Shown here: piece after piece, positions 1 to 64,000 of the stretch | How positions within the stretch are numbered: the first letter of the stretch is position 1 | Layout: each line of letters starts with the position of its first letter | Assembly (NCBI GenBank): GCA_031732755.1 | Contig: JAVMKI010000081.1 | Coordinates: 228 to 64,227 of the forward strand | Length of the DNA stretch: 64,000 bases | Source: Candidatus Contendobacter sp. | GTDB taxonomy: Bacteria; Pseudomonadota; Gammaproteobacteria; Competibacterales; Competibacteraceae | Direction of reading: 5' to 3' | The notes under the pieces: generated by a model | Told to the model about the DNA's origin: nothing | Seen by the model: the letters and a program-made list of their open reading frames with translations, nothing else | Database searches by the model: none | Translations under genes and position numbers: made by a program

Positions 1-1
1 T

Positions 2-2107
2 CTGGCCAGCGGCGGCGACAGTTTCGAAGCCCGACATCGCTGCAAGGACGGACGCATCCTCGATACACAAGTGACCGTGCGTGTGATCCGGCTGCGGGAT
101 CGGAATTATTTTCTCGGCATCTGGCGCGACATCACCGAGCGTAAAGCGGCGGAGGCGGCGCTGCGGGCGAGCAACGAATTTTTGAAAACGTTGCTCGATG
201 CCATCCCGGTGCCGATCTTCTACAAGGATTCGGCGGACCGCTACCTCGGCTGCAACCGGGCTTTCGAGGAATTCTTCGGCCAAAATCGGGAAGACATTAT
301 CGGCAAAACCGTGTTCGACATCGATCCCAAAGAGTTGGCTGAGGTTTACCATGCGCGGGATCTCGAACTTCTCCAACGGATGGGTTCGCAGATCTACGAA
401 ATCCAAGTCAAGGATGCCGGCGCCGCCGTCCACGATGTGGTTTTCCACAAGGCCACTTTTTCCAATGCCGATGGCAGTGGGGGCGGGTTCATCGGCGCGA
501 TTCTGGATATCACCGCGAACAAGGCGATGGAAGCGGCGCTACAGACGGCCAAGCAGCTTGCCGAAGCCGCCAGCGTGGCCAAGAGCGAATTCCTTGCCCA
601 CATGAGCCACGAAATCCGCACCCCGCTGAATGGCGTGTTGGGCCTGGCCCAGGTGCTGCGTCAGGAACCGCTCACGGCGAGCCAGCGTACCCTGGTCGAG
701 CACATCCAGGCCGCTGGCCAGTCCCTGCTGGTCCTCTTCAACGACATCCTGGATTTCTCCAGGATCGAGGCCGGCCAGCTCCGCGTGGATTCCCGGCCAT
801 TCATCCTCAACGAACCGCTAACCCAGATTGGGAACCTGCTGGGTCAGACCGCCCGGGCCAAGAAGCTCGAACTTCGCATCGCCCCGCCCACCGATCCGGT
901 GGGTCCACTGCTAGGCGACAGCGTGCGGCTGGAGCAGGTGCTGGTCAATCTGATCGGCAATGCCATCAAGTTCACCGAACGGGGCGAGGTGACGTTGACT
1001 GTCCAGGTGCGGGAAGCCACCACCACTACCGTGTGGCTGCGCTTCGAGGTGCGCGATACCGGTATCGGCATTCCCCTGGAGACTCTGCAACGTCTGTTCA
1101 CTCCCTTCACCCAGGGCGATACGGGCATCACCCGCCGATTCGGCGGCATCGGACTGGGCCTGGCGATCTGTCAGCGGTTGGTGGACCTGATGGGCGGGGT
1201 AATCCGCGCGGAGAGTCGGATCAACCATGGCAGCCGGTTCTGGTTCGAGTTGCCGTTCCTGCGCGCGGCGGAAGGCGGGCCGGTTTCCGAGCCCGATCCC
1301 GCGCGGATGCTCCCGACGGAACCCCGGTTGATGGGCCTGCGGGTGCTGGTGGTAGACGACGACGCGATCACCCGGAAAGTGGTCGAGCGGACTCTCAAAC
1401 GCGAAGGCGCGACGATCACCTTGGCGGCCGACGGCCAGCAGGCGATCCAACAAATCCAGGCCTGGCCCGAAGCCTTCGATGCGGTGTTGATGGACGTGCG
1501 GATGCCGGTGCTGGATGGCTTGGCCGCGACCCGGCTAATCCGCGTGGAGTTGGGTCTGACCGAACTCCCCATCTTCGCCTTTACCGCTGGAGCGCTGGCC
1601 AACCAGCAAGCAGCGGCGCGCGCGGCCGGATTCAATGATGTCCTGGCCAAGCCACTGGATTTGGAACAACTGACGACCGTGCTGTCGCCGTGGGTTCAAC
1701 CGAAGCCCGCCCCGCGGGTTGCCCCCTGCCCTGGCCTTCTCTCCCAAAAAGAGAGGGAGTCGGTTGCCGACATCCCAGCCATTGCACCGTGGCGCCCGCC
1801 GACCGACGCCGCGGCGTCCGTGAAGTCGGCGCTGTCGGCGGAACGCCCGGCGGTGGAAGCGCCAGGCACAACGCTTCGCCCCTTCGACAACGCCGCGCTG
1901 CAATCGAAGGCGCGCGCCTTGGTCGCCATGCTGAACACCGGCCAGGGCAAGGCCCGGAAGGTCAGCGCGGAGATCGAGGCGCTGCTGGCCGGGACCGATT
2001 TGCAACAGTCTTACGCCCCAATCGCTCATGCCATCGCCCGCCTTGATTTCGAAGCGGCGCTTGAGCACTTGCAAACACTCGCCCGCCACCATGATTGGCG
2101 GCTATGA
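2..2107 (+). CDS. Hybrid sensor histidine kinase/response regulator (PAS-PAS-HisKA-HATPase-REC), 5' partial
   Basis: H-box FLAHMSHEIRTPLNG, N-box VLVNLIGNAIKFT, G boxes DTGIGI and GGIGLGL, REC with LVVDDD / VLMDVRMP / AKP. The frame is open from base 2 (LASGGDSFEARHRCKDGRILD, a PAS C-terminus), so the gene starts upstream of the window. Confidence 0.92.
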   Translation: MASGGDSFEARHRCKDGRILDTQVTVRVIRLRDRNYFLGIWRDITERKAAEAALRASNEFLKTLLDAIPVPIFYKDSADRYLGCNRAFEEFFGQNREDIIGKTVFDIDPKELAEVYHARDLELLQRMGSQIYEIQVKDAGAAVHDVVFHKATFSNADGSGGGFIGAILDITANKAMEAALQTAKQLAEAASVAKSEFLAHMSHEIRTPLNGVLGLAQVLRQEPLTASQRTLVEHIQAAGQSLLVLFNDILDFSRIEAGQLRVDSRPFILNEPLTQIGNLLGQTARAKKLELRIAPPTDPVGPLLGDSVRLEQVLVNLIGNAIKFTERGEVTLTVQVREATTTTVWLRFEVRDTGIGIPLETLQRLFTPFTQGDTGITRRFGGIGLGLAICQRLVDLMGGVIRAESRINHGSRFWFELPFLRAAEGGPVSEPDPARMLPTEPRLMGLRVLVVDDDAITRKVVERTLKREGATITLAADGQQAIQQIQAWPEAFDAVLMDVRMPVLDGLAATRLIRVELGLTELPIFAFTAGALANQQAAARAAGFNDVLAKPLDLEQLTTVLSPWVQPKPAPRVAPCPGLLSQKERESVADIPAIAPWRPPTDAAASVKSALSAERPAVEAPGTTLRPFDNAALQSKARALVAMLNTGQGKARKVSAEIEALLAGTDLQQSYAPIAHAIARLDFEAALEHLQTLARHHDWRL
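1722..1760 (+). repeat. Short palindromic CCCTCTCCC..GAGAGGG-type element, copy A (in frame inside the kinase linker)
   Basis: ccccctgccctggccttctctcccaaaaagagagggagt; resembles the copies at 40610-40646 (-) and 45213-45255 (+). Confidence 0.5.
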
Positions 2108-2230
2108 TCCCCGCCGCCGCTCGGCGCGCTCGGTTGACCGAGCTATCGAGTTTCTGGGAGAAATCAGGTTAAACTGCCCGACCAGAAGCCATTGAGTGAC
2201 CTAGGCGCGGCGCTGTCTCGGCGACCGGTG

Positions 2231-2270
2231 AAAACAGGTCAAACCAGCCCAAACCAGCCCAAACCAGCTC
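2231..2270. repeat. 10-bp tandem repeat (aaaccagccc-like, 3-4 units)
   Basis: aaaacaggtc aaaccagccc aaaccagccc aaaccagctc, intergenic upstream of trpE. Confidence 0.8.
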
Positions 2271-2521
2271 ACCAAAGACCATCGAATGACCTATGGGAGG
2301 CTGGACAAGCGGTGAGCGGCACGGACAACCGGGGAGGCGGAGAAGTATTGTTTGAGGTCCAGAAGGTCTTGATTCGATTCAAATTGACCGCTTGGGTTAC
2401 CCGGCTGATCGCTCTGGTATCATCGGCCGTCGTTCCCGACTTCCGATGGCGCCGCTCAGCCTGACGTCATCCCGCGAGGCACCCTACTTTCCGTTTCCGT
2501 CGTTCAAGGCTGTTCCAACCC

Positions 2522-4024
2522 ATGAATCAGAATGAGTTCCAGCGCCTGGTTGAACAAGGCTTCAACCGTATTCCGGTCGCCCGCGAAGTCCTGGCCGACC
2601 TCGATACCCCGCTCAGCACCTATCTCAAATTGGCCGACGCCCCCTATAGCTACCTGCTGGAATCGGTGCAGGGCGGCGAAAAGTGGGGCCGCTACTCCAT
2701 CATCGGCCTGCCCTGCCGCAAGATCGTTCGGGTGCGCGGCCACCGCGTGACCGTCGAACACGCCGGCGAAATCGTCGAGGCGCTGGACTGCCCCGACCCG
2801 TTGGCCTGGATTCAGGAGTTCCAGAACCGCTATCGGGTGCCCGCCATGAGCGAGGGACTGCCGCGTTTCATCGGCGGACTGGTCGGTTACTTCGGTTATG
2901 ACACCATCCGCTACATCGAACCCAAGTTGGCGCACTGCCCCAATCCCGATCCGCTGGATAACCCGGACATCCTGCTGCTGGTGTCCGAAGACCTGGTGGT
3001 GTTCGACAACCTGGCCGGGCGGCTGTATCTGATCACCCTCGTGGATCCAGCGGTGGAGCGCGCCTATTCCCGCGCCCAGCAACGGCTGGACGACTGGAGC
3101 GAATTATTGCGCACCCCGCGCTCGCTCTATGCGCCGTACCGCTCCCATCCAGCGACGCGGGAGATCGAGTTTGTTTCCGGCTTCACCCAACAGGGTTTTG
3201 AAACCGCCGTCGAGCGGATCAAGGACTATATCCTGGCCGGCGATTGCATGCAGGTGGTGCCGTCGCAACGGTTGTCGGCGCCGTTTCGGGCCGCGCCGCT
3301 GGATTTGTACCGGGCGCTGCGCGGCCTGAATCCCTCGCCCTACATGTATTTCCTGCACCTGGGTGATTTCCACATCGTCGGCTCGTCGCCGGAAATCCTG
3401 ATGCGGCTGGAGGACGGCTTGCTGACCGTGCGCCCCATCGCCGGCACCCGCCAGCGCGGCGTGACCGAAGAGCAGGATCAAGCGCTGGAGGCGGAATTGC
3501 TGGCCGACCCCAAGGAACTGGCGGAACACTTGATGTTGATTGATCTGGGCCGCAACGACGTGGGCCGGGTCAGCGAGATCGGCAGCGTTCGCCTGACCGA
3601 GAAAATGGTGATCGAACGCTACTCGCATGTCATGCACATCGTCTCCAATGTGACCGGGCGGCTGCGTCCTGGTTTGACGGCGATGGATGCCCTGCGCGCC
3701 ACCTTCCCGGCGGGCACGGTCAGCGGCGCGCCCAAGATTCGCGCCATGGAGATCATCGACGAACTGGAACCGGTCAAGCGTGGCATTTACGCCGGCGCGG
3801 TCGGCTACCTGTCGTGGTCAGGCAACATGGACACCGCCATCGCCATCCGCACCGCCGTGCTCAAGGACGGGCTGCTGCACGTGCAGGCTGGAGCCGGCAT
3901 CGTGGCCGACTCCGTGCCGGAGAAAGAATGGGAAGAAACCATGAACAAGGGCCGCGCCCTGTTCCGCGCGGCAACGCTGGCCGAACGGGGGCTGGATGAG
4001 CCGAGGGGGGTTGGCGAGCCGTAG
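2522..4024 (+). CDS. trpE: Anthranilate synthase component I
   Basis: [70 protein letters not shown] motifs. Confidence 0.96.
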
Positions 4025-4034
4025 CGCGTTGCGT

Positions 4035-4397
4035 TCAGGCGAACAAAATCAGCAGCCACACCACCCCGGCGTTGAGCAGCGCCACGAATACCGCCGCCGA
4101 GCCGATATCCTTGGCCCGGCCCGACAATTCGTGGCGTTCCGGCCCGATGCGATCAATGGCGGCCTCGATGCCGGTATTGAGCAGTTCGACGATCACGATC
4201 AGCAACAGACTGCCGATCAGTAGCACCCGCTCCACGGCGGAGTCACCCAGCCACAACGCCAGCGGCGCGAGCGCGGCGCATAGCAGCGCCTCCTGTCGAA
4301 ACGCTTCCTCGTTGCGCCAGGCCGCTTTCAATCCCGCCCAGGAATAGCCGGTGGCGTTGACCAACCGGCGCCAACCCTTGTGTTGCTGAAAACCCAT
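4035..4397 (-). CDS. dgkA: Prokaryotic diacylglycerol kinase
   Basis: ATGYSWAGLKAAWRNEEAFRQE, ELLNTGIEAAIDRIG, HELSGRAKDIGSAAV. Confidence 0.95.
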   Translation of the reverse strand: MGFQQHKGWRRLVNATGYSWAGLKAAWRNEEAFRQEALLCAALAPLALWLGDSAVERVLLIGSLLLIVIVELLNTGIEAAIDRIGPERHELSGRAKDIGSAAVFVALLNAGVVWLLILFA

Positions 4398-4403
4398 CGT
4401 GAA

Positions 4404-5861
4404 TCAGGCCTCGGCGACTGGCCGCCAGGCCAGGTCCATGTCGCGGGCGGCCCGCACCTCGTCCAGTCGCCGCACCGGGCGGTGGTGCGGCGCGCCCTTG
4501 ACCCAGTCGGGGTCAGTCTCGGCTTCCCGCTGAATTTGCGCCATGGCCGCCACAAACGCGTCCAACTCTTCCTTGCACTCGGTTTCGGTCGGCTCGATCA
4601 GCAGGCATTCCGGCACCAACAGCGGAAAATACGTGGTCGGTGCGTGGAAGCCGAGATCGAGCAACCGCTTGGCGAAATCCATCGCGGTGACGCCCAGCGT
4701 TTTGGCCTGGCGCTTGAGGGTGAGGATGAATTCATGACTGGCCCGCCGCTGCGGAAAAGCGGGATCGAAGCCTACTTGCGCCAGTTCCGCCATCAGATAG
4801 TTGGCGTTCAGGGCGGAATATTCGGCGACTCGGCCCATGCCGGCGCGGCCCAGCATCCGAGCGTAGACGTAGGCGCGCAGCAGCACCCCGGCGTTGCCCA
4901 TGAATGCCGACAGCCGGCCGATGCTCTGGGGTCGGTCGGCTTCGCTCAGCCAGCGGTAGCGGTCACCGTCCCGGCCCACGATGGGAATCGGCAGGAACGG
5001 CGCCAGCCGAACGTTGGCCGCCACCGGCCCCGCGCCGGGACCGCCGCCGCCGTGTGGAGTGGCGAAGGTCTTGTGCAGATTCATGTGCATCACGTCGAAG
5101 CCCATGTCACCAGGCCGCGCCTTGCCGAGAATGGCGTTGAGGTTAGCGCCATCGTAATAGAGCAGGCCGCCGCCGGCGTGGACGATGGCGGCGATTTCCG
5201 CGATGTTCCGCTCGAACACGCCCAGGGTCGATGGATTGGTCAGCATCAGTCCAGCGGTTTGCGGTCCAACCGCCTGGCGCAGGGCGGCGAGGTCCACATC
5301 ACCGTGCATGTCGGTGGGAATTTCCCGGACCGTGAATCCGCACATGATGGCGGTGGCCGGATTGGTGCCGTGCGCGGCGTCGGGAACCAGCACTTCGCGG
5401 CGGGCATGGTCGCCGCGGGCGACGTGATAGGCGCGAATCATCGCCATCCCGGCGAATTCGCCCTGCGCCCCGGCCATCGGCGTCAGCGAGACCGCCTGCA
5501 TCCCCGTGACTTCCCGCAATATCTCCTGCAATTCGTGCAAGCAGGCGAGAAAACCCTGGCTGACCGACTCCGGAGTCAGGGGGTGGCGGGCGAGAAAACC
5601 GGGCAGCGAGGCCAGCCGATGGCAGGCCCGCGGGTTGTACTTCATGGTGCAGGAGCCCAGCGGGTAGAAGTGGGTGTCGATGGAGAAATTCTTTTGCGAC
5701 AGCCGAGTGTAATGGCGTACCGCCTGAAGTTCGGACACTTCCGGCAACGGCGCGGCGCGACGGCGACGCAGCGCCTCGGGAAGGTCGGACAGAGCATCAT
5801 CAGGCACGGTGGCGGGAACAACCGCGCGACGGCCGGGACGGGACTGGTCGAAGATCAGCAT
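4404..5861 (-). CDS. gcvPB: Glycine dehydrogenase (decarboxylating) subunit 2
   Basis: MLIFDQS start, [25 protein letters not shown] lysine motif [18 protein letters not shown]. Confidence 0.95.
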
Positions 5862-5868
5862 GGGTGGA

Positions 5869-6369
5869 TTACTTCAGCGCCGCCAGCGCCGCCTCGTAAT
5901 GCGGTTCCTGAGCGATTTCCGGAACCAGTTCGGCGTGACGCACCTGATTGTTGGCATCCAGCACGACCACGGCGCGGGCGGTCAGGCCGGCCAGCGGTCC
6001 GTCTTCCAGCAAAACGCCGTAATCCTTGGCGAATTTGCGGGAGCGCATCATAGACAGGGTGATGACGTTGCTCAGCCCCTCATTGCCGCAGAACCGTTTC
6101 TGAGCGAACGGCAGGTCGGCGGAAATCACCAGGAGCACGGTATCGGGATGGGTCTTGGCGTATTCGCTGAACTTGCGGGTGGACAGCGCGCACACCGAGG
6201 TGTCAAGGCTGGGGACGATATTGAGTAATTTCCGCTTGCCGGCGAAATCGGCCAGGGTGACATCCTTCAGTTCGGCGGTCACCAGTTTGAAATCGGGAGC
6301 GGGTTCGCCAACGGTCGGCAGGTTGCCATTGGTGTTGATTGGGTTGCCTTTGAAAGTCAGGGTCGCCAT
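5869..6369 (-). CDS. tpx: Thiol peroxidase (atypical 2-Cys peroxiredoxin)
   Basis: [44 protein letters not shown]. Confidence 0.95.
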
Positions 6370-6602
6370 GAAGTAGTACCTCCAAGGGTGGGTCGGCGCG
6401 ATGGGTCAACGGAGATTTCACATTTTGGTAGAGAACACCAGAGGGGTAAAGTTTCTTTCGTTGAAAACGACCGCCAACCCAGCGAATATGATTCTTCCAC
6501 TGATCCTGCGTGCGGAGTGAGCTTCCAAGACAGGGTTGCCTGATCACAAGCAGCCAAAGCATTACGCCATTGCTTTTTCAAGGTTCGACTACCTCTATTG
6601 CC

Positions 6603-8915
6603 ATGACCATTATTCAAACTCTCGCTCGCGAACTCGGCGTCCGCGAATCCCAGATCGAGGCCGCCGTCGTCCTGCTGGACGGCGGCGCCACCGTGCCGTT
6701 CATTGCCCGCTACCGCAAGGAAGCCACCGGCAGCCTCGACGACACGCAATTGCGCCTGCTAGAAGAGCGCCTTGGCTACCTGCGCGAATTGGAAGAACGG
6801 CGCGGCGTCATTCTCGCCAGCATCCGCGAACAGAACCAACTGACCACCGAATTGGAAACCGCCATCCTAGCTGCCGATACCAAAACCCGGCTGGAAGACT
6901 TGTATCTGCCCTACAAGCCCAAGCGCCGCACCAAGGCGCAAATCGCCCGCGAAGCAGGTCTGGCGCCACTCGCTCACGGTCTGTTGGACGATCCGACCCA
7001 GGCGCCGGAAACGTTGGCCGCCGGCTTGGTTGATCCCGAACGCGGCGTGCCCGACGCGAAGGCGGCGCTGGACGGCGCGCGGCAAATCCTGATGGAGGAA
7101 TTCGCCGAAAACGCGGAACTGCTGACCCAGTTGCGGGAATATTTATGGGACAACGCCGTGCTCCATTCACAGATGGTCGAGGGCAAGGCCGAGGAAGGGG
7201 CCAAGTTCCGCGACTATTTCGATTATCGGGAGGCTCTGCGTCAGATTCCCTCGCATCGCGCCCTGGCGCTGTTTCGAGGCCGTAACGAGGACATCTTGCA
7301 ACTCACGCTGGAAATCGGCGATCCCGCCGCGCCCGGCCCCGATCCTGGCGAACGGTTGGTCGCCGCCCGGTTTGGCATCCGCGACGAGGGCCGGCCCGCC
7401 GATGCCTGGCTGCGGGAAACCGCCCGTTGGGCCTGGAAGGTCAAATTGCTGCCGCATCTGGAGACCGAACTCAAACAGCGTCTGCGTGAGGCGGCCGAGG
7501 AGGAAGCGATCCAGGTGTTCGCCCGCAACTTGCGCGACTTGCTGTTGGCCGCGCCGGCGGGTGCCCGGCCCACGCTGGGGCTGGACCCTGGCCTGCGCAC
7601 CGGCGTCAAGGTGGCAGTGATCGACGCGACCGGCAAGCTGGTGGACACCGCGACGATTTATCCACACGTTCCGCGCAACCAGTGGGACGATAGTTTGCAT
7701 GTGCTGGCCGAATTGTGCCGTCGGCATCGTGTCGAGTTGATCAGTATCGGTAACGGCACCGCCTCGCGCGAAACCGACCGGCTGGCGACCGAGTTGATCC
7801 AGCGTCATCCCGAACTGGGTTTGCGCAAGCTGGTGGTGTCGGAAGCGGGGGCTTCGGTCTACTCCGCCTCGGAACTGGCGGCGCGCGAATTTCCCGACGT
7901 GGATGTGTCACTGCGCGGCGCGGTGTCCATCGCCCGCCGTCTGCAAGATCCGCTGGCGGAACTGGTCAAGATCGAACCCAAGGCCATCGGCGTCGGCCAG
8001 TATCAGCACGATGTCAGCCAAACTCGGTTGGCGCGAACGCTGGACGCGGTGGTCGAGGATTGCGTGAACGCGGTCGGGGTGGAGGTCAATACCGCCTCCG
8101 CGCCGCTGTTGGCGCGAGTGGCCGGTTTAAACGCAACCCTGGCCCGTAACATCGTTGAACACCGCGACGCCAACGGTCCGTTCCGGCGGCGCGAGCAATT
8201 GCTGAAGGTGACGCGGCTAGGCGACAAGACCTTCGAGCAGGCCGCCGGCTTCTTGCGGATTCTCGGCGGCGACAATCCGCTGGACCGTTCCGCCGTTCAC
8301 CCGGAAGCCTATCCAGTGGTCGAGCGTATCCTCGCCGCCAGTGGACGCGGCTTGCACGAGGTGTTGGGTAATACAGCGTTTCTCAAAACGCTGGAGCCCA
8401 CCCGCTTCGCCGATGACCGGTTTGGTTCACCGACCGTGCGCGATATTTTGGTGGAACTGGAAAAGCCGGGGCGCGACCCCCGACCGGAGTTCAAGACCGC
8501 CACGTTCAAGGATGGCGTGGAGAAATTGACCGATTTACAGCCGGGGATGGTGTTGGAAGGCGTGGTGACCAACGTCGCCAATTTCGGCGCTTTTGTGGAC
8601 ATCGGCGTCCATCAGGACGGATTGGTGCATGTGTCGGCGCTAGCGGATCGCTTTGTCAAAGACCCGCGCGAGGTGGTGAAAGCGGGTCAGGTGGTGAAGG
8701 TTAAGGTGCTGGAAGTCGACCTGAAGCGGCAGCGAATCGCCTTGACGATGCGACTGAACGAAGCCGTGACCAGCGCTCCGGCCCGAAAAGCGGAGAACGC
8801 ACAGCGACCAGAGCGGCGGGAACGGGGACCGCGCCCGCCATCGCCGTCGGAAAAACTGGAGAATCGTCCGGGCGCGTTGGCCGAAGCGTTCGCGCGGGCG
8901 CGACGGGAACGGTGA
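6603..8915 (+). CDS. tex: Tex-family RNA-binding transcriptional accessory protein (C-terminal S1 domain)
   Basis: [45 protein letters not shown]1 domain [26 protein letters not shown]. Start moved to the ATG at 6603. Confidence 0.95.
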
Positions 8916-8925
8916 AGGGTCGACA

Positions 8926-9660
8926 ATGAACACGCCTTCTCAAGCCTTGCCGCTGCGCGATCAAGTGGCGTTTATCACCGGCGGTGGTCGGGGGATTGGC
9001 GCGGCGACCGCCGAGGCTCTGGCGCGCAAGGGCGCGCGGGTGATCGTCGCCAGCCGCACCGAGGCGGAACTGACGGCCATCGTCGCCCAACTTCGGGCCG
9101 CCGGGCTGGACGCGGCCTCGATCACCCTGGATGTCGCCGACGAAGCGGCGGTGGAAGCGGCCTTCGCGCGCATCGCCGCCGAGCAAGGTCGGCTGGACAT
9201 TCTGGTCAATAACGCTGCCATTCTGTTGAGCGGCCCATTCGCCGAGATAGCGATGACGGACTGGGATCGGGTGCTGGCGATCAACCTGCGGGGGGCGGTA
9301 CTATGCGCGCGGCAGGCGTTCCGGCGGATGCAAGAACGGGGTGGCGCCATCGTCAACGTGTCGTCATTGGGCGGGGTGCCGGGAACCGAGAAATTCCCCG
9401 GTTACGCCGCCTACACCGTCAGCAAGTTTGCCCTGACCGGCTTGACCGAAGCATTGGCCGCCGAAGGCAGGGAGCACCGCATCCGGGTCAACGCGGTGGC
9501 ACCGGGCGCGGTGGATACCGTCATGCTGCGTCGGGCCGCGCCGCATTTGCGCACCCGTACCGGCCCCGCCGACGTGGCCAAAATCATCGCCTTCCTGTGC
9601 GATTCAGCCGAGTCTGGCTGCATGACCGGCGCGACACTGGCGATCAACAGCAACCTTTGA
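8926..9660 (+). CDS. Short-chain dehydrogenase/reductase (SDR)
   Basis: TGGGRGIG, LVNNAA, catalytic YxxxK (YTVSK), RVNAVAPG. Confidence 0.9.
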   Translation: MNTPSQALPLRDQVAFITGGGRGIGAATAEALARKGARVIVASRTEAELTAIVAQLRAAGLDAASITLDVADEAAVEAAFARIAAEQGRLDILVNNAAILLSGPFAEIAMTDWDRVLAINLRGAVLCARQAFRRMQERGGAIVNVSSLGGVPGTEKFPGYAAYTVSKFALTGLTEALAAEGREHRIRVNAVAPGAVDTVMLRRAAPHLRTRTGPADVAKIIAFLCDSAESGCMTGATLAINSNL

Positions 9661-9680
9661 ACCAACTGGTGGCAGTGGCG

Positions 9681-10439
9681 TTACCGTTCCCCGCTGGCCA
9701 CCGTCGTCTGGGCCTCGCGGCGCCGGCGCAGCATCAACCGCGAGATCAATATGCCAGCTTCAAACAGCATCCACATTGGCAACGCCAGCAGAGTCTGTGA
9801 AATGACGTCCGGCATGAGCAACATGCCGATGACGAACGTGCCGACGATGACATAAGACCGCTTCGCGGCCATGGCCTCGGGCGAGAGGATGTTGGCCAAT
9901 GACAGGATGACCGTGGCGACCGGCACCTCGAACGCCACGCCGAAGGCGAAGAAGATCATCATCACGAAATCAAGATAGCGGTTGATATCGGTCATCACCG
10001 CCACGCCTTCCGGCGCGGTGGCGGTGATGAAGGCGAAGAAAATCGGCATGATCGCGAAGTACGCGAAGGCCATGCCGCAATAAAACAACAGCGTGCTCGA
10101 TATCAGGATGGGCAAGACCATCCGCTTTTCCCGTTGGTACAGCCCTGGCGCGACGAAGGCCCAGACCTGATAGAGAATCCACGGGACGGTGATGAATACC
10201 GCCAGGATCAGGGTGAACTTGAGCGGCGTCAAAAACGGCGACAGCACGTCAATCGCGATCATGCTGCTTTGCGCCGACATGTGTCGGGTCAAGGGACCGG
10301 CCAGCGTGGTATAGATCGGGTTGGAGAACGGCGACAGCGCCACGAACACCACCAGAACGCCACCGACCATGCGCAGCAATCGGGTGCGTAGTTCGATCAG
10401 ATGGCTGATGAACGGCTGTTCACGATCGGGATTGGACAC
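9681..10439 (-). CDS. tatC: Twin-arginine translocase subunit TatC
   Basis: PFISHLIELRTRL, SPFLTPLK, WAFVAPGLYQREK, FEVPV; multi-TM; downstream of tatAB. Confidence 0.96.
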   Translation of the reverse strand: MSNPDREQPFISHLIELRTRLLRMVGGVLVVFVALSPFSNPIYTTLAGPLTRHMSAQSSMIAIDVLSPFLTPLKFTLILAVFITVPWILYQVWAFVAPGLYQREKRMVLPILISSTLLFYCGMAFAYFAIMPIFFAFITATAPEGVAVMTDINRYLDFVMMIFFAFGVAFEVPVATVILSLANILSPEAMAAKRSYVIVGTFVIGMLLMPDVISQTLLALPMWMLFEAGILISRLMLRRRREAQTTVASGER

Positions 10440-10442
10440 GGA

Positions 10443-10985
10443 TTATCCGTTCGTGGCTGGGGGAGAGGGAGATGGCGGTATGGTACCGGCCTCGCTCGGC
10501 GTCGGCGGCGGAGATAACGCGGCGACGACTGGGGCTGGAGTTGCTGGGGTCGGCGGTGTCTCCAGTGTCCGTGGGGCGGACGGATCCGGCTTTTGCAACT
10601 GCACGGACGCGGGCGCGGGTGGCTCCGGGTTCGAGACCGGCGGAGTCCAACCCGGCGGTGGCGGCGCGGCGGTGGGCATCCCCGGCTGCCAGCCCGGCGG
10701 CGGGCCGGGATCGTCGAATTCTTCCTCGACCTCCCGGCGGAATGATTGCACCTGATCGGTGAGGTCCTTCACCGCACCGATACTGGCCTGTTGACGCAGC
10801 GACTGCTTGATTTCTTCCAGGTGCAGTTCCCGATCCACTTCCGCCTTCATCTCGGCGATCATGCGGCGAGCCTTGCCCAGCCAGAAACCCGCCTTGCGGG
10901 CCAACCCCGGCAATTGTTCGGGGCCGACCACGATCAACGCCACAACGCCGACCATGACCAGTTCCCAAAAGCCGATTTCGAACAT
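10443..10985 (-). CDS. tatB: Twin-arginine translocase subunit TatB
   Basis: MFEIGFWELVMVGVVALIVVGPEQLP followed by an amphipathic helix and a Pro-rich tail. Confidence 0.95.
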   Translation of the reverse strand: MFEIGFWELVMVGVVALIVVGPEQLPGLARKAGFWLGKARRMIAEMKAEVDRELHLEEIKQSLRQQASIGAVKDLTDQVQSFRREVEEEFDDPGPPPGWQPGMPTAAPPPPGWTPPVSNPEPPAPASVQLQKPDPSAPRTLETPPTPATPAPVVAALSPPPTPSEAGTIPPSPSPPATNG

Positions 10986-11003
10986 GGGAGCGTGGTCCGA
11001 AAT

Positions 11004-11255
11004 CTAGATCTTTTGGCGGTCCTTGGCCAAGGGATCGCGAGCGACGGGATCGCCAGCACGCTCTTGAGTTCCCACCTGTTCGAGCTTCTTGGGGTTCTCC
11101 TCCATGGTTTCCGGCTTGCCGCCTTCCTTCATGGCGTCGCGGAACCCGCGAATGGCGGAGCCAAGATCGGAGCCGAGGTTGCGCAGCCGGCTACCGCCGA
11201 ACAGCACAAGGACAATGACCAGAATGAGCAATAATTCCCAAATACTGAAATGCAT
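11004..11255 (-). CDS. tatA: Twin-arginine translocase subunit TatA
   Basis: SIWELLLILVIVLVLFGGSRLRNLGSDLGSAIRGF. Confidence 0.95.
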   Translation of the reverse strand: MHFSIWELLLILVIVLVLFGGSRLRNLGSDLGSAIRGFRDAMKEGGKPETMEENPKKLEQVGTQERAGDPVARDPLAKDRQKI

Positions 11256-11286
11256 GACAGGTTGCCTCGCAAGTGGGGGCGGCGCC

Positions 11287-11610
11287 TTAGCGGGTAGCGC
11301 GGGCGGCCTTCTCCGTCAGACCGGAAACGCCGAAGCGGCGGCGCAATTCGTCGAGCACCGCGTCTGGGCCGAGTCCTTGATGCGCCAGCAGGACCAGGGT
11401 ATGAAACCACAAATCGGCGGTTTCGCGCACCAGCGGTTCGGGATCACCGTTCTTGGCGGCTAGCAGGGTTTCGGCGGCTTCCTCACCGACTTTCTTGAGA
11501 ATGGCGTCCAAACCCTTGGCATACAACCGGGCGACGTAGGAACTGTCGGGATCGGCTTGCTTGCGCGCTTCCAAAGTTGCCGCCAGTTCGCGCAGGATGT
11601 CGTCGCTCAT
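11287..11610 (-). CDS. hisE: Phosphoribosyl-ATP pyrophosphohydrolase
   Basis: [33 protein letters not shown]; the ATG at 11610 overlaps the hisI stop. Confidence 0.95.
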
Positions 11611-11999
11611 GCACCGTACATCTCGCGCGGGTCTTTCAACACGGGATCGGTGACGACCCATTGGCCGTCGCGTAATTCCTCAAAAAAGCAGCTTTGCCGG
11701 CCGGTATGACAGGCGATGCCGCCGATTTGTTCGATCTCCAGCAACAACACGTCGGCGTCGCAATCCAGTCGAATGTTTTTCACCTTTTGCGTGTTGCCGG
11801 AGGTTTCGCCCTTATACCAGAGTTGTTTTCGGGAGCGGGACCAGTACACCGCCTCGCCGCATTCCACGGTGCGGCGCAGCGATTCCCGATTCATCCAGGC
11901 CATCATCAGCACCCGGCCGCTGCCGGCATCCTGGGCGATGGCGGGAACCAGCCCGTCCGCCGTCCATTTGATCCGTTCCAGCCAATCATTGTTCGTCAA
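11607..11999 (-). CDS. hisI: Phosphoribosyl-AMP cyclohydrolase
   Basis: [41 protein letters not shown]; TTG start. Confidence 0.95.
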
Positions 12000-12064
12000 A
12001 GGTGTCTCCCTAATAATGCCTCAGATGAAGGGCGGCGTTTGAAAGGCGTTAATTTATCACCTCT

Positions 12065-14443
12065 TTACTGATCCGGGACGCACATTTTCACCCCTTCGTC
12101 CCGCCAACCCTGCTGTCTCATATAGTCGGCTACGCCCAATTCCACGGTATAGCGATGGTTACTGTCTTTAGTCGGGTAGCCTTGGTTGTAGAAGCGATAC
12201 ACCGGGCGGGTTTGATCCGGGCAGACGCCATTGATGGCGAGATAGACCCGATACTCCTCCTTCTCCAGATACCAGGCTTCTCCCCGACACGAGCCTTGAC
12301 CCGCTGGACAAACCTTCTGGTAGCCCGCGTCGAGAATCTGGCGTTCACTCTCCAGACCGGTGTAGAAGTGGCTGTCAGGTTTGTAGACGCCATTGGGTTG
12401 CTGGGCGCCGTAGTAACGCGCCACCGGCGCGGTAGCCGGCGGGGCTGAATCGAGCGGATAAACTTTGAACGAGTAGCCGGTTTTGACCCACCCCGACTGC
12501 GGATTCTGCTCCAGAAACGCGATATCGCCAGGCTTCGCGGTGTGGAAATAGTGGTCTTTGCCGGCGTGGTAAAACTCAACGGCGACCACCGGCGGGTGAT
12601 CGTCACGGCAATCACTGCGCACAATAATGCTGCCACCCACCGCCACGAACTGGCTACCGTTCCAGACGACGCTGGATAACCTATAACGGGTTCCCGTGTC
12701 GTGAAGCGTCCAGTAGACTCCATCCGGGCTAGTCAGTGTTACCCCGGTTCCCACCGCCACGAATTGATCACCACCCCACGTCACGTCCCAAAGGTAGGCC
12801 GTGGTTCCCGAAGCGCGCGGCGTCCATGTGATCCCGTCGGGGCTGGTCAGGATTACGCCAACCGAACCCCCATTCACGGTATCCCAATCCCACCCCACCG
12901 CCACGAACTGGTTATTTCCCCACGCTACACCATAAAGACCGGCGGTAGTTCCCGAAGCGCGCGGTGTCCAGACGACTCCATCCGGACTGGTCAGGATTTT
13001 ACCGCTGTCTCCCACGGCCACGAACTGGTTATTTCCCCACGTTACGCTCTCAAGATAAAGTGGGCGCTCGAAAGTATGAAGCGTCCAGGTCATCCCATCT
13101 GGGCTGGTCAGGATCGAGGATTCCACTGCCACGAACTGGCCGCCACCCCACGTCACGTCCTCAAGGGAGTGCTCGATTCCAGTCTGCGGCGTCCAAGTCA
13201 CTCCATCCGGGCTGGTCAGAATCGTGCTCGTAAGGAAATAACCTCTGGTGTGACGAAAATACCCCACCGCCACAAACCGGTTGTTACCCCACGTCACGCC
13301 ATAAAGATTGTCCGTGGTTCCCGAGACGCGCGGTATCCAGACCACTCCGTCCAGGCTGGTCAGGATCACGCCATTCCACCCCACCGCCACGAACTGGTTG
13401 CCGCCCCACGTCACGCTCTCAACACGGTCCGTGGCTCCAGCCCGCGGTGTCCAAGTGACCCCGTCCGAGCTGGTCAGGATCGCCCCGCCCCCTTCTCCCA
13501 CCGCCACGAACTGGTTACTGCCCCCAGTTACACTCACAAGGCGGGGCGTGACTGACGAGGCGCGGGGCGTCCAGGTCACTCCATCTGGACTGGTCAGGAT
13601 TATTCCTTGGGTAGCGAAAGGAGTAATTCCCACCGCCACGAACTGGTTGCCGCCCCAGGTCACGCCAAGAAGATATCCGTCCACTCCAGCCTGTTGCGTC
13701 CAGGTCACTCCATCCGGGCTGGTCAGGATAACGCCTCCACTTATACTTGGGCTAAGAGATACGCCACCTACGACCACGAATCGGTTGCCACTCCAAGCCA
13801 CATTCCTGAGGACGACCTCGTCGGAGGTAAATCCCGAATTTTGCTGCGTCCAAGTGACTCCATCCAGGCTGCTGACGATCTTCCCACTATCTCCAACGGC
13901 TACAAACCGGTCGCCACTCCACGTTACGTCCCTAAGAAACCTGTAGGGATCATCCGAAACGCCGCGCGGTGTCCAAGTCACCCCATCCGGACTGGTCAAA
14001 AGCGCGCCACCGCTCCCTACCACGACAAACTGGCTGTTACCCCAGGCTACTCCAGAAAGGATGTCATCAGTTCCCACATGATGCGGATCCCAAGTCACCC
14101 CATCCGAACTGATCAGGATCACGCCGCTGTCTCCCACCGCCACGAACTGACCACCGCTCCAGACCACGTCATAAAGAGCGCTGTAGGTTCCAGAAGCGCG
14201 GTGGGTCCAGTTCACTCCGTCCGGGCTGGTCAGGATGGCGCCATCGCCCCCTACCGCTACATACAGACCCTTGCCATAGGTGACCGCGTTGAGATTATCA
14301 AAACGCGCTGCGACCTCCCACGCAGCGCCACAGCCCGCCCCCTCGGCAGCCTGCGCGATGCCGCCCAGGAGCCAACACCCGAGAACCACGGGCAGCAACC
14401 GCCAGATGCAGCGGCGGGCTATACCAGATTCGAGCAATAACAT
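12065..14443 (-). CDS. Secreted repeat protein: ~14-blade Asp-box-like beta-propeller region plus C-terminal DUF5648-like domain
   Basis: ATG at 14443 with AAGGAG 7 nt upstream. Signal peptide ends GIAQA-AE. 13 copies of V.WG..QFVAVG..G.ILTSPDGVTW plus a split 14th. C-terminus has VEFYH..DHYF.T, SHFYT, PVYRFYN..DSNHRYT. Confidence 0.8.
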   Translation of the reverse strand: MLLLESGIARRCIWRLLPVVLGCWLLGGIAQAAEGAGCGAAWEVAARFDNLNAVTYGKGLYVAVGGDGAILTSPDGVNWTHRASGTYSALYDVVWSGGQFVAVGDSGVILISSDGVTWDPHHVGTDDILSGVAWGNSQFVVVGSGGALLTSPDGVTWTPRGVSDDPYRFLRDVTWSGDRFVAVGDSGKIVSSLDGVTWTQQNSGFTSDEVVLRNVAWSGNRFVVVGGVSLSPSISGGVILTSPDGVTWTQQAGVDGYLLGVTWGGNQFVAVGITPFATQGIILTSPDGVTWTPRASSVTPRLVSVTGGSNQFVAVGEGGGAILTSSDGVTWTPRAGATDRVESVTWGGNQFVAVGWNGVILTSLDGVVWIPRVSGTTDNLYGVTWGNNRFVAVGYFRHTRGYFLTSTILTSPDGVTWTPQTGIEHSLEDVTWGGGQFVAVESSILTSPDGMTWTLHTFERPLYLESVTWGNNQFVAVGDSGKILTSPDGVVWTPRASGTTAGLYGVAWGNNQFVAVGWDWDTVNGGSVGVILTSPDGITWTPRASGTTAYLWDVTWGGDQFVAVGTGVTLTSPDGVYWTLHDTGTRYRLSSVVWNGSQFVAVGGSIIVRSDCRDDHPPVVAVEFYHAGKDHYFHTAKPGDIAFLEQNPQSGWVKTGYSFKVYPLDSAPPATAPVARYYGAQQPNGVYKPDSHFYTGLESERQILDAGYQKVCPAGQGSCRGEAWYLEKEEYRVYLAINGVCPDQTRPVYRFYNQGYPTKDSNHRYTVELGVADYMRQQGWRDEGVKMCVPDQ

Positions 14444-14450
14444 GGGAAGT

Positions 14451-14467
14451 CTCCTTACGCTAAGGAG
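14451..14467 (-). promoter_or_regulatory. Hairpin sequestering the Shine-Dalgarno of the propeller gene
   Basis: Minus strand CTCCTTA-gcg-TAAGGAG-acttccc-ATG: perfect 7-bp stem whose 3' arm contains AAGGAG. Confidence 0.45.
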
Positions 14468-14519
14468 GGTAAGCGACTGCAAATCCAGCAATATTCGGCG
14501 GGCAACGGAAATAGGCGTT

Positions 14520-15293
14520 TCAGAGTCGCACTTCAATGCCGCGCGCTTGCATGTGACGCTTGGCTTGTTCGATGGTGTATTCAGCGAAATGGAAAATGCT
14601 GGCCGCCAGCACCGCGTCGGCCTTGCCGAGCAGAATGCCATCCGCCAGATGATCCAGCGTGCCCACCCCACCCGAGGCAATGACCGGAATGGTGGTCGCC
14701 TCGCTGATGGCGCGGGTCAGTTCCAGATCGAAGCCGCGCTTGGTGCCGTCGCGGTCCATGCTGGTCAGCAGGATTTCGCCAGCGCCGTAGGCATTCATGC
14801 GTTGCGCCCATGCCACCGCGTCGATGCCGGTGGGCCGGCGGCCGCCGTGGGTGAAAATTTCCCAGCGCGGTGATTCGCTGGGCTGATGCACCGCCTTGGC
14901 GTCGATGGCGACCACGATGCACTGGTTGCCGAATCGCTCGGCGGCTTCACGCACGAATTCGGGTCGGGCGATGGCGGCGGTATTGATGGACACCTTATCG
15001 GCCCCGGCGTTCAGCATCCGTCGCACATCGTCCATGGTGCGGATGCCGCCGCCCACGGTCAGCGGGATGAACACCTCGCTGGCGACTTGCTCGACGACGT
15101 GAACCATGGTCTCGCGGTCGTCGGAACTGGCGGTGATGTCGAGAAAAGTGATTTCATCCGCGCCCTGTTCGTCGTAGCGGCGGGCGATTTCCACCGGATC
15201 GCCGGCATCGCGGATGTCCACGAACTTGACGCCCTTGACCACCCGACCCCGATCCACGTCCAGGCAGGGGATAATGCGTTTGGCCAGTCCCAT
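14520..15293 (-). CDS. hisF: Imidazole glycerol phosphate synthase cyclase subunit
   Basis: [56 protein letters not shown]; start at ATG 15293. Confidence 0.97.
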
Positions 15294-16033
15294 CACGCGT
15301 TCCCCTGGGTATTGGCCAACCGTTGCGCTTCGACCAGATCGATAGCGCCATCGTACAGCGCCCGGCCGATAATCACTCCCATGATGCCCTCGCTCTCCAC
15401 CGCGCATAGCGCCCGCACATCGTCCAGGGTGCTGACCCCGCCGGAGGCGATGACCGGGATACTGATGGCTTGCGCCAACCGAACCGTGGCCTCGACGTTA
15501 ACCCCCTGCATCATGCCGTCGCGGCTGATGTCGGTGTAAACGATGGCCTCGACGCCATAACGTTCGAAGATCCGCGCCAGGTCAATCACATCGTGCTTGG
15601 ATAACTTGGACCAGCCGTTGACCGCAACCCGTCCATCCTTGGCGTCCAATCCGACGATGATGTGGCCGGGATATTCCGCGCACAGATCGCTGATGAAGCC
15701 CGGCTCCTGCACCGCTTTGGTGCCAATGATGACGAATTGCACGCCGACGTCCAGATAGGCCTCCACGGTTTGCTCGTCGCGGATGCCGCCACCGACCTGA
15801 ATCGGCACATCGGGGAAAGTCTGGGCAATGCGGCGGATCACTTGGGCGTTGACTGGGCGACCGGCGAAGGCGCCGTTCAGGTCCACCAAATGCAGGCGAC
15901 GCGCGCCAGCCTTCACCCAGCGCTCGGCCATGGCCACCGGGTCGTCCGAAAAGACGGTCGAGTCTTCCATCCGTCCCTGACGCAACCGCACGCACTTACC
16001 ATCTTTCAAATCAATCGCAGGTATGAGCAACAT
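15293..16033 (-). CDS. hisA: ProFAR isomerase
   Basis: [48 protein letters not shown]. Confidence 0.97.
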
Positions 16034-16054
16034 AGCAGGGTTCTAAATGAGTTG

Positions 16055-16068
16055 ACTAACCACTAACC
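16055..16068. repeat. 7-bp tandem repeat (actaacc x2) between hisH and hisA
   Basis: actaaccactaacc directly next to the hisH stop. Confidence 0.5.
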
Positions 16069-16069
16069 A

Positions 16070-16708
16070 TTAGGGGTTCCAGTCCACGAAGTTGGCGAGC
16101 AGCCGCAGCCCCGCTTGGGCGCTCTTCTCCGGGTGGAATTGCACGGCGAAGATGTTATCCCGCGCGATGGCCGAGGCGAACTCAAAGCCATAATGCGTCC
16201 AGCCGGTCACCAGCAACTCGTCGGCGGGCCGCAGATAATAACTATGGACGAAATAGAAGCGGCTATCCTGGGAAATGCCGCGCCACAGTGGGTGGTCGCT
16301 GGCCTGACGGACCTGGTTCCAACCCATGTGCGGCACTTTGAGCCGCTCGCCGGTGGCTGGATCGCGCGGGTCGGCGAACCGAACCACCCGACCGGGCAGC
16401 ACGCCCAGGCCAGCGACGCCGTCGTTTTCCTCGCTGAAGTCCAACAGCGCCTGCGGTCCCAAGCACAGCCCCAGAAAAGGCTTGCGCAGCGCCGCGTCCC
16501 GGACCACGTCCATCAAATTCCAGTGAGCTAGCTCCCGCATGCAGTCGCGGATCGAACCCTGGCCAGGGAACACGACCCGGTCGGCCTGGAGAATGTCGTG
16601 ACGGTTCTGGGTGATGATCACGCGCGCTTGGGGGGCGACATGTTCGAGCGCCTTGGCGACGGAGCGCAGATTGCCCATGCCGTAGTCAATGATCGCGATA
16701 CTGGTCAT
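16070..16708 (-). CDS. hisH: Imidazole glycerol phosphate synthase glutamine amidotransferase subunit
   Basis: IIDYGMGNLRSV, FPGQG, LGLCLG (catalytic Cys), PHMGWNQV, QFHPEKS; start ATG 16708. Confidence 0.96.
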   Translation of the reverse strand: MTSIAIIDYGMGNLRSVAKALEHVAPQARVIITQNRHDILQADRVVFPGQGSIRDCMRELAHWNLMDVVRDAALRKPFLGLCLGPQALLDFSEENDGVAGLGVLPGRVVRFADPRDPATGERLKVPHMGWNQVRQASDHPLWRGISQDSRFYFVHSYYLRPADELLVTGWTHYGFEFASAIARDNIFAVQFHPEKSAQAGLRLLANFVDWNP

Positions 16709-16752
16709 TGGGAAGACTCGCGGAGACGGGAATACGGAATTAATGATGAAAT

Positions 16753-17343
16753 TTACAGGCTGCCCTTGGTGGAGGGAACGCCGAGCATACGCGAGTCGGG
16801 TTCGACCGCCATGCGCAACGCGCGCCCGAACGCCTTGAATACAGTCTCGGCGATGTGATGGGCGTTGCGACCCCGCAGGTTGTCCACGTGCAGAGTGACC
16901 AAGGCATAGTTGACGAAGCCCTGGAAGAATTCGCGGAACAGATCCACGTCGAACCCGCCAATTCGGGCGCGGGGAAATTCGACGAAATATTCCAGCCCAG
17001 GCCGCCCGGAACAATCCAGCACCACCCGCGACAGGCTCTCGTCCAACGGTACATAGGCGTGGCCGTAGCGGCGGATGCCGCGTTTGTCGCCCAAGGCTTG
17101 CCGCACCGCTTGGCCGAGCGTGATGCCGATGTCCTCGACCGTGTGGTGGGCGTCGATATGCAGATCGCCCTCGGCTTCGAGGTCCAGATCAATCAGGCCA
17201 TGGCGGGCGATCTGATCGAGCATGTGGTCGAGGAAAGGCAAGCCAGTGGCGAGCCTGGCGTTGCCCACGCCATCTAGGTTGACGTGCGCCTGAATCCGGG
17301 TTTCCAGCGTGTCGCGCTTGACCGTTGCGATGCGTGCCGACAT
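16753..17343 (-). CDS. hisB: Imidazoleglycerol-phosphate dehydratase
   Basis: [54 protein letters not shown]. Confidence 0.97.
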
Positions 17344-17354
17344 GAGGGTCTTCT

Positions 17355-17426
17355 ATCCGCGCCCACCTGGTCCGGTGGGGAAAATGGCCTGAATTTCAAT
17401 CCGCGCCCACAATCCCCTGGTGGGAA
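17355..17426. repeat. Two imperfect direct copies of a hairpin motif ATCCGCGCCCAC-N7/8-GGTGGG in the hisB/valS divergent region
   Basis: atccgcgcccac at 17355-17366 and 17399-17410, each followed by ggtggg that can pair with cccac. Confidence 0.6.
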
Positions 17427-17626
17427 GAGTGACTTCGTTATGATTATAGATGAGCAAGCCGAATAAGCGAATTCGGACCAATAGGGGTCTTGTTGTTCGG
17501 CATCAGGGCGATTGAACCGCTAGCGCCCGTCCGTTGGCAAGCTGGGTTATACTTTTCAGCCGGTGTGAACCGCCACGCGCCGCGTGACGCCGCGCCCGCC
17601 AATTCCCTGATTATCCAAAGAGCGCC

Positions 17627-20392
<2,766 letters not shown>

Positions 20393-20427
20393 GTTCGGCA
20401 ACCCACCCAAAAACTCGAGGAATGCCC

Positions 20428-21507
20428 ATGGACGCTCAAGAATCGGTATCCGCAACCAAACCCAAGCTGGGCGAAAAAGTCACCAAGGTCGCCACCTACT
20501 ACAATCCGCGCACCTGGAAGGAGAAGGGTCTATGGTGGACTCTCGGCCTGTTTCTAGTCACCTACGCCATCGTCGTTGTCGTGCTCGGTTTCATCTGGTC
20601 GCGCTCGCCCGGCGAATTCGACGTGCGCGAAAATGCGTTGACCAAGGCCCACAATGAGCAGAAAAAATTGGTGCCTGGCTACGTGACTACCGCGACCGCC
20701 ATCCGCATTGCGGAGACGCTGCTGGACAAACCCGGCGGTTATCTCAGCAACGACGTGACTCCGCCCGGCGTCTATCTCGATAACATCCCCAACTGGGAAT
20801 TCGGCGCACTGACCGAATTGCGCGACCTGGTTCGCGCCCTGCGCAACGACTTCAGTCGCTCCCAGACCCAGTCGGTCGAGGATCAGGATTTACAGGCGGC
20901 CGAGCCGAAGTTCAATTACGATTCAAACCACTGGATTTTCCCGGCGACCGAGTCGGAATACCGCGATGGCATCAAGGCGCTTTACCGTTATCTGGACCGG
21001 CTCGCCGACGAGAAAGCCTTCGACGGGCAGTTCTTCACCCGTGCCGACAACCTGAACGCCTATCTGACAGTGGTCGGGACACGGCTGGGCAGCCTGGCGC
21101 AACGACTGGCGGCCAGTGTTGGCCAGACCCGTTTCAACACCGATCTGGCCGGTGATACGCACGCCCGTCAATCCACCCCAACCCCGAGTCAGGTCGAGGT
21201 TAAAACCCCGTGGTTGAAAATTGACGATTATTTCTTTGAGGCGCGTGGCTACTCTTGGGCCTTGCTGCATACGCTGAAGGCCCTGGAAGTGGATTTCCGC
21301 GATGTGCTCCAAAAAAAGAACGCCTTGGTCTCACTCCAGCAAATCATCCGTGAACTGGAAAACACCCAGAGTTTTATCTGGAGTCCGATGATCCTGAACG
21401 GCACCGGCTTCGGGATGATGGCCAACCATTCGTTGATCATGGCCTCGTATATCTCCCGCGCCAACGCCGCGATCATCGACCTGCGCAATCTGCTGTTGCA
21501 GGGCTAG
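20428..21507 (+). CDS. DUF2333-family membrane-anchored protein
   Basis: One TM near the N-terminus; KPGGYLSND, LDNIPNWEFG, FSRSQTQS, FYEARG-like FFEARG, NGTGFG..ANHSLIMASYISRANAA. GAGG RBS fits ATG 20428. Confidence 0.8.
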   Translation: MDAQESVSATKPKLGEKVTKVATYYNPRTWKEKGLWWTLGLFLVTYAIVVVVLGFIWSRSPGEFDVRENALTKAHNEQKKLVPGYVTTATAIRIAETLLDKPGGYLSNDVTPPGVYLDNIPNWEFGALTELRDLVRALRNDFSRSQTQSVEDQDLQAAEPKFNYDSNHWIFPATESEYRDGIKALYRYLDRLADEKAFDGQFFTRADNLNAYLTVVGTRLGSLAQRLAASVGQTRFNTDLAGDTHARQSTPTPSQVEVKTPWLKIDDYFFEARGYSWALLHTLKALEVDFRDVLQKKNALVSLQQIIRELENTQSFIWSPMILNGTGFGMMANHSLIMASYISRANAAIIDLRNLLLQG

Positions 21508-21508
21508 G

Positions 21509-22270
21509 ATGGCGGATTTCAACACCCACCTGATGGGCGCGGCGGCGGTCAGCGGGTTGGCCGCCACCGTGCTGGTGATGACCGGCCAGTTTCCTCATCA
21601 AGCGGTCATTGGCTATTTCGTGCTTGGGGTCATCGGCGGCTTGTTGCCGGACCTTGATTCACCCACTTCCATCCCTATTCGGATCGCGTTCGCGGGGCTA
21701 GCAGTGATGGCCGGCTTCCTGGTGGTTTTCACCTTCGGTCATCGTTACTCGCTGGCGGAATTAATTATTCTATGGCTGGGTTGTTTTCTGTTCATTCGTT
21801 ACGGCTTGCTGGATTTGTTCACCCGCGTCACCACGCATCGCGGGTTGATTCATTCCATTCCGGCGGGAATCGGCTGCGGGCTGACGACCACCGCCATCGC
21901 CTTTCATATCTTTGGCGCTGCCGTAACCCATGCCTGGTTATGTGGAACCTTCGTGACGCTGGGCTTTATCGTCCATCTGCTGCTGGACGAGATTTACAGT
22001 GTCGATTTATTTGGCAAGAAATGGGCGAAACGTTCCTTCGGCACGGCGTTCAGTCTGGGCAGCCTCCGGCAGCCTGGTGGCACGGCGGCGCTCTATCTAG
22101 CCGTCGTCGCGCTGTTCTTCCTTTGCCCTCCGCCCCGGCCTTTTACCGAACTGATGCTGGACCACACGACTTATCGCGGTGTGGTCCAACGATTGTGGCC
22201 CAACGACACCTGGTTTGCGGGGTTTCGGCGTCAGGTGACGTCATCGAGCATTTCAACCGGACCCAATTGA
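21509..22270 (+). CDS. Inner-membrane metal-dependent hydrolase (YdjM-like)
   Basis: MADFNTH, LLPDLD, HRGLIHS, HLLLDE; multi-TM. Confidence 0.75.
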   Translation: MADFNTHLMGAAAVSGLAATVLVMTGQFPHQAVIGYFVLGVIGGLLPDLDSPTSIPIRIAFAGLAVMAGFLVVFTFGHRYSLAELIILWLGCFLFIRYGLLDLFTRVTTHRGLIHSIPAGIGCGLTTTAIAFHIFGAAVTHAWLCGTFVTLGFIVHLLLDEIYSVDLFGKKWAKRSFGTAFSLGSLRQPGGTAALYLAVVALFFLCPPPRPFTELMLDHTTYRGVVQRLWPNDTWFAGFRRQVTSSSISTGPN

Positions 22271-22334
22271 TCAATGGTGGGGTGAATGGACCGAAAGCCA
22301 CTATGACCAATTCGCCATAGCAGGATAAATTGCG

Positions 22335-23330
22335 CTGGCCACCATTTTTGATGTCGTCATCATCATCGTTAACCACAATGGTGGTCGTTATCTTGGCCGC
22401 TGCCTGCGCGCGCTGGCCGCCCAGACCGTGCGACCGCGCCAGACGATAGTCATCGACAATGCCAGCACCGATGGCAGCATCGACTCGTTACCGGAACACT
22501 TTCCCTGGCTACATATCATTCATTGCACGGAAAATCTCGGTTTCGCCGCCGCCAACAATTTGGCGGTCGCGCGCGGTGAGCCCACGGAATGGCTGGCGCT
22601 GCTCAACCCGGACGCTTTTCCCGCGCCCGACTGGTTGGCGGCCCTTCAACGGGCGACGCGGGATTATCCACAATACGCTGTCTTTGGTAGTCGCTTGCTG
22701 GATGCCGCCGACCCGGAGCGGTTGGACGGCGCTGGCGATTGCTACCATGTCAGCGGCTTGGCCTGGCGGCGATGGCACGGCGGTTCGGCCACCGAACATG
22801 GCCTGCGCGTCGAGGAGGTCTTCGCGCCCTGCGCGGCAGCCGCTTTATACCGACGGCGGGTATTCCGTGAGGTGGATGGTTTCGACGAACGTTTCTTTTG
22901 CTACATGGAAGACGTGGATTTGGGATTCCGCATGCGCCTGCTCGGTTATCGTTGCCTGTACGTGCCAATGGCAGTGGTCCATCACGTCGGTTCCGGGATA
23001 ACTGGCATTCGCGGTGAGTTCGCAACCTATCACGGCCACCGTAATTTGATATGGACCTATGTCAAAAACATGCCATCTCCCTGGTTCTGGTTGTACTTGC
23101 CGGCGCATCTTGCCCTCAACCTGCTGAGTATTGCTTGGCTGGGTTGGCGCGGACAGGGTCGGGTAGCCCTGCGGGCCAAGGTAGACGCACTGCGCGAACT
23201 GCCCCAGATCTGGCGACAGCGACAAGGGATTCAGAAAAAACGCCGGGTCGCAGGTCGGGAACTCCGCCGGGCAATGACCACGGGCTGGGCGGCGCTGGCG
23301 CGATTCACGGGCTTGCGGGGGGCGTCATAG
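22335..23330 (+). CDS. Glycosyltransferase family 2
   Basis: In-frame GT2 N-terminus DVVIIIVNHNG.RYL.RCL upstream of the GTG at 22428; IDNASTDGS, LLNPDA, FFCYMEDVDLG. Probable CTG start at 22335 behind an AGGA RBS. Confidence 0.85.
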   Translation: MATIFDVVIIIVNHNGGRYLGRCLRALAAQTVRPRQTIVIDNASTDGSIDSLPEHFPWLHIIHCTENLGFAAANNLAVARGEPTEWLALLNPDAFPAPDWLAALQRATRDYPQYAVFGSRLLDAADPERLDGAGDCYHVSGLAWRRWHGGSATEHGLRVEEVFAPCAAAALYRRRVFREVDGFDERFFCYMEDVDLGFRMRLLGYRCLYVPMAVVHHVGSGITGIRGEFATYHGHRNLIWTYVKNMPSPWFWLYLPAHLALNLLSIAWLGWRGQGRVALRAKVDALRELPQIWRQRQGIQKKRRVAGRELRRAMTTGWAALARFTGLRGAS

Positions 23331-23405
23331 CCCCTGGCTGGTTGGCTGGCTGCTTCCCCGTAGCCTGGACTGTTGACCAAAACACCTTGTTCTCTTCTTA
23401 AAGTC

Positions 23406-24641
23406 ATGACCGCTGCCTTATCCGGCGCCCGCGCCTTTCATTACCACGATTTCACCTGCTATTGGAGTTCGCGTTTCGTCTCGGCCACCGCCACGCAAAT
23501 TCAAGGCGTGGCGGTAGGCTGGTGGGTGTATGACCTCACGCGAGACCCCCTGGCGCTGGGACTGGTGGGACTGGCCATTTTCCTGCCAGCGATGGGGCTG
23601 GCGTTGCTAGCCGGTCACGTGGCCGACCGCTTCGACCGCCGCGCTATCCTGTTGATCTGCTATGCCATGGCGGCGCTGACCGCAGCAGGGTTGCTGGGAT
23701 GCGCCTGGAGCGGCGTGCGCCAGGTCGGGCCGATCTACGCCTTGGTCCTGATATTTGGCGTTACCCGAGCCTTCGCCAATCCGGCCAGCCAAGCCATCGT
23801 GCCCAATCTGGTGCCAGCGGAACACTTGGGCAATGCCATCGCTTGGCACGCCCTGGCTTGGCAAACCGCCACCATCGTCGGCCCAGCCCTGGGCGGGCTC
23901 CTCTACGCCTTCGGCGCTCCAGTGGCGTTCGCCGCGGTCACGCTGAGTTTCGCCCTCACTTTCAGCCTGCTGGCCCGCGTCCGCCATCGCCTGGTCCAGC
24001 GCGCCCACGAGCCACTGCGCTGGGCCAGTTTGCTGGCGGGTCTCCACTTCATCCGGTCGCAACCCGTGGTGTTCGGCGCGATTACCCTCGATCTGTTCGC
24101 GGTGTTGCTGGGTGGGGCCACGGCCCTGCTGCCGATTTACGCCCGCGACATCCTACAAGTTGGCCCCTGGGGTCTGGGGTTGTTGCGCAGCATGCCAGCG
24201 GTCGGAGCAGTGCTCATGGCACTATGGCTGACCCGTCGACCGCTGCAACACCACACCGGGCGGTATCTGTTCCAATCGGTGGCCCTGTTTGGGCTGGCGA
24301 CCATCGTGTTTGGCTTGTCCACCCATCTCTGGCTGTCGCTCGCCTGTCTATTCGTGCTCGGCGCGGCCGATATGATCAGCGTCTTCGTCCGTCAGACCCT
24401 GGTACAGATCGAAACCCCGGATCCGATGCGCGGCCGGGTAGCAGCGGTGAACACGGTATTCATTGGCGCCTCCAACGAATTGGGCGAATTTGAGTCCGGC
24501 ATCTTGGCAGCGCTGATCGGCACGGTGCCCGCGGTCGTGGTGGGTGGAATCGGCACGCTGGCGGTGGTGGCGCTCTGGCGACGCTGGTTTCCCGCTCTGC
24601 GCGACCGCGACCAGTTGTTCGCCCGTAATCCAGTGGCGTGA
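23406..24641 (+). CDS. MFS transporter (EntS/macrolide-efflux-like)
   Basis: ~12 TM; GHVADRFDRR, RAFANPASQAIVPNL, MRGRVAAVN..FIGASNELGEFESG. Confidence 0.85.
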   Translation: MTAALSGARAFHYHDFTCYWSSRFVSATATQIQGVAVGWWVYDLTRDPLALGLVGLAIFLPAMGLALLAGHVADRFDRRAILLICYAMAALTAAGLLGCAWSGVRQVGPIYALVLIFGVTRAFANPASQAIVPNLVPAEHLGNAIAWHALAWQTATIVGPALGGLLYAFGAPVAFAAVTLSFALTFSLLARVRHRLVQRAHEPLRWASLLAGLHFIRSQPVVFGAITLDLFAVLLGGATALLPIYARDILQVGPWGLGLLRSMPAVGAVLMALWLTRRPLQHHTGRYLFQSVALFGLATIVFGLSTHLWLSLACLFVLGAADMISVFVRQTLVQIETPDPMRGRVAAVNTVFIGASNELGEFESGILAALIGTVPAVVVGGIGTLAVVALWRRWFPALRDRDQLFARNPVA

Positions 24642-24848
24642 GCGAGCGCGTCAGCGAGACCGAGGGGCGGGGCGGGTCGGAACACTAGCGGTAGGTTGCT
24701 GGCAACCACCCCAGACGCAGCGCCGCGCGCTGGTCGGTGGCTGGAATCGCGGGTCGGTCTATTTGGATCGGGAGCACACTGAACCCCTCAGTGGGGCCTC
24801 CAAGAGAGATATGGCGTTCCCCCGGAACCCCGCCTCCCCCAACCCCGA

Positions 24849-25733
24849 TCAGGGCTGTAAGGAGAGGTACTGCCAGACCACGCTGGCCGCGGCGAGGGCG
24901 GTGATTTCGGCGACATCGTAGGCCGGAGCGACCTCGACCACATCCATACCCTGGAAGTTGAGCCCGCCGAGTCGTTTCAAAATCGCCATCACCTGCCAAG
25001 TGAATAGCCCCCCGACCTCGGGAGTACCGGTTCCGGGCGCCTGCCCTGGATCAATGGCGTCGATGTCGAATGAAAGGTAGACCGGTCCCTTTCCCACGGT
25101 GGCGAACACAAGATCGGCGACCGCTGGCGGGCCGATCAGGTGGACCTCCTCGGCGCTGACAATGCGCACGCCCTGCGCCAGCGTCCACTCATAAACGGCG
25201 CGCGCGACTGGCGAACGGATGCCGATCTGGATGATCCGCCGAGGCTCGACCAACCCCTCGATAATCGCTCGGTAGAACACCGAGCCATGCCCGAATGGCT
25301 GACCGAAATTATCCGGCCAGGTATCCACATGGGCGTCGAAGTGAACCAACCCGAGCGGCCCGAACCGTTTCGCCAATGCCCGCAACAACGCCAGGGTAAT
25401 AGTATGGTCACCGCCGATGGCGACAAGATGGGAAAATCTAGCCGCCTGCTGCTCGATCAAGGCGAGGGAGGTAGGAATATCGCCGAGAGCGATGGTGAAA
25501 TCTCCGACGTCAGCCAGCCCCAATGCACGGGGATCGCGCCAATTCGCTGGATTGTCGCCGTCGACCAGCATTCGGCTGGCATGGCGCACCGCCAGCGGCC
25601 CTGCCCGCGCTCCGGCCCGGTTGGTGGTGCCTATATCCAGCGGCACACCGGCCACCCAAAATCGCGCCGCCGATGGTTCGAGGGTCGTGCCGAGAAAGCT
25701 GGGCGGAATCGCGAAAGTGGGCGTTAAAGTCAT
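24849..25733 (-). CDS. speB: Agmatinase (ureohydrolase family)
   Basis: GARAGP..VR.AS, GGDHTIT, HFDAHVDTW, HGSVF, LSFDIDAIDP..APGTGTPEVGG, DVVEVAP. Exact substrate is inferred from context. Confidence 0.85.
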   Translation of the reverse strand: MTLTPTFAIPPSFLGTTLEPSAARFWVAGVPLDIGTTNRAGARAGPLAVRHASRMLVDGDNPANWRDPRALGLADVGDFTIALGDIPTSLALIEQQAARFSHLVAIGGDHTITLALLRALAKRFGPLGLVHFDAHVDTWPDNFGQPFGHGSVFYRAIIEGLVEPRRIIQIGIRSPVARAVYEWTLAQGVRIVSAEEVHLIGPPAVADLVFATVGKGPVYLSFDIDAIDPGQAPGTGTPEVGGLFTWQVMAILKRLGGLNFQGMDVVEVAPAYDVAEITALAAASVVWQYLSLQP

Positions 25734-26033
25734 ATTCTCCGAAGTTCCATGACAAAAAATCTATCGGGCAAACCATTCAAACCATTAAGTTTTGCATGCT
25801 ACCATGCTTTGCATCCCATCGTTCTTTTGTCATAAAAAAGTCATCATATGAGCTTCGACTTCATGCCATCATGCCCCCGTTACGAAAATTTAGTGGGTTA
25901 CCGCTGAAATCCCAATCAGGAGCGTTTAATTTGAAATGCTTTATTCATGACTCTTCGAGGGTTCTTGTGAAAACCGGGGATCGGTAATCTATTAGCACTC
26001 CATTTCCGTTCCGTTCGACACGAGGAATCGCCC

Positions 26034-26585
26034 GTGTTTCCAACACCTGCCCGTGTGTTTCTAACTAGAGGGATTGGTATTCACCGCCATACCCTGACGG
26101 CTTTCGAGCTAGCGTTGCGTGATGCGGACATCGAGCAGCAGAATTTAGTGTACGTTTCGTCGATCCTGCCGCCTGGCTGTGAGCTGGTGACCCGCGAGAT
26201 TGGAGTGGCTGCCCTGAAGCCGGGTGACATCACCTTTTGCGTGATGGCGCGAATCGAGACCAACGAGCCTGGACGGCACATTCACGCTAGCATCGGCCTC
26301 GCCAGACCTGCGGATCCCGAGACCTACGGCTACATTTCCGAGTACCACGGTTTCGGCCAGATGGCTGAGCAAAGCGGCGACCACGCGGAAGACCTCGCGG
26401 CCAGCATGCTCGCCAGCACCCTGGGTTTGGACCTCGACCCTGAGGTTGCCTGGAACGAACGCAAGCGCATCTACGAGCACAGCCATCTGGTCATCAACAG
26501 TTTGTCGATGACCGCCGCCACCGAAGGCGATCCCGAGGGCCGTTGGACCTGCGCTGTCTCCGCAGCGGTATTCCTGTTCTCTTAA
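26034..26585 (+). CDS. pdaD: Pyruvoyl-dependent arginine decarboxylase proenzyme
   Basis: FELALRDA.I...NLVYVSSILPP with the Ser42-Ser43 autocleavage site; YGYISEYH; GAGGA RBS before the GTG start. Confidence 0.88.
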   Translation: MFPTPARVFLTRGIGIHRHTLTAFELALRDADIEQQNLVYVSSILPPGCELVTREIGVAALKPGDITFCVMARIETNEPGRHIHASIGLARPADPETYGYISEYHGFGQMAEQSGDHAEDLAASMLASTLGLDLDPEVAWNERKRIYEHSHLVINSLSMTAATEGDPEGRWTCAVSAAVFLFS

Positions 26586-26605
26586 CGCCTCCCGCGGAAA
26601 CTTCT

Positions 26606-26830
26606 GTCTTGGCCGCAGGCGCTATAGATATCCCAGTACAGGCATTCTGGGATGGACAGGTGGTCTAGAGTCGTGACCACGAACCGTGGGTGATCCCCCA
26701 AGGCCATCACCTCGGCCTTGAGGACCACCCGAAAGACCCGCAACCAGGAAGCGGCTTGGTAGGCGCGCTCGTGGTAGGCGCGCTCGTGATAGCTGCGGGT
26801 CGGGATCGGCAGGGCACACCCGGCCCGGCG
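26606..26830 (-). mobile_element. IS1380-family transposase remnant
   Basis: YQAASW.R..RVVLKAEVMALGDHPRFVVT.L....ECLY.DIY.A.GQ matches the IS1380 DDE segment preceding the RG..EN motif; both ends are missing. Confidence 0.75.
26758..26787. repeat. Exact 15-bp tandem duplication
   Basis: ggtaggcgcgctcgt x2 (YHERAYHERA) inside the IS remnant. Confidence 0.9.
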
Positions 26831-26845
26831 GACATTCTCAAGGCG

Positions 26846-27092
26846 GCGACGATTTTGCGGCACTGGTACGTGCTGGGACCGGGCTATCGATGGCCGTATC
26901 TGCCGTTGTCCATCTATCGCGTTCTCGAAGCGCTACCGGCGACGTGGGTAAGGAGCGCGCCGCTTGGGACTGGTGACGCTGGATCAAATGGTCGCAGCGC
27001 TGGTGCAAGCAGTCGAGAACCCCGCCAAGGGAGTAAGGATTGTTGGGGTGCCGGAGATTCAGAGTTCTCGGCTAACTCTTATTGCAAGCTGA
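26846..27092 (+). pseudogene. C-terminal fragment of an NAD(P)-binding epimerase/atypical SDR, frameshifted
   Basis: ATILRHWYVLGPGYRWPYL..., then after a shift near 26950 GARRLGLVTLDQMVAALVQAVENPAKGVRIVGVPEI; no N-terminal Rossmann half. Confidence 0.65.
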
Positions 27093-27118
27093 TGCGTTCC
27101 TCGCTGGGCAAGTGGCAT

Positions 27119-29659
27119 TCACCGCTTGCCCGCGCGGGCCGCATTTGTTGGTTGCTCTCGCTCGGCTTCTTGCTTGGCTAATTGTTCCAGCTCCGCCTTA
27201 TCTTCGGCGGACAGACCGGCCAAGCCGGGGCAGGGCGGGTTCGCTTTCATCCGCTCTAGAAAAACCGTTGCCAAACCGGCGCGGGTTGAATCGGATTTAT
27301 CATCTGATGCCGGTATCTGCCTAAGAATACCGCGTGAGGTGTAGACATCCTCGCAAGCCAGCGTTACCAAAGCCTCGTGCAAATGCTTCATAAATTCATA
27401 ACGCTGGTCAGGGTTAGTTGCATCATCCACCTGATTATGACACATCGCCTGGCTCTTTTGATCCGCAATGCAGGAAGCGAATGCTGGTACAGCATCGTCG
27501 GGTTTGGTCACCGATTTTAAACATTCTAAGAGGCTCTGTTTATCGGAATTATCGGAAAAAGATGGCAGCATCCCCTCGATGCTTAAAGACACCCCTTGTG
27601 GGAGTGGCCCGATGACCGTTCCACGAATATCCAAGAGATCAGATTGTTTAGGATCGCCATTTCGATAGAGTCTTGCATATCGCAAAGTTGTGCCCTGAAG
27701 TCGCGCCCCCTCCAAGTTCGCGCCCTGAAGGCCCGCCCCTTCTAGAAACTCGCCGTGAAGCTGTGCCCACACTAAACCCCCGCTATAAATCTGCTCGCCC
27801 CCCAAGGCCGCCCCCTGAAGTTCCACCCGCTTCAAGTTCGCACACGTAAGCTGCGCCCCTCGCAAGTCTGCGCCCTGAAGCTGCGCTCCCTCCAAGTTCG
27901 TACCCTGAAGGTACGCCCTCTCCAAGATTGCACCCTGAAGGTGCGCCCTCTCCAATCTGCCCTGAATCTGCGCCCCTCGCAAGTCCGCGCCCTGAAGCTG
28001 CGCTCCCTCCAAGTCCGCGCCCTGAAGCTGCGCTCCCTCCAAGTCCGCGCCCTGAAGCCCCCCCCATCTCAAGCACACGGCCTGAAGCTCCGCCTCTTGC
28101 AAGACTGCACCCTGAAGCTGTGCCCCCTCCAAGTTCGCGCCTTGGAGCCGCACTCTTCGCAAATCAGCCCCCACTAGCAACACGGACTTCATTTGTGCGT
28201 GGCGCAGGCTGCGACCCAACAGGGAAATACGCTCCAGTTTATCTTTACTTTCTAAACCCTTACCGGCCTGTAAAGCCGCAAAAATTTCGGGGCTCGGCGG
28301 TTTGGTAAACAGCGCCTGCTCGTTAAGGTCGAGACGCCGCTGTTTGGCGAGGACGACGCAAGAAAAAACAGTTTGGCCAATGGACAAGCAATCGTTATTT
28401 TGGAATGTGAGGTGGATTATCTCACCGAGCGTTTTGTATGGATTGTATGGCTTGTATGGCAGCCTATCGTCTTCGTATTTCCTGTTTAGCACTTGCCATT
28501 CAAGCAGCGATTTTTGGGCCTTGACCGTCACCGTTTCTAAAAACTCGCCATCGACCATCAACCCCAGCGTCAGTAACGGCGTCAATACCAACGCTGAAAG
28601 CAACGCCAAACTGCCACGCGGTGCTTTTGGATGCCAAAATAGGGACAGTGGCAGTGCAGCCAAGAGTAACGCAATCAGTATTCCAAGTTGCATAGACAGA
28701 AACGCATCTTTTGAATCCCACATCGGGCTCCAAAGTACTGTTAGCTTCCAAAATACTATGCGCAAACCAAAAATTAATGCAAATAAAATGCAGGCGCGGC
28801 GGGTCCACTCATCCGAGACGTGACCGACAAAAACAATCAACAGCAAGGGGGCGGCCACGCCGAGAGTTAGCCCGACAGCGAAAATATCCGGCGTGGCCGC
28901 GAACAGGATGATCGCCACGCTGGCGACCAGCACGATCACCGCCAGCCACGCCCGTTTTTTGGGCAGGTACGCGGCGAGCGTTTCGCGCCACCACGCTTTC
29001 CAGTCGTCGCGCGGGTGCAGAATCACCGGCCACAGCGCGACCAGCAGCCCCACATCCAGAAACACCGCGACGCGCTGCGCCCAAGTGATGCCTTCCGCTT
29101 GATAGGCGAGAAACCTGAGCTGCAACGCCAGCAGGGTGGCGAGCGGCAGCACGATCAAGGTGACCGATACCACCAATCCGAGCAGACCGCCGACCACCAC
29201 GCCGGGGCGACCCACCAGATAGTAGGTGTAGGGAAAAATGTGCAGCCGGTCGCGCAATCCCCCGACGCCTTCCTCGGCGGGCGTCACAGCATCGAAAGCG
29301 AAGAGCTTGCGCGACAGCAGTTGCAGTTGCAGCAACAGGTTGAGGTGCATCAGCACCACCAGATAGGGCGCGAAGGCGTAGAAGCCGACGATGGGCACCG
29401 CCACGTCGATCACCGGCAGCTTGACGTTGTTGCCGCCCATGAGCAGGTCCAGATCGGTGGTGCCGAACACGATGACCAGCACGTAAGCGCACACCGCCAT
29501 GAACGCAACATGCAGGACAGCGACCGTCTGGGAAGCGCTATTGGCCGCATCCAGCAGCGCCTTGGCATCGGGCGCCGCCTTGGTCGGGACGGCCAGCAAA
29601 GCCGCCACGCGCTGGCGTTGTTCTTGGCGGGTGAGAGGCATTTTTGGAACCTGCGACAA
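27119..29659 (-). CDS. Membrane-bound pentapeptide-repeat protein
   Basis: Multi-TM N-terminal half, long A(Q/E/H)LQGA(D/N)L(E/R)G array, Cys-containing C-terminal domain (LACED..., CPGL). Confidence 0.85.
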   Translation of the reverse strand: MSQVPKMPLTRQEQRQRVAALLAVPTKAAPDAKALLDAANSASQTVAVLHVAFMAVCAYVLVIVFGTTDLDLLMGGNNVKLPVIDVAVPIVGFYAFAPYLVVLMHLNLLLQLQLLSRKLFAFDAVTPAEEGVGGLRDRLHIFPYTYYLVGRPGVVVGGLLGLVVSVTLIVLPLATLLALQLRFLAYQAEGITWAQRVAVFLDVGLLVALWPVILHPRDDWKAWWRETLAAYLPKKRAWLAVIVLVASVAIILFAATPDIFAVGLTLGVAAPLLLIVFVGHVSDEWTRRACILFALIFGLRIVFWKLTVLWSPMWDSKDAFLSMQLGILIALLLAALPLSLFWHPKAPRGSLALLSALVLTPLLTLGLMVDGEFLETVTVKAQKSLLEWQVLNRKYEDDRLPYKPYNPYKTLGEIIHLTFQNNDCLSIGQTVFSCVVLAKQRRLDLNEQALFTKPPSPEIFAALQAGKGLESKDKLERISLLGRSLRHAQMKSVLLVGADLRRVRLQGANLEGAQLQGAVLQEAELQAVCLRWGGLQGADLEGAQLQGADLEGAQLQGADLRGAQIQGRLERAHLQGAILERAYLQGTNLEGAQLQGADLRGAQLTCANLKRVELQGAALGGEQIYSGGLVWAQLHGEFLEGAGLQGANLEGARLQGTTLRYARLYRNGDPKQSDLLDIRGTVIGPLPQGVSLSIEGMLPSFSDNSDKQSLLECLKSVTKPDDAVPAFASCIADQKSQAMCHNQVDDATNPDQRYEFMKHLHEALVTLACEDVYTSRGILRQIPASDDKSDSTRAGLATVFLERMKANPPCPGLAGLSAEDKAELEQLAKQEAEREQPTNAARAGKR
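27961..28050. repeat. 30-bp tandem repeat within the pentapeptide array
   Basis: cctgaagctgcgctccctccaagtccgcgc is identical at 27991-28020 and 28021-28050, with a near copy at 27961-27990. Confidence 0.9.
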
Positions 29660-29712
29660 AGGGGTTAATCTTTGGTCAAATCATCAACAATGATGCCGGT
29701 GTTCGCTCCTTG

Positions 29713-29738
29713 ACGCCATTCGTCCGAATGAATGGCGT
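29713..29738. promoter_or_regulatory. Perfect 9-bp inverted repeat in the divergent region before ubiC
   Basis: acgccattc-gtccgaat-gaatggcgt; overlaps a TTGACG hexamer. Function unknown. Confidence 0.4.
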
Positions 29739-29778
29739 AATTCCGCCATTCCCCCGATACGCGGTAACCATGCCATAA

Positions 29779-30405
29779 TTGCCCGTCATTTCGAACCACC
29801 GATCAGATTCAAACGCCGCCTTGCACGCTGTCCCGCTTTCATTTGCCGCCCCGCTGCGCTGGCACTCCCGCCCACAACGGTCCTGGCGTGACCTGCCTTC
29901 CGAAATGGCCGACTGGTTGCTCGATCACGGGTCGTTGACCCAGCGACTGCGCTGCGCCTGCACCGGACGGTTCCGCGTCCGCGTGCTGCGCCAGGGCTGG
30001 ACCCGCCCCGACCGCGACGAGGCGCGCGTCCTGGGGTTGCGGCTGAATGCTTGGGCCTGGACCCGCGAGGTACATCTGTCGTGCGACGAACAACCTTGGG
30101 TGTTCGCCCGAACCTTGATTCCCGCGCGAACCCTGCGCGGCCGGGGGCGGCGGCTGACCCAACTGGGCGCAAGACCGTTAGGAGAGGTGCTGTTCGCCAG
30201 CCCAAGCGTCCGGCGCGGCCCGGTCGAAATCGCCCGCATCGTGGCTGGCCGACGCTTGCACCAGCAAGCGTTCACCTGCCTTGCCGAGCCGCCGGACGTG
30301 ATCTGGGGTCGCCGTTCCGTATTTCACATTGAAGACCGCCCATTGCTGGTCTGCGAGATTTTTCTACCCGATTTGCCGGTATTCGCCTGTCACCGACCGG
30401 ACTGA
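29779..30405 (+). CDS. ubiC: Chorismate pyruvate-lyase
   Basis: WLLDHGSLTQRL, REVHL.....PWVFARTLIP, LGARPLG..LF, WGRRSVF, LLVCEIFLP; start position uncertain. Confidence 0.92.
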   Translation: MPVISNHRSDSNAALHAVPLSFAAPLRWHSRPQRSWRDLPSEMADWLLDHGSLTQRLRCACTGRFRVRVLRQGWTRPDRDEARVLGLRLNAWAWTREVHLSCDEQPWVFARTLIPARTLRGRGRRLTQLGARPLGEVLFASPSVRRGPVEIARIVAGRRLHQQAFTCLAEPPDVIWGRRSVFHIEDRPLLVCEIFLPDLPVFACHRPD

Positions 30406-30414
30406 TTTTCCACC

Positions 30415-31296
30415 ATGACCATCGAAACTTTTGAAAACCGCTTGCGCGAATACGCGCAATTGATGCGCCTGCATCGCCCCATCGGGATTTACCTGCTGCT
30501 CTGGCCGACCCTGTGGGCGCTGTGGCTGGCGGGCGACGGCCAGCCGCCACGCGGCGTGACGCTGGTGTTCGTCCTGGGCGTGATCCTGATGCGCTCGGCC
30601 GGTTGCGTGATGAACGACATCACCGACCGCGATTTCGACCCGCATGTCGCCCGTACCCGCGACCGACCGCTGGCGGCGGGTCGGGTGCGGTTGGGCGAGG
30701 CGATGAGCGTGATGATCGTGTTGTGCCTGCTGGCCTTCGGTCTGGTGCTGACCCAGAACGCCCTGACCGTCCAACTGTCCTTCATCGGCATCGCCCTGGC
30801 CATCAGCTATCCCTTCATGAAGCGGCTGCACCATTTTCCCCAATTCCATCTGGGGGCAGCGTTCGGCTGGGGCATTCCGATGGCCTACGCGGCGATCACC
30901 AACGCACTGCCGCTGTCCTGCTGGTTGCTGTTTTTCGGCAACGTGCTGTGGTCGGTGATCTACGATACCCAATACGCCATGGTGGACCGGGAAGACGACC
31001 GCAAGATCGGGGTGAAATCCACCGCGATCCTGTTTGGCGAGCGCGATAAACAAATAATCGGCTACCTGCAACTGGCGTTGCTGGTCGTGCTGATCGGGAT
31101 CGGTCTGTTGAATGGCCGGGGCTGGATTTATTATCTCAGTTTGTTCGTGGCGGCCTGGCTGGCGCTGTACCAGCAATTTCTGATCCGCGACCGCAAACCG
31201 GAAGAATGTTTCAAGGCATTTCTCAACAACAATGCGTTCGGACTGGTCGTTTTCTGCGGGTTGCTATTGGATTATCTACCAGTGAGTTCGCCCTGA
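30415..31296 (+). CDS. ubiA: 4-hydroxybenzoate octaprenyltransferase
   Basis: [53 protein letters not shown]. Confidence 0.96.
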
Positions 31297-31332
31297 AACG
31301 CCATTCAACCTCGATAGAAGGGGGGTGCCCTC

Positions 31333-31665
31333 ATGCTCGTCGTGCACGTTTTCGTTCACGTTAAACCGGACTGCGTCGAAGCTTTCCAGGCCGCTTCGCT
31401 GGACAACGCCCGGCATAGCATCCAGGAACCGGGCATTGCTCGGTTCGACGTCATCCAGCAGGCCGACGATCCGACCCGCTTCGTTCTGGTCGAGGTCTAT
31501 CGTGATGCCGAAGCGCCCGCCCGGCACAAGGAAACCGCCCACTACGCCCGATGGCGGGACACCGTGGCCGAGATGATGGCCGAGCCACGCGCCAGCATCA
31601 AATACGTCAACCGGTTCCCGGACGATCCAGGTTGGAACTATCCGCCGACGCCTAATAGCGATTGA
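31333..31665 (+). CDS. ABM-domain protein (putative quinol monooxygenase/LsrG-like)
   Basis: HVKP...[34 protein letters not shown]. Confidence 0.85.
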
Positions 31666-31680
31666 CGATTGACGATTGAC
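31660..31680. repeat. 7-bp tandem repeat (gattgac x3)
   Basis: gattgacgattgacgattgac spanning the ABM stop codon. Confidence 0.85.
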
Positions 31681-31689
31681 GACTGGCCA

Positions 31690-32538
31690 ATGGCGGAAGA
31701 ACTGGAACTGCGCACGCCCCATCTGCGGCTGGCCGCGCGGGTTTGGGGACCGCCGGACGGTGTTCCCGTACTGGCGGTGCATGGCTGGCTCGACAATGCC
31801 GCCAGCTTCGACGCCCTCGCGCCGCAACTGCCCGACGCGCGGTTGGTGGCGCTGGATTTGACCGGTCATGGCTACTCCGACCATCGCCCGCCGGGCGTGC
31901 ATTACCACTTCGTGGATTTCGTCCCCGATGTCGTGGCCGCCGCCGATGCGCTGGGCTGGAAACGATTCGGCCTGCTCGGTCACTCCCTGGGCGGCGGCAT
32001 CGTCAGCTTCATGGCCGCCATCCTGCCGGAACGAATTACCCGGTTGGCCATGATCGAGGGGTTGGGACCGCCAACCAGCAACCCCAACGATGGTCCGGCC
32101 AATCTGCGCAAGGCTATCGAGCAGATGAACGCCTTGCCGCGCAAGCGCCCACCGGTCTATCCGAGCGTGGAGGCGGCGATTCAGGCCCGCTGCGAAGCCA
32201 GCGGCCTGTCGTGGGCGGCGGCGACCACGCTGGTTGGACGCGGTCTCCAGCCAGTCGGCGACGGCTTCGGTTGGCGCACCGATCCCCGGCTGCGCTTCGT
32301 GTCGCCGTTGTATCTGAGCGAGCCGCAAATCCTGACCTACATGGCGCGGATCGAAGCGCCGGCGTTGCTGATCTGCGGCGCGGACGGCTACCTAGTCAAG
32401 CGAGACTACATGCGGGAACGCTACGCCCGCATCGCCAGGCTGACCGTAAAAATCCTACCCGGTGGGCATCATCCCCATCTGGAAGACCCCGAACCCTGCG
32501 CCCGGCTGCTCGGACCATTTTTCCATTGTGCAGGATAA
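31690..32538 (+). CDS. Alpha/beta hydrolase
   Basis: HGWLDNAASF, GHSLGG nucleophile elbow, GGHHPHLE. Confidence 0.9.
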   Translation: MAEELELRTPHLRLAARVWGPPDGVPVLAVHGWLDNAASFDALAPQLPDARLVALDLTGHGYSDHRPPGVHYHFVDFVPDVVAAADALGWKRFGLLGHSLGGGIVSFMAAILPERITRLAMIEGLGPPTSNPNDGPANLRKAIEQMNALPRKRPPVYPSVEAAIQARCEASGLSWAAATTLVGRGLQPVGDGFGWRTDPRLRFVSPLYLSEPQILTYMARIEAPALLICGADGYLVKRDYMRERYARIARLTVKILPGGHHPHLEDPEPCARLLGPFFHCAG

Positions 32539-32756
32539 GGTTCTTCGAGAATACACAATCGGGCAAACGCCAAGTCGCGCGCTACCGCGCTGTTTCGCAC
32601 AGCGAAATCCAGGTATTTTTCCGCATTCTCTGTTGCTAGCGCAGCATCGCCGCGCGAGTTTTGATAAGGTTCACCATTCCTGTCCATAGCGCGGACCATC
32701 GCGCATCGGAATTTTGCGTGGCCAACCTTCCTCAACGGCGCGGAGTCGGACACGGC

Positions 32757-33218
32757 ATGACCCACCAAACCATCGAACTGAAAATCCTCGACCCTCGCTT
32801 GGGTCAGGACATCCCCCTGCCCGACTACGCCACCACCGGCTCGGCGGGCCTGGACCTGCGCGCCTGCCTGTCAGAGCCCTTGACGGTGCATCCGGGCGAA
32901 ACACATCTGATCCCTACCGGGATCGCCATTTATATCGGCGATTCCGGCCTGGCGGCGCTGGTATTGCCGCGTTCCGGCCTCGGCCATAAGCATGGCATCG
33001 TGCTGGGCAACCTGGTCGGGCTGATCGACAGCGACTATCAAGGCGAGCTGCTGGTGTCGTGTTGGAATCGAGGCCACGCCCCGTTCACCATCGCCGTTGG
33101 CGAACGCATCGCTCAGTTGATTCTCGTGCCAGTGGTGCGGGCACGATTCGCCGTCGTCCCCGAATTTACACCCAGCCAGCGCGGAGCCGGTGGCTTCGGC
33201 CATTCCGGGCGTCATTGA
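32757..33218 (+). CDS. dut: dUTP diphosphatase
   Basis: [36 protein letters not shown]. Confidence 0.97.
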
Positions 33219-33225
33219 AGCCGAC

Positions 33226-35537
<2,312 letters not shown>

Positions 35538-35598
35538 GTGAAGATGGAGAAATCACCCGGTCGAACACGCCCGCGCGAGTCACCGGGCGGGCGCCGCG

Positions 35599-36840
35599 CT
35601 ATTCCTTATGACCGCGCCGGCTCCCCCACAGCAGCCATGCCCACGTCAAGCCCTGTAGCGCCAGCGCCAGCCCAAACGCCAGTTGATAACCGGGTTCAGC
35701 GTAACCGCCGCCGACCGCCGGCCAACGATTGATGATCGCGCCCATGCCCCATTGGCCGGTGAACGCCGCCACGAACACCAGCAGATTCAGGGCGGTATTC
35801 ACCCGGCCTGCCAGCGCTGGTGGAAACGCCTGGGTCAGGATGGCGTAATTCAGCGTTCCGGTGGTGCCGAAGAAGCCAAACAGCACCCACAGCGGCCACG
35901 ACGGTTCCAGCTTCAACAACAGCGCCAGCTGCGCCAGCATGAACAGCGCCATGCCGCTGGCCGCCACCACCCACGGCGGAACGCCGCGCCGTGACAAGTG
36001 GTAGGCTAACTGGCCCATGCCAAGAAATCCAACCACCATCGCCACCGCCACCCAGAGCAGGTAGCCAGCGGCGGCGGTTTGATCCAGCCCGGCGACATCG
36101 CGCAGCCACGGGCCGGCCCATAACCCCTGAATCGCCAGAAACGTCGCCTGCGACACCACGCTGCTCGGCGCGATTCGCCAAAACACTGGGCTGCGGAAGA
36201 TCGCCACCATGCCGCCCCACTGTTCGCGCCAGCCGCTCGCTGGCGCGGCGCCAATCCGTTCCGGCACGACCCACCACAAGGCGGCGGCTACCGCAACCGT
36301 CAGCAGCGCCAGACCCGCGAACACGCCTCGCCAGCCCATCAGCCCCAAGGCGGCTTCCACTGGCGCGGTGGCGACCAACGCGCCCAATCCACCCGCCGCC
36401 AGCACCCAACCGTTGATTGCCGGTAGCCGCGCGGCGGGAAACCAAAGAACGAACGCCTTGAAACTGGCCATCAGACAGGCCGACACACCCAGCCCGATCA
36501 ATCCCCGGCCGACGATCAACTCGGTCGAACCGTTGCCGACCGCGAATAACCCCGCTCCCGCCGCCGCGAACAGCAATAGCGTCGCCTCCACCCGGCGCGG
36601 CCCGAACCGGTCCAGCAACAGACCCAGCGGTAACTGGAAAGCAGCGAAAGTCAGGAAATAGAGGCTGGTCAACAGGCCAAGGTCGCTGGCGTCCAGCCGT
36701 AGTTCCGCCACCAGATGCGGCGCCAGCACCGCATTAATCGTGCGGTAGAGATAGGACAAGAAATAGCCGGCGGCGAACGGTGGAAAGATGTGTAGCAATA
36801 AAACCGGCGGCGGGTTTTGGAGAGAATTCTGCCGGGGCAT
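35599..36840 (-). CDS. MFS transporter
   Basis: FAAGYFLSYLYRTINAV, GLLLDRFGPRR, ~12 TM; start set at ATG 36840 (uncertain). Confidence 0.85.
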   Translation of the reverse strand: MPRQNSLQNPPPVLLLHIFPPFAAGYFLSYLYRTINAVLAPHLVAELRLDASDLGLLTSLYFLTFAAFQLPLGLLLDRFGPRRVEATLLLFAAAGAGLFAVGNGSTELIVGRGLIGLGVSACLMASFKAFVLWFPAARLPAINGWVLAAGGLGALVATAPVEAALGLMGWRGVFAGLALLTVAVAAALWWVVPERIGAAPASGWREQWGGMVAIFRSPVFWRIAPSSVVSQATFLAIQGLWAGPWLRDVAGLDQTAAAGYLLWVAVAMVVGFLGMGQLAYHLSRRGVPPWVVAASGMALFMLAQLALLLKLEPSWPLWVLFGFFGTTGTLNYAILTQAFPPALAGRVNTALNLLVFVAAFTGQWGMGAIINRWPAVGGGYAEPGYQLAFGLALALQGLTWAWLLWGSRRGHKE

Positions 36841-37010
36841 GTCCGACTGGCCCACTGATCCGTCAAGCATCGCTGCCGTCAGACCTTCCACCCAGACTCG
36901 ATGGCATACTCGATGGTCCGCGAGCGTTGGATGCCACCGGCGGCGCTAACCCGGTCGCCATCAAGCCGCCATCCACTGGAAAGTCGGTCCATGCCATCGC
37001 TGCAGTTCCC

Positions 37011-37715
37011 TCAGCTGCGCCGTGACTGGGCGCCAAGCCCGGTTGCCAACCGGGTCTCCAGCCGATGCGTCAACCGGTACACCTTCTCCTCCAGCCAGGT
37101 CAGACCAAAATCCCGCCAGCGCGATTCATCGGACAGGGCATCGCGGACATAAAGCAGTTCCACCGCGTGCGCCGGTTCGTACAACGCCCGCACCTCCGCC
37201 TCGCCGACGGCGAACGGTGGTCCCGGCCTCATGGCCTGATCGTACTCCATCGTCACCAGCAACCCCCGGATGTCGGGCGACAGAATGGCGTCGAGATGGC
37301 GGGCGTAGCGTTCGCGCATCGCTGGCGGCAGCGCGATCAGCGAAGCCCGGTCGTAGACCCCGGCGCAATCGGCGACATGGCGCGGCTCCAGGGCGAAAAA
37401 ATCGCCGAGCAGGATGCGGATTTCATCCGCTTCCCAGACCTCGAACATCCCCTCCCGCCAACGGCGGGGTTGTAGCTCGTTTTCCCGGAAAAACGCCTCA
37501 ATGGCAATCGGACTGAGTTCCACCCCGGTCACTGGATGGCCTTCCCCCGCCAACCACAGCAGATCAAGGCTCTTGCCACACAGCGGGATGAACACCCGCT
37601 GGCCGGCGCGCAGCTCCAGGCGATGCCAGAACTGCTGGAGATGGACGTTGATTTCGGACTTGTGAAAGCCAATCTCGGCCCGCTCCCAGCGTTGGTGCCA
37701 GAATCCTGGTTCCAT
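37011..37715 (-). CDS. tpm: Thiopurine S-methyltransferase
   Basis: FWHQRW...IGFH, VFIPLCGKSLD, GVELS, GDFF, YDRASLIALP, GPPF. Confidence 0.92.
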   Translation of the reverse strand: MEPGFWHQRWERAEIGFHKSEINVHLQQFWHRLELRAGQRVFIPLCGKSLDLLWLAGEGHPVTGVELSPIAIEAFFRENELQPRRWREGMFEVWEADEIRILLGDFFALEPRHVADCAGVYDRASLIALPPAMRERYARHLDAILSPDIRGLLVTMEYDQAMRPGPPFAVGEAEVRALYEPAHAVELLYVRDALSDESRWRDFGLTWLEEKVYRLTHRLETRLATGLGAQSRRS

Positions 37716-37736
37716 ACCATCACCTCGCTTATTCGT

Positions 37737-39206
37737 TCAACTCGTCGATCCCGGCCACCAGGCCCGGCGGGTGAACAGCGCGCCCAGCCCTTGCAGCAGG
37801 TAACGCAGATCCCGGACGGTGCCGCGCTGGCGGGCGTAGAAAGCATCGCTCAGCAACCGCTCCTCGCGGGGGGCGTTCGCTGGCAAGGTTAGCTGCGTGG
37901 GGCCAATCAGCCCGGCCGGAGCCTGATCGCTCACTCGCTCCCATTCCTCCACTCGGTCGTCCGCCTGCTCCGGCGTCAGCGGCTCGACGCCGACCAGCCG
38001 CAGATCGCCGCTCACCACCGCCAACAACCACGGTAAATAGCGCAGCACCGGGATCGTCGTCGCCCATTCCCGCGTCACGAACACCCGCCGTCGGCGATTG
38101 CCGAATTCGTCGAATTCCAACCGGTTGCCGCGTAGATTGACTTCGTGCAGCGGCGCGCTAGCGCCGCTGATCAGCGCGGCGGCCAATGCCAGCGGCCACA
38201 GGGGCAGGGAAAGCGCCAGCGTTAGCGTACCCAACGCCTGGTTGAGCGGTTCGGCCAGGGTTCCACTCAACGTCACCGCGCGCAGATCGGCCAGCAAGAA
38301 AGTCTCGAGCACCGGCAACACCGCGCCGGTATCCACCCGGATCAAACAATTACCCTGGACGATGGCGTTCTGCACTTCCACCAATTCGCCGACGTAGGTC
38401 TCCGGCAACACCACGCTGTCGCGCAGGATGGCATGTCGATCCACGATGACATCATCGGCGATCACGACCTCGCCATGAAATTCGGCGCTGGCCTCGATCC
38501 GGCAATGATTACCCACGCAGGCGATGCCCTGACGCAGGCTGCGCGGCGAAACCCTGGAGCGTAGCCCTACCCGCAGTCCCAGCGCCGCTTCCCGGCCCGG
38601 TACGATCAATCCGGGAAAACGGCCGGCGGCGGCGTCGAGATTGGCCCGATGGTAGGCGACCAGGGAATCCAGCCGGTTCAACGCCCCGGTGAGGAGTTCC
38701 ACCACCGGCCATACCGAGTCGGGCGTGGATGACTCACTACTCCAGCGCAGCGGCTCCAGGCCACCTCGACCGTTGGCGCGATTCAGGCATAAGCTGATCG
38801 GTGCATTGACCGCCCGTCCCTGCACGACTGGACCGCCAATTTCGCCAGCCCGTTGCCGGAATTCGCCCAACGCCGCGCCTCGCAACACATCACCCCGTAA
38901 CGCCAGCACTTCCGCCGAAATCCGGTTCTGGCAACGTTCCACCACTGTATCCGGGTCTTCCTCGCCCTGGGTGAGCACATAATCCAGTCGCATCCCCCAA
39001 CGACTGCCATCGCCGATCACCGCCCGCACCTGATCGGCGAACGGCGAAATGGCGATCACCGCCTCGCGCACCCCGGCGGCGACCAGCGCTTCCAGGGTCA
39101 GTTCCAGCACCGGCTTGCCCACCACTGGCAACAACGCCACGCAGGTCCGTTCGGTCAACGGTTCCAGTTCCCGGCCCAGCCGGTCGGCGAAAATCAGCGC
39201 TTGCAT
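37737..39206 (-). CDS. Sugar-nucleotidyltransferase-like + hexapeptide + degenerate sugar-transferase (Bac_transf) fusion protein
   Basis: N-term LEPLT....LLPVVGKP (NTP_transferase-like), beta-helix-like ADDVIVDRHAILRDSVVL, C-term VSGDLRLVG...AGLIGPTQ...DAFYA...DLRYL. Confidence 0.75.
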   Translation of the reverse strand: MQALIFADRLGRELEPLTERTCVALLPVVGKPVLELTLEALVAAGVREAVIAISPFADQVRAVIGDGSRWGMRLDYVLTQGEEDPDTVVERCQNRISAEVLALRGDVLRGAALGEFRQRAGEIGGPVVQGRAVNAPISLCLNRANGRGGLEPLRWSSESSTPDSVWPVVELLTGALNRLDSLVAYHRANLDAAAGRFPGLIVPGREAALGLRVGLRSRVSPRSLRQGIACVGNHCRIEASAEFHGEVVIADDVIVDRHAILRDSVVLPETYVGELVEVQNAIVQGNCLIRVDTGAVLPVLETFLLADLRAVTLSGTLAEPLNQALGTLTLALSLPLWPLALAAALISGASAPLHEVNLRGNRLEFDEFGNRRRRVFVTREWATTIPVLRYLPWLLAVVSGDLRLVGVEPLTPEQADDRVEEWERVSDQAPAGLIGPTQLTLPANAPREERLLSDAFYARQRGTVRDLRYLLQGLGALFTRRAWWPGSTS

Positions 39207-39209
39207 GGT

Positions 39210-39959
39210 CTAGTAGGCCCCCCGGCCCAGCAGCACCGCCGGCACGGTCTTGAGCAAAAGCAGGATGTCATTGCCGAACGAGGACGATTCGATGTACTGC
39301 ACGTCGAGCTTGACCTGTTCGGGGAAGGGAATGTCGGAACGACCGGAGACCTGCCAGATGCAGGTGATGCCGGGAATGACCTCCAGCCGGCGGCGGTCGG
39401 CCAGCGAATACTGGTTCACTTCGCTGGGCAACGCCGGACGCGGTCCGACCAGCGACATATCGCCCACCAGTACGTTCCACAATTGCGGTAGTTCGTCAAT
39501 CGACGCCTTGCGGATGAAGCGACCGATCTTGGTGATGCGCGGATCGTGCTTCATCTTGAAGATCACGCCCCCGCCCGACTCGTTCTCGGCCAGCAGCGCC
39601 GCCTTGCGCGCCTCGGCGTCCACGTACATCGAGCGAAATTTCCACATGGTGAACAGCGTGCCCCAACGACCGACCCGAACCTGCTTGAAAAAGATCGGCC
39701 CCGGCGATTCCAGCCGGATCAGCAGCATGATCGTCAGAAACAGCGGGGTCAGCAGGATCAGCAAGATGGACGCGGCCACGATGTCGAGCAGGCGCTTGAA
39801 CACGTAGGTGGCGCCCACCACTACCTTCCAGGTCAGCCGTTTGCCCTGAAAGGCCAGCCGCTGCCAGACCCCATCCGGTCGCACCCGACCATAGCGGCGC
39901 AGCAGCGCCTCGCGCAGGTCCGCATCCGGTTCGGCCAACCGATCCGAATAGTCACTCAT
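39210..39959 (-). CDS. Priming phosphoglycosyl transferase (Bac_transf, monotopic PGT)
   Basis: KRLLDI, FTMWKFRSM, DPRITKIGRFIRKASIDELPQLWNVLVGDMSLVGPRP, PGITCIWQVSGR; intact Asp-Glu dyad. Confidence 0.93.
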   Translation of the reverse strand: MSDYSDRLAEPDADLREALLRRYGRVRPDGVWQRLAFQGKRLTWKVVVGATYVFKRLLDIVAASILLILLTPLFLTIMLLIRLESPGPIFFKQVRVGRWGTLFTMWKFRSMYVDAEARKAALLAENESGGGVIFKMKHDPRITKIGRFIRKASIDELPQLWNVLVGDMSLVGPRPALPSEVNQYSLADRRRLEVIPGITCIWQVSGRSDIPFPEQVKLDVQYIESSSFGNDILLLLKTVPAVLLGRGAY

Positions 39960-41223
39960 GAACTTTTGCCTCCTGACGGGCCTGTTTCCAGACCCGATAG
40001 AGAAACAGGGGATTGCCGAGAATATAGCGGCGCCACATCCGGCCCGGCTCCTGCATCAATCGCCAGACCCATTCCAGGCCGATTTCGCGCAGCCACAGCG
40101 GCGCGCGGGGAATCCGCCCGGAGTAGAAATCGAACAAGCCACCCACGCCCATCCGAACCGGCGGTTCCAGCACGGCGTGATGCTCGGTCAGCCACAATTC
40201 CTGGCGAGGCACGCCGAACGCCACCAGCAACACCGCCGCGCCGGAGGCGTTGATGCGAGCGATGATGGCGTCCTCCTCGTCCGGGCCGAAGTAGCCGTGT
40301 TGCGTGCCGACAATCATCAGACCCGGATAGCGTGTCCGCATGTTCTCGGCCACCAAATCGGCGATGCCGGGCCGCGCGCCGAGCAGGAACAGAGAAAAGC
40401 CGTCACGGGCGGCGCGCTCGCACAGCCGGGGAAACAAATCGGTGCCGTTGACGTTGGCCGCCAACCCCAGTCCACGCATCCGGCAACCGATTTTGACGCC
40501 GATGCCGTCCGGCAACACCCGCGCCGCCTGTTGCAGCACAGTCCGATAGCGGACGTGGGTGTAGGCGATGTTGAGGCAGTCCGGATTGACGAAGGCCAGC
40601 AGCGCTTTTTCCCCTTTTCTCATGGGAGAGGAGCCGGGAGCGAGGGCCACGCGACCCGCGATCCAGTCTACCGCTTCGTCCATGGTGGTGTTGACGATGG
40701 GCACGCCGAAGAAATCCAGCAGGGGTGGGATTGGCAATGCCTTGCCACCGCCCAGCAGCGCGGCAATCAGGGAGCGAACGACCATTCCCAAGCTGGCGCG
40801 CACGCTCAGCCGCTCGACAAAGCGCCGGTCCAGCTCGCTTTCCGGATCGTGGGCGATGCCGGTGCGCTGTTGGAGTTGGTAGGGGGAGAACAGGCCTGGC
40901 CGCACGCTAAAGCGAATTTCCGCTTTGGGGGGAACCGCCGCCGCTTCCGTCACCGTCAACGGGCGCGGGCCGGCGATGGCCATGTCGCCGCGCAGAATAT
41001 TGAACAGCGCCGCCAGATTGTGGCCCGGCAACGGTCCGGCGAAGGTCAGCCGGGCGAAGGGGCGGCGGTCGCGGCCCAGAACCGGCGCGTGGTCGAACAG
41101 TCGCCCAGCGCCAAGCAGCGCCAGCAGGGCGCGCGCCAGCCAGCAGGGCGTCAGCAGGACCAACCACGTCAGGGTCAGCGCCAGATCGAAGATTCGCAGC
41201 GCCAGATCGGACGAGCGGTTCAC
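39952..41223 (-). CDS. WecB/TagA/CpsF glycosyltransferase with N-terminal degenerate Bac_transf domain
   Basis: VNP, PDGIG, VNGTDL, FLLGA, GTQHGYF, VAFGVPRQE, GVGGLFDF, RAPLW....GLEW.WRL..EP.R...RY; N-term ILRGDMAIAGPRP. Confidence 0.9.
   Translation of the reverse strand: MNRSSDLALRIFDLALTLTWLVLLTPCWLARALLALLGAGRLFDHAPVLGRDRRPFARLTFAGPLPGHNLAALFNILRGDMAIAGPRPLTVTEAAAVPPKAEIRFSVRPGLFSPYQLQQRTGIAHDPESELDRRFVERLSVRASLGMVVRSLIAALLGGGKALPIPPLLDFFGVPIVNTTMDEAVDWIAGRVALAPGSSPMRKGEKALLAFVNPDCLNIAYTHVRYRTVLQQAARVLPDGIGVKIGCRMRGLGLAANVNGTDLFPRLCERAARDGFSLFLLGARPGIADLVAENMRTRYPGLMIVGTQHGYFGPDEEDAIIARINASGAAVLLVAFGVPRQELWLTEHHAVLEPPVRMGVGGLFDFYSGRIPRAPLWLREIGLEWVWRLMQEPGRMWRRYILGNPLFLYRVWKQARQEAKVHE
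40610..40646 (-). repeat. Short palindromic element, copy C (in frame inside the TagA-like gene)
   Basis: Minus strand ccctcgctcccggctcctctcccatgagaaaagggga, encoding LAPGSSPMRKGE. Confidence 0.5.
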
Positions 41224-41750
41224 GCGGTGTCGCTCCCGGACATGGATGGGATGCAGCGCGGCCGGATTTGCGCCGGCACGCCGATAGCCAGCGAATTCGG
41301 CGGCACATCCCGCAGCACCACCGCGTTCGCGCCAATGGCCACGTCATCGCCGATGCGGATCGGGCCGAGAATCTTGGCGCCCGCGCCGATGTCCACCCGG
41401 TTGCCGATGACCGGAGCACCGCGCTCGTTGGTGCGTTTCAGACCGACGGTCACGCCGTTGCGGATCACCACATCGTCGCCGAACACGGTGTCGCCGCTGA
41501 TGATGATGTCGCCGAAGTGCTCGATCTTGAACCGCCGCCCCACGGTCGCCTCACAAGGCAGGTCGATGCCGGTGAGAATCTGCGACAGCAGCTTGAGAAG
41601 CTTGTAGAGAATCGAGAACGGCAGGCGCAGCCAGCGGTTCTCAATGCCGTAGCGCCAGCGCCCGAAGCGATACACGATCATCACCCACAACCCTTGTCGG
41701 GCTGGATCGCGTTCGTAGGTTCGCCAATCTTCGCGCAGGTTATCGAACAT
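41220..41750 (-). CDS. Serine O-acetyltransferase-like hexapeptide acyltransferase (EPS-associated)
   Basis: GIDLP..A.VG, EHFGDIII, NGVTVG, APVIGNRVDIGAGAKILG.I.IGDD..IGANAVV..DVP. Confidence 0.88.
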   Translation of the reverse strand: MFDNLREDWRTYERDPARQGLWVMIVYRFGRWRYGIENRWLRLPFSILYKLLKLLSQILTGIDLPCEATVGRRFKIEHFGDIIISGDTVFGDDVVIRNGVTVGLKRTNERGAPVIGNRVDIGAGAKILGPIRIGDDVAIGANAVVLRDVPPNSLAIGVPAQIRPRCIPSMSGSDTA

Positions 41751-41760
41751 GACCGCTTCC

Positions 41761-42753
41761 CTACCACGGCCTTGGCGGCGAAACTCGGCCGCCGTCGGTT
41801 TCCCGCCACGCCTGCTCGATCAGGGTCACGATGGCCCGCGATTCCTCGGCCTTGGCGCGGCTCTCGGCGTCCTGATGGCGGGCGTTCTTCCAGGCCCGCA
41901 GGGTGTGCCACTGTTTTTCGACCTGCATTGCCAGCCAAGCGGTGGTCGGACCGTGCTGCTTGCGGTAATACAAGTATTCGCTGCGCAAGCGCCACAAGGT
42001 GAGTTGCGCCCCGGAGGACGACAGCGTCAGATGTTGCAGGGTCTTGGACGACTCGCCGCCCAGATGCGCCACCACCACGTCGGGCCAGTAGCGGACTTTA
42101 TGGCCCGCCGCCTTGATCCGTCGGCACAAGTCCACTTCCTCGTAATACAGGAAGAACGCCTCGTCGAAAGTGCCGACCTGCTCCAGCACGTCGCGGCGGA
42201 TGATCGAGAACGCGCCCGGCACCCAATCCACGTCCGCTGGTTCGCCGGGATCGGCCCAGGTGCGATCCACCCGGCCGAAAAAGTGGCTCTTCGGAAAGCG
42301 CGCCGCCAGCCCGGACAGCGTCAGAAAGTCGTTGAGCGGCGAGGGAAACAGTCGCGCCGAGGGTTGCCAGGAATCGTCCCGCCCGACCAGCCACGCCCCG
42401 CCCAGGCCGATGTTCGGATCGGCGTCCATGTGGGCGACCGCCTTGGGCAACGCCAGCGGACGTGGGAAGGCGTCGGAATTCAGCAATACCACATAGCGAC
42501 CCTGGGCGATGGCGAAACCCCGGTTGTTAGCGGCGGCGAAGCCCAGATTGACCTCGCTGCGAATCAGCCGCGCATCGGGAAATTCAGTCGCCACCAGGTC
42601 CGCCGACCCATCGCGCGAGGCGTTGTCCACCACGATGGCTTCGTAACGGACTCCGCCGGCCTCGGCGGCGAGGGTGTCGAGGCATTCCCGCAGCAAATCG
42701 CGGGTGTTGAACGAAACGATGACGACGGAAACGTCGAGCGATTCAGCGGTCAT
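41761..42753 (-). CDS. Glycosyltransferase family 2
   Basis: VSVVIVSFNT, VDNASRDGS, NLGFAAANN, LLNSDA, WVPGAF, FLYYEEVDLC; start ATG 42753. Confidence 0.9.
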   Translation of the reverse strand: MTAESLDVSVVIVSFNTRDLLRECLDTLAAEAGGVRYEAIVVDNASRDGSADLVATEFPDARLIRSEVNLGFAAANNRGFAIAQGRYVVLLNSDAFPRPLALPKAVAHMDADPNIGLGGAWLVGRDDSWQPSARLFPSPLNDFLTLSGLAARFPKSHFFGRVDRTWADPGEPADVDWVPGAFSIIRRDVLEQVGTFDEAFFLYYEEVDLCRRIKAAGHKVRYWPDVVVAHLGGESSKTLQHLTLSSSGAQLTLWRLRSEYLYYRKQHGPTTAWLAMQVEKQWHTLRAWKNARHQDAESRAKAEESRAIVTLIEQAWRETDGGRVSPPRPW

Positions 42754-43930
42754 GGCTGGAAGACTCGCGGTCGGTGCGGACCCAAGCGGCGTCCTTGCGA
42801 GCGCCACGCAACAGGGCCTTGAACAAGGTCAGTTTCCACAGGATGTAGAACGGCGCGGCGGCCACCGCCCACACGTCGCGCCAGCCGCCGCCACCGACCC
42901 GAATCGCCGCCAGCACATGCAGGCCCACCAGCGCCAAGCCACACAAGGCGTAAATCCGGCTGGGCGCGAAGGGCGGCAACAGCGCGGCTATCAAAAGCAT
43001 AACGTGAAACGCTAGGGGCAACAGCCACAGTTCCAGCAATGGCTCGGTTTCGCGCCAGCGCCCGGCCAGAACCCCACGCAACAGGATCGGCGTCTGCTCG
43101 CGGATCATGCGAAACCGGCCGCCTTCCCAGCGGGCGCGCTGGCCGCGCGAGGCGCGCTCGCCGCTGGGCATCTCGGACCAGACCGTGGTGGCGTCCATGA
43201 ATCGCACCCGGCGACCGCTCTGGACCAGGCGAATGTGATATTCCAAATCCTCGGCCACCGACGCGGCGTCGTAGGGCACGGCCTCCAGCGTGGCGCGGCT
43301 CAGGCCGAACCCGTTGCCGAGCAGGCCCACCGACACGCCCCAGAATTCCCGGCCGCGCGGGCGCAGCACGTTGAACGCCTGCAAGGCCACGTTCATCAGC
43401 CGGGTACGCACGGAAACGCCGGGGTTGTCCACGCAATAGCGGCTTTGCACCGCATCCGCGCCGGCCCGGAACCACCGCTGAGCCTCGGCGAACAGATTCG
43501 GCTCCACCCGGGTATCGGCATCCACCACCATGAAGGCGTCAAACGGCCCGCGCAACAGTTGCCGGAAGGCGAAATCCAGCGCGTAACCCTTGCCACGCCG
43601 GTCGGGATCGTGGCGAATCAGCACCCGCGCCCCGGCCGCTTCGGCCCGCGCGGCGGTGTCGTCCTCGCAATTGTCCGCAACCACCACCACGGCGAACGTT
43701 CCATCACCGGGATCGCAGGCTTGCAGGCTTTGGATACAGGCGACGATACTGATGGCTTCATTGTGGGCGGGAACCACCACAGCGAGATGTTTCCCCTTCC
43801 CGCCTTTTGGGAGACTCACCTGTCGCCGAACGGGTAACACGCCACCCACGGTCAGCATCAGCAGCTCAAACGTCCCCGGCGCGCTCAGTAGCGCCAGCAA
43901 TATACCGAGCAACGCCCAGAATTCAGCCAT
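42743..43930 (-). CDS. Membrane-associated glycosyltransferase family 2
   Basis: VVVPAHNE, VADNCEDDT, GKGYAL, VDADT, AEDLE, QRARW; flanking TM helices. Confidence 0.88.
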   Translation of the reverse strand: MAEFWALLGILLALLSAPGTFELLMLTVGGVLPVRRQVSLPKGGKGKHLAVVVPAHNEAISIVACIQSLQACDPGDGTFAVVVVADNCEDDTAARAEAAGARVLIRHDPDRRGKGYALDFAFRQLLRGPFDAFMVVDADTRVEPNLFAEAQRWFRAGADAVQSRYCVDNPGVSVRTRLMNVALQAFNVLRPRGREFWGVSVGLLGNGFGLSRATLEAVPYDAASVAEDLEYHIRLVQSGRRVRFMDATTVWSEMPSGERASRGQRARWEGGRFRMIREQTPILLRGVLAGRWRETEPLLELWLLPLAFHVMLLIAALLPPFAPSRIYALCGLALVGLHVLAAIRVGGGGWRDVWAVAAAPFYILWKLTLFKALLRGARKDAAWVRTDRESSSHDR

Positions 43931-45200
43931 GGCCGCCCTCCCCGCCCAGTCGCCGCCGGAAAATCGCCGCCAGCCGCTCGATGTTGCGATGCAGGTGGTA
44001 TTTCTCCTCGACCCGCGTCCGCCCGGCCTCGCCCAGCCGGCGCCGCAATGCCGCATCGTCCATCAACCGGGCCAGCGCCGCCGCCAGTCCCTCGGCATCG
44101 GACGGCGCGACCAGCAACCCATCCAACCCATTGCGGATCAGTTCGGGAATGCCGGTAATGAAGGTGGTCACGCAGGGGATGGTCATCGCCATCGCCTCCA
44201 TCAGCACCACTGGAATACCCTCGGCGAAACTGGCCAGCGCGAAGGCATCGGCGGCGGCGTACAGTTCGCGGATGCGGTCCTGATTGACCGCGCCCTCGAA
44301 AATCACGGCCTCGCCCAGCGCCCGCTCAGCCACGATCCGTTCCAGAATCGGCCGGTCAGGACCGTCGCCGACCACGCGCAAGCGAATCTCGCGGCCTGCC
44401 GCGCGCAGGCGGGCGATGGCGTCCAGCAGGATGGCCTGACCCTTGGCGGGCGTCAGCCGGCCCACGCAGATCACCTCGAACGGATGAGGATCGGCCCGGA
44501 ACGGGCGCGGCGCGAACAGCGCGGGGTCCACGCCCAGCGGGGAAATCTCGAACTTGTCCCAGTGATCCGGCGGCGACAGCTTCATCAACTGGCTGCGGGC
44601 GTACTGACCGATGCAGCAGATGAAACGGGCGCCGGCGATCTTCTCGGCCAGGTAGTAACCGGGCGCGTCGTAAAACTCGTCCGGGCCGTGGACGGTCATC
44701 GAAAAGGTGATCGGGAAAATCCGGTGGGCGATCAGCGCCACGGTGGCGGCCGGAGTAGCGAAATGAACGTGCAGGTGAGTCAAGCCCTTGCGCGCCATCC
44801 AGCGGCCGAGCATCAACGCCTCGATGAAATAGAACATCCCGTAGGTCAGTTTTTTCAAATCCGCGCCGCCCAATCGCAACGCAAATTTCAGGCCCCGCAG
44901 GAAACCCGCCGGTTGCGTGATCAACGTAGCCCACTTCGCGGCCAATGCGCCAAGCGCACCGTGGCGCTTGACGTAATACGTTCGTTCCGCCTCGGCCCGC
45001 TCGGCGGCGGTCAGCCGTTCCGGCGGGCGGTCGGGAGCATTGATCGAGGCAACTTCGATCGTGAAGCCCAGTTCCCGCAACCGCAACACCTCGCGCAGGA
45101 TGAAGGTATGGGAAACCGCCGGGTACTGGCTGACCAGATAGGCCAGGCGCACTGGCGGCGGCGATTCGGATTTCGCTGTGTTGTTATTGATTTTAGCCAT
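43923..45200 (-). CDS. Glycosyltransferase family 4 (WcaL-like)
   Basis: AYLVSQYPAVSHTFILREV, HVHF, TVHGPD, CVGRL...KG, EGIPVVLMEAMA; GAGGAG RBS fits ATG 45200. Confidence 0.9.
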   Translation of the reverse strand: MAKINNNTAKSESPPPVRLAYLVSQYPAVSHTFILREVLRLRELGFTIEVASINAPDRPPERLTAAERAEAERTYYVKRHGALGALAAKWATLITQPAGFLRGLKFALRLGGADLKKLTYGMFYFIEALMLGRWMARKGLTHLHVHFATPAATVALIAHRIFPITFSMTVHGPDEFYDAPGYYLAEKIAGARFICCIGQYARSQLMKLSPPDHWDKFEISPLGVDPALFAPRPFRADPHPFEVICVGRLTPAKGQAILLDAIARLRAAGREIRLRVVGDGPDRPILERIVAERALGEAVIFEGAVNQDRIRELYAAADAFALASFAEGIPVVLMEAMAMTIPCVTTFITGIPELIRNGLDGLLVAPSDAEGLAAALARLMDDAALRRRLGEAGRTRVEEKYHLHRNIERLAAIFRRRLGGEGGHG

Positions 45201-45212
45201 TTGCACTCCTCG

Positions 45213-45255
45213 CCCCTCATCCCCCCAACCTCTCTCCCACCAGGAGAAAGGGAGT
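45213..45255 (+). repeat. Short palindromic element, copy B (intergenic)
   Basis: cccctcatccccccaacctctctcccaccaggagaaagggagt. Confidence 0.55.
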
Positions 45256-46016
45256 CAAACCCACCGCCAGCCCCGCCACCGCCAATTCACGCCCAAGGCC
45301 GCCAGCGCCCCGCGCCAACCGGACTCCGGTTCCAGATTCAGTACGCTCCATTCTCGCCCTTCTCCATCACGCACGCTGACGCGCCCGTCCGGCTGGACAT
45401 CCTCGCGACCACACACGTCCAGGGTTCGCAAGCCGCTGGCCAAACCGCCGCCCAACGCCTTGGCGATGGCTTCCTTGCGGGTCCAGCAGGCGAAAAACGC
45501 GGGTTGAATCCGCTCCACCGGCAACGCCTGGAATGCCGCCCACTCGCGCGGCGTACACACTCTTTCGAGGATCGCCGCGGGGTTCACTTTTCGATCCAGA
45601 CGTTCCAAATCCACGCCCACCTCGCGGCGCGCGACAGCGTACAATGCCCGACCGCTGCTGTGGGAAAGATTGAAATACAGGCCGGTTTCCGCATCCACCC
45701 CCACCAACGTCGGCTTGCCGTGTTCGCCCTGCTCGAAACGCAGCGCCGTCGCCGGACGATTCAGATACGCTCCCAGCAGTTCCCGCAGCAAACCACGCCC
45801 AGCGATAAACCGATTCCGATATTCCAGAAAGCGGAATCGCGCCGCCCGCTCCGGTTCATCCGCCGCCAAGGTTGCCGCCAGATCGGCCAGCGGTTTTGGC
45901 GGACGATCCAGATCCACCAACCACAGATGAATTTCGTCAGCGGCTAGAAAGAGGGGCCGAAGCGCTGAGGGCTCAAACTTTTGCTCCGACCACTCGCCGC
46001 TCGTTGCCACTTCCAC
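45255..46016 (-). CDS. Sfp-type 4'-phosphopantetheinyl transferase
   Basis: E..RAARF, RGLLR.LL, GKP, FNLSHS, GVDLE, FF..WTRKEA..KA.G.G; GTG start 3 nt after the upstream GT4 stop. Confidence 0.92.
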   Translation of the reverse strand: MEVATSGEWSEQKFEPSALRPLFLAADEIHLWLVDLDRPPKPLADLAATLAADEPERAARFRFLEYRNRFIAGRGLLRELLGAYLNRPATALRFEQGEHGKPTLVGVDAETGLYFNLSHSSGRALYAVARREVGVDLERLDRKVNPAAILERVCTPREWAAFQALPVERIQPAFFACWTRKEAIAKALGGGLASGLRTLDVCGREDVQPDGRVSVRDGEGREWSVLNLEPESGWRGALAALGVNWRWRGWRWV

Positions 46017-46018
46017 CC

Positions 46019-47287
46019 TTAACCACCCACCAGCAATCGCCGATACAGCGCCACCGCCGCATCCATCTTGGCGTCCCAGCCGTAGCGCTCCCGTGCCCGC
46101 CGCAAGCCTTCCGCGCCGCGCGCGCGCCATGCATCAGGATGCGCCACCACGTCGCGGAACACGTCCACCAACCCGTTGACCACCGCTTCCCGGCCCGTGT
46201 CGGGCAAGGCCCGGCCCACGCCATCGTCCACGACTTCCGCCGGTCCGCCGAACGCCACCGCCGTGACGGGCCGGGCGCAGGCCATCGCTTCCAGCAGCAC
46301 CGCGCCGCCCGATTCACGCACCGAGGGCAAACAGAACAGGTGCGCCTCGCGCATCCGCGCCGCCACCTCGGTTTGCGGCAAGGCGTCCGTGTTGAACCTG
46401 ACCTGTTCGTTCAGACCGCGCGCTTGAACTTCCGCCCGCAATTCGGCTTCCAGCGGCCCCTCGCCGACCAGGGTCAGCAATACAGGCCATTCGTCTTTCA
46501 CCCGCGCCACCGCTTCCAGCAACATGGAAACGCCCTTGAACGGCACCAGGCGACCCACGAACGCCAGGCGCAACGGTTGCGCGGGTCCCGGCGGTTCCGG
46601 CCAGGGTCCGGGCGAGAACACATCCAGGTCCACGCCATTTTCCAGCATGGGCACACAGCGGGCGCGATGGCGTGGCGCGATGCTCTCCACGGTGGCGCGG
46701 GTCGCGGTCAGGATCGCCGCCGCATGACGGCTGGAACCCGCCATGGCGTCGACCACCCGGCCCAGCTTGCGCACCGGATACACCCAGGCCGCGTCCGCCC
46801 GCATGATGTCGGGAAAATGCATCGGATTGCCCAGGCCGCCGTTCCACGGTCCCAGCACCACGGGCCGACCGAGCTGATGCAGGCGGGTCGCCGCCATGGG
46901 AGAAACCGGTGTCACCGCATGGATAATATCCCAGTCCGCACCCGCCGTCCGCCGCCGCTTCAGTTCCTGCAACGCCGCTGCGTCATACACGTAGAAATCC
47001 GCCGAGGAGACGAGAAACACCGCGTGCTGGCTCTGGCCGAACAGCCGCGCCGCCAGCCGGTACAACGGCCCCGCGAACCATTCGGTATCCACGTAGATCA
47101 CTTTCGATCCTGGCAATGGGGCGCCGGCGGCGGTCAAAGCTTCGCGGTTGCGAACGTGGGTGACCAGCGTCACCGGCAACCGCCGGGCCAGTCGGGAATA
47201 CCAGTGCCAGCCAATCTGCGACACCGAACCCATTCCCGGCCCGCATTGGTACGCCGACAGCAGAAGTCGGGGCCTGTTCTTGTTCAT
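46019..47287 (-). CDS. Glycosyltransferase family 4
   Basis: LLSAYQCGP..GS, ENGVD, FVGRLVPFKG, LPSVRESGGAVLLEAMA. Confidence 0.88.
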   Translation of the reverse strand: MNKNRPRLLLSAYQCGPGMGSVSQIGWHWYSRLARRLPVTLVTHVRNREALTAAGAPLPGSKVIYVDTEWFAGPLYRLAARLFGQSQHAVFLVSSADFYVYDAAALQELKRRRTAGADWDIIHAVTPVSPMAATRLHQLGRPVVLGPWNGGLGNPMHFPDIMRADAAWVYPVRKLGRVVDAMAGSSRHAAAILTATRATVESIAPRHRARCVPMLENGVDLDVFSPGPWPEPPGPAQPLRLAFVGRLVPFKGVSMLLEAVARVKDEWPVLLTLVGEGPLEAELRAEVQARGLNEQVRFNTDALPQTEVAARMREAHLFCLPSVRESGGAVLLEAMACARPVTAVAFGGPAEVVDDGVGRALPDTGREAVVNGLVDVFRDVVAHPDAWRARGAEGLRRARERYGWDAKMDAAVALYRRLLVGG

Positions 47288-47371
47288 CGTTTTGCTCCCG
47301 CCACGGAAATACCCATGCACAATCCAAATGGGTTCCCTACACTACCGCCACGTCACCCACGGAGCGCTCCC

Positions 47372-47776
47372 ATGAGCCATGTCATCGAAATCAAGGTCCG
47401 GGGCTACCATCTCGACTTGTTTCGCCACGTCAACAATGCTCGCTATCTGGAATTTCTGGAGGAAGCTCGCTGGAGTTTCCTGGAAGTCACCAACAACCTG
47501 ACGATTCTGGACCAATACGGCTATGCGTTCGCCGTGGTCAACATCAACATCAATTACCGCCGCGCCGCCTACATGGGCGAAATCCTGCGCGTCGTCACCT
47601 CGATGAAGTCTATCGGCACCCGCCGGTGCGTGATGCATCAGGCCATCACCCTCAAGGATACCGACACTGTGATCGCCGACGCCGACGTCACCTTCGTCAT
47701 CGTGGATACCCAGGCCGAAAAAGCGGTGGAGCTCACCGGCGAATTGCGGGCCAGCATGGAGCGCATGGCCGGTTAG
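47372..47776 (+). CDS. Hotdog-fold acyl-thioesterase (YbgC/YbaW family)
   Basis: IKVRGYHLD.F.HVNNARYLEFLEEARW, VVNININYR; GGAG RBS; only the last 134 codons of the 45872..47776 ORF are real. Confidence 0.88.
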   Translation: MSHVIEIKVRGYHLDLFRHVNNARYLEFLEEARWSFLEVTNNLTILDQYGYAFAVVNININYRRAAYMGEILRVVTSMKSIGTRRCVMHQAITLKDTDTVIADADVTFVIVDTQAEKAVELTGELRASMERMAG

Positions 47777-48771
47777 TTGCCTGAGTCTGGGGGAAGCGCG
47801 GGCGATGACCGGGTTTCCCAGCGCCAGGCGTGAGCGATGATCGTCGCCAGATCGGCGTAACGCGGTTTCCAACCCAGCTCGGCCCGCGCCCGTTGGGCGT
47901 CCGCCACCAACCGTTCCGGATCGCCGGGCCGCCGCTTCCCGTACTGCACCGGGATGTCCTGGCCAGTCACGGAGCGGGCGGTCTCGATCACTTCCCGCAC
48001 CGAAAAACCGTTGCCGTTGCCCAGGTTGTACGCCGCGCTGTCGCCGCCGGCCCACAGCCGTTGCAGCGCCAGCAGATGGACTTCGCATAGATCGGCGACG
48101 TGGATATAGTCACGGATGCAGGTGCCGTCCGGCGTGTCGTAGTCGGTTCCGAACACCGTGATGTGCGGCCGATGCCCAGTGGCGGCTTGCAGCACCAGCG
48201 GAATCAAGTGGGTTTCCGGTTGATGGCGTTCGCCCAGTTCGCCGTCCGGGTCGGCGCCGGCGGCGTTGAAATAGCGCAGGCTGACCGATTTCAGCCCATA
48301 CGCGACGTCATAGTCTTGCAATATCTGCTCGACCATCCACTTGCCCCGCCCATAGGGATTGATGGGATTTTTCGGATGGTCCTCGTCAATCGGGATGCGA
48401 ACCGGCTCGCCGAAAATCGCCGCAGTGGAGGAAAAGATGAAGTGGCGCACCCGATGCGCCACCATCGCGTCCAGCAGATACTGGGTTTTAACCACGTTGT
48501 TGAGATAGTACTTGGCTGGCTCGCGTACCGATTCGCCGACTTGGATGTGAGACGCAAAGTGCATCACGCCATCGAAACGTGTGGTCGCCAGCAACTCGTC
48601 CAGCAAATCCCGCTCGCCCAGATCGCCCAGCACGAAGCGGCCCTCCACCACCGCATCCCGGTGACCCGCGGACAGATTATCCAGCACCGTGATCTCGAAT
48701 CCGTGCCGGCCCAGCAGCTTGACCATGTGCGAGCCAATATAGCCCGCTCCGCCAACGACGAGTACATGCAT
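47773..48771 (-). CDS. galE: UDP-glucose 4-epimerase
   Basis: GGAGYIGSH, HFAS.I.VGES, FSSTAA..G, YGRGK, LRYFNAAGA, DGTCIRDYIH, YNLGNG.G.SV. Confidence 0.95.
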   Translation of the reverse strand: MHVLVVGGAGYIGSHMVKLLGRHGFEITVLDNLSAGHRDAVVEGRFVLGDLGERDLLDELLATTRFDGVMHFASHIQVGESVREPAKYYLNNVVKTQYLLDAMVAHRVRHFIFSSTAAIFGEPVRIPIDEDHPKNPINPYGRGKWMVEQILQDYDVAYGLKSVSLRYFNAAGADPDGELGERHQPETHLIPLVLQAATGHRPHITVFGTDYDTPDGTCIRDYIHVADLCEVHLLALQRLWAGGDSAAYNLGNGNGFSVREVIETARSVTGQDIPVQYGKRRPGDPERLVADAQRARAELGWKPRYADLATIIAHAWRWETRSSPALPPDSGN

Positions 48772-48878
48772 CGAATCGTTCCTGGTAATTGATTGAATCG
48801 GCTTGCGCACTACCACACTGGAATGATGCCTGCTAATTTAATGAGCATAGACCGAACGCCGCCCAACCGCATCTCGAC

Positions 48879-50480
48879 ATGACTGCTTTCGCCAGCGACG
48901 CCAAACAACAATTCAAGAACCGGCTGTCCCAGAACGCGGTCGTGCAACTGGCCGCCAAGCTGCTGTACATGCTCAGCCGGGTTGGGTTACCGCCGATCAT
49001 CCTCAGCTACGTCAGCCTGGAGGAGTACGGCATTTGGGCCACCTGCTTCATCGTCATCAGCTACCTGGGCATGAGCACCTTCGGCATCGCCAACGTCTAC
49101 ATCCGCTATACCGCCGAATACCACGCCCGCCACGATACCGAAGCGATCAACCGCCTGCTGACCACCGGCCTCGCCGTCACCATTCCGCTCTGCCTTGGCC
49201 TGCAGACGCTGCTGGGCTTGGGGATGCCGCTGTTGCTGGACGCCTTCAAAGTGGCTCCGCACCTGCGCGAAACCGCCGCCATCCTGATTTTCGCCACCGC
49301 CGCCGCGATGATGCTCGACCTGAGTTTCGGCGCGTTCAGCCATGTGCTGGGCGGCTTGCAGCTCATGGTGCGCCAGACCGGCATCTGGGTGGCCAGCTTC
49401 CTGCTGGAGACCGCGCTGATTGTTGGCTTGCTGCTGGCCGGGCTGGGGGTGTACGCGCTGCTGTGGGCTTTCGTCATTCGTTACTTGCTGGCTACCTGGC
49501 TCAGTGCCCGCGCCTGCTTCCAGGTTCTGCCTGGCCTGACCCTCGGCCCGCGCCATTTCGACCGGAGCTTGCTGAAGCTGTTTTACCGCTTCGGCGGCGT
49601 GGTGCAGATTTCCGGGCTGCTGAGCATGGTGCTCTATTCCATCGAAAAGGTGATCGCCGGCGCATTCATCGGGGTGCGCGCCACCGGCCTGTTCGACCTC
49701 GGCGAAAAGCTGCCAGTCATGTCCAGTCAGACCACCTCGGCGCTGAACGCGGTGTTCCTGCCAGCGGTGACCCATCTGTACAGCCTGGGTCAGATGGAAG
49801 AACTGGGCAAGCTGTACCTGAAAGGCGCGCGCTACATCAGTCTATTGACCGGACTGATCATGGGTTTTCTAGCCGGTTTCGCCGCGCCGATCATGACCGC
49901 CTGGCTGGGACCGAGCGAAGAATTCCGCATCACCGCCTTCATCATGGCCTGGTTCACCCTGCCGTTTCACACCCACGTCACCACCGGCCCCTGCACCGCG
50001 CTGCATTACGGGGCCAATCAGCCCGCCCGCACCTTGTTCTATCCGCTGAGCCAGACGGCGCTGGTCGCAATTCTAGTCGGCGGCGCGTTCCTAGCCTTCG
50101 GCGCCACCATTCCCGCCATCACCTATGGCGTTGCCGCCGCCATGACCCTGAGCGGCTGGGCCTACATGGCCTGGTCCAACCGCTTCCTGCAGGTCGAATC
50201 CGGCGTTTTCATCAGGCGGGTGATCATCCCTGGCCTGATGCCCTACGGCTTCGGGCTGGCGCTGGCGGGACTGACCGCGCCCTGGTTCGCCGCCGCCGGC
50301 AGCGACCGCTGGAGCCTGCTGGGACTATTGGCCGTCTGCGGCTTGCTTTATAGCGTGGTGACGACGGCTTTTCTGTACCGGGTGATGTGCGACTGGGGCG
50401 AACGGGAATATCTGCGTCGGCAACTGGCGCACACCCTGAGCGGATTCATCGGCAAGGCGATTGGGCGGAAAACCGGATGA
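48879..50480 (+). CDS. wzx: Wzx-type oligosaccharide flippase
   Basis: ~12-14 TM; LSLEEYG.W-like motif, [10 protein letters not shown]....GLFDL; position inside the EPS locus. Confidence 0.8.
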
Positions 50481-51088
50481 AAAGCTTATTGCGACGCCTC
50501 CTGCGCTATCTGGCCTTCGAACGCGGTCAGGCGGTGGGCTGGTACAAGCGCTTCTGCAATCCTGGCGGCGAGGAATGGGCCGCCTGGCTCAAGCGCCGGG
50601 GGATATTGCATGCCATCGGCGAGCACTGTTCGATTCAGACCAACGTCACCCTCACCGACCCGGTCTATACCCGGCTGGGCAACAACGTGCGGCTGACCGG
50701 CTGCACCCTGTTCGGTCACGACGGCTCGGTCAACATGCTGAATCGGGCCTATGGCCTGAAACTGGATCGGGTCGGCAAGATCGACATTCGCGACAACGTG
50801 TTCGTCGGCCATGGCGCGATCCTGCTGCCGGGCGTCACCGTCGGCCCCAATGCCATCGTCGCTGCCGGGTCGGTGGTCAATCGCGACGTGCCGCCCAACA
50901 GCATCGTCGCCGGGGTGCCGGCGCGGGTGGTCGGCGAACTGGATCGACTGGTCACCCGGCTGCGGGACGAGACCGAGCGGCTGCCGTGGGCGGCGCTGCT
51001 GGCCCAGCGCAGCGGTTCCTTCGATCCGGTGTTGCAGGTGGAGCTGGATCGCATCCGCATCCAGCACTTCTTCGGCGACTCCGACTGA
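50477..51088 (+). CDS. Hexapeptide-repeat (left-handed beta-helix) acyltransferase
   Basis: [48 protein letters not shown]; ATG overlaps the wzx stop. Confidence 0.88.
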
Positions 51089-51111
51089 TCCCGCCATTCG
51101 GGATTTTCATC

Positions 51112-52947
51112 ATGACCCGTTCATGTCGGCCTGACCTCGGCGGCAGCGTCGTTCTGGGCTTGTTGTTGTGGGGCAGCCTGGCGGCGACGGTCATGGCGCA
51201 ATCCCCCGCCGGCAACAGCGCCAATGCCCGCTCGCCGCTCGGCATCAACATCGCCGCGCTCAATTACTGGAGCACGGAATGGCCACTGCTGGACGCGATG
51301 AAGCAATCCGGCGACTGGTTGACCCAATGCGATCGCCGCACGTCCAGCAACTGCAGCCTGCCAGCGCCGGCCAGCGAATGGGATACCCGCGAGCAGTCCC
51401 GGCTGGACCTCGACCCGGCAGGCTGGGTGCGCTCCCTGCCGACGGCCGACGACGTTCTGGTTCACTACCGTAGCGTCGCCACCATGCTGTTCGGCGGCAA
51501 TGGTGGGGCCTATCCGTCCGGTCAGTACACGGTGTCGTATGACGGCGAGGGTACGCTCGAATATGGACTCGATGCGGTCAAGGACGCCGCGCGTTCTCAG
51601 CCGGGCCGCGATGTCGTGAACGTCCGGGCCAGCAACGCCGGAATGCTGTTACGGATCACCGCCACCGATCCTCGCCACGTCGGCGCTTATCTGCGCCATA
51701 TCCGGGTCATCCCGCCCGGCGGTGTTTGCGACGATGACCCGTTCGTCTATGCCGAGAATGCCGAAGCCTGTCAGGCTCGGAACGGTCGCTATACTCCGTT
51801 TACCGCCCTGGACGGGGTCGAACGCTTCCGCTTCCACCCGCTGTTCCTGCGGAACCTGCGCCTTTATCGAGCCATTCGTTTCATGGATTTGTTGCGGACC
51901 AATACCAATGAAGGGGTGGAATGGGCCGAGCGGCCCCGGCTGACCGATGCCCGCTGGAGCAGTCGCAACGGCGCGCCGGTGGAACTGGCGCTGGAGTTGG
52001 CAACGACGCTGCACGCCGACCCCTGGCTCAACGTTCCGGTGCAGGCCAATGCCGATTACGTGGCGCAATTCGCCCGGCTGGCGCGGGCGCGCCTGCCTTC
52101 CGATTCGCGCGTTTACCTTGAATACGCCAACGAAGTTTGGAACGACCAGTTCAGCGCCGGAGCCTGGCTGCAACAACAGGCCGTGCAACGCTGGCCCGAC
52201 CGGCCTGGCGGCCCTTCGCCTTTCACCCGTCGCATCAACGCCTACGGCAAACGCGCGGCCGAAATCTGCGCGCTGTGGAAACGGGAATGGGGCAACGACC
52301 GGGATCGGGTGGTTTGCGTCCTGGGCGGCATGAGCGCCAATCCGTGGGTGGCCGAACAAGCCCTGCAATGTCCGCTGTGGGCGGCGGAAAATGGCGGCCA
52401 TGCCTGCGCCGAAGCGATGGATGCGCTGGCTATCGCGCCCTATTTCGGCGGTCATCTGGGCACATCCCGCTGGGCCAACAGCGTCGCCGCCTGGACCAGC
52501 CGGCCCGACGGCGGTCTAGCCCTACTGTTTCAGGAACTCACCTCGGGCGAGATTCTAGGTGACCCCAAGGCGCTGGCCCTGCCGGCGGTGTTCCGCCAAA
52601 TCGCCGCCCATCGCGTGATTGCCGACCGCTACCGGCTGGCGCTGCTCGGCTATGAAGGCGGCCAGCACCTGGTCGGCGTTGGGCCGGCCCAGAATGACGA
52701 GCGGCTGGAAAAGCTGTTCGTGGCCGCCAATCGCGCCGACTCGATGGGCGCGCTGTACGACGCTTATCTCGACGGCTGGCGGCAACAGGGTGGCCAGTTG
52801 TTCATGCCCTTCAACAGCGTGAGCCGCTATACCCGTTATGGCAGTTGGGGCGCCAAGGAATATCAGACCCAAAGCGCCGCGCCCAAACACCAAGCACTGC
52901 TACGTTTCATCGCCACTCATCCCTGTTGGTGGCCGGGTTGTCGCTGA
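51112..52947 (+). CDS. Secreted putative glycoside hydrolase (cellulose-binding-protein-like family)
   Basis: Signal peptide ending AATVMA-QS; SPLGIN, IRFMD, DPWLNVP, YLEYANEVWN, AIAPYFG, YEGGQH, YGSWG. Catalytic assignment is inferred. Confidence 0.65.
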   Translation: MTRSCRPDLGGSVVLGLLLWGSLAATVMAQSPAGNSANARSPLGINIAALNYWSTEWPLLDAMKQSGDWLTQCDRRTSSNCSLPAPASEWDTREQSRLDLDPAGWVRSLPTADDVLVHYRSVATMLFGGNGGAYPSGQYTVSYDGEGTLEYGLDAVKDAARSQPGRDVVNVRASNAGMLLRITATDPRHVGAYLRHIRVIPPGGVCDDDPFVYAENAEACQARNGRYTPFTALDGVERFRFHPLFLRNLRLYRAIRFMDLLRTNTNEGVEWAERPRLTDARWSSRNGAPVELALELATTLHADPWLNVPVQANADYVAQFARLARARLPSDSRVYLEYANEVWNDQFSAGAWLQQQAVQRWPDRPGGPSPFTRRINAYGKRAAEICALWKREWGNDRDRVVCVLGGMSANPWVAEQALQCPLWAAENGGHACAEAMDALAIAPYFGGHLGTSRWANSVAAWTSRPDGGLALLFQELTSGEILGDPKALALPAVFRQIAAHRVIADRYRLALLGYEGGQHLVGVGPAQNDERLEKLFVAANRADSMGALYDAYLDGWRQQGGQLFMPFNSVSRYTRYGSWGAKEYQTQSAAPKHQALLRFIATHPCWWPGCR

Positions 52948-52961
52948 AGGCCGACCGAATC

Positions 52962-55565
52962 TCAACCATAGCTGGCCCGATAGAGCTTCAGGAACAGATA
53001 GCCGCTGACCGTGACGAACAACGCCAGGGCGACCGCCATGGAAAATACGCCAGATGATCCGTAAGAGGTCAGCACCGATTTCATGGGGATGACCATCTCA
53101 TGCAATACAAACATTGGGAACGCCAGCATCCCGGTCACGGCGGCGAACTGCAGCGCGAATCGGCCAGTACGGCTCATATGCTCGTACCGCCGCAGCAAGG
53201 ATTCCATCCAGGCCAATAGCAGCATAACTAGCCCGGTATAAACCAGCCAGCGCCAGATATTGTTGGCCGATACCGGCCAGTTGAACCAGTTGCCCGCGTC
53301 CGGTTGATGAAGAGACACGATAATGCCGGCCAGCAGAACAAATAAACCAGCCAGATTCAACACATTCAGGGATTCGCCTTTGGAAAGCCACCGCTGGATG
53401 CTGATGCCAATCGCCATTCCCATCAAGCTCCCCGAGAGCATCTGAAAATAGGCATACTTGGCGGTAAGCAACAGTTTGGCCAATTCGACCAATCCCTCCG
53501 CCTTATCATCGGCAATCTGCTTCATCAAAAGGTAATCAATGGCATAGGAACACATGGACAACACCAGCGCCAGTAGAACCGGATACTGGCTTTTGGTCAA
53601 CAGCCAAAAGATGGGATAAAGAGTTGCTGTCACCAGCAGATAATAGGTGAGCACCGAATAGAAAGAGTTGGTGAAATCCGTGAAGGTCAGCCCTGGATTA
53701 TTCCGCCATTTGGCCCAGAATATGGCCGCGCCCAACAACAGGATACCGGTCAGCAATAACAGAAAGGTTTTTTTCAGAATTCCCTTCAGTCGCGTTTCAT
53801 CGTTGAAAAAAAGTGGAAACAGGGCGTAACCCGCGCCGACCCCATAGATTACGGCGAAGCCCGGCGTACCCATGGCAAAAAATGGGGCGAAAGCGGAGGT
53901 GATCCAGGCTGAAGTACCCAATAAACGCTCAAAAATTCCTTGATGCCAATGCGCGATGATGACCGACATGACCATCAATCCACGCACCACGTTGATCGCC
54001 ATGCTGTTGCGCATACCAGGACCGCGCACCCGGTGCTTCTGTTGATCGACGCCTTCGGCGGGGTGCATGCGCTGAGCGATTTCGCGAATACTCAACCCTT
54101 GCAGTAACCCTCTGGAAATATCCGCTGGCACACCCCGGCGTTCCATTTCAATCAGCGCTGTCAGCGCCGACAGGGAATCACCGCCCATGTCGTAGAAATT
54201 GTCCTCCACGCCGATATGCTCGGTTTCCAGCACACTTTGCCAGATCGACAAGATCGTCCGCTCATCGTCCGACAGGTCCGCAATGATCACCGGCTGGGTC
54301 ACGCTGGTGGTTTCAGGGCCTGCCGCCTTGATCTGTTCCTCATACCGTTGCGCCAGCGCCTTGCGCCGCACCTTGTTCGTGTCAGTGACGGGAAAAGCGT
54401 CCAGAGTCAGCCGTTTAATCACCCGCTTATTGTTAATCCCGAAGGCCAGCAGCATCTCGCTGGCGGCGTTCATCAACGCCGTCTCATCAATACTCTGATG
54501 ACGGAGCGTGGTAATCAGCACCGCATGGCCAGTCAGCGAGTCGTTGACCGCTGCCACGGCGAGACCTTCGCTGAGACTCAGCCGGTCGCGCAAATCGCGT
54601 TCCAGCGCATCCGGCGACAGTTTGACGCCACCGCAGTTGATCAGATCGTCCGCCCGACCTTCATAATAAAGATAACCCTGGTCCAGACGACCCAGATCAC
54701 TGGTCCGCAGCCAACCCTGATCATCCACGTTGGTGACGTATTCACCGTTCTTCAGTAATTGTCGGGCCACATGTGGACCCCGGATACAAATTCGGCCTTC
54801 GTCAGAGATCCGAACTTCCGTCTGGCCATACACCCGACCCACCGATTCCAGTAGGTCGCCATGGGTCTGGTCAACTCTCAGGAAAGTCGTCCGCGATGCC
54901 TCGGTCAATCCATAATGTTGCGCAATGATGGCATTGGGAAAAAGAGACTTCAGTTGTTCCTTCTCACCCCGGCTCATGTATTGACTGCCGATCTCGATCC
55001 ATTTCAGGCTCGCGGTTTCAGGGCCAAACAGACGTTTATTTTCCAAAAGAATACGCCAGAGGCTGGGCACCGCCGATACGGCGTTAATTTCACCGGATTG
55101 CAATAGCTCTCTGATTTCCAGCGGATCAAAACCATGGGGCGGTAAAAAGCTGGCGCCACCCGCCGCCGCCACGGCGCGAAACCGCCCGAGACCAAAGGAG
55201 AAATTCGCCGGCACCCCGACATATTCCCGGATGGTGCTGTCAACCTCCATCACCTGATTGAGTCGCTCCGTGACATCGGAGAGCGCCCGGTGAGTCAGTA
55301 AAACTCCCTTGGGCTCACTCTCGGTACCTGAGGTGAAAGCGATTTGGGCCAACGCGTCGTCACGGGGGAAAACATAAATCTCCTTGAACCAGCCCTTTGC
55401 ATCGTCCGGCTCCACCACACGGGTCACGCCGGTCTGCTGGATTCTGCTATCATCGGCATGGCGCAATAGAACCACCATCTGTTGGTTCCGATAACATTTG
55501 AAAAGCGTTTGCACATAGGAAATGGAATTCCTGGACACCACACCGACGATCTGTTGATGGCTCAT
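52962..55565 (-). CDS. Adenylation domain - carrier protein - AT3-like membrane acyltransferase fusion
   Basis: ANL motifs FTSGTESEPKG, HYGLTE, RTSDLG, GRADDLIN.GG.K, PVTDTNK; carrier motif NFYDMGGDSL (Ser codon 54174-54176); C-terminal ~10-TM domain starting INVVRGLMVMSVIIAHW. Start at 55565 chosen from RBS spacing (55571 and 55595 are alternatives). Confidence 0.82.
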   Translation of the reverse strand: MSHQQIVGVVSRNSISYVQTLFKCYRNQQMVVLLRHADDSRIQQTGVTRVVEPDDAKGWFKEIYVFPRDDALAQIAFTSGTESEPKGVLLTHRALSDVTERLNQVMEVDSTIREYVGVPANFSFGLGRFRAVAAAGGASFLPPHGFDPLEIRELLQSGEINAVSAVPSLWRILLENKRLFGPETASLKWIEIGSQYMSRGEKEQLKSLFPNAIIAQHYGLTEASRTTFLRVDQTHGDLLESVGRVYGQTEVRISDEGRICIRGPHVARQLLKNGEYVTNVDDQGWLRTSDLGRLDQGYLYYEGRADDLINCGGVKLSPDALERDLRDRLSLSEGLAVAAVNDSLTGHAVLITTLRHQSIDETALMNAASEMLLAFGINNKRVIKRLTLDAFPVTDTNKVRRKALAQRYEEQIKAAGPETTSVTQPVIIADLSDDERTILSIWQSVLETEHIGVEDNFYDMGGDSLSALTALIEMERRGVPADISRGLLQGLSIREIAQRMHPAEGVDQQKHRVRGPGMRNSMAINVVRGLMVMSVIIAHWHQGIFERLLGTSAWITSAFAPFFAMGTPGFAVIYGVGAGYALFPLFFNDETRLKGILKKTFLLLLTGILLLGAAIFWAKWRNNPGLTFTDFTNSFYSVLTYYLLVTATLYPIFWLLTKSQYPVLLALVLSMCSYAIDYLLMKQIADDKAEGLVELAKLLLTAKYAYFQMLSGSLMGMAIGISIQRWLSKGESLNVLNLAGLFVLLAGIIVSLHQPDAGNWFNWPVSANNIWRWLVYTGLVMLLLAWMESLLRRYEHMSRTGRFALQFAAVTGMLAFPMFVLHEMVIPMKSVLTSYGSSGVFSMAVALALFVTVSGYLFLKLYRASYG

Positions 55566-55653
55566 GAGCATTTCCCTGATTAACCGGTATTGCAAAGGTG
55601 TCTTAAATAAAGGTGTGGCTTCGCGTTAAACCCGCCTGAGAACCCTGGCAATT

Positions 55654-56505
55654 ATGGCATACATTAAACCTGGCTTCTTCGGGCGGATGTCTCGCCGGCT
55701 CCGACCCAAGGGGAGAATATGGACGTGGGCCATGCCGCTGACGTTGCTGGGCGTAGCGGTGGGGGTGGGCGCTATTTATCTCCGTCTGCCTGTGACGGAT
55801 GCCTGGGAGCCAGCTATCGCCGCCTTCGAAGCACAAGACCGCCAACAGCCACCCCTTCCTGGCCAGGTGGTGTTCGTCGGTGGCTCCAGCATCCGGTTCT
55901 GGGACCATCTGGCTGCCGACATGGCGCCGATTCCGGTGCTAAACCGGGGTTTCGGCGGCGCGCGGTTGCGCGATGTGCCGCACTATGTCGACCGGGTGAT
56001 TCTCCCCTATCGACCCCAAGCGGTGGTGCTTTATGCCGGCGAAAACGATCTGGGTGCCTGGTGGGCTTGGCCGGGCCTGATCGTGGACCGGTTTCAGCAC
56101 TTGGTCGAACGCCTGCGCCAAAGCGATCCAAAACTGCCGATCCTGATGCTGGCCATCAAGCCTTCACCCTACTTTGCCGCCCGGCTGGAGCGACAGCGGG
56201 AAGCCAACCGGCGACTGCGCGCCTATTGTGAAGCCACGCCGGGACTGTTCTTCATCGACGTAGCCAGCCCCCTGCTCGATGCCCAGGGGCGTCCCCGGCC
56301 CGAACTGTATCGGGACGGGCTGCACCTCAATGCCGCTGGCTACGCGTTGTGGCGGGAGCGGGTCCGACCGGTTTTGCTGACCGTGCTGGGCCTCAGCTCA
56401 AAATCCGCCGGAAGCGATACAACGGCGCCGGCGCTTCGGCCACCGGCGCTGTCTCCAGCGTCTGCTCCCGGCCAGAATGCAGATAGCCCTCCGCCCAGCC
56501 GGTGA
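55654..56505 (+). CDS. SGNH/GDSL-family protein with N-terminal membrane anchor
   Basis: Block I FVGGSSIRFW, block II NRGFGG, block III YAGENDL, block V DGLH; TM MPLTLLGVAVGVGAIYL. Confidence 0.85.
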   Translation: MAYIKPGFFGRMSRRLRPKGRIWTWAMPLTLLGVAVGVGAIYLRLPVTDAWEPAIAAFEAQDRQQPPLPGQVVFVGGSSIRFWDHLAADMAPIPVLNRGFGGARLRDVPHYVDRVILPYRPQAVVLYAGENDLGAWWAWPGLIVDRFQHLVERLRQSDPKLPILMLAIKPSPYFAARLERQREANRRLRAYCEATPGLFFIDVASPLLDAQGRPRPELYRDGLHLNAAGYALWRERVRPVLLTVLGLSSKSAGSDTTAPALRPPALSPASAPGQNADSPPPSR

Positions 56506-57781
56506 CCAGGAACAGTAACGCCACGGTTTGGTTGCCCATGTACACCGTGGCCACGGAAATCAGGTAACAGACATAGACGCCGGCCAGGGTGAAGGCCAGC
56601 GAACTGCCCAGCGGTTGCGGATTAGGTTGACTCATGGCGTGGCGGATCAGCCGCACGATCATCCCCAGCAGAATCGTCAGGAACAGGGCCAGGGCGATTT
56701 GGCCGTGCATCAGAAACAGCAGCAGGTAGTAATTATCGATGGAAGGCTGGCCCGGCACCTTGGGCCATTTGGTCAGGCCCCAACCCCAGGTAGCCTGTTC
56801 CTTGGCGATATCCATGTAATTGGTGATCAGTTCCAGGCGATAGGCGGCGGTTTCCTGGTTTTCGGTCTTGGCGTTTTGCCGGCCCACTCCGGCCCATTGC
56901 AGGAAACCGATGAAGATCGGCAGGCAGATGCCGAACAGGAAGACCAGCAGGATGCCGACCCCAATCCAGCGATTGCGCATCCGCCCGATGAACACCACCA
57001 CCGCCGCGATGACGCCGGCCACCCATGGCCCCTTGACCAACGTGATGAGCGCGCCGCCCAGCATTCCCAGGGTATACATTTGCGCCTCGGTCAGCTTGGG
57101 CCAGGGCAGCCACTTGAACCAGGGGTGGCGCGGCTCGGTCCAGGCACCGCTCCATTCCAGCCAGCGTTGGATTCGGTAACCGGTCACCATCATGATCCCG
57201 GCCAGGATGGCGTGACCGTAGGGACCGGCGGTGCGCGCCAGACCCCAACGGAAGGTGATGATCCAGCCCAAGCCCTGCCCCGGAAAGAAGGGACCGAAGA
57301 TTTTCTGCCAGGGGTTGACCCCGAAGCGCGATTCGTACAGACAGATGATGGCGACGATGAACAGACAAACCACGATTTTCTTGGCGAAGGCGACTCGCCC
57401 ACCCAGTGGTTCCACCAGGCTCTTGGCCAGCACGTAGGGGATGACCACCGAGGTCAGCATGGCGAACATCAGGTTTTGAGCATCGTTGTAGCCCGATGCT
57501 CGATATTCCGAATAGGCGATTACCCCAGCGAGGCCGTACACCACCAAGTCGAAGGGGGTAAATCGGTAGCCGGGCGACCCGCGCACGAGAAAGACGATGA
57601 ATACCGCCAACACCGCTGCCTGGTTGGCGGTCGGATCGGGCAAACCCGGCGCGACCCAACGGTAATAATCCGGGAACAGCAGCAACGCGGGCAGATAGAC
57701 GTTGAAAAAGGCGAACTGGGGCGAGCGAACCAGCGCGAAGTAAACCGCGAACAGGGCTGGAATCAGGGCGAGAATCGCCAT
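56393..57781 (-). CDS. wzy: Wzy-like polymerase / O-antigen ligase family membrane protein
   Basis: ~12 TM; R..GPYGH.ILAG, ETAAYR.EL, WGWG, SIDN.YL in the large periplasmic loop; lies in a wzx/wza/wzc locus. Confidence 0.75.
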   Translation of the reverse strand: MAILALIPALFAVYFALVRSPQFAFFNVYLPALLLFPDYYRWVAPGLPDPTANQAAVLAVFIVFLVRGSPGYRFTPFDLVVYGLAGVIAYSEYRASGYNDAQNLMFAMLTSVVIPYVLAKSLVEPLGGRVAFAKKIVVCLFIVAIICLYESRFGVNPWQKIFGPFFPGQGLGWIITFRWGLARTAGPYGHAILAGIMMVTGYRIQRWLEWSGAWTEPRHPWFKWLPWPKLTEAQMYTLGMLGGALITLVKGPWVAGVIAAVVVFIGRMRNRWIGVGILLVFLFGICLPIFIGFLQWAGVGRQNAKTENQETAAYRLELITNYMDIAKEQATWGWGLTKWPKVPGQPSIDNYYLLLFLMHGQIALALFLTILLGMIVRLIRHAMSQPNPQPLGSSLAFTLAGVYVCYLISVATVYMGNQTVALLFLVTGWAEGYLHSGREQTLETAPVAEAPAPLYRFRRILS

Positions 57782-57873
57782 GGCGCACGTCGGGTCTCAA
57801 AAGAAAGCCTGTACAAAAATGCAAGCGACTGATTGTGCAAGTGGGCTTGCTCGTGACTTAGGGTCAATCATCG

Positions 57874-58071
57874 CTACTCTTTCGGCGCCTCACGCTCCGC
57901 GCGCCAATCCGATGCTTCCGCTTTGGCCGGTTCTGATTCGTCATCAGACTCCTCATCTTCCTGACAGATTTGGTCACCCTTGGCAGTTTTCACATAATCG
58001 CATTCCCGGTGCCCGCAGCCGGCTGTACTGACCAAAATCGCGATTGCCGCCAGCGCAATCCGGTATTGCAT
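57874..58071 (-). CDS. Small putative lipoprotein (65 aa)
   Basis: MQYRIALAAIAILVSTAG-C lipobox, Cys pair, acidic tail; fills the gap between the acyltransferase and wzy. Confidence 0.55.
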   Translation of the reverse strand: MQYRIALAAIAILVSTAGCGHRECDYVKTAKGDQICQEDEESDDESEPAKAEASDWRAEREAPKE

Positions 58072-58122
58072 GATGATCCCGCCTTGCCGAAAGATAACCA
58101 CCGTCGCGAGAGGCGCGCGCTA

Positions 58123-58713
58123 TCAACCCGCCATTTTCGACCATGGTCGGGCCGGCACGCCGACCACCACCGCGCCCGGCGCGACATCGCGAGTCACGAC
58201 CGCATTGGCGCCAATCACCGCGCCATCGCCGATGGTGACGCCGGGCAGCACCATCACTCCCCGCCCGATCCACACGTTGCGCCCGACCCGGATCGGCGCG
58301 GCGTCATGGCCGGAATAGCGAATGGCCTGATCGCCGCCGAAGCGGTGGTTGGCATCGCGCAAGCTGGCGTATTCGCCGATCATCGTACCGGCGCCAATCT
58401 GGATTTCCTGAAACGCCACGACATGGACACCCCGCGACATCACCACGTCATCGCTGATCACGATCCGGCCCGGTGCCTGGGTCTCCAGATACAGGTCGGG
58501 ATAGAGAAACAGGTTTCGGCCCAACTCGACGCCGCCGGTTCCGCGCACCTCCGCCACGCCCAGGATCACCACCGACGGGTCCACCGGTCCGGTGATGCTG
58601 GCGCGCAACCGGGCGTGCGCCCACACCCGCCGCCCGGCTTCGCCCACGGTCGCCGCCAGCCTGGCCAGCGGCGTCAGGACTCCCACCAAAAACCGTTTCG
58701 CCTGTCCGCTCAT
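58123..58713 (-). CDS. Hexapeptide-repeat acyltransferase (maltose/galactoside O-acetyltransferase-like)
   Basis: DANH, IRVGRNVWIGRGVMVLPGVTIGDGAVIGANAVVTRDV...VVVGVPAR. Confidence 0.9.
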   Translation of the reverse strand: MSGQAKRFLVGVLTPLARLAATVGEAGRRVWAHARLRASITGPVDPSVVILGVAEVRGTGGVELGRNLFLYPDLYLETQAPGRIVISDDVVMSRGVHVVAFQEIQIGAGTMIGEYASLRDANHRFGGDQAIRYSGHDAAPIRVGRNVWIGRGVMVLPGVTIGDGAVIGANAVVTRDVAPGAVVVGVPARPWSKMAG

Positions 58714-58726
58714 CGCCCGCTTCCGC

Positions 58727-59749
58727 TCACTTGTATTCGATCAGACCGCGCCGCCGACCGCGCCAGCGATCCCGGTAGTAGCCAAGCTGGCCGACCAAGA
58801 TCGGAATCTGTTGCAGGTGGGAATGAACACCGTACAGGAACCGGGTCAGCGGGTCGCGGCTTTTCCAGCCGACTTTGAGCGCGGTGCGCAGCGCCAGCGC
58901 CAGCCACCCGCCGATGACCAGCAACGGGATAAGCACCGATCCCAGCAGCGCCCCGCCAACGACCAGCGCCAGCGTCAGCAGCAACACGCCGCCGCGAATC
59001 CAATTACGCCGGGCATCGTCCTCCCATAGTGGGGTCGCGGTGCCGCGAAAGCGCGCCGCCACCTCGGCGTAGGCGTGGCCGGCCCGCACCGCTCGCCGCC
59101 AGTATTGCCGCCAGCGGGTCATCGCCAGGTCGTGGCCGGTCATCGGCCGGTCCACGTGCAAGATGACGTAACCGCGCGCTCGTAGCCGCTGGCACAGTTC
59201 CGGTTCCTCACCGGCGATCAGGCTGGCGTCGAATCCATCCACTTCCATCAAGGCCATGCGGCGTATGAGGGCATCGCCGCCGCAGAACTCGGTCATCCCC
59301 GGCGGATAAATCCAATCCAGGTCCAGCACCCGGTTGTACAACGATGCTTCGGTATGAATTTCCCGACGGTGACCCCAAACCACACCGACCTTTGGGTTCT
59401 GGAATTCGGGCAGCGAGTCCACCACGAACCGGGGATGCAGGATCGTGTCGCCGTCCAGGAACAGCACGAACGGCGCCCGCGCGACCCGCCACCCGGCATT
59501 GCGGCCCAGCGCCGCCGAGGGTCGTTCCGGTCGCACCGTCAACACCCGCGCGCCTAGCGCCGTCGCCCGCTCTGGACTGCCGTCGGTGGACGCGGAATCC
59601 ACGTAGATCAACTCGACCGGTCCGCCGGGATCGGCCATCCCCCGCACCGATTCCAGACAGCGCACCAGCCGCTCGCCCTCGTTGCGACCGATGACAACCA
59701 CTGACAGCACCGGGACCGCGGGCGAGTCCGGCGTTACGAATTCAACCAT
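58727..59749 (-). CDS. Glycosyltransferase family 2
   Basis: SVVVIGRNEGERL, YVDSASTDGS, GRNAG, FLDGD, GEEPELC; C-terminal TMs; start ATG 59749. Confidence 0.9.
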   Translation of the reverse strand: MVEFVTPDSPAVPVLSVVVIGRNEGERLVRCLESVRGMADPGGPVELIYVDSASTDGSPERATALGARVLTVRPERPSAALGRNAGWRVARAPFVLFLDGDTILHPRFVVDSLPEFQNPKVGVVWGHRREIHTEASLYNRVLDLDWIYPPGMTEFCGGDALIRRMALMEVDGFDASLIAGEEPELCQRLRARGYVILHVDRPMTGHDLAMTRWRQYWRRAVRAGHAYAEVAARFRGTATPLWEDDARRNWIRGGVLLLTLALVVGGALLGSVLIPLLVIGGWLALALRTALKVGWKSRDPLTRFLYGVHSHLQQIPILVGQLGYYRDRWRGRRRGLIEYK

Positions 59750-60810
59750 TCTCCACCTCCCTCCGTCAGCAATCGTTCGTAATCGGCCAGGCGTTCGGTC
59801 TGGGAAAAGCGGGTGGCCAGCGCTCGGTCGCCGCCCGCAACCCAGCGGTTCAGCAATTCCGCGGGCGCTTCGTGCAATTCCCGCAAGCGGGCCGCCAGCG
59901 CCTCGGCGTCCTCCGCCCGGAAGCGTCCGCCCGATACGCCCTCTTCCACCAGCAGCGCCGTCCCACCGCTGTCGGGAACCAGCACCGGCACCCCCGCCGC
60001 CATCGCTTCCAGAATCGCCAGCCCGAACGGCTCGCTCGGACACAGATGCAGCAACAAATCAGCGGCGGCCAGTTCTTCCGCCACCGCCTCGGTAAAGCCC
60101 ACGAAAGTGACGTTGGGATGCCGTTCGGCGGCGCGGGCGCGCAGCTTCTCCAAATCCCAACCAGACCCCAGAATCCGGAACGACAGCGCGCCCAGCTCCG
60201 GATGACAATCCAGCGCATCCAGCAGCAGATCCACCCGCTTGATCGGGTCGATGCGCGACACAATCACGATGTTGCGCACGCCAGCGGATGTGAAAGGCAA
60301 CCGGCGCGGCGCGCTTCGCACCCGTTCATCGGTCAGAAAATTCTCGATCACCCAGATTTTGCCAGGGGTGACGCCATTGGCGATCAGCCGTTCTCGCACG
60401 AAACCGGACACCGCCACCAGTTTCACGGCGGTGGGATTGAGCAGGCGCTTGCGGCCATAGCTCAGCCGCTCGTCGGTCCCACCATGCACCAGATGCAGAT
60501 GGACCGATGGACGCCGATACCAGACGTTCAGCGCCAGAAAGACCAGCGAATGCGCCACGCCGGTCGCCACGAACGCCAGTCGCCGATACCGGGCCAGCCA
60601 AGGGCGCAGACGCCGGGCAAATTCACGGGGATGGGTGAACGGCTCACCGGGAATGCCCAGCCGCGCGGCTTCCGCCAGTGCTGGACCCGGTGGCGCCAGC
60701 AACACCGGCGCGAAGCGTTCGCGCAAGCCTTCCAAGGTCGCCAACGCCATCCGTTCGGTGCCGTACAGATTGCCGCTGTGCAAGGCATAAACCAGGGGAA
60801 TAGCCATCAC
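59734..60810 (-). CDS. Glycosyltransferase family 4
   Basis: YGTER, VAVSGFV, IENF, VSRIDPIKR, EPFGLAILEAMAAG. Confidence 0.88.
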   Translation of the reverse strand: MMAIPLVYALHSGNLYGTERMALATLEGLRERFAPVLLAPPGPALAEAARLGIPGEPFTHPREFARRLRPWLARYRRLAFVATGVAHSLVFLALNVWYRRPSVHLHLVHGGTDERLSYGRKRLLNPTAVKLVAVSGFVRERLIANGVTPGKIWVIENFLTDERVRSAPRRLPFTSAGVRNIVIVSRIDPIKRVDLLLDALDCHPELGALSFRILGSGWDLEKLRARAAERHPNVTFVGFTEAVAEELAAADLLLHLCPSEPFGLAILEAMAAGVPVLVPDSGGTALLVEEGVSGGRFRAEDAEALAARLRELHEAPAELLNRWVAGGDRALATRFSQTERLADYERLLTEGGGEWLNS

Positions 60811-60843
60811 GATATTCCGATCTTAGGGTGGGCGTGGTTGCAA

Positions 60844-63081
60844 TCAAGCGATAGGTGGTGACGACGCGGGCTTGCGCTTGAACCAGCGCCAGATTCGACG
60901 CCAGCGGGATTTGCCGACTGCATTTTCGCTGGCTGTGGCAGCGGGTTCAGCCGCCCTTGGACCGGTGTCGAGGTGCGCATGGAGCAGGCGAACGGCAGCG
61001 GCTTCGCTCTCCTCGTATTTCTTTACCGTATCCGCGTAGTAACCCCCACCCTTGTAGACCTTCAGGCGGTTGACGACCACCCCGAACACTTGGGGATACG
61101 CCTTCTCCAGCAAGCGGGCCGCTCGTCCGAGTTCATCCGGCAGGACATGCTGGGCGCTAACCAGCAGCAGCAGCACATCGGCATAGCGCGCCATGAATTC
61201 GGTGTCCGCCGACAGCAGTACCGGCGGCGTGTCCAGCAGGATCACATCGTAGCGCTCCAGCAGCGGATCGAGGGTTTGCGGGAACCGGTCATAGAACGGT
61301 AGATGGCGTTGCACCGCCAACCCAACCGGGATGCGGTCCGGCAACGTTCCTTGCGCCGGAACGATCACCGAGTCTAGGGCGACTTCACCGTTCAACAGAT
61401 CGATCAGGCCCGGCGCCAGCGAATCCGCGAGATAACGATCATCGGGTTGCAGGGCGTTGGCCTCGACCACGATCACCCGCAGGCCATCGCGCGCGAATTC
61501 CCGCGCCAGGTCCAGCAGCAGATCGGTGACGCCGCTGCCGGCCTTGACCGCCGTGAGCGCGATCCGCCGGGCGCCCCGCTGACGTTCCTCGCGGCTCAGC
61601 GCCAACATCAGCCGCCGCATCTGATCGCCCCAGACCAGTCGGTTCTCCACCGCCTGCTTGTCGAGCAAGGCGGCGACCGGCGCAAACCCCAGCAAGCGAT
61701 GCACCTGGGCGGCGGTCTTGATGCGCTTATCCAGAAGATCGATCCCGATGGGCACGATCAGGCCCAAACCGATGGCCGCCACCAGCGCTAGCGCCACCAT
61801 TTTCTTCGGCCCGCCGCCGATGGGATAGTCGGGCGGCAACGCCGCCGACTGGATGCGCAGAAATCCCGGCGCCTCGGTTTCCAGGGTCAGAAAATCGATA
61901 CGTTCGTTCACCGCGTCCAACTGCAAACGAATCCGCTGGAGATTCTGGGTCAGCGTCAGCCCTTCATTGTAGTTGCCAATGAACCAGTTGGCGCGCTCCT
62001 GCACCTTCTGCTGGTCGGCGGCTAGGGCCCGTTCGATTTGGCGGGCTTCGCGCACCGCCGTCCGCCGCTGTTCCAGCAACTGAGTGCGGGTGTTGTTGGT
62101 GAGGGTCTCGGCGTAAACCCGAACATCCTCGTCCAGATCCTTCAGCTTGCGCTCGGCCACGGCGCGCAGCGGATGCTGCGGCGACAACCCGCTGATTTCG
62201 TTGAGCAGGTCGCCACGTTTCGCCCACAGATGATACTTGAGGCTGTTGAGCCCGCTGTCGTTGGCCACGATTTGCGCCACCGCCGCATCCAGCGCCATTT
62301 TCGACGCCGACCCCTTGGCCGGGTCGTAGGCGTCGAACGCCGCCTGCACCTCGGCCAGCTTGCGCTGGGCTGTGTTCAGCGCGACTCCGCTCTCCTGCAA
62401 CAAGCGCTCGTAGGGATTGTTCTGGGCGTTCTCATCAAAAGCGGCCACCCCCAGTTGCTCGGCTAATTCGGCGCGGCGCTGGGCTTTTTCCCCCGCTTCC
62501 CGGGCCAAATCCGCCTGGCGCGCCCGTAGGTTCGCCAGCCGCTCATCGCTGGCATACAGATCCTCTTTCTTGGCGGCCTCAAGGAAAACGCGCAGATAAA
62601 TGTTGAGTGTTTCCGCCAGGCCCTCGGCCTGACCGCCCCCGAGCGTGACGCCGATCAGATAGGTATTCTTGATGGCGCGGGCGCTGACCGCCGCCCTCAA
62701 CCGCAATGCCGCTCGATGTTCGCTGACGCCTGGCGGTTGCCAGACCGCCCGGTATTTGCCCAACTGGCGCAAGGCTTCCAGCGCAATGTCGTACCGGTTG
62801 AGGTTACGGACCTGTTGCTCGACGTATTGCAGATATTGAGTGTTGGACTGGAATTCCAATTCCTGGTCGCTCTTGAGCACCTTGGCGAACCGGGGCGCGA
62901 CATAGATCGCCGCATTCACTTCGTAGCTATAGCCCGGCGATACATACCAGGCCAGTGGCGCTCCAATGGAAGCCATCAATAGCATGATGGCCAGCACCAG
63001 CCGCTTGCGTTCGCGCAGGCTGACCAGCGGCATGAATGTGCCGCTGGGCGGTAACGGTTGCGCGGGGACTGCATCGGTCAT
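60844..63081 (-). CDS. wzc: Wzc-like polysaccharide co-polymerase with degenerate tyrosine-kinase domain
   Basis: Two TMs flanking a coiled-coil periplasmic region; P-loop region TAVKAGSGVT, Walker B ILLDTPP, Tyr-rich YKGGGYY...Y. Confidence 0.85.
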   Translation of the reverse strand: MTDAVPAQPLPPSGTFMPLVSLRERKRLVLAIMLLMASIGAPLAWYVSPGYSYEVNAAIYVAPRFAKVLKSDQELEFQSNTQYLQYVEQQVRNLNRYDIALEALRQLGKYRAVWQPPGVSEHRAALRLRAAVSARAIKNTYLIGVTLGGGQAEGLAETLNIYLRVFLEAAKKEDLYASDERLANLRARQADLAREAGEKAQRRAELAEQLGVAAFDENAQNNPYERLLQESGVALNTAQRKLAEVQAAFDAYDPAKGSASKMALDAAVAQIVANDSGLNSLKYHLWAKRGDLLNEISGLSPQHPLRAVAERKLKDLDEDVRVYAETLTNNTRTQLLEQRRTAVREARQIERALAADQQKVQERANWFIGNYNEGLTLTQNLQRIRLQLDAVNERIDFLTLETEAPGFLRIQSAALPPDYPIGGGPKKMVALALVAAIGLGLIVPIGIDLLDKRIKTAAQVHRLLGFAPVAALLDKQAVENRLVWGDQMRRLMLALSREERQRGARRIALTAVKAGSGVTDLLLDLAREFARDGLRVIVVEANALQPDDRYLADSLAPGLIDLLNGEVALDSVIVPAQGTLPDRIPVGLAVQRHLPFYDRFPQTLDPLLERYDVILLDTPPVLLSADTEFMARYADVLLLLVSAQHVLPDELGRAARLLEKAYPQVFGVVVNRLKVYKGGGYYADTVKKYEESEAAAVRLLHAHLDTGPRAAEPAATASENAVGKSRWRRIWRWFKRKPASSPPIA

Positions 63082-64000
63082 TGGCTGACTGCGTTGGCCG
63101 CGATGGATTGCACGCTGAGCAGCAGGGCGAACGGATTGATCTGACTGAGCCAGTAACCTACCGTAGCGATGCCGCTGCGCGGCACGTATACGATGTCGCC
63201 TTCCTCCAGCGCCACGTTCAGAGTGCGATCCGGGACCAGCACATCGTCCAGCGCGACTTCCTGGTTCAGGCCCTGACTAGGCCGAATCAGGTGAATTTTG
63301 TCGGTATTGGCGCGAATGCTTGGGCCGCCGGCCTGACCCAGTGCATCCAGAAACGACATTTTCGGCGTCAACCGATAAACGCCGGGCTTGTTGACCTCGC
63401 CCAGGACGTACACCGTCGTGTCGTAGGCATCGGGGATGTAGACGATGTCATTGCGCTTAAGCGGGATGTTCAGCGACAGATCGCCATTGAGCAGGCGCTT
63501 AAGGTCCAGCCAGAGAATTTTGTCGCCACGCAGCACCGCGCAGCGGGTCAACACCTGCTCGGGACGCAGAATCGGAAACCCGCCCGCCCGCGACAATACC
63601 TCGATCAGCGAGGGATTACCCTCGAAATGCACCACCCCCGGCCGCTCGACCCGCCCTAGCACCACCACTCGGTTACTGGTGTATTCGTCGATGCGCACGG
63701 TGACATAGATCGACAGATAATAGGTGGACAGGGCGCGTTTGATGAGGTCAGCGGCCTGATCGCGGTTGGTGTCGAGGATGCTGATCGTACCGGCGAACGG
63801 CAGGGTAATGTTGCCATCCGGCCCCACCGTGTGCTGGCCCGACAATTCAGGCCGTCCGGCGATGATGACGGTGATCTTGTCGCCCGGCCCGAGCAGATAC
63901 TGCTTGGGGACCTCGGACTCGAATTCCCGCACGATCGCGTCACTCGAAAAAGTCGCCCGTTTTTCGGGAACCTCGAACCGCGCTGGAACTTCCCGGATCT
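63078..64000 (-). CDS. wza: Polysaccharide export (OPX/Wza-like) protein, 5' partial
   Basis: YLLGPGDKI, VGPDG.I.LPFAG, SLBB repeats VLG.V..PG, GDIVYVP; frame open to the window edge. Confidence 0.9.
   Translation of the reverse strand, partial: IREVPARFEVPEKRATFSSDAIVREFESEVPKQYLLGPGDKITVIIAGRPELSGQHTVGPDGNITLPFAGTISILDTNRDQAADLIKRALSTYYLSIYVTVRIDEYTSNRVVVLGRVERPGVVHFEGNPSLIEVLSRAGGFPILRPEQVLTRCAVLRGDKILWLDLKRLLNGDLSLNIPLKRNDIVYIPDAYDTTVYVLGEVNKPGVYRLTPKMSFLDALGQAGGPSIRANTDKIHLIRPSQGLNQEVALDDVLVPDRTLNVALEEGDIVYVPRSGIATVGYWLSQINPFALLLSVQSIAANAVSQ

Follow-up and report, generated by a model that had tools for sequence, protein, structure and literature searches.

Does an EPS locus of Candidatus Contendobacter sp. 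encode one dedicated multi-gene pathway for decorating its polysaccharide, or is the functional unit smaller? An earlier note on the window (the whole stretch of 64,000 nucleotides that was analysed) had proposed that a PPTase, a hotdog thioesterase, an A-PCP-AT3 fusion and an SGNH protein form one activate-load-edit-translocate-transfer pathway for a non-sugar EPS substituent. Pfam and NCBIfam matches confirm each of the four, and the coordinates bear out the interleaving with galE, wzx and wzy:

45255-46016, minus strand: Sfp/HetI-type PPTase (Pfam PF01648 6.3e-19 and PF22624 1.4e-08; NCBIfam HetI 4.6e-49, under the model's cut-off)
47372-47776, plus strand: YbgC/FadM-family hotdog thioesterase (PF13279 2.9e-19; TIGR00051 YbgC/FadM 1.1e-20, over cut-off)
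47773-48816, minus strand: galE, GalE-type UDP-hexose 4-epimerase (Epimerase 3e-55)
48879-50480, plus strand: wzx, Wzx-type flippase (Polysacc_synt_3 3.9e-11)
50477-51088, plus strand: hexapeptide-repeat acetyltransferase, cytoplasmic, acyl-CoA-type (Hexapep 1.7e-11; NeuD/PglB/VioB-like 1.4e-16)
51112-52947, plus strand: secreted clan GH-A-like protein (AF2 model and Foldseek)
52962-55565, minus strand: A-PCP-AT3 fusion, 867 residues (Pfam AMP-binding 3.3e-28, PP-binding 6.6e-08)
55654-56505, plus strand: membrane-anchored SGNH/GDSL protein (PF13472 3.3e-22)
56393-57781, minus strand: wzy, Wzy-type polymerase, O-antigen ligase-like (Wzy_C 6.2e-11)

The last 4 nt of wzx, its stop included, also begin the hexapeptide acetyltransferase gene, and the adjacency of these two genes is kept in five other loci (L001, L002, L090, L091 and L098). 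The 3' ends of the wzy and SGNH genes overlap by 113 nt, with an identical overlap in L090. The product of 51112-52947 gave no Pfam, NCBIfam or PDB sequence match; its AF2 model (pLDDT 93.6) retrieved GH51, GH5, GH53 and GH10 structures with Foldseek (E 5e-6 to 1e-3), and N340-E341 and Y514-E515 are invariant. It is probably a glycoside hydrolase resembling clan GH-A, from a family not yet described, and would be a glycanase that processes the EPS and has no part in the acyl pathway.

The fusion protein and its family

The fusion comprises a short ANL-type adenylation (A) domain (residues ~1-430), a carrier (~447-508) with its GGDSL serine at S464, and an AT3-like domain of ten transmembrane helices (TMHs; ~520-867) carrying R528-X10-H539. 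Sixteen diverse homologues (43-82% identity) all keep motifs A3, A5, A7, A8 and A10, the GGDSL serine and R528/H539, and the domain matches and these motifs confirm an intact A-carrier-AT3 fusion inside the EPS locus. The A domain lacks the N-terminal ~100 residues of solved ANL enzymes, and its adenylation activity is a prediction.

The C-terminal ~350 residues had no Pfam match of their own, even at E=10. Nevertheless, 19 of 72 relatives of this domain match PF01757; with scores of 36.6-41.8 bits, three relatives clear that family's cut-off of 31. The AF2 model of the domain (pLDDT 94.9, ten TMHs) stops after TMH10, as in AT3-only proteins, and its only meaningful PDB fold match, a weak one, is HGSNAT (8vlg_B, probability 0.87, TM 0.42). 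R-X10-H in helix 1 is the hallmark of the AT3 family, and in the fusion this motif directly follows a short PCP linker (~15-20 residues to TMH1). Judged by its relatives and its model, the membrane domain is a divergent AT3.

The clade to which it belongs is rare, with only 376 clusters among 1.84 billion representatives; the AT3 domain lies mostly C-terminal to A-PCP, and the clade is almost never seen without A-PCP. Among nine variants scanned, eight contain A-PCP and one is a standalone AT3. Those with A-PCP include two or three C-A-PCP-AT3 proteins, a form with a full-length A domain, and forms in which the carrier is repeated in tandem (two, three or four PCPs) immediately upstream of TMH1. 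The fusion family is present in 334 species genomes of many phyla. At the 80 fusion loci sampled, which likewise span many phyla, it lies among polysaccharide genes, and the genes most often beside it are those for GT2, GT4, Wzy, Wzx, WecG and exosortase. In our window the fusion gene has a GC content of 54.6%, against 63-67% in its neighbours, and on sequence grounds we consider it horizontally acquired.

These observations bear on whether the two halves of the fusion handle the same acyl group. They might not: the membrane domain could, for example, use acetyl-CoA and serve mainly to anchor A-PCP at the membrane for a cytoplasmic acylation, or the target could be a lipid or a protein rather than EPS. 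Characterised AT3s do use acyl-CoA, the genome encodes another single-chain protein, PCP-A-PlsC, that is a lipid acyltransferase, and in Nitrincola and Methylophaga the fusion lies beside exosortase genes. However, the near-absence of this AT3 clade without A-PCP, the multiplication of the carrier just upstream of TMH1 and the position of R-X10-H right after the linker argue for coupling, and glycosyltransferases, Wzx and Wzy overwhelmingly dominate the neighbourhoods. We therefore regard an uncoupled fusion or a non-EPS target as unlikely.

The PPTase and the thioesterase

The fusion's carrier needs priming by a PPTase, and this part of the earlier reading is supported. The genome is 98% complete, and the PPTase of the locus is its one match to PF01648. 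The PPTase gene begins 3 nt past the stop of a GT4 gene and so shares a transcript with the EPS genes. It probably primes the fusion's carrier. What did not hold is that it is dedicated to this task, because it is kept in congeners without the fusion and the genome has five other PP-binding matches, one an AcpP-sized ORF and one in the PCP-A-PlsC protein. Exactly one such PPTase occurs in 13 of 15 congeners, and the fusion in none of the 15. The enzyme is best described as a housekeeping gene in an ancestral position.

The thioesterase has the same history, both genes belonging to the core of the genus and standing at this place in relatives without the fusion as well. Orthologues occur in 11 fusion-less congeners, in at least 10 of which they lie 0.5-2 kb from the PPTase gene. 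galE is the backbone neighbour of both genes in relatives, and a GalE-thioesterase-PPTase-TPMT-MFS backbone in fusion-less congeners is seen in L086 and L100. A further fusion-less congener, G022, has the order GT4a-PPTase-GT4b-thioesterase at a locus carrying a standalone AT3. In the fusion-bearing L002, GT4b lies directly beside GT4a, and the PPTase, thioesterase and GalE genes are missing. The clustering of PPTase and thioesterase genes here thus reflects ancestral synteny and not co-selection with the fusion. The thioesterase had been cast as a carrier editor resembling EntH. It does have the hotdog fold of EntH/YbdB and of type II thioesterases, but it belongs to the YbgC/FadM family of acyl-CoA thioesterases and adjoins the fusion at none of the 80 loci. 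We conclude that it is an ancestral neighbour of the PPTase gene and galE, probably outside the acylation pathway, and that nothing demonstrably ties it to the fusion.

Gene neighbourhoods likewise gave no conserved four-gene set. At the 80 loci, an SGNH gene adjoins the fusion only in three Competibacteraceae, which are close relatives, and a PPTase gene at no more than five loci, those of four Chlorobiaceae and a deltaproteobacterium. In a tally of 132 immediate neighbours from 22 diverse fusion loci, ACPS, 4HBT and SGNH were not within the 25 commonest families. The PPTases abutting the fusion in those five distant genomes are Sfp-type, and four of the five genomes encode further PPTases; some fusion-bearing genomes have only an AcpS-sized one. 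One dedicated pathway of all four genes could draw on their placement inside 11 kb, on the co-transcription and uniqueness of the PPTase, and on the dedicated PPTases that Chlorobiaceae and the deltaproteobacterium have beside the fusion. Against this stand the fusion loci devoid of a thioesterase and the congeners that keep the PPTase and its neighbours without the fusion, and we consider such a pathway very improbable. Because the four genes do not co-occur and the PPTase has other potential carriers, the proposal of a complete accessory set largely fails on the grounds that the earlier note had itself named.

The SGNH protein and the proposed acylation cassette

As had been claimed, the SGNH gene and the fusion form a divergent pair; 88 bp separate them, and the SGNH translation begins with a visible hydrophobic anchor. 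The fusion and SGNH genes are paired in this way in the window and in L001-L003. In L090, L091 and L098 a standalone AT3 takes the place of the fusion opposite the SGNH gene, in the very slot that the low-GC fusion occupies here. This standalone protein matches PF07786 (HGSNAT_cat), and hhalign relates it to the profile of the fusion's AT3 domain with a probability of 99.75 (E 3e-27). The divergent SGNH-AT3 arrangement is thus kept on either side of an AT3 swap in six genomes.

We consider it somewhat better than an even chance that the A-PCP-AT3 fusion and the SGNH protein together are the functional unit, an acylation cassette of two genes within the Wzx/Wzy EPS locus. Such a cassette would feed a carrier-tethered acyl group through the AT3 pore. 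The adenylation domain would activate a carboxylic acid, probably a small one other than an amino acid, and attach it as a thioester to the phosphopantetheine arm that its own carrier bears at Ser464. Tied to the TMH1 with its donor motif R-X10-H, the carrier could then bring this loaded arm into the AT3 pore, at the site where the corresponding arm of acyl-CoA normally goes. At the periplasmic face the acyl group would pass to the polysaccharide, either directly, in the style of AT3-only proteins, or via the SGNH protein in this lineage. In published simulations (PMC12423673) the AT3 pore is occupied by acyl-CoA's phosphopantetheine part, which agrees with this scheme. Against it, reviews of the AT3 family prefer acyl-CoA to ACP as the donor of characterised members. 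With the fusion in the slot of a standalone AT3, the donor would no longer be acyl-CoA but a carrier thioester that the protein makes itself.

SGNH genes are absent from most fusion loci, which makes an SGNH step lineage-specific at best, and more distant homologues of this SGNH protein are not encoded beside AT3 genes. The fusion might accordingly work alone in AT3-only mode, as its end after TMH10 would allow, with the SGNH protein trimming or editing the substituent as an O-acyl esterase, or persisting as the leftover partner of the replaced standalone AT3. Its nearest solved relatives, sialate O-acetylesterase and PAF-AH Ib (PAF acetylhydrolase), are indeed esterases. By contrast, the survival of the divergent arrangement through the AT3 swap and the fact that SGNH domains carry out the last transfer in OafA, OafB and OatA argue for a partner in transfer. 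We hold the AT3-only mode to be a possible but doubtful account.

Comparison with known acylation systems

OafA and OafB of Salmonella, OatA of Staphylococcus and the AT3-only proteins Oac and WbaK have in common with the fusion the ten-helix AT3 domain and R-X10-H in TMH1. The proposed cassette would also resemble AT3-SGNH O-acyltransferases in its extracytoplasmic SGNH partner and in acylating a surface glycan after export. Known AT3 enzymes take their acetyl or acyl group from CoA, whereas here a donor-making A-PCP, the proposed source, is fused N-terminally. Moreover, OafA, OafB and OatA carry their SGNH domain C-terminally via an 11th helix; here it is a separate anchored protein, absent in most family members. 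Neither the 2022 AT3 review nor the 2025 TmAT paper mentions an A-PCP-AT3 architecture. HGSNAT of the TmAT superfamily, which the domain resembles weakly in fold, is a eukaryotic lysosomal user of acetyl-CoA that lacks both the carrier and the adenylation domain.

AlmEFG (glycine on Vibrio cholerae lipid A), Aas and the PCP-A-PlsC fusions likewise depend on a carrier to acylate an envelope molecule, and the single-chain activate-load-transfer design recurs in this genome as the 951-residue PCP-A-PlsC protein. These systems, however, are of the PlsC/LPLAT type and act on lipids at the cytoplasmic face, with no acyl transfer across the membrane. In DltABCD, an adenylation enzyme, a phosphopantetheinyl carrier, a polytopic membrane acyltransferase and an SGNH-like extracytoplasmic protein act in that order on a cell-surface polymer. 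This D-alanylation of teichoic acids follows the same logic as the proposed cassette, but its membrane protein, DltB, is an MBOAT and not an AT3, its four proteins are separate, and its substrate is D-alanine; the fusion's A domain is much closer to acyl-CoA ligase models (138 bits) than to DltA (65.8 bits). From sequence comparison, the proposed cassette is best read as a variant of AT3 and Dlt-like acylation.

Gene content of the fusion locus

ORF listing and profile searches recovered every gene that an earlier note on this DNA had grouped as one "complete accessory set" for EPS decoration: a PPTase, a hotdog thioesterase, a fusion of adenylation, carrier and AT3 domains (A-PCP-AT3, 867 residues) and an anchored SGNH protein.

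Genes of the fusion locus (positions in the window, strand, description and profile matches)
45255-46016, -, PPTase: PF01648 6.3e-19; Sfp-type N-terminal domain PF22624; best NCBIfam HetI 4.6e-49, below cut-off
47372-47776, +, hotdog thioesterase: PF13279 2.9e-19; TIGR00051 YbgC/FadM above cut-off
47773-48816, -, galE: Epimerase 3e-55
48879-50480, +, wzx: Polysacc_synt_3 3.9e-11
50477-51088, +, hexapeptide acetyltransferase: Hexapep 1.7e-11
51112-52947, +, secreted protein of 611 aa without sequence-family match
52962-55565, -, fusion: AMP-binding 3.3e-28; PP-binding 6.6e-08
55654-56505, +, anchored SGNH protein: PF13472 3.3e-22
56393-57781, -, wzy: Wzy_C 6.2e-11

These genes are enclosed by a larger Wzx/Wzy locus of a Competibacter-type gammaproteobacterium from activated sludge, which runs from phosphoglycosyl transferases (PGT) and glycosyltransferases (GT) at about 37.7 kb to Wzc/Wza at 60.8-63.9 kb. 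Three successive genes at 37737-41223 carry PGT-like domains (NTP-transferase plus PGT, PGT, and PGT plus TagA-like), a trio that is kept in G022 (L099), a congener without the fusion. The SGNH gene and wzy are convergent with 3' ends overlapping by 113 nt (56393-56505), and an overlap of about 110 nt likewise occurs in L090, a relative's locus with a standalone AT3. No sigma-70-like site emerged when the 88-bp spacer between the divergent fusion and SGNH genes was scanned for promoters. We sought RNA runs containing the window sequence as a sign of expression and found none: the sequence is present only in DNA metagenomes of activated sludge and of wastewater.

The 611-residue secreted protein had no Pfam, NCBIfam or PDB sequence match. 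Its structural model (pLDDT 93.6) gave fold matches to clan GH-A only (GH51, GH5, GH53, GH10 and GH79; E 5e-6 to 1e-3), and Asn-Glu and Tyr-Glu pairs of catalytic type are invariant. Judged from the model, the protein is most likely an EPS glycanase that acts outside the acyl pathway, and it probably stands for a GH family of EPS loci that has yet to be described. Its relatives are called "cellulose-binding protein" in some sources, and many carry a PA14 domain.

Domains and distribution of the fusion

The ANL core motifs are invariant in fusion homologues: A3 (TSGTxxxPKG, T78-G87), A5 (YGxTE, Y218-E222), A7 (D290), A8 (GRxDD, R304-D307) and the A10 lysine (K398). The carrier domain matches PF00550 (PP-binding) with 33.1 bits, above the cut-off of 20.8, and its GGDSL serine, S464, is also invariant; for motifs and serine alike this holds in homologues down to 43% identity. 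The adenylation (A) domain scores higher with acyl-CoA ligase models (138 bits) than with amino-acid adenylation (95 bits) or DltA (66 bits) models, and the nearest solved enzymes are oxalate-, 4-coumarate-, malonate- and fatty-acid-CoA ligases. Compared with these solved ANL relatives, the A domain (54270-55565) is short of about 100 N-terminal residues: the N-terminal subdomain is incomplete, with the Pfam match beginning at profile position 152 of 384 and alignments to the solved enzymes at chain residues 146-176. The short N-terminus is conserved across phyla, and 983-residue relatives keep the full domain. We also considered the exosortase-A-associated acyl-CoA ligase family TIGR03098 for the A domain and rejected it at 98.6 bits against a cut-off of 592.

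The C-terminal ~350 residues of the fusion have no Pfam match of their own, even at E=10. Among 72 relatives of this domain, 19 match PF01757 (best 6.7e-9), and three further relatives, P0167, P0133 and P0162, score 41.8, 40.4 and 36.6 bits, above the gathering score of 31 bits. R528 and H539, 11 residues apart in TMH1, are invariant in 16 of 16 homologues, and the equivalent R23/H34 reach at least 90% conservation when 72 C-terminal domains of other genomes are aligned. The pair forms the motif R/K-X10-H in TMH1 (here R528-X10-H539), which defines AT3 proteins (PMC7448272, PMC9833829). In an AlphaFold (AF2) model of the membrane domain (pLDDT 94.9, pTM 0.93), the chain forms about ten long transmembrane helices and ends after the last. 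Human HGSNAT (8vlg_B), the solved representative of the TmAT superfamily, was the sole PDB fold match with real probability in Foldseek (0.87, but with a TM score of only 0.42 and E 0.3), while the best BFVD match was an unnamed 637-residue viral protein (probability 0.99); a profile search of the PDB with the membrane-domain alignment returned no matches. From the PF01757 matches of the relatives, the motif, the model and the fold match, we conclude that the membrane domain is a predicted, divergent AT3 with "AT3-only" topology. One Emcibacteraceae locus has, immediately downstream of the fusion, another AT3-like gene that is separate and belongs to the clade of the fusion's AT3 domain (L035:12835-13905).

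The family is large: a large protein collection holds more than 1,287 fusion homologues, of which the named ones are called AMP-binding protein or acyl-CoA synthetase, and a genome scan found a fusion relative in 334 species-representative genomes. Among the fusion-bearing groups are Gamma-, Beta-, Alpha- and Deltaproteobacteria, cyanobacteria, Chlorobiaceae, Planctomycetota and a spirochaete; wastewater glycogen accumulators, methylotrophs, green sulfur bacteria and marine Roseobacter-group bacteria are represented. A search of 1.84 billion representatives with the profile of the AT3-like domain retrieved only 376 clusters, in most of which the domain is C-terminal to A-PCP; metagenomic relatives of this domain (P0133, P0146 and P0136) reach 952-1,140 residues. 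A Pfam scan of nine length variants revealed C-A-PCP-AT3 proteins of about 1,416 residues with an NRPS condensation domain (P0150, P0165), the 983-residue form with its full-length A domain, proteins whose membrane domain is preceded by two, three or four carriers in tandem, and one standalone AT3 of 369 residues. Why the carrier should be multiplied directly before TMH1 is difficult to see if it does not feed the membrane domain.

Neighbours of the fusion

De novo clustering of neighbouring ORFs at 80 fusion loci placed the family in polysaccharide loci, with GT2 (41 of 80) and GT4 (33) glycosyltransferases followed by WecG/TagA (19), hexapeptide acetyltransferases (19), dTDP-sugar genes (18), exosortase EpsH (16), Wzy (15) and Wzx (10). 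The Pfam-annotated neighbourhoods of Nitrincola iocasae, Methylophaga thalassica and Cyanobacterium sp. DS4 give the same picture, and none has a PPTase, thioesterase or SGNH gene within 10 kb of the fusion. In the first two (L081 and L082), the fusion lies in PEP-CTERM/exosortase EPS loci where EpsH/EpsI and a TPR protein adjoin it or sit a few genes off.

Searches with the window's own proteins found a PPTase near the fusion at 5 of the 80 loci, a thioesterase at none and the SGNH protein at three, all of them Competibacteraceae with fusions 82% identical. Phmmer and iterated HMMs for the three proteins added nothing at these loci beyond the first round. A whole-genome PF13472 search of 20 fusion-bearing genomes, in which an ORF length check removed several chance coordinate overlaps on other contigs, likewise found an adjacent SGNH gene only in the three Competibacteraceae relatives. 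A Pfam scan of the three genes on either side of the fusion in 22 diverse loci, 132 genes in all, ranked glycosyltransferases first, and ACPS, 4HBT and SGNH were not within the top 25 families. On these counts the four genes are not a conserved module.

The PPTase of the window is the sole PF01648 match in a 98%-complete genome that holds five other PP-binding matches, one of them an AcpP-sized ORF. Exactly one Sfp-sized PPTase is present in 13 of 15 congeners, none of which has the fusion, and a further congener has a split PF01648 match; the congener frames measure about 150-450 residues. By these profile matches the genus appears to be without AcpS, so that the PPTase would have to serve the fatty-acid ACP too. 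The PPTase (PPT) directly adjoins TPMT and MFS genes in four congeners, and TPMT/MFS flank the EPS locus of the window; in G035 and G027, GalE, thioesterase (TE), PPT, TPMT and MFS form a single block. Eleven fusion-less congeners have a thioesterase orthologue (73-93% identity), and 10 of these have it within some 0.5-2 kb of the PPTase. The left arm of the locus is identical in G022 (NTP_PGT-PGT-PGT_TagA-GT2a-GT2b-GT4a-PPT-GT4b-TE), yet this genome encodes a standalone AT3 and no fusion; in the fusion-bearing Competibacteraceae locus L002, GT4b directly adjoins GT4a, and PPTase, thioesterase and galE are all missing.

Being the only PF01648 gene, present alike in fusion-less congeners and in conserved synteny with TPMT and MFS, the PPTase is not the dedicated pathway enzyme it had been taken for; its distribution identifies it as a putative housekeeping enzyme of the genus that was not recruited for the fusion. 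It nevertheless almost certainly primes the fusion's carrier, because no other enzyme can. The thioesterase had been read as a carrier-editing enzyme (EntH-like or type II), a role we discard: it accompanies the fusion at 0 of 80 loci, its best family is YbgC/FadM, at least 10 congeners that lack the fusion have it next to the PPTase, and it has no detectable link to the fusion. Clustered PPTase and thioesterase genes, then, can be inherited scenery. Elsewhere an Sfp-type PPTase does abut the fusion, in four Chlorobiaceae and one deltaproteobacterium, four of which have one or two further PPTases, and this placement is independent genomic evidence that the carrier is probably used. Unlike the Chlorobiaceae, genomes of Nitrincola, a related Methylophaga and a Phycisphaerales member have only an AcpS-sized PPTase. 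The window's own genome also encodes, on contig C22 (L092:2592-5447, -), a 951-residue single-chain PCP-AMP-binding-PlsC protein (Aas-like), which carries one of the five other PP-binding matches; it is a second "activate-load-transfer" fusion and presumably acts on membrane lipids.

The SGNH protein carries Ser, Gly, Asn and Asp-x-x-His blocks, which read GGSS, FGG, GENDL and DGLH in the translation, and in the window, as in the three other Competibacteraceae loci, its gene faces the fusion. In three loci of relatives (L090, L091 and L098), the same slot is taken by a standalone AT3 of 362-374 residues that lies face to face with an SGNH orthologue (64-80% identity), with Wzy-SGNH arranged as in the window and Hexa-Wzx a few genes further. 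The standalone protein of L098 matches PF01757; those of L090 and L091 match PF07786 at 24.7-24.9 bits, above cut-off, and the L090 protein aligns to the fusion's AT3 profile with probability 99.75 (E 3e-27, 21% identity). The GC content of the fusion gene, 54.6% (GC3 65.6%), is below that of its neighbours at 63-67% (GC3 mostly 75-85%), which points to horizontal replacement of a standalone AT3 by the fusion.

The solved proteins nearest to the SGNH protein are acetylesterases, and the distant SGNH homologues examined have no AT3 link, so the protein may be either a transferase or an esterase. A general role of this SGNH family as AT3 partner was rejected, as two distant homologues, one of them from Luteimonas, are found among unrelated genes. 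What stands of the earlier interpretation is thus the A-PCP-AT3 core with its SGNH neighbour; the "complete accessory set" falls away, two of its four members being inherited neighbours. The fusion with a lineage-specific SGNH neighbour is a credible new variation on known polysaccharide O-acylation.

Proposed carrier-fed acyl transfer and known systems

Non-sugar substituents govern the charge and viscosity of polysaccharides, their recognition by phages and the immune system, and floc formation. We know of no transferase for many of the non-acetate substituents, and to our knowledge AT3 proteins are thought to use the acyl-CoA pool only. An AT3 that brings its own adenylation domain and carrier would make the cell independent of this pool, and would account for the arrival of unusual acids on exported polymers.

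Of the models considered, a carrier-fed AT3 has the best support. The genomes show the domains, the conserved motifs, the gene context and the AT3 swap; each chemical step is inferred. The A domain would adenylate a small, probably non-amino carboxylic acid and load it onto Ser464; the acyl-phosphopantetheine arm would then enter the AT3 pore; and the exported polysaccharide would finally receive the acyl group, either directly or by way of the SGNH protein. In published simulations, it is the phosphopantetheine arm of acetyl-CoA that sits in the AT3 pore, beside the TMH1 His and a periplasmic Tyr. The A-PCP-AT3 architecture argues for a carrier-bound rather than an acyl-CoA donor.

Whether the A-PCP-AT3 proteins, including the C-A-PCP-AT3 and tandem-PCP forms, make up a widespread class that produces its own carrier-bound acyl or aminoacyl donor, threads it through the AT3 pore and decorates exported polysaccharides seems to us evenly balanced. 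For such a class we suggest the name "thiotemplated transmembrane acyltransferases". If the proposal is true, these would be the first AT3 enzymes with a carrier protein, not acyl-CoA, as physiological donor, and the Competibacter locus would be a natural swap between a CoA-fed and a carrier-fed AT3 with the same SGNH partner. As the family occurs in 334 species genomes, one characterisation would annotate many loci.

The architecture is absent from a 2022 AT3 review and a 2025 TmAT paper, and a full-text literature search of incomplete coverage found no paper on A-PCP-AT3, only general AT3 papers being relevant; given that coverage, its novelty is probable, not certain. The proposed system resembles Dlt, where likewise an A domain, a carrier, a membrane acyltransferase and an SGNH-like protein act in turn. 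Dlt, however, has an MBOAT (DltB) where the fusion has an AT3-like membrane domain, and the fusion's A domain is not DltA-like (65.8 bits with the DltA model against a cut-off of 476), so the fusion system is not a Dlt member. It would belong to the AT3 superfamily, but depart from the rule, given in the AT3 literature, that acyl-CoA is the donor.

Follow-up and report, generated by a model that had tools for sequence, protein, structure and literature searches.

Gene content of the exopolysaccharide locus

The window, a stretch of 64,000 nucleotides from Candidatus Contendobacter sp., contains an exopolysaccharide (EPS) locus of the Wzx/Wzy type (Table 1). Pfam scans reveal Wza, Wzc-like, Wzy, Wzx and GT genes, and the placement of the gene studied here inside an EPS locus, as proposed in the first-pass annotation, is borne out. 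The genes follow each other in the order Wza, Wzc-like, GT4, GT2, hexapeptide acyltransferase, Wzy, SGNH protein, fusion, secreted protein, hexapeptide acyltransferase, Wzx, epimerase, GT4, 4'-phosphopantetheinyl transferase (PPTase), GT4, two GT2, hexapeptide acyltransferase, WecG and Bac_transf. The fusion joins an adenylation (A) domain, a carrier or thiolation (T) domain and a TmAT/AT3-like membrane domain (M) in one chain.

The fusion gene lies in a minus-strand open frame of 877 codons (52962..55595). Its start was set at the ATG at 55565 from close homologues, which begin with MSDQQIVGVV, so that the protein comprises 867 aa; the gene thus delimited coincides exactly with the coordinates given in the first-pass annotation. 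That a single ORF encodes adenylation, carrier and approximately ten transmembrane parts also holds, as AMP-binding and PP-binding domains and a 10-helix domain were found. Pfam gives no condensation, ketosynthase or thioesterase/reductase release domain on the fusion, in agreement with the earlier view that it is not an NRPS/PKS assembly line. The architecture has more than 1,000 homologues and is therefore far beyond chance. In 49 homologues (40-82% identity) motifs A3, A5, A7, A8 and A10, GGDSL and R528-X10-H539 are invariant. The gene is covered by metatranscriptome contigs in four RNA runs (sludge, biofilm), and its GC3 is 0.66 vs 0.76-0.84 in the adjoining genes. A full-length AlphaFold2 model reached a mean pLDDT of 84, with a pTM of 0.50 that makes its interdomain geometry unreliable.

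Table 1. Features of the fusion gene and its surroundings in the window
Feature	Position	Strand	Basis
Wzx/Wzy-type EPS locus around the fusion	39210..63998	.	Pfam scans
Sfp/HetI-type 4'-phosphopantetheinyl transferase between two GT4 genes	45255..46130	-	PF01648, PF22624
Secreted protein without family match, convergent neighbour	51088..52947	+	tblastn recurrence beside fusion
Whole gene, A-T-TmAT fusion, 867 aa plus stop	52962..55565	-	ORF and homologue-based start
10-helix TmAT/AT3-like acyltransferase domain, aa 515-867	52965..54023	-	Fold, homologue PF01757 matches
Carrier (thiolation) domain, aa 428-503	54057..54284	-	PF00550; helical bundle in model
ANL adenylation domain, aa 1-415	54321..55565	-	PF00501; motifs A3, A5, A7, A8, A10 intact
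Membrane-anchored SGNH/GDSL protein, candidate extracytoplasmic partner (transferase or esterase), divergent neighbour	55654..56505	+	PF13472, 80 bits

The SGNH neighbour carries the blocks GGSS, GFGG, GEND and DGLH. Its block II Gly is of the hydrolase type, and its nearest solved structures are sialate O-acetylesterase and PAF acetylhydrolase. Within the Competibacteraceae the SGNH gene is kept beside the fusion or beside a stand-alone TmAT; the adjacency is absent in distant lineages, and no SGNH partner was found near the fusion in most lineages. The secreted protein on the other side has no Pfam, NCBIfam or PDB match. By tblastn it has homologues close to the fusion in Cyanobacterium sp. 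DS4 (1e-108), in Competibacteraceae and in Marinibactrum (1e-43), where the homologue lies directly upstream.

Adenylation, carrier and membrane domains

The adenylation domain matches PF00501 (AMP-binding) with 99 bits over profile positions 152-382 of 384. The A3 P-loop (TSGTESEPKGV, 55302-55334), the YGxTE of A5 (YGLTE), the Asp of A7 (TSDLG), the GRxDD of A8 (GRADDLINCGGVK) and the catalytic Lys of A10 (Lys398) are all present. The ANL motifs thus stand where the first-pass annotation had put them; the domain itself, however, is some 90 aa shorter at its N-terminus than canonical ANL enzymes and has no complete N-terminal subdomain with the A1/A2 region. NCBIfam ANL models match from profile position ~110 on, and the alignment with oxalate-CoA ligase pairs residue 52 with residue 146 of that enzyme. 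A frameshift or mis-assembly as the cause was rejected, since the shortness is common to the whole family, over 20 independent metagenomes contain the sequence and only 88 bp separate the fusion from the divergent SGNH gene. The closest solved structures, oxalate-, 4-coumarate-, malonate- and OSB-CoA ligases (~25% identity), activate varied acids. The A4-equivalent reads NFSFGLGR and, by PheA numbering, probably places Ser123 where the alpha-amino-binding Asp (FDxS) of NRPS amino-acid adenylation domains is expected. That the catalytic residues of adenylation and thiolation do not vary among 49 sequences, some as little as 40% identical, speaks for selection on activity.

The predicted carrier domain with GGDSL was found as described earlier, with PF00550 above its cut-off (33.1 bits vs 20.8) and the motif at 54171-54185. 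Ser464 (codon 54174-54176) is the predicted phosphopantetheine site, and G461, G462 and S464 are invariant in the 49 homologues. The AlphaFold2 helices 433-446, 464-476, 481-484 and 493-500 form a bundle over aa 433-500, as expected of a carrier with GGxS. The PPTase of the locus scores 167 bits against NCBIfam HetI, under the cut-off. The 98%-complete genome contains no other PF01648 match, so that this PPTase may be the housekeeping enzyme; it is missing at this position of the locus in the relatives L006 and L011, and a role as dedicated partner of the fusion was rejected on these two grounds.

The membrane domain itself has no Pfam match even at E<=1 and no NCBIfam match, and its assignment to AT3 rests on homologues, profile comparison and fold. 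PF01757 matches 26 of 49 homologues (E<=0.1) over profile positions 3-321 of 326; its gathering threshold of 31 bits, which the fusion does not reach, is attained by few of them (P0063, 31.1; P0104, 32.1; P0151, 41.8 bits). Of the AMP-binding, PP-binding and Acyl_transf_3 matches that had been expected from Pfam, the first two are thus found in the fusion and the third only in its homologues. In a global hhalign comparison the domain is collinear with eight genuine AT3 proteins taken from this genome and from related ones (E 5e-6, probability 71%), and the R-X10-H, FFXISG and YLWH motifs of the fusion clade line up with those of the AT3 proteins; the local alignment is weak (probability 28%). 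A sequence-profile search of the PDB with the membrane-domain alignment gave spurious ankyrin designs only.

Motifs of AT3 enzymes include R/K-X10-H in helix 1, FFXISG in helix 2 and RXXR in loop 2-3 (PMC7448272). R528 and H539 (VVRGLMVMSVIIAH, 53949-53984) are invariant and align to the Arg and His of AT3 proteins; within helix 1, Arg528 sits at the inner end and His539 nearer the outer one. The segment GTPGFAVIYG contains GFAVIYG, which hhalign aligns to FFVISG and in which an invariant Phe and Gly stand five residues apart. In loop 2-3, R592 is invariant and K594, K598 and K599 come after it; a strict RXXR is absent. Further marks of the domain are H822 and the periplasmic loop ELAKLLLTAKYAYF, whose residues E694, K697, K703, Y704 and Y706 are conserved, which implies that the domain is active on its extracytoplasmic surface.

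As ANL structures swamped the full-length Foldseek search, the membrane domain was modelled alone (pLDDT 89, pTM 0.89, 10 long helices). Its only PDB match above TM 0.5 is HGSNAT with acetyl-CoA (8vkj; TM 0.51-0.53, probability 0.98-1.0), and every other PDB match, transporters included, stays below 0.25, which speaks against a transporter or another non-acyltransferase fold. Among viral models (BFVD), where phage Oac-type AT3 proteins were sought, Foldseek found no match. The TmAT superfamily, comprising AT3, HGSNAT and relatives, shares a core fold of 10 transmembrane helices like HGSNAT and OafB (PMC12423673), and the model shows this core. Lys and Arg residues (11.0 inside vs 5.5 outside) indicate an N-in/C-in topology; given the 10 helices, the A-T module is thereby located on the side of the donor. 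By sequence comparison and model, the membrane domain is a divergent member of the AT3/TmAT superfamily, not a clean member of PF01757. Hence, of the AT3-type acyltransferase first proposed, the invariant R-X10-H and the acyltransferase fold stand, and a PF01757 match of its own is wanting.

Carrier linkage, distribution and exchange of the fusion

A profile search with the membrane domain returned 320 clusters only, among 1.84 billion. Among the matches listed, one or more carrier domains stand directly upstream in 121 of 129 new representatives with a complete membrane domain, and the forms include short A-T-M, A-T(2-4)-M, full A-T-M, C-A-T-M and T-M; some members place two to four tandem carriers or C-A-T NRPS modules before the membrane domain. 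The architecture search across genomes suggested at first reading thus found the membrane domain almost always fused to a carrier, and the linkage in this TmAT clade is near-obligate.

Of 18 informative lineages, 13 have polysaccharide genes within 10 kb of the fusion, so that homologues do not mostly reside elsewhere; examples are exosortase EPS loci (Nitrincola, Methylophaga) and Wzx/Wzy loci (Cellvibrionaceae, a cyanobacterium). In the other five the fusion is outside polysaccharide loci, and in two of these a TonB-dependent receptor adjoins it. The sister species G001 possesses a mirror-syntenic EPS locus (identity of Wzy 93%, SGNH protein 77%, secreted protein 76%, hexapeptide acyltransferase 88%, Wzx 91%) in which a stand-alone TmAT of 369 aa occupies the slot of the fusion. 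This protein matches PF07786 (HGSNAT_cat) above the cut-off (24.7 bits), keeps R-X10-H and YAY, and shows 27% identity. In G002 a stand-alone TmAT likewise fills the slot, and the locus shows no match to the secreted protein.

Proposed reaction, alternatives and known systems

We consider it probable that the fusion tailors the EPS of its Wzx/Wzy locus, as a transmembrane acyltransferase that loads itself and depends on its carrier. The chemical steps that we infer would begin with adenylation of a free carboxylic acid, other than an alpha-amino acid, by the short ANL domain. The acid would then be thioesterified onto the phosphopantetheine arm at Ser464 of the adjacent carrier, an arm presumably attached there by the Sfp-type PPTase of the locus. 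Acyl-pantetheine is the chemical business end of CoA and could replace acyl-CoA in the cytoplasmic funnel of the 10-helix domain. From there the acyl group would be moved to the periplasmic face, possibly via an acyl-Tyr on the conserved loop AKYAYF, and then to the EPS repeat unit or polymer, directly or via the membrane-anchored SGNH protein. The one-polypeptide Dlt-like machine serving EPS that had been envisaged is supported by fold, locus context, carrier linkage and slot swap.

The carrier might feed the TmAT domain for an acceptor other than EPS, such as a lipid of the membrane, a lipoprotein, a glycan in the periplasm or a small molecule destined for secretion, with residence in the EPS locus incidental or confined to this lineage. 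Five lineages without nearby polysaccharide genes, two of them with an adjacent TonB-dependent receptor, fit this reading, and the C-A-T-TmAT and full NRPS-type A-T-TmAT relatives imply an aminoacyl or peptidyl cargo in other branches. We nevertheless regard it as unlikely, given the polysaccharide context in 13 of 18 lineages and the exchange for a stand-alone TmAT amid SGNH and Wzx/Wzy genes in a locus otherwise 76-93% identical; AT3 O-antigen acetyltransferases such as OafA, moreover, are often encoded outside their clusters too (PMC9558356).

Use of an ordinary acyl-CoA such as acetyl-CoA by the TmAT domain, its A-T module being dead, trans-loaded, separate or regulatory, seems to us quite improbable. 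Two to four tandem carriers, which raise flux, would be senseless in front of an unused module; a carrier stands directly upstream in 121 of the 129 complete representatives among the matches listed, and the catalytic residues of adenylation and thiolation are invariant in 49 sequences with identity down to 40%. These observations weigh against the facts that acyl-CoA is the donor of every AT3 and HGSNAT enzyme characterised, that the adenylation domain is N-terminally short and that a stand-alone TmAT suffices for the sister species in the same slot. We give very little credence to a membrane domain acting as anchor, exporter or hydrolytic release channel in a protein that frees or secretes a small acid and acylates no polymer: strong divergence from PF01757 and the lack of an SGNH partner in most lineages would agree with it, but the invariant R-X10-H belongs, with the FFXISG-like and YLWH-like motifs, to the catalytic signature of AT3, transporter folds all stay below TM 0.25, and the conserved loop residues E694, K697, K703, Y704 and Y706 point to an active surface outside the cytoplasm.

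Whether the self-loading reading extends to the whole clade, as obligately carrier-dependent TmATs whose membrane pore would take up the phosphopantetheine arm in place of CoA, we judge to be evenly balanced. The chances are likewise about equal for and against its corollary that in C-A-T-TmAT proteins the membrane domain is a hitherto unrecognised off-loading domain of the NRPS modules, the cargo being exported or attached outside the cell. AKYAYF may act as the acyl-Tyr shuttle here as well.

Acyl groups on surface polysaccharides alter charge, hydrophobicity, gelling, phage recognition and immunogenicity, and the known AT3 routes are limited to acyl groups present as CoA esters in the cell. 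A self-loading A-T-TmAT, if real, could attach acids straight from the free-acid pool, and a TmAT pore would be shown to accept protein-tethered pantetheine. MBOATs are known with acyl-CoA (PatA) and carrier (DltB) donors, AT3/TmAT enzymes with acyl-CoA only; a carrier-fed TmAT would fill the one empty quadrant of four in the transmembrane acylation of bacteria. The fusion would offer studies of the AT3 mechanism a built-in, stoichiometric, trappable donor for trans-membrane acyl transfer, and it would suggest to natural-product enzymology a new membrane-embedded release domain. Judging from the closest named homologues and from the sludge metagenomes in which the sequence occurs, its host is a glycogen-accumulating organism of the Competibacteraceae, with an EPS that helps to shape the properties of flocs and granules. 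The presence of fusion or stand-alone TmAT in sister species predicts chemically different EPS, and the slot swap could be a natural means of changing the acyl group on the same EPS.

All AT3 enzymes characterised so far take acyl-CoA, and a 2022 review argues against ACP donors (PMC9558356). Neither this review nor a 2025 TmAT paper mentions A-T and AT3 fusions, and full-text literature searches on fusions of A and T domains with AT3, on AT3 in NRPS and on exosortases combined with an ACP or a ligase found no description of the architecture ('AT38' in a Xenorhabdus preprint is irrelevant). This agrees with the earlier remark that no characterised EPS tailoring enzyme of this build is known, and a carrier-tethered donor is not described for the AT3/TmAT class. 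The AT3 enzymes OafA/OafB, OatA, Oac and ExoH/ExoZ and human HGSNAT share the 10-helix N-in/C-in fold with the fusion. AT3 proteins further resemble it in R/K-X10-H of helix 1, a conserved His in helix 9 and occurrence in surface-polysaccharide loci, and GFAVIYG may correspond to their FFXISG motif of helix 2. They differ in their donor, acyl-CoA in characterised members vs a fused adenylation-carrier module in this clade. The OafA/OatA type has an 11th helix and a C-terminal SGNH domain, whereas the fusion ends after helix 10 and its candidate SGNH partner is a separate gene. In OatA an acetyl-Tyr arises on the AT3 domain and supplies the SGNH domain (PMC12148441).

In the Dlt system DltB takes D-Ala from DltC-phosphopantetheine and passes it via a Tyr to the SGNH-type DltD, and the acyl-Tyr shuttle FXYXXF resembles the AKYAYF loop of the fusion (PMC12148441). 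The logic of DltABCD(X), leading from adenylation over a phosphopantetheinyl carrier and a polytopic catalytic-His acyltransferase to SGNH and polymer, is like the one proposed here. DltB, however, is an MBOAT, a fold unrelated to AT3/TmAT, and Pfam gives no MBOAT match in the fusion, nor was a DltX-like microprotein noticed; since the membrane domains are not homologous, 'Dlt-like' denotes logic, not ancestry. Moreover, the Dlt proteins are separate polypeptides, and DltA activates an amino acid whereas the adenylation domain of the fusion lacks the alpha-amino-binding Asp. The MBOAT-SGNH systems PatA/PatB, AlgI/J/X and WssH/I, which use acyl-CoA, likewise combine a translocase with a separate SGNH transferase on an exported polymer, but have another membrane fold and no carrier domain.

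AlmEFG, which modifies Vibrio cholerae lipid A with glycine, also feeds an envelope-modifying membrane acyltransferase from a dedicated adenylation enzyme and a carrier; it consists of three separate proteins with an amino-acid substrate, and AlmG is an LpxL-type lipid A acyltransferase at the cytoplasmic face. In Pls, the epsilon-poly-L-lysine synthetase, and in related membrane enzymes of the NRPS-like kind, a single A-T module is fused, as here, to an integral-membrane catalytic region, where the product is released at the membrane. In place of a TmAT fold, the membrane region of Pls has six helices with three condensation-like domains set between them, and Pls makes a homopolymer, as opposed to the glycan decoration proposed for the fusion.

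Domain organisation and adenylation domain

We conclude that the 867-aa product of the fused adenylation (A)-carrier (T)-membrane (M) gene probably represents a branch of AT3/TmAT acyltransferases that is fed by a carrier, TmAT being the superfamily that includes AT3 (Acyl_transf_3, PF01757) and HGSNAT. The open frame comprises 877 codons. Since database homologues are 867 aa long and begin with MSDQQIVGVV, translation starts at the ATG at 55565, in exact agreement with the gene coordinates of the first-pass annotation. By Pfam the window protein has an AMP-binding domain (99 bits) and a PP-binding domain (33 bits); condensation, ketosynthase and thioesterase domains are absent, as expected from the earlier statement that it is neither an NRPS nor a PKS. 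The motifs listed at that time were likewise all found: A3 (TSGTESEPKGV), A5 (YGLTE), A7 (TSDLG), A8 (GRADDLINCGGVK), A10 (Lys398), the carrier motif GGDSL (Ser464) and the helix-1 membrane motif VVRGLMVMSVIIAH (R528-X10-H539). None of their residues varies among 49 aligned homologues (40-82% identity). More than 20 independent metagenomes from sludge and wastewater contain the same sequence, and in four RNA runs it is covered by metatranscriptome contigs (95-99% identity), which indicate presence only, as DNA carry-over is possible. This recurrence, together with the metatranscriptome contigs, excludes an assembly artefact. In databases the fusion is catalogued merely as 'AMP-binding protein', and NCBIfam has no model for the A-T-TmAT architecture.

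In the A domain, the Pfam AMP-binding match covers the profile only from position 152 (of 384) onwards, alignments to NCBIfam ANL models set in near position 110, and residue 52 pairs with residue 146 of oxalate-CoA ligase. Compared with canonical ANL enzymes, the domain thus lacks about 90 N-terminal residues. A frameshift was ruled out as the cause, since the start lies only 88 bp from the divergent neighbour; the short N-terminus is a family trait, because the homologues among those listed are mostly 860-890 aa long. AlphaFold2 gives a confident model of the A domain: as far as residue 300, most block means are close to 90 or higher. Its closest solved structures are oxalate-, 4-coumarate-, malonate- and o-succinylbenzoate-CoA ligases and FadD8 (about 25% identity), and DltA ranks below these CoA ligases. 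In the A4-equivalent stretch NFSFGLGR, a Ser stands at what we take to be the place of the alpha-amino-binding Asp of amino-acid-activating domains. If the PheA numbering is assigned correctly, the near-invariant His217 and the invariant Arg225 would occupy specificity positions 322 and 330, which would weakly suggest that the substrate is an anionic or polar acid.

The membrane domain and its carriers

The C-terminal 350 residues of the window protein match nothing in Pfam or NCBIfam, and a sequence profile of the membrane domain retrieves no PDB entry. PF01757 is matched by 26 of the 49 homologues (E<=0.1, profile positions 3-321 of 326); a few homologues pass its gathering score, and the window protein fails the threshold. 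When the domain is modelled alone (pLDDT 89, pTM 0.89), the single PDB entry that matches it credibly is human HGSNAT with acetyl-CoA (TM 0.51-0.53, probability 0.98-1.0), which is also the only TmAT-superfamily structure among its PDB matches. HGSNAT has been structurally unified with AT3 (PMC12423673). Every transporter scores TM <0.25; the transporter or other non-acyltransferase fold that the first-pass annotation had named as speaking against its reading was not seen. AT3 signature residues have been set out through OafA mutagenesis (PMC7448272). Of these, the window protein has R-X10-H in helix 1 and, within GFAVIYG, the Phe and Gly of FFXISG, all of them invariant; RXXR is only approximated (R592, then Lys residues). 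Global alignment by hhalign against eight genuine AT3 proteins, taken from this genome and related ones, runs collinear across 305 columns (E 5e-6, probability 71%), with R-X10-H, FFVISG and YLWH (H822) in register. The PF01757 matches of homologues, the predicted HGSNAT fold, the signature residues and the hhalign alignment place the domain, as a divergent member, in the AT3/TmAT superfamily. Of the AT3-type domain of about ten TM helices proposed earlier, the helices, the helix-1 motif and the predicted fold stand, but a PF01757 match of the window protein itself does not.

The model contains ten long helices with a K+R bias of 11.0 inside vs 5.5 outside. This points to an N-in/C-in topology, which would place the A-T module on the donor side, at the cytoplasmic end of helix 1; such a predicted placement is what AT3 topology requires. 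Conserved extracytoplasmic residues are concentrated in loop 5-6 (E694, K697, K703, Y704 and Y706, within ELAKLLLTAKYAYF). An FXYXXF acyl-Tyr shuttle is present in DltX and PatA, and an acetyl-Tyr in OatA (PMC12148441). By analogy we hypothesise that loop 5-6 resembles the former and is reminiscent of the latter.

When 1.84 billion cluster representatives were searched with the membrane-domain profile, only 320 matched at E<=1e-3; the clade is therefore narrow and AT3 proteins at large are not pulled in. We sorted the 143 newly listed representatives with HMMs from our own alignment. At least one carrier domain lies directly upstream of the membrane domain in 121 of them, about 8 are apparently complete stand-alone membrane domains, and the remainder are fragments. 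The architectures assigned by Pfam are a short A-T-M form of about 870 aa; a short A followed by three or four carriers in tandem and then M, at 1065-1140 aa; A-T-M with a full-length, NRPS-type A, at about 980 aa and with AT3 at 41.8 bits; C-A-T-M of about 1400 aa; and T-M of 437-474 aa. As the carrier is kept while the upstream loading machinery varies, these architectures are most simply read as a membrane domain that is fed by its neighbouring carrier, and the tandem carriers argue for flux through the carrier. Because a TmAT domain stands behind tandem carriers and ends complete C-A-T modules, it is a candidate release domain and may act as such in the NRPS assembly lines of these relatives. 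A second carrier-containing fusion, of 951 aa, is encoded on contig C22 of the same genome; it combines PP-binding, full AMP-binding and a PlsC-type acyltransferase (PF01553) and is Aas-like with its own carrier.

The exopolysaccharide locus and its counterparts

Pfam scans reveal a Wzx/Wzy-type EPS locus in the window. Its order is Wza, Wzc-like, GT4, GT2, hexapeptide acyltransferase, Wzy, divergent membrane-anchored SGNH gene, fusion, convergent secreted protein without assigned family, hexapeptide acyltransferase, Wzx, epimerase, GT4, Sfp/HetI-type PPTase, GT4, two GT2, third hexapeptide acyltransferase, WecG and priming Bac_transf. The Wzc-like protein has only sub-threshold matches (AAA_31 25.3 bits, cut-off 27; Wzz 18.2, cut-off 25.5), compatible with the degenerate kinase domain suggested in a separate note of the first-pass annotation.

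Coordinates of features in the window and in related loci
Feature	Position	Strand	Remark
C-terminal half of Bac_transf only	37737-39206	-	fused to NTP_transferase and hexapeptide
Complete Bac_transf	39210-39959		
C-terminal half of Bac_transf only	39952-41223	-	fused to WecG
Sfp/HetI-type PPTase	45255-46130	-	between two GT4 genes
Secreted protein, ~610 aa	51088-52947	+	adjoins fusion
Open frame of fusion	52962-55595	-	
SGNH gene	55654-56505	+	
SGNH C-terminal tail	56393-56505	+	low-complexity Pro/Ala/Ser-rich; 113-nt overlap with convergent Wzy 3' end
Wzc-like	60844-63081	-	
Second carrier-containing fusion	L034:3592-6447	-	contig C22
Secreted protein beyond the window	L005:8295-9926; L002:2279-5182; L047:3700-5538		
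Tandem-carrier and ~1400-aa C-A-T relatives	L008:3607-7029; L007:383-4633		P0145, P0153, P0127, P0130
TonB-dependent receptor gene beside the fusion	L049:7301-9496; L050:9196-11073		Rubrivivax and one Cellvibrionaceae

The PPTase is the sole PF01648 match in the 98%-complete genome and is absent from the corresponding position in relatives; it is therefore no evidence of a dedicated system. As no AcpS-type enzyme was detected in this genome, the PPTase may also serve the fatty-acid ACP. The SGNH protein has a complete Ser/Gly/Asn/Asp-His set, is closest to sialate O-acetylesterase and PAF acetylhydrolase, and its gene adjoins the fusion in Competibacteraceae only. [quoted passage not shown] The secreted protein has no counterpart in Pfam, NCBIfam or PDB; it may process the EPS or be an additional partner. 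In Marinibactrum a homologue directly precedes the fusion (1e-43); in Cyanobacterium sp. DS4 another, with Ig/cadherin-like domains, lies about 5 kb from it (1e-108).

The fusion is present in only 2 of 17 species in the genus; a weaker match, of about 380 aa, was obtained in two others. One of the latter, G001, has a mirror-image EPS locus in which Wzy (93% identity), SGNH (77%), the secreted protein (76%), the hexapeptide acyltransferase (88%) and Wzx (91%) correspond to those of the window. The slot of the fusion is filled by a stand-alone 369-aa TmAT (PF07786 HGSNAT_cat, 24.7 bits, cut-off 22), 27% identical to the membrane domain over 221 aa, which retains R-X10-H and the YAY loop. The arrangement is the same in the second species, G002, where tblastn gave no secreted-protein match. 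GC3 is native for the stand-alone gene (0.78) and 0.66 for the fusion, compared with 0.76-0.84 in most neighbouring genes; due to this contrast and its presence in only two species, the fusion was probably acquired horizontally as a cassette. The syntenic swap and the GC3 contrast point to a conserved EPS locus with a dedicated membrane-acyl-translocase position beside SGNH, filled by a self-loading fusion or by a stand-alone TmAT that is presumably CoA-dependent. This swap is the strongest evidence that the window protein acts on the EPS of the locus, and it predicts that the two species differ in EPS acyl substituents.

We surveyed 32 loci for polysaccharide genes within 10 kb of the fusion and found them in 13 of the 18 informative lineages: a majority of homologues outside polysaccharide loci, which would have counted against the initial reading, was not seen. 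Such a context is present in Competibacteraceae, in the exosortase EpsH/EpsI loci of Nitrincola and Methylophaga, in one Burkholderiales MAG, several Cellvibrionaceae and Cyanobacterium sp. DS4, and in a metagenomic A-T4-M locus beside a Wzy-like gene. It is absent in Rhizobacter, Rubrivivax, an uncultured bacterium, a Microcoleaceae cyanobacterium and one Cellvibrionaceae. Outside polysaccharide loci, a TonB-dependent receptor gene adjoins the fusion in Rubrivivax and one Cellvibrionaceae, followed at L050 by cobalamin-salvage genes.

Proposed mechanism and known systems

The A domain would activate an acid by adenylation and load it onto the carrier domain, from which the polytopic TmAT acyltransferase would pass it to the SGNH protein. 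We hold this full carrier-fed mechanism of EPS acylation to be moderately probable. Interdomain geometry is unreliable in the full-length model (pTM 0.50). Characterised AT3 enzymes all take acyl-CoA, and a 2022 review explicitly prefers CoA to ACP donors (PMC9558356). Such fusions go unmentioned in this review and in the paper on the TmAT superfamily (PMC12423673), and a search of the full-text literature found no description of the A-T-TmAT architecture, in line with the earlier remark that no characterised EPS tailoring enzyme is known to have it.

The fusion shares fold and motifs with AT3 proteins but falls below the PF01757 threshold, and unlike OafA and OatA it has no SGNH domain in the same chain. 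Nor does it qualify as an NRPS, even though C-A-T modules ending in a related membrane domain do exist. With the Dlt pathway it would share the logic of adenylation, carrier, polytopic acyltransferase and SGNH protein. The term 'Dlt-like machine' proposed at first therefore holds for the pathway logic and not for Dlt membership, since DltB is an MBOAT protein, whereas the membrane domain of the fusion has a predicted TmAT fold.
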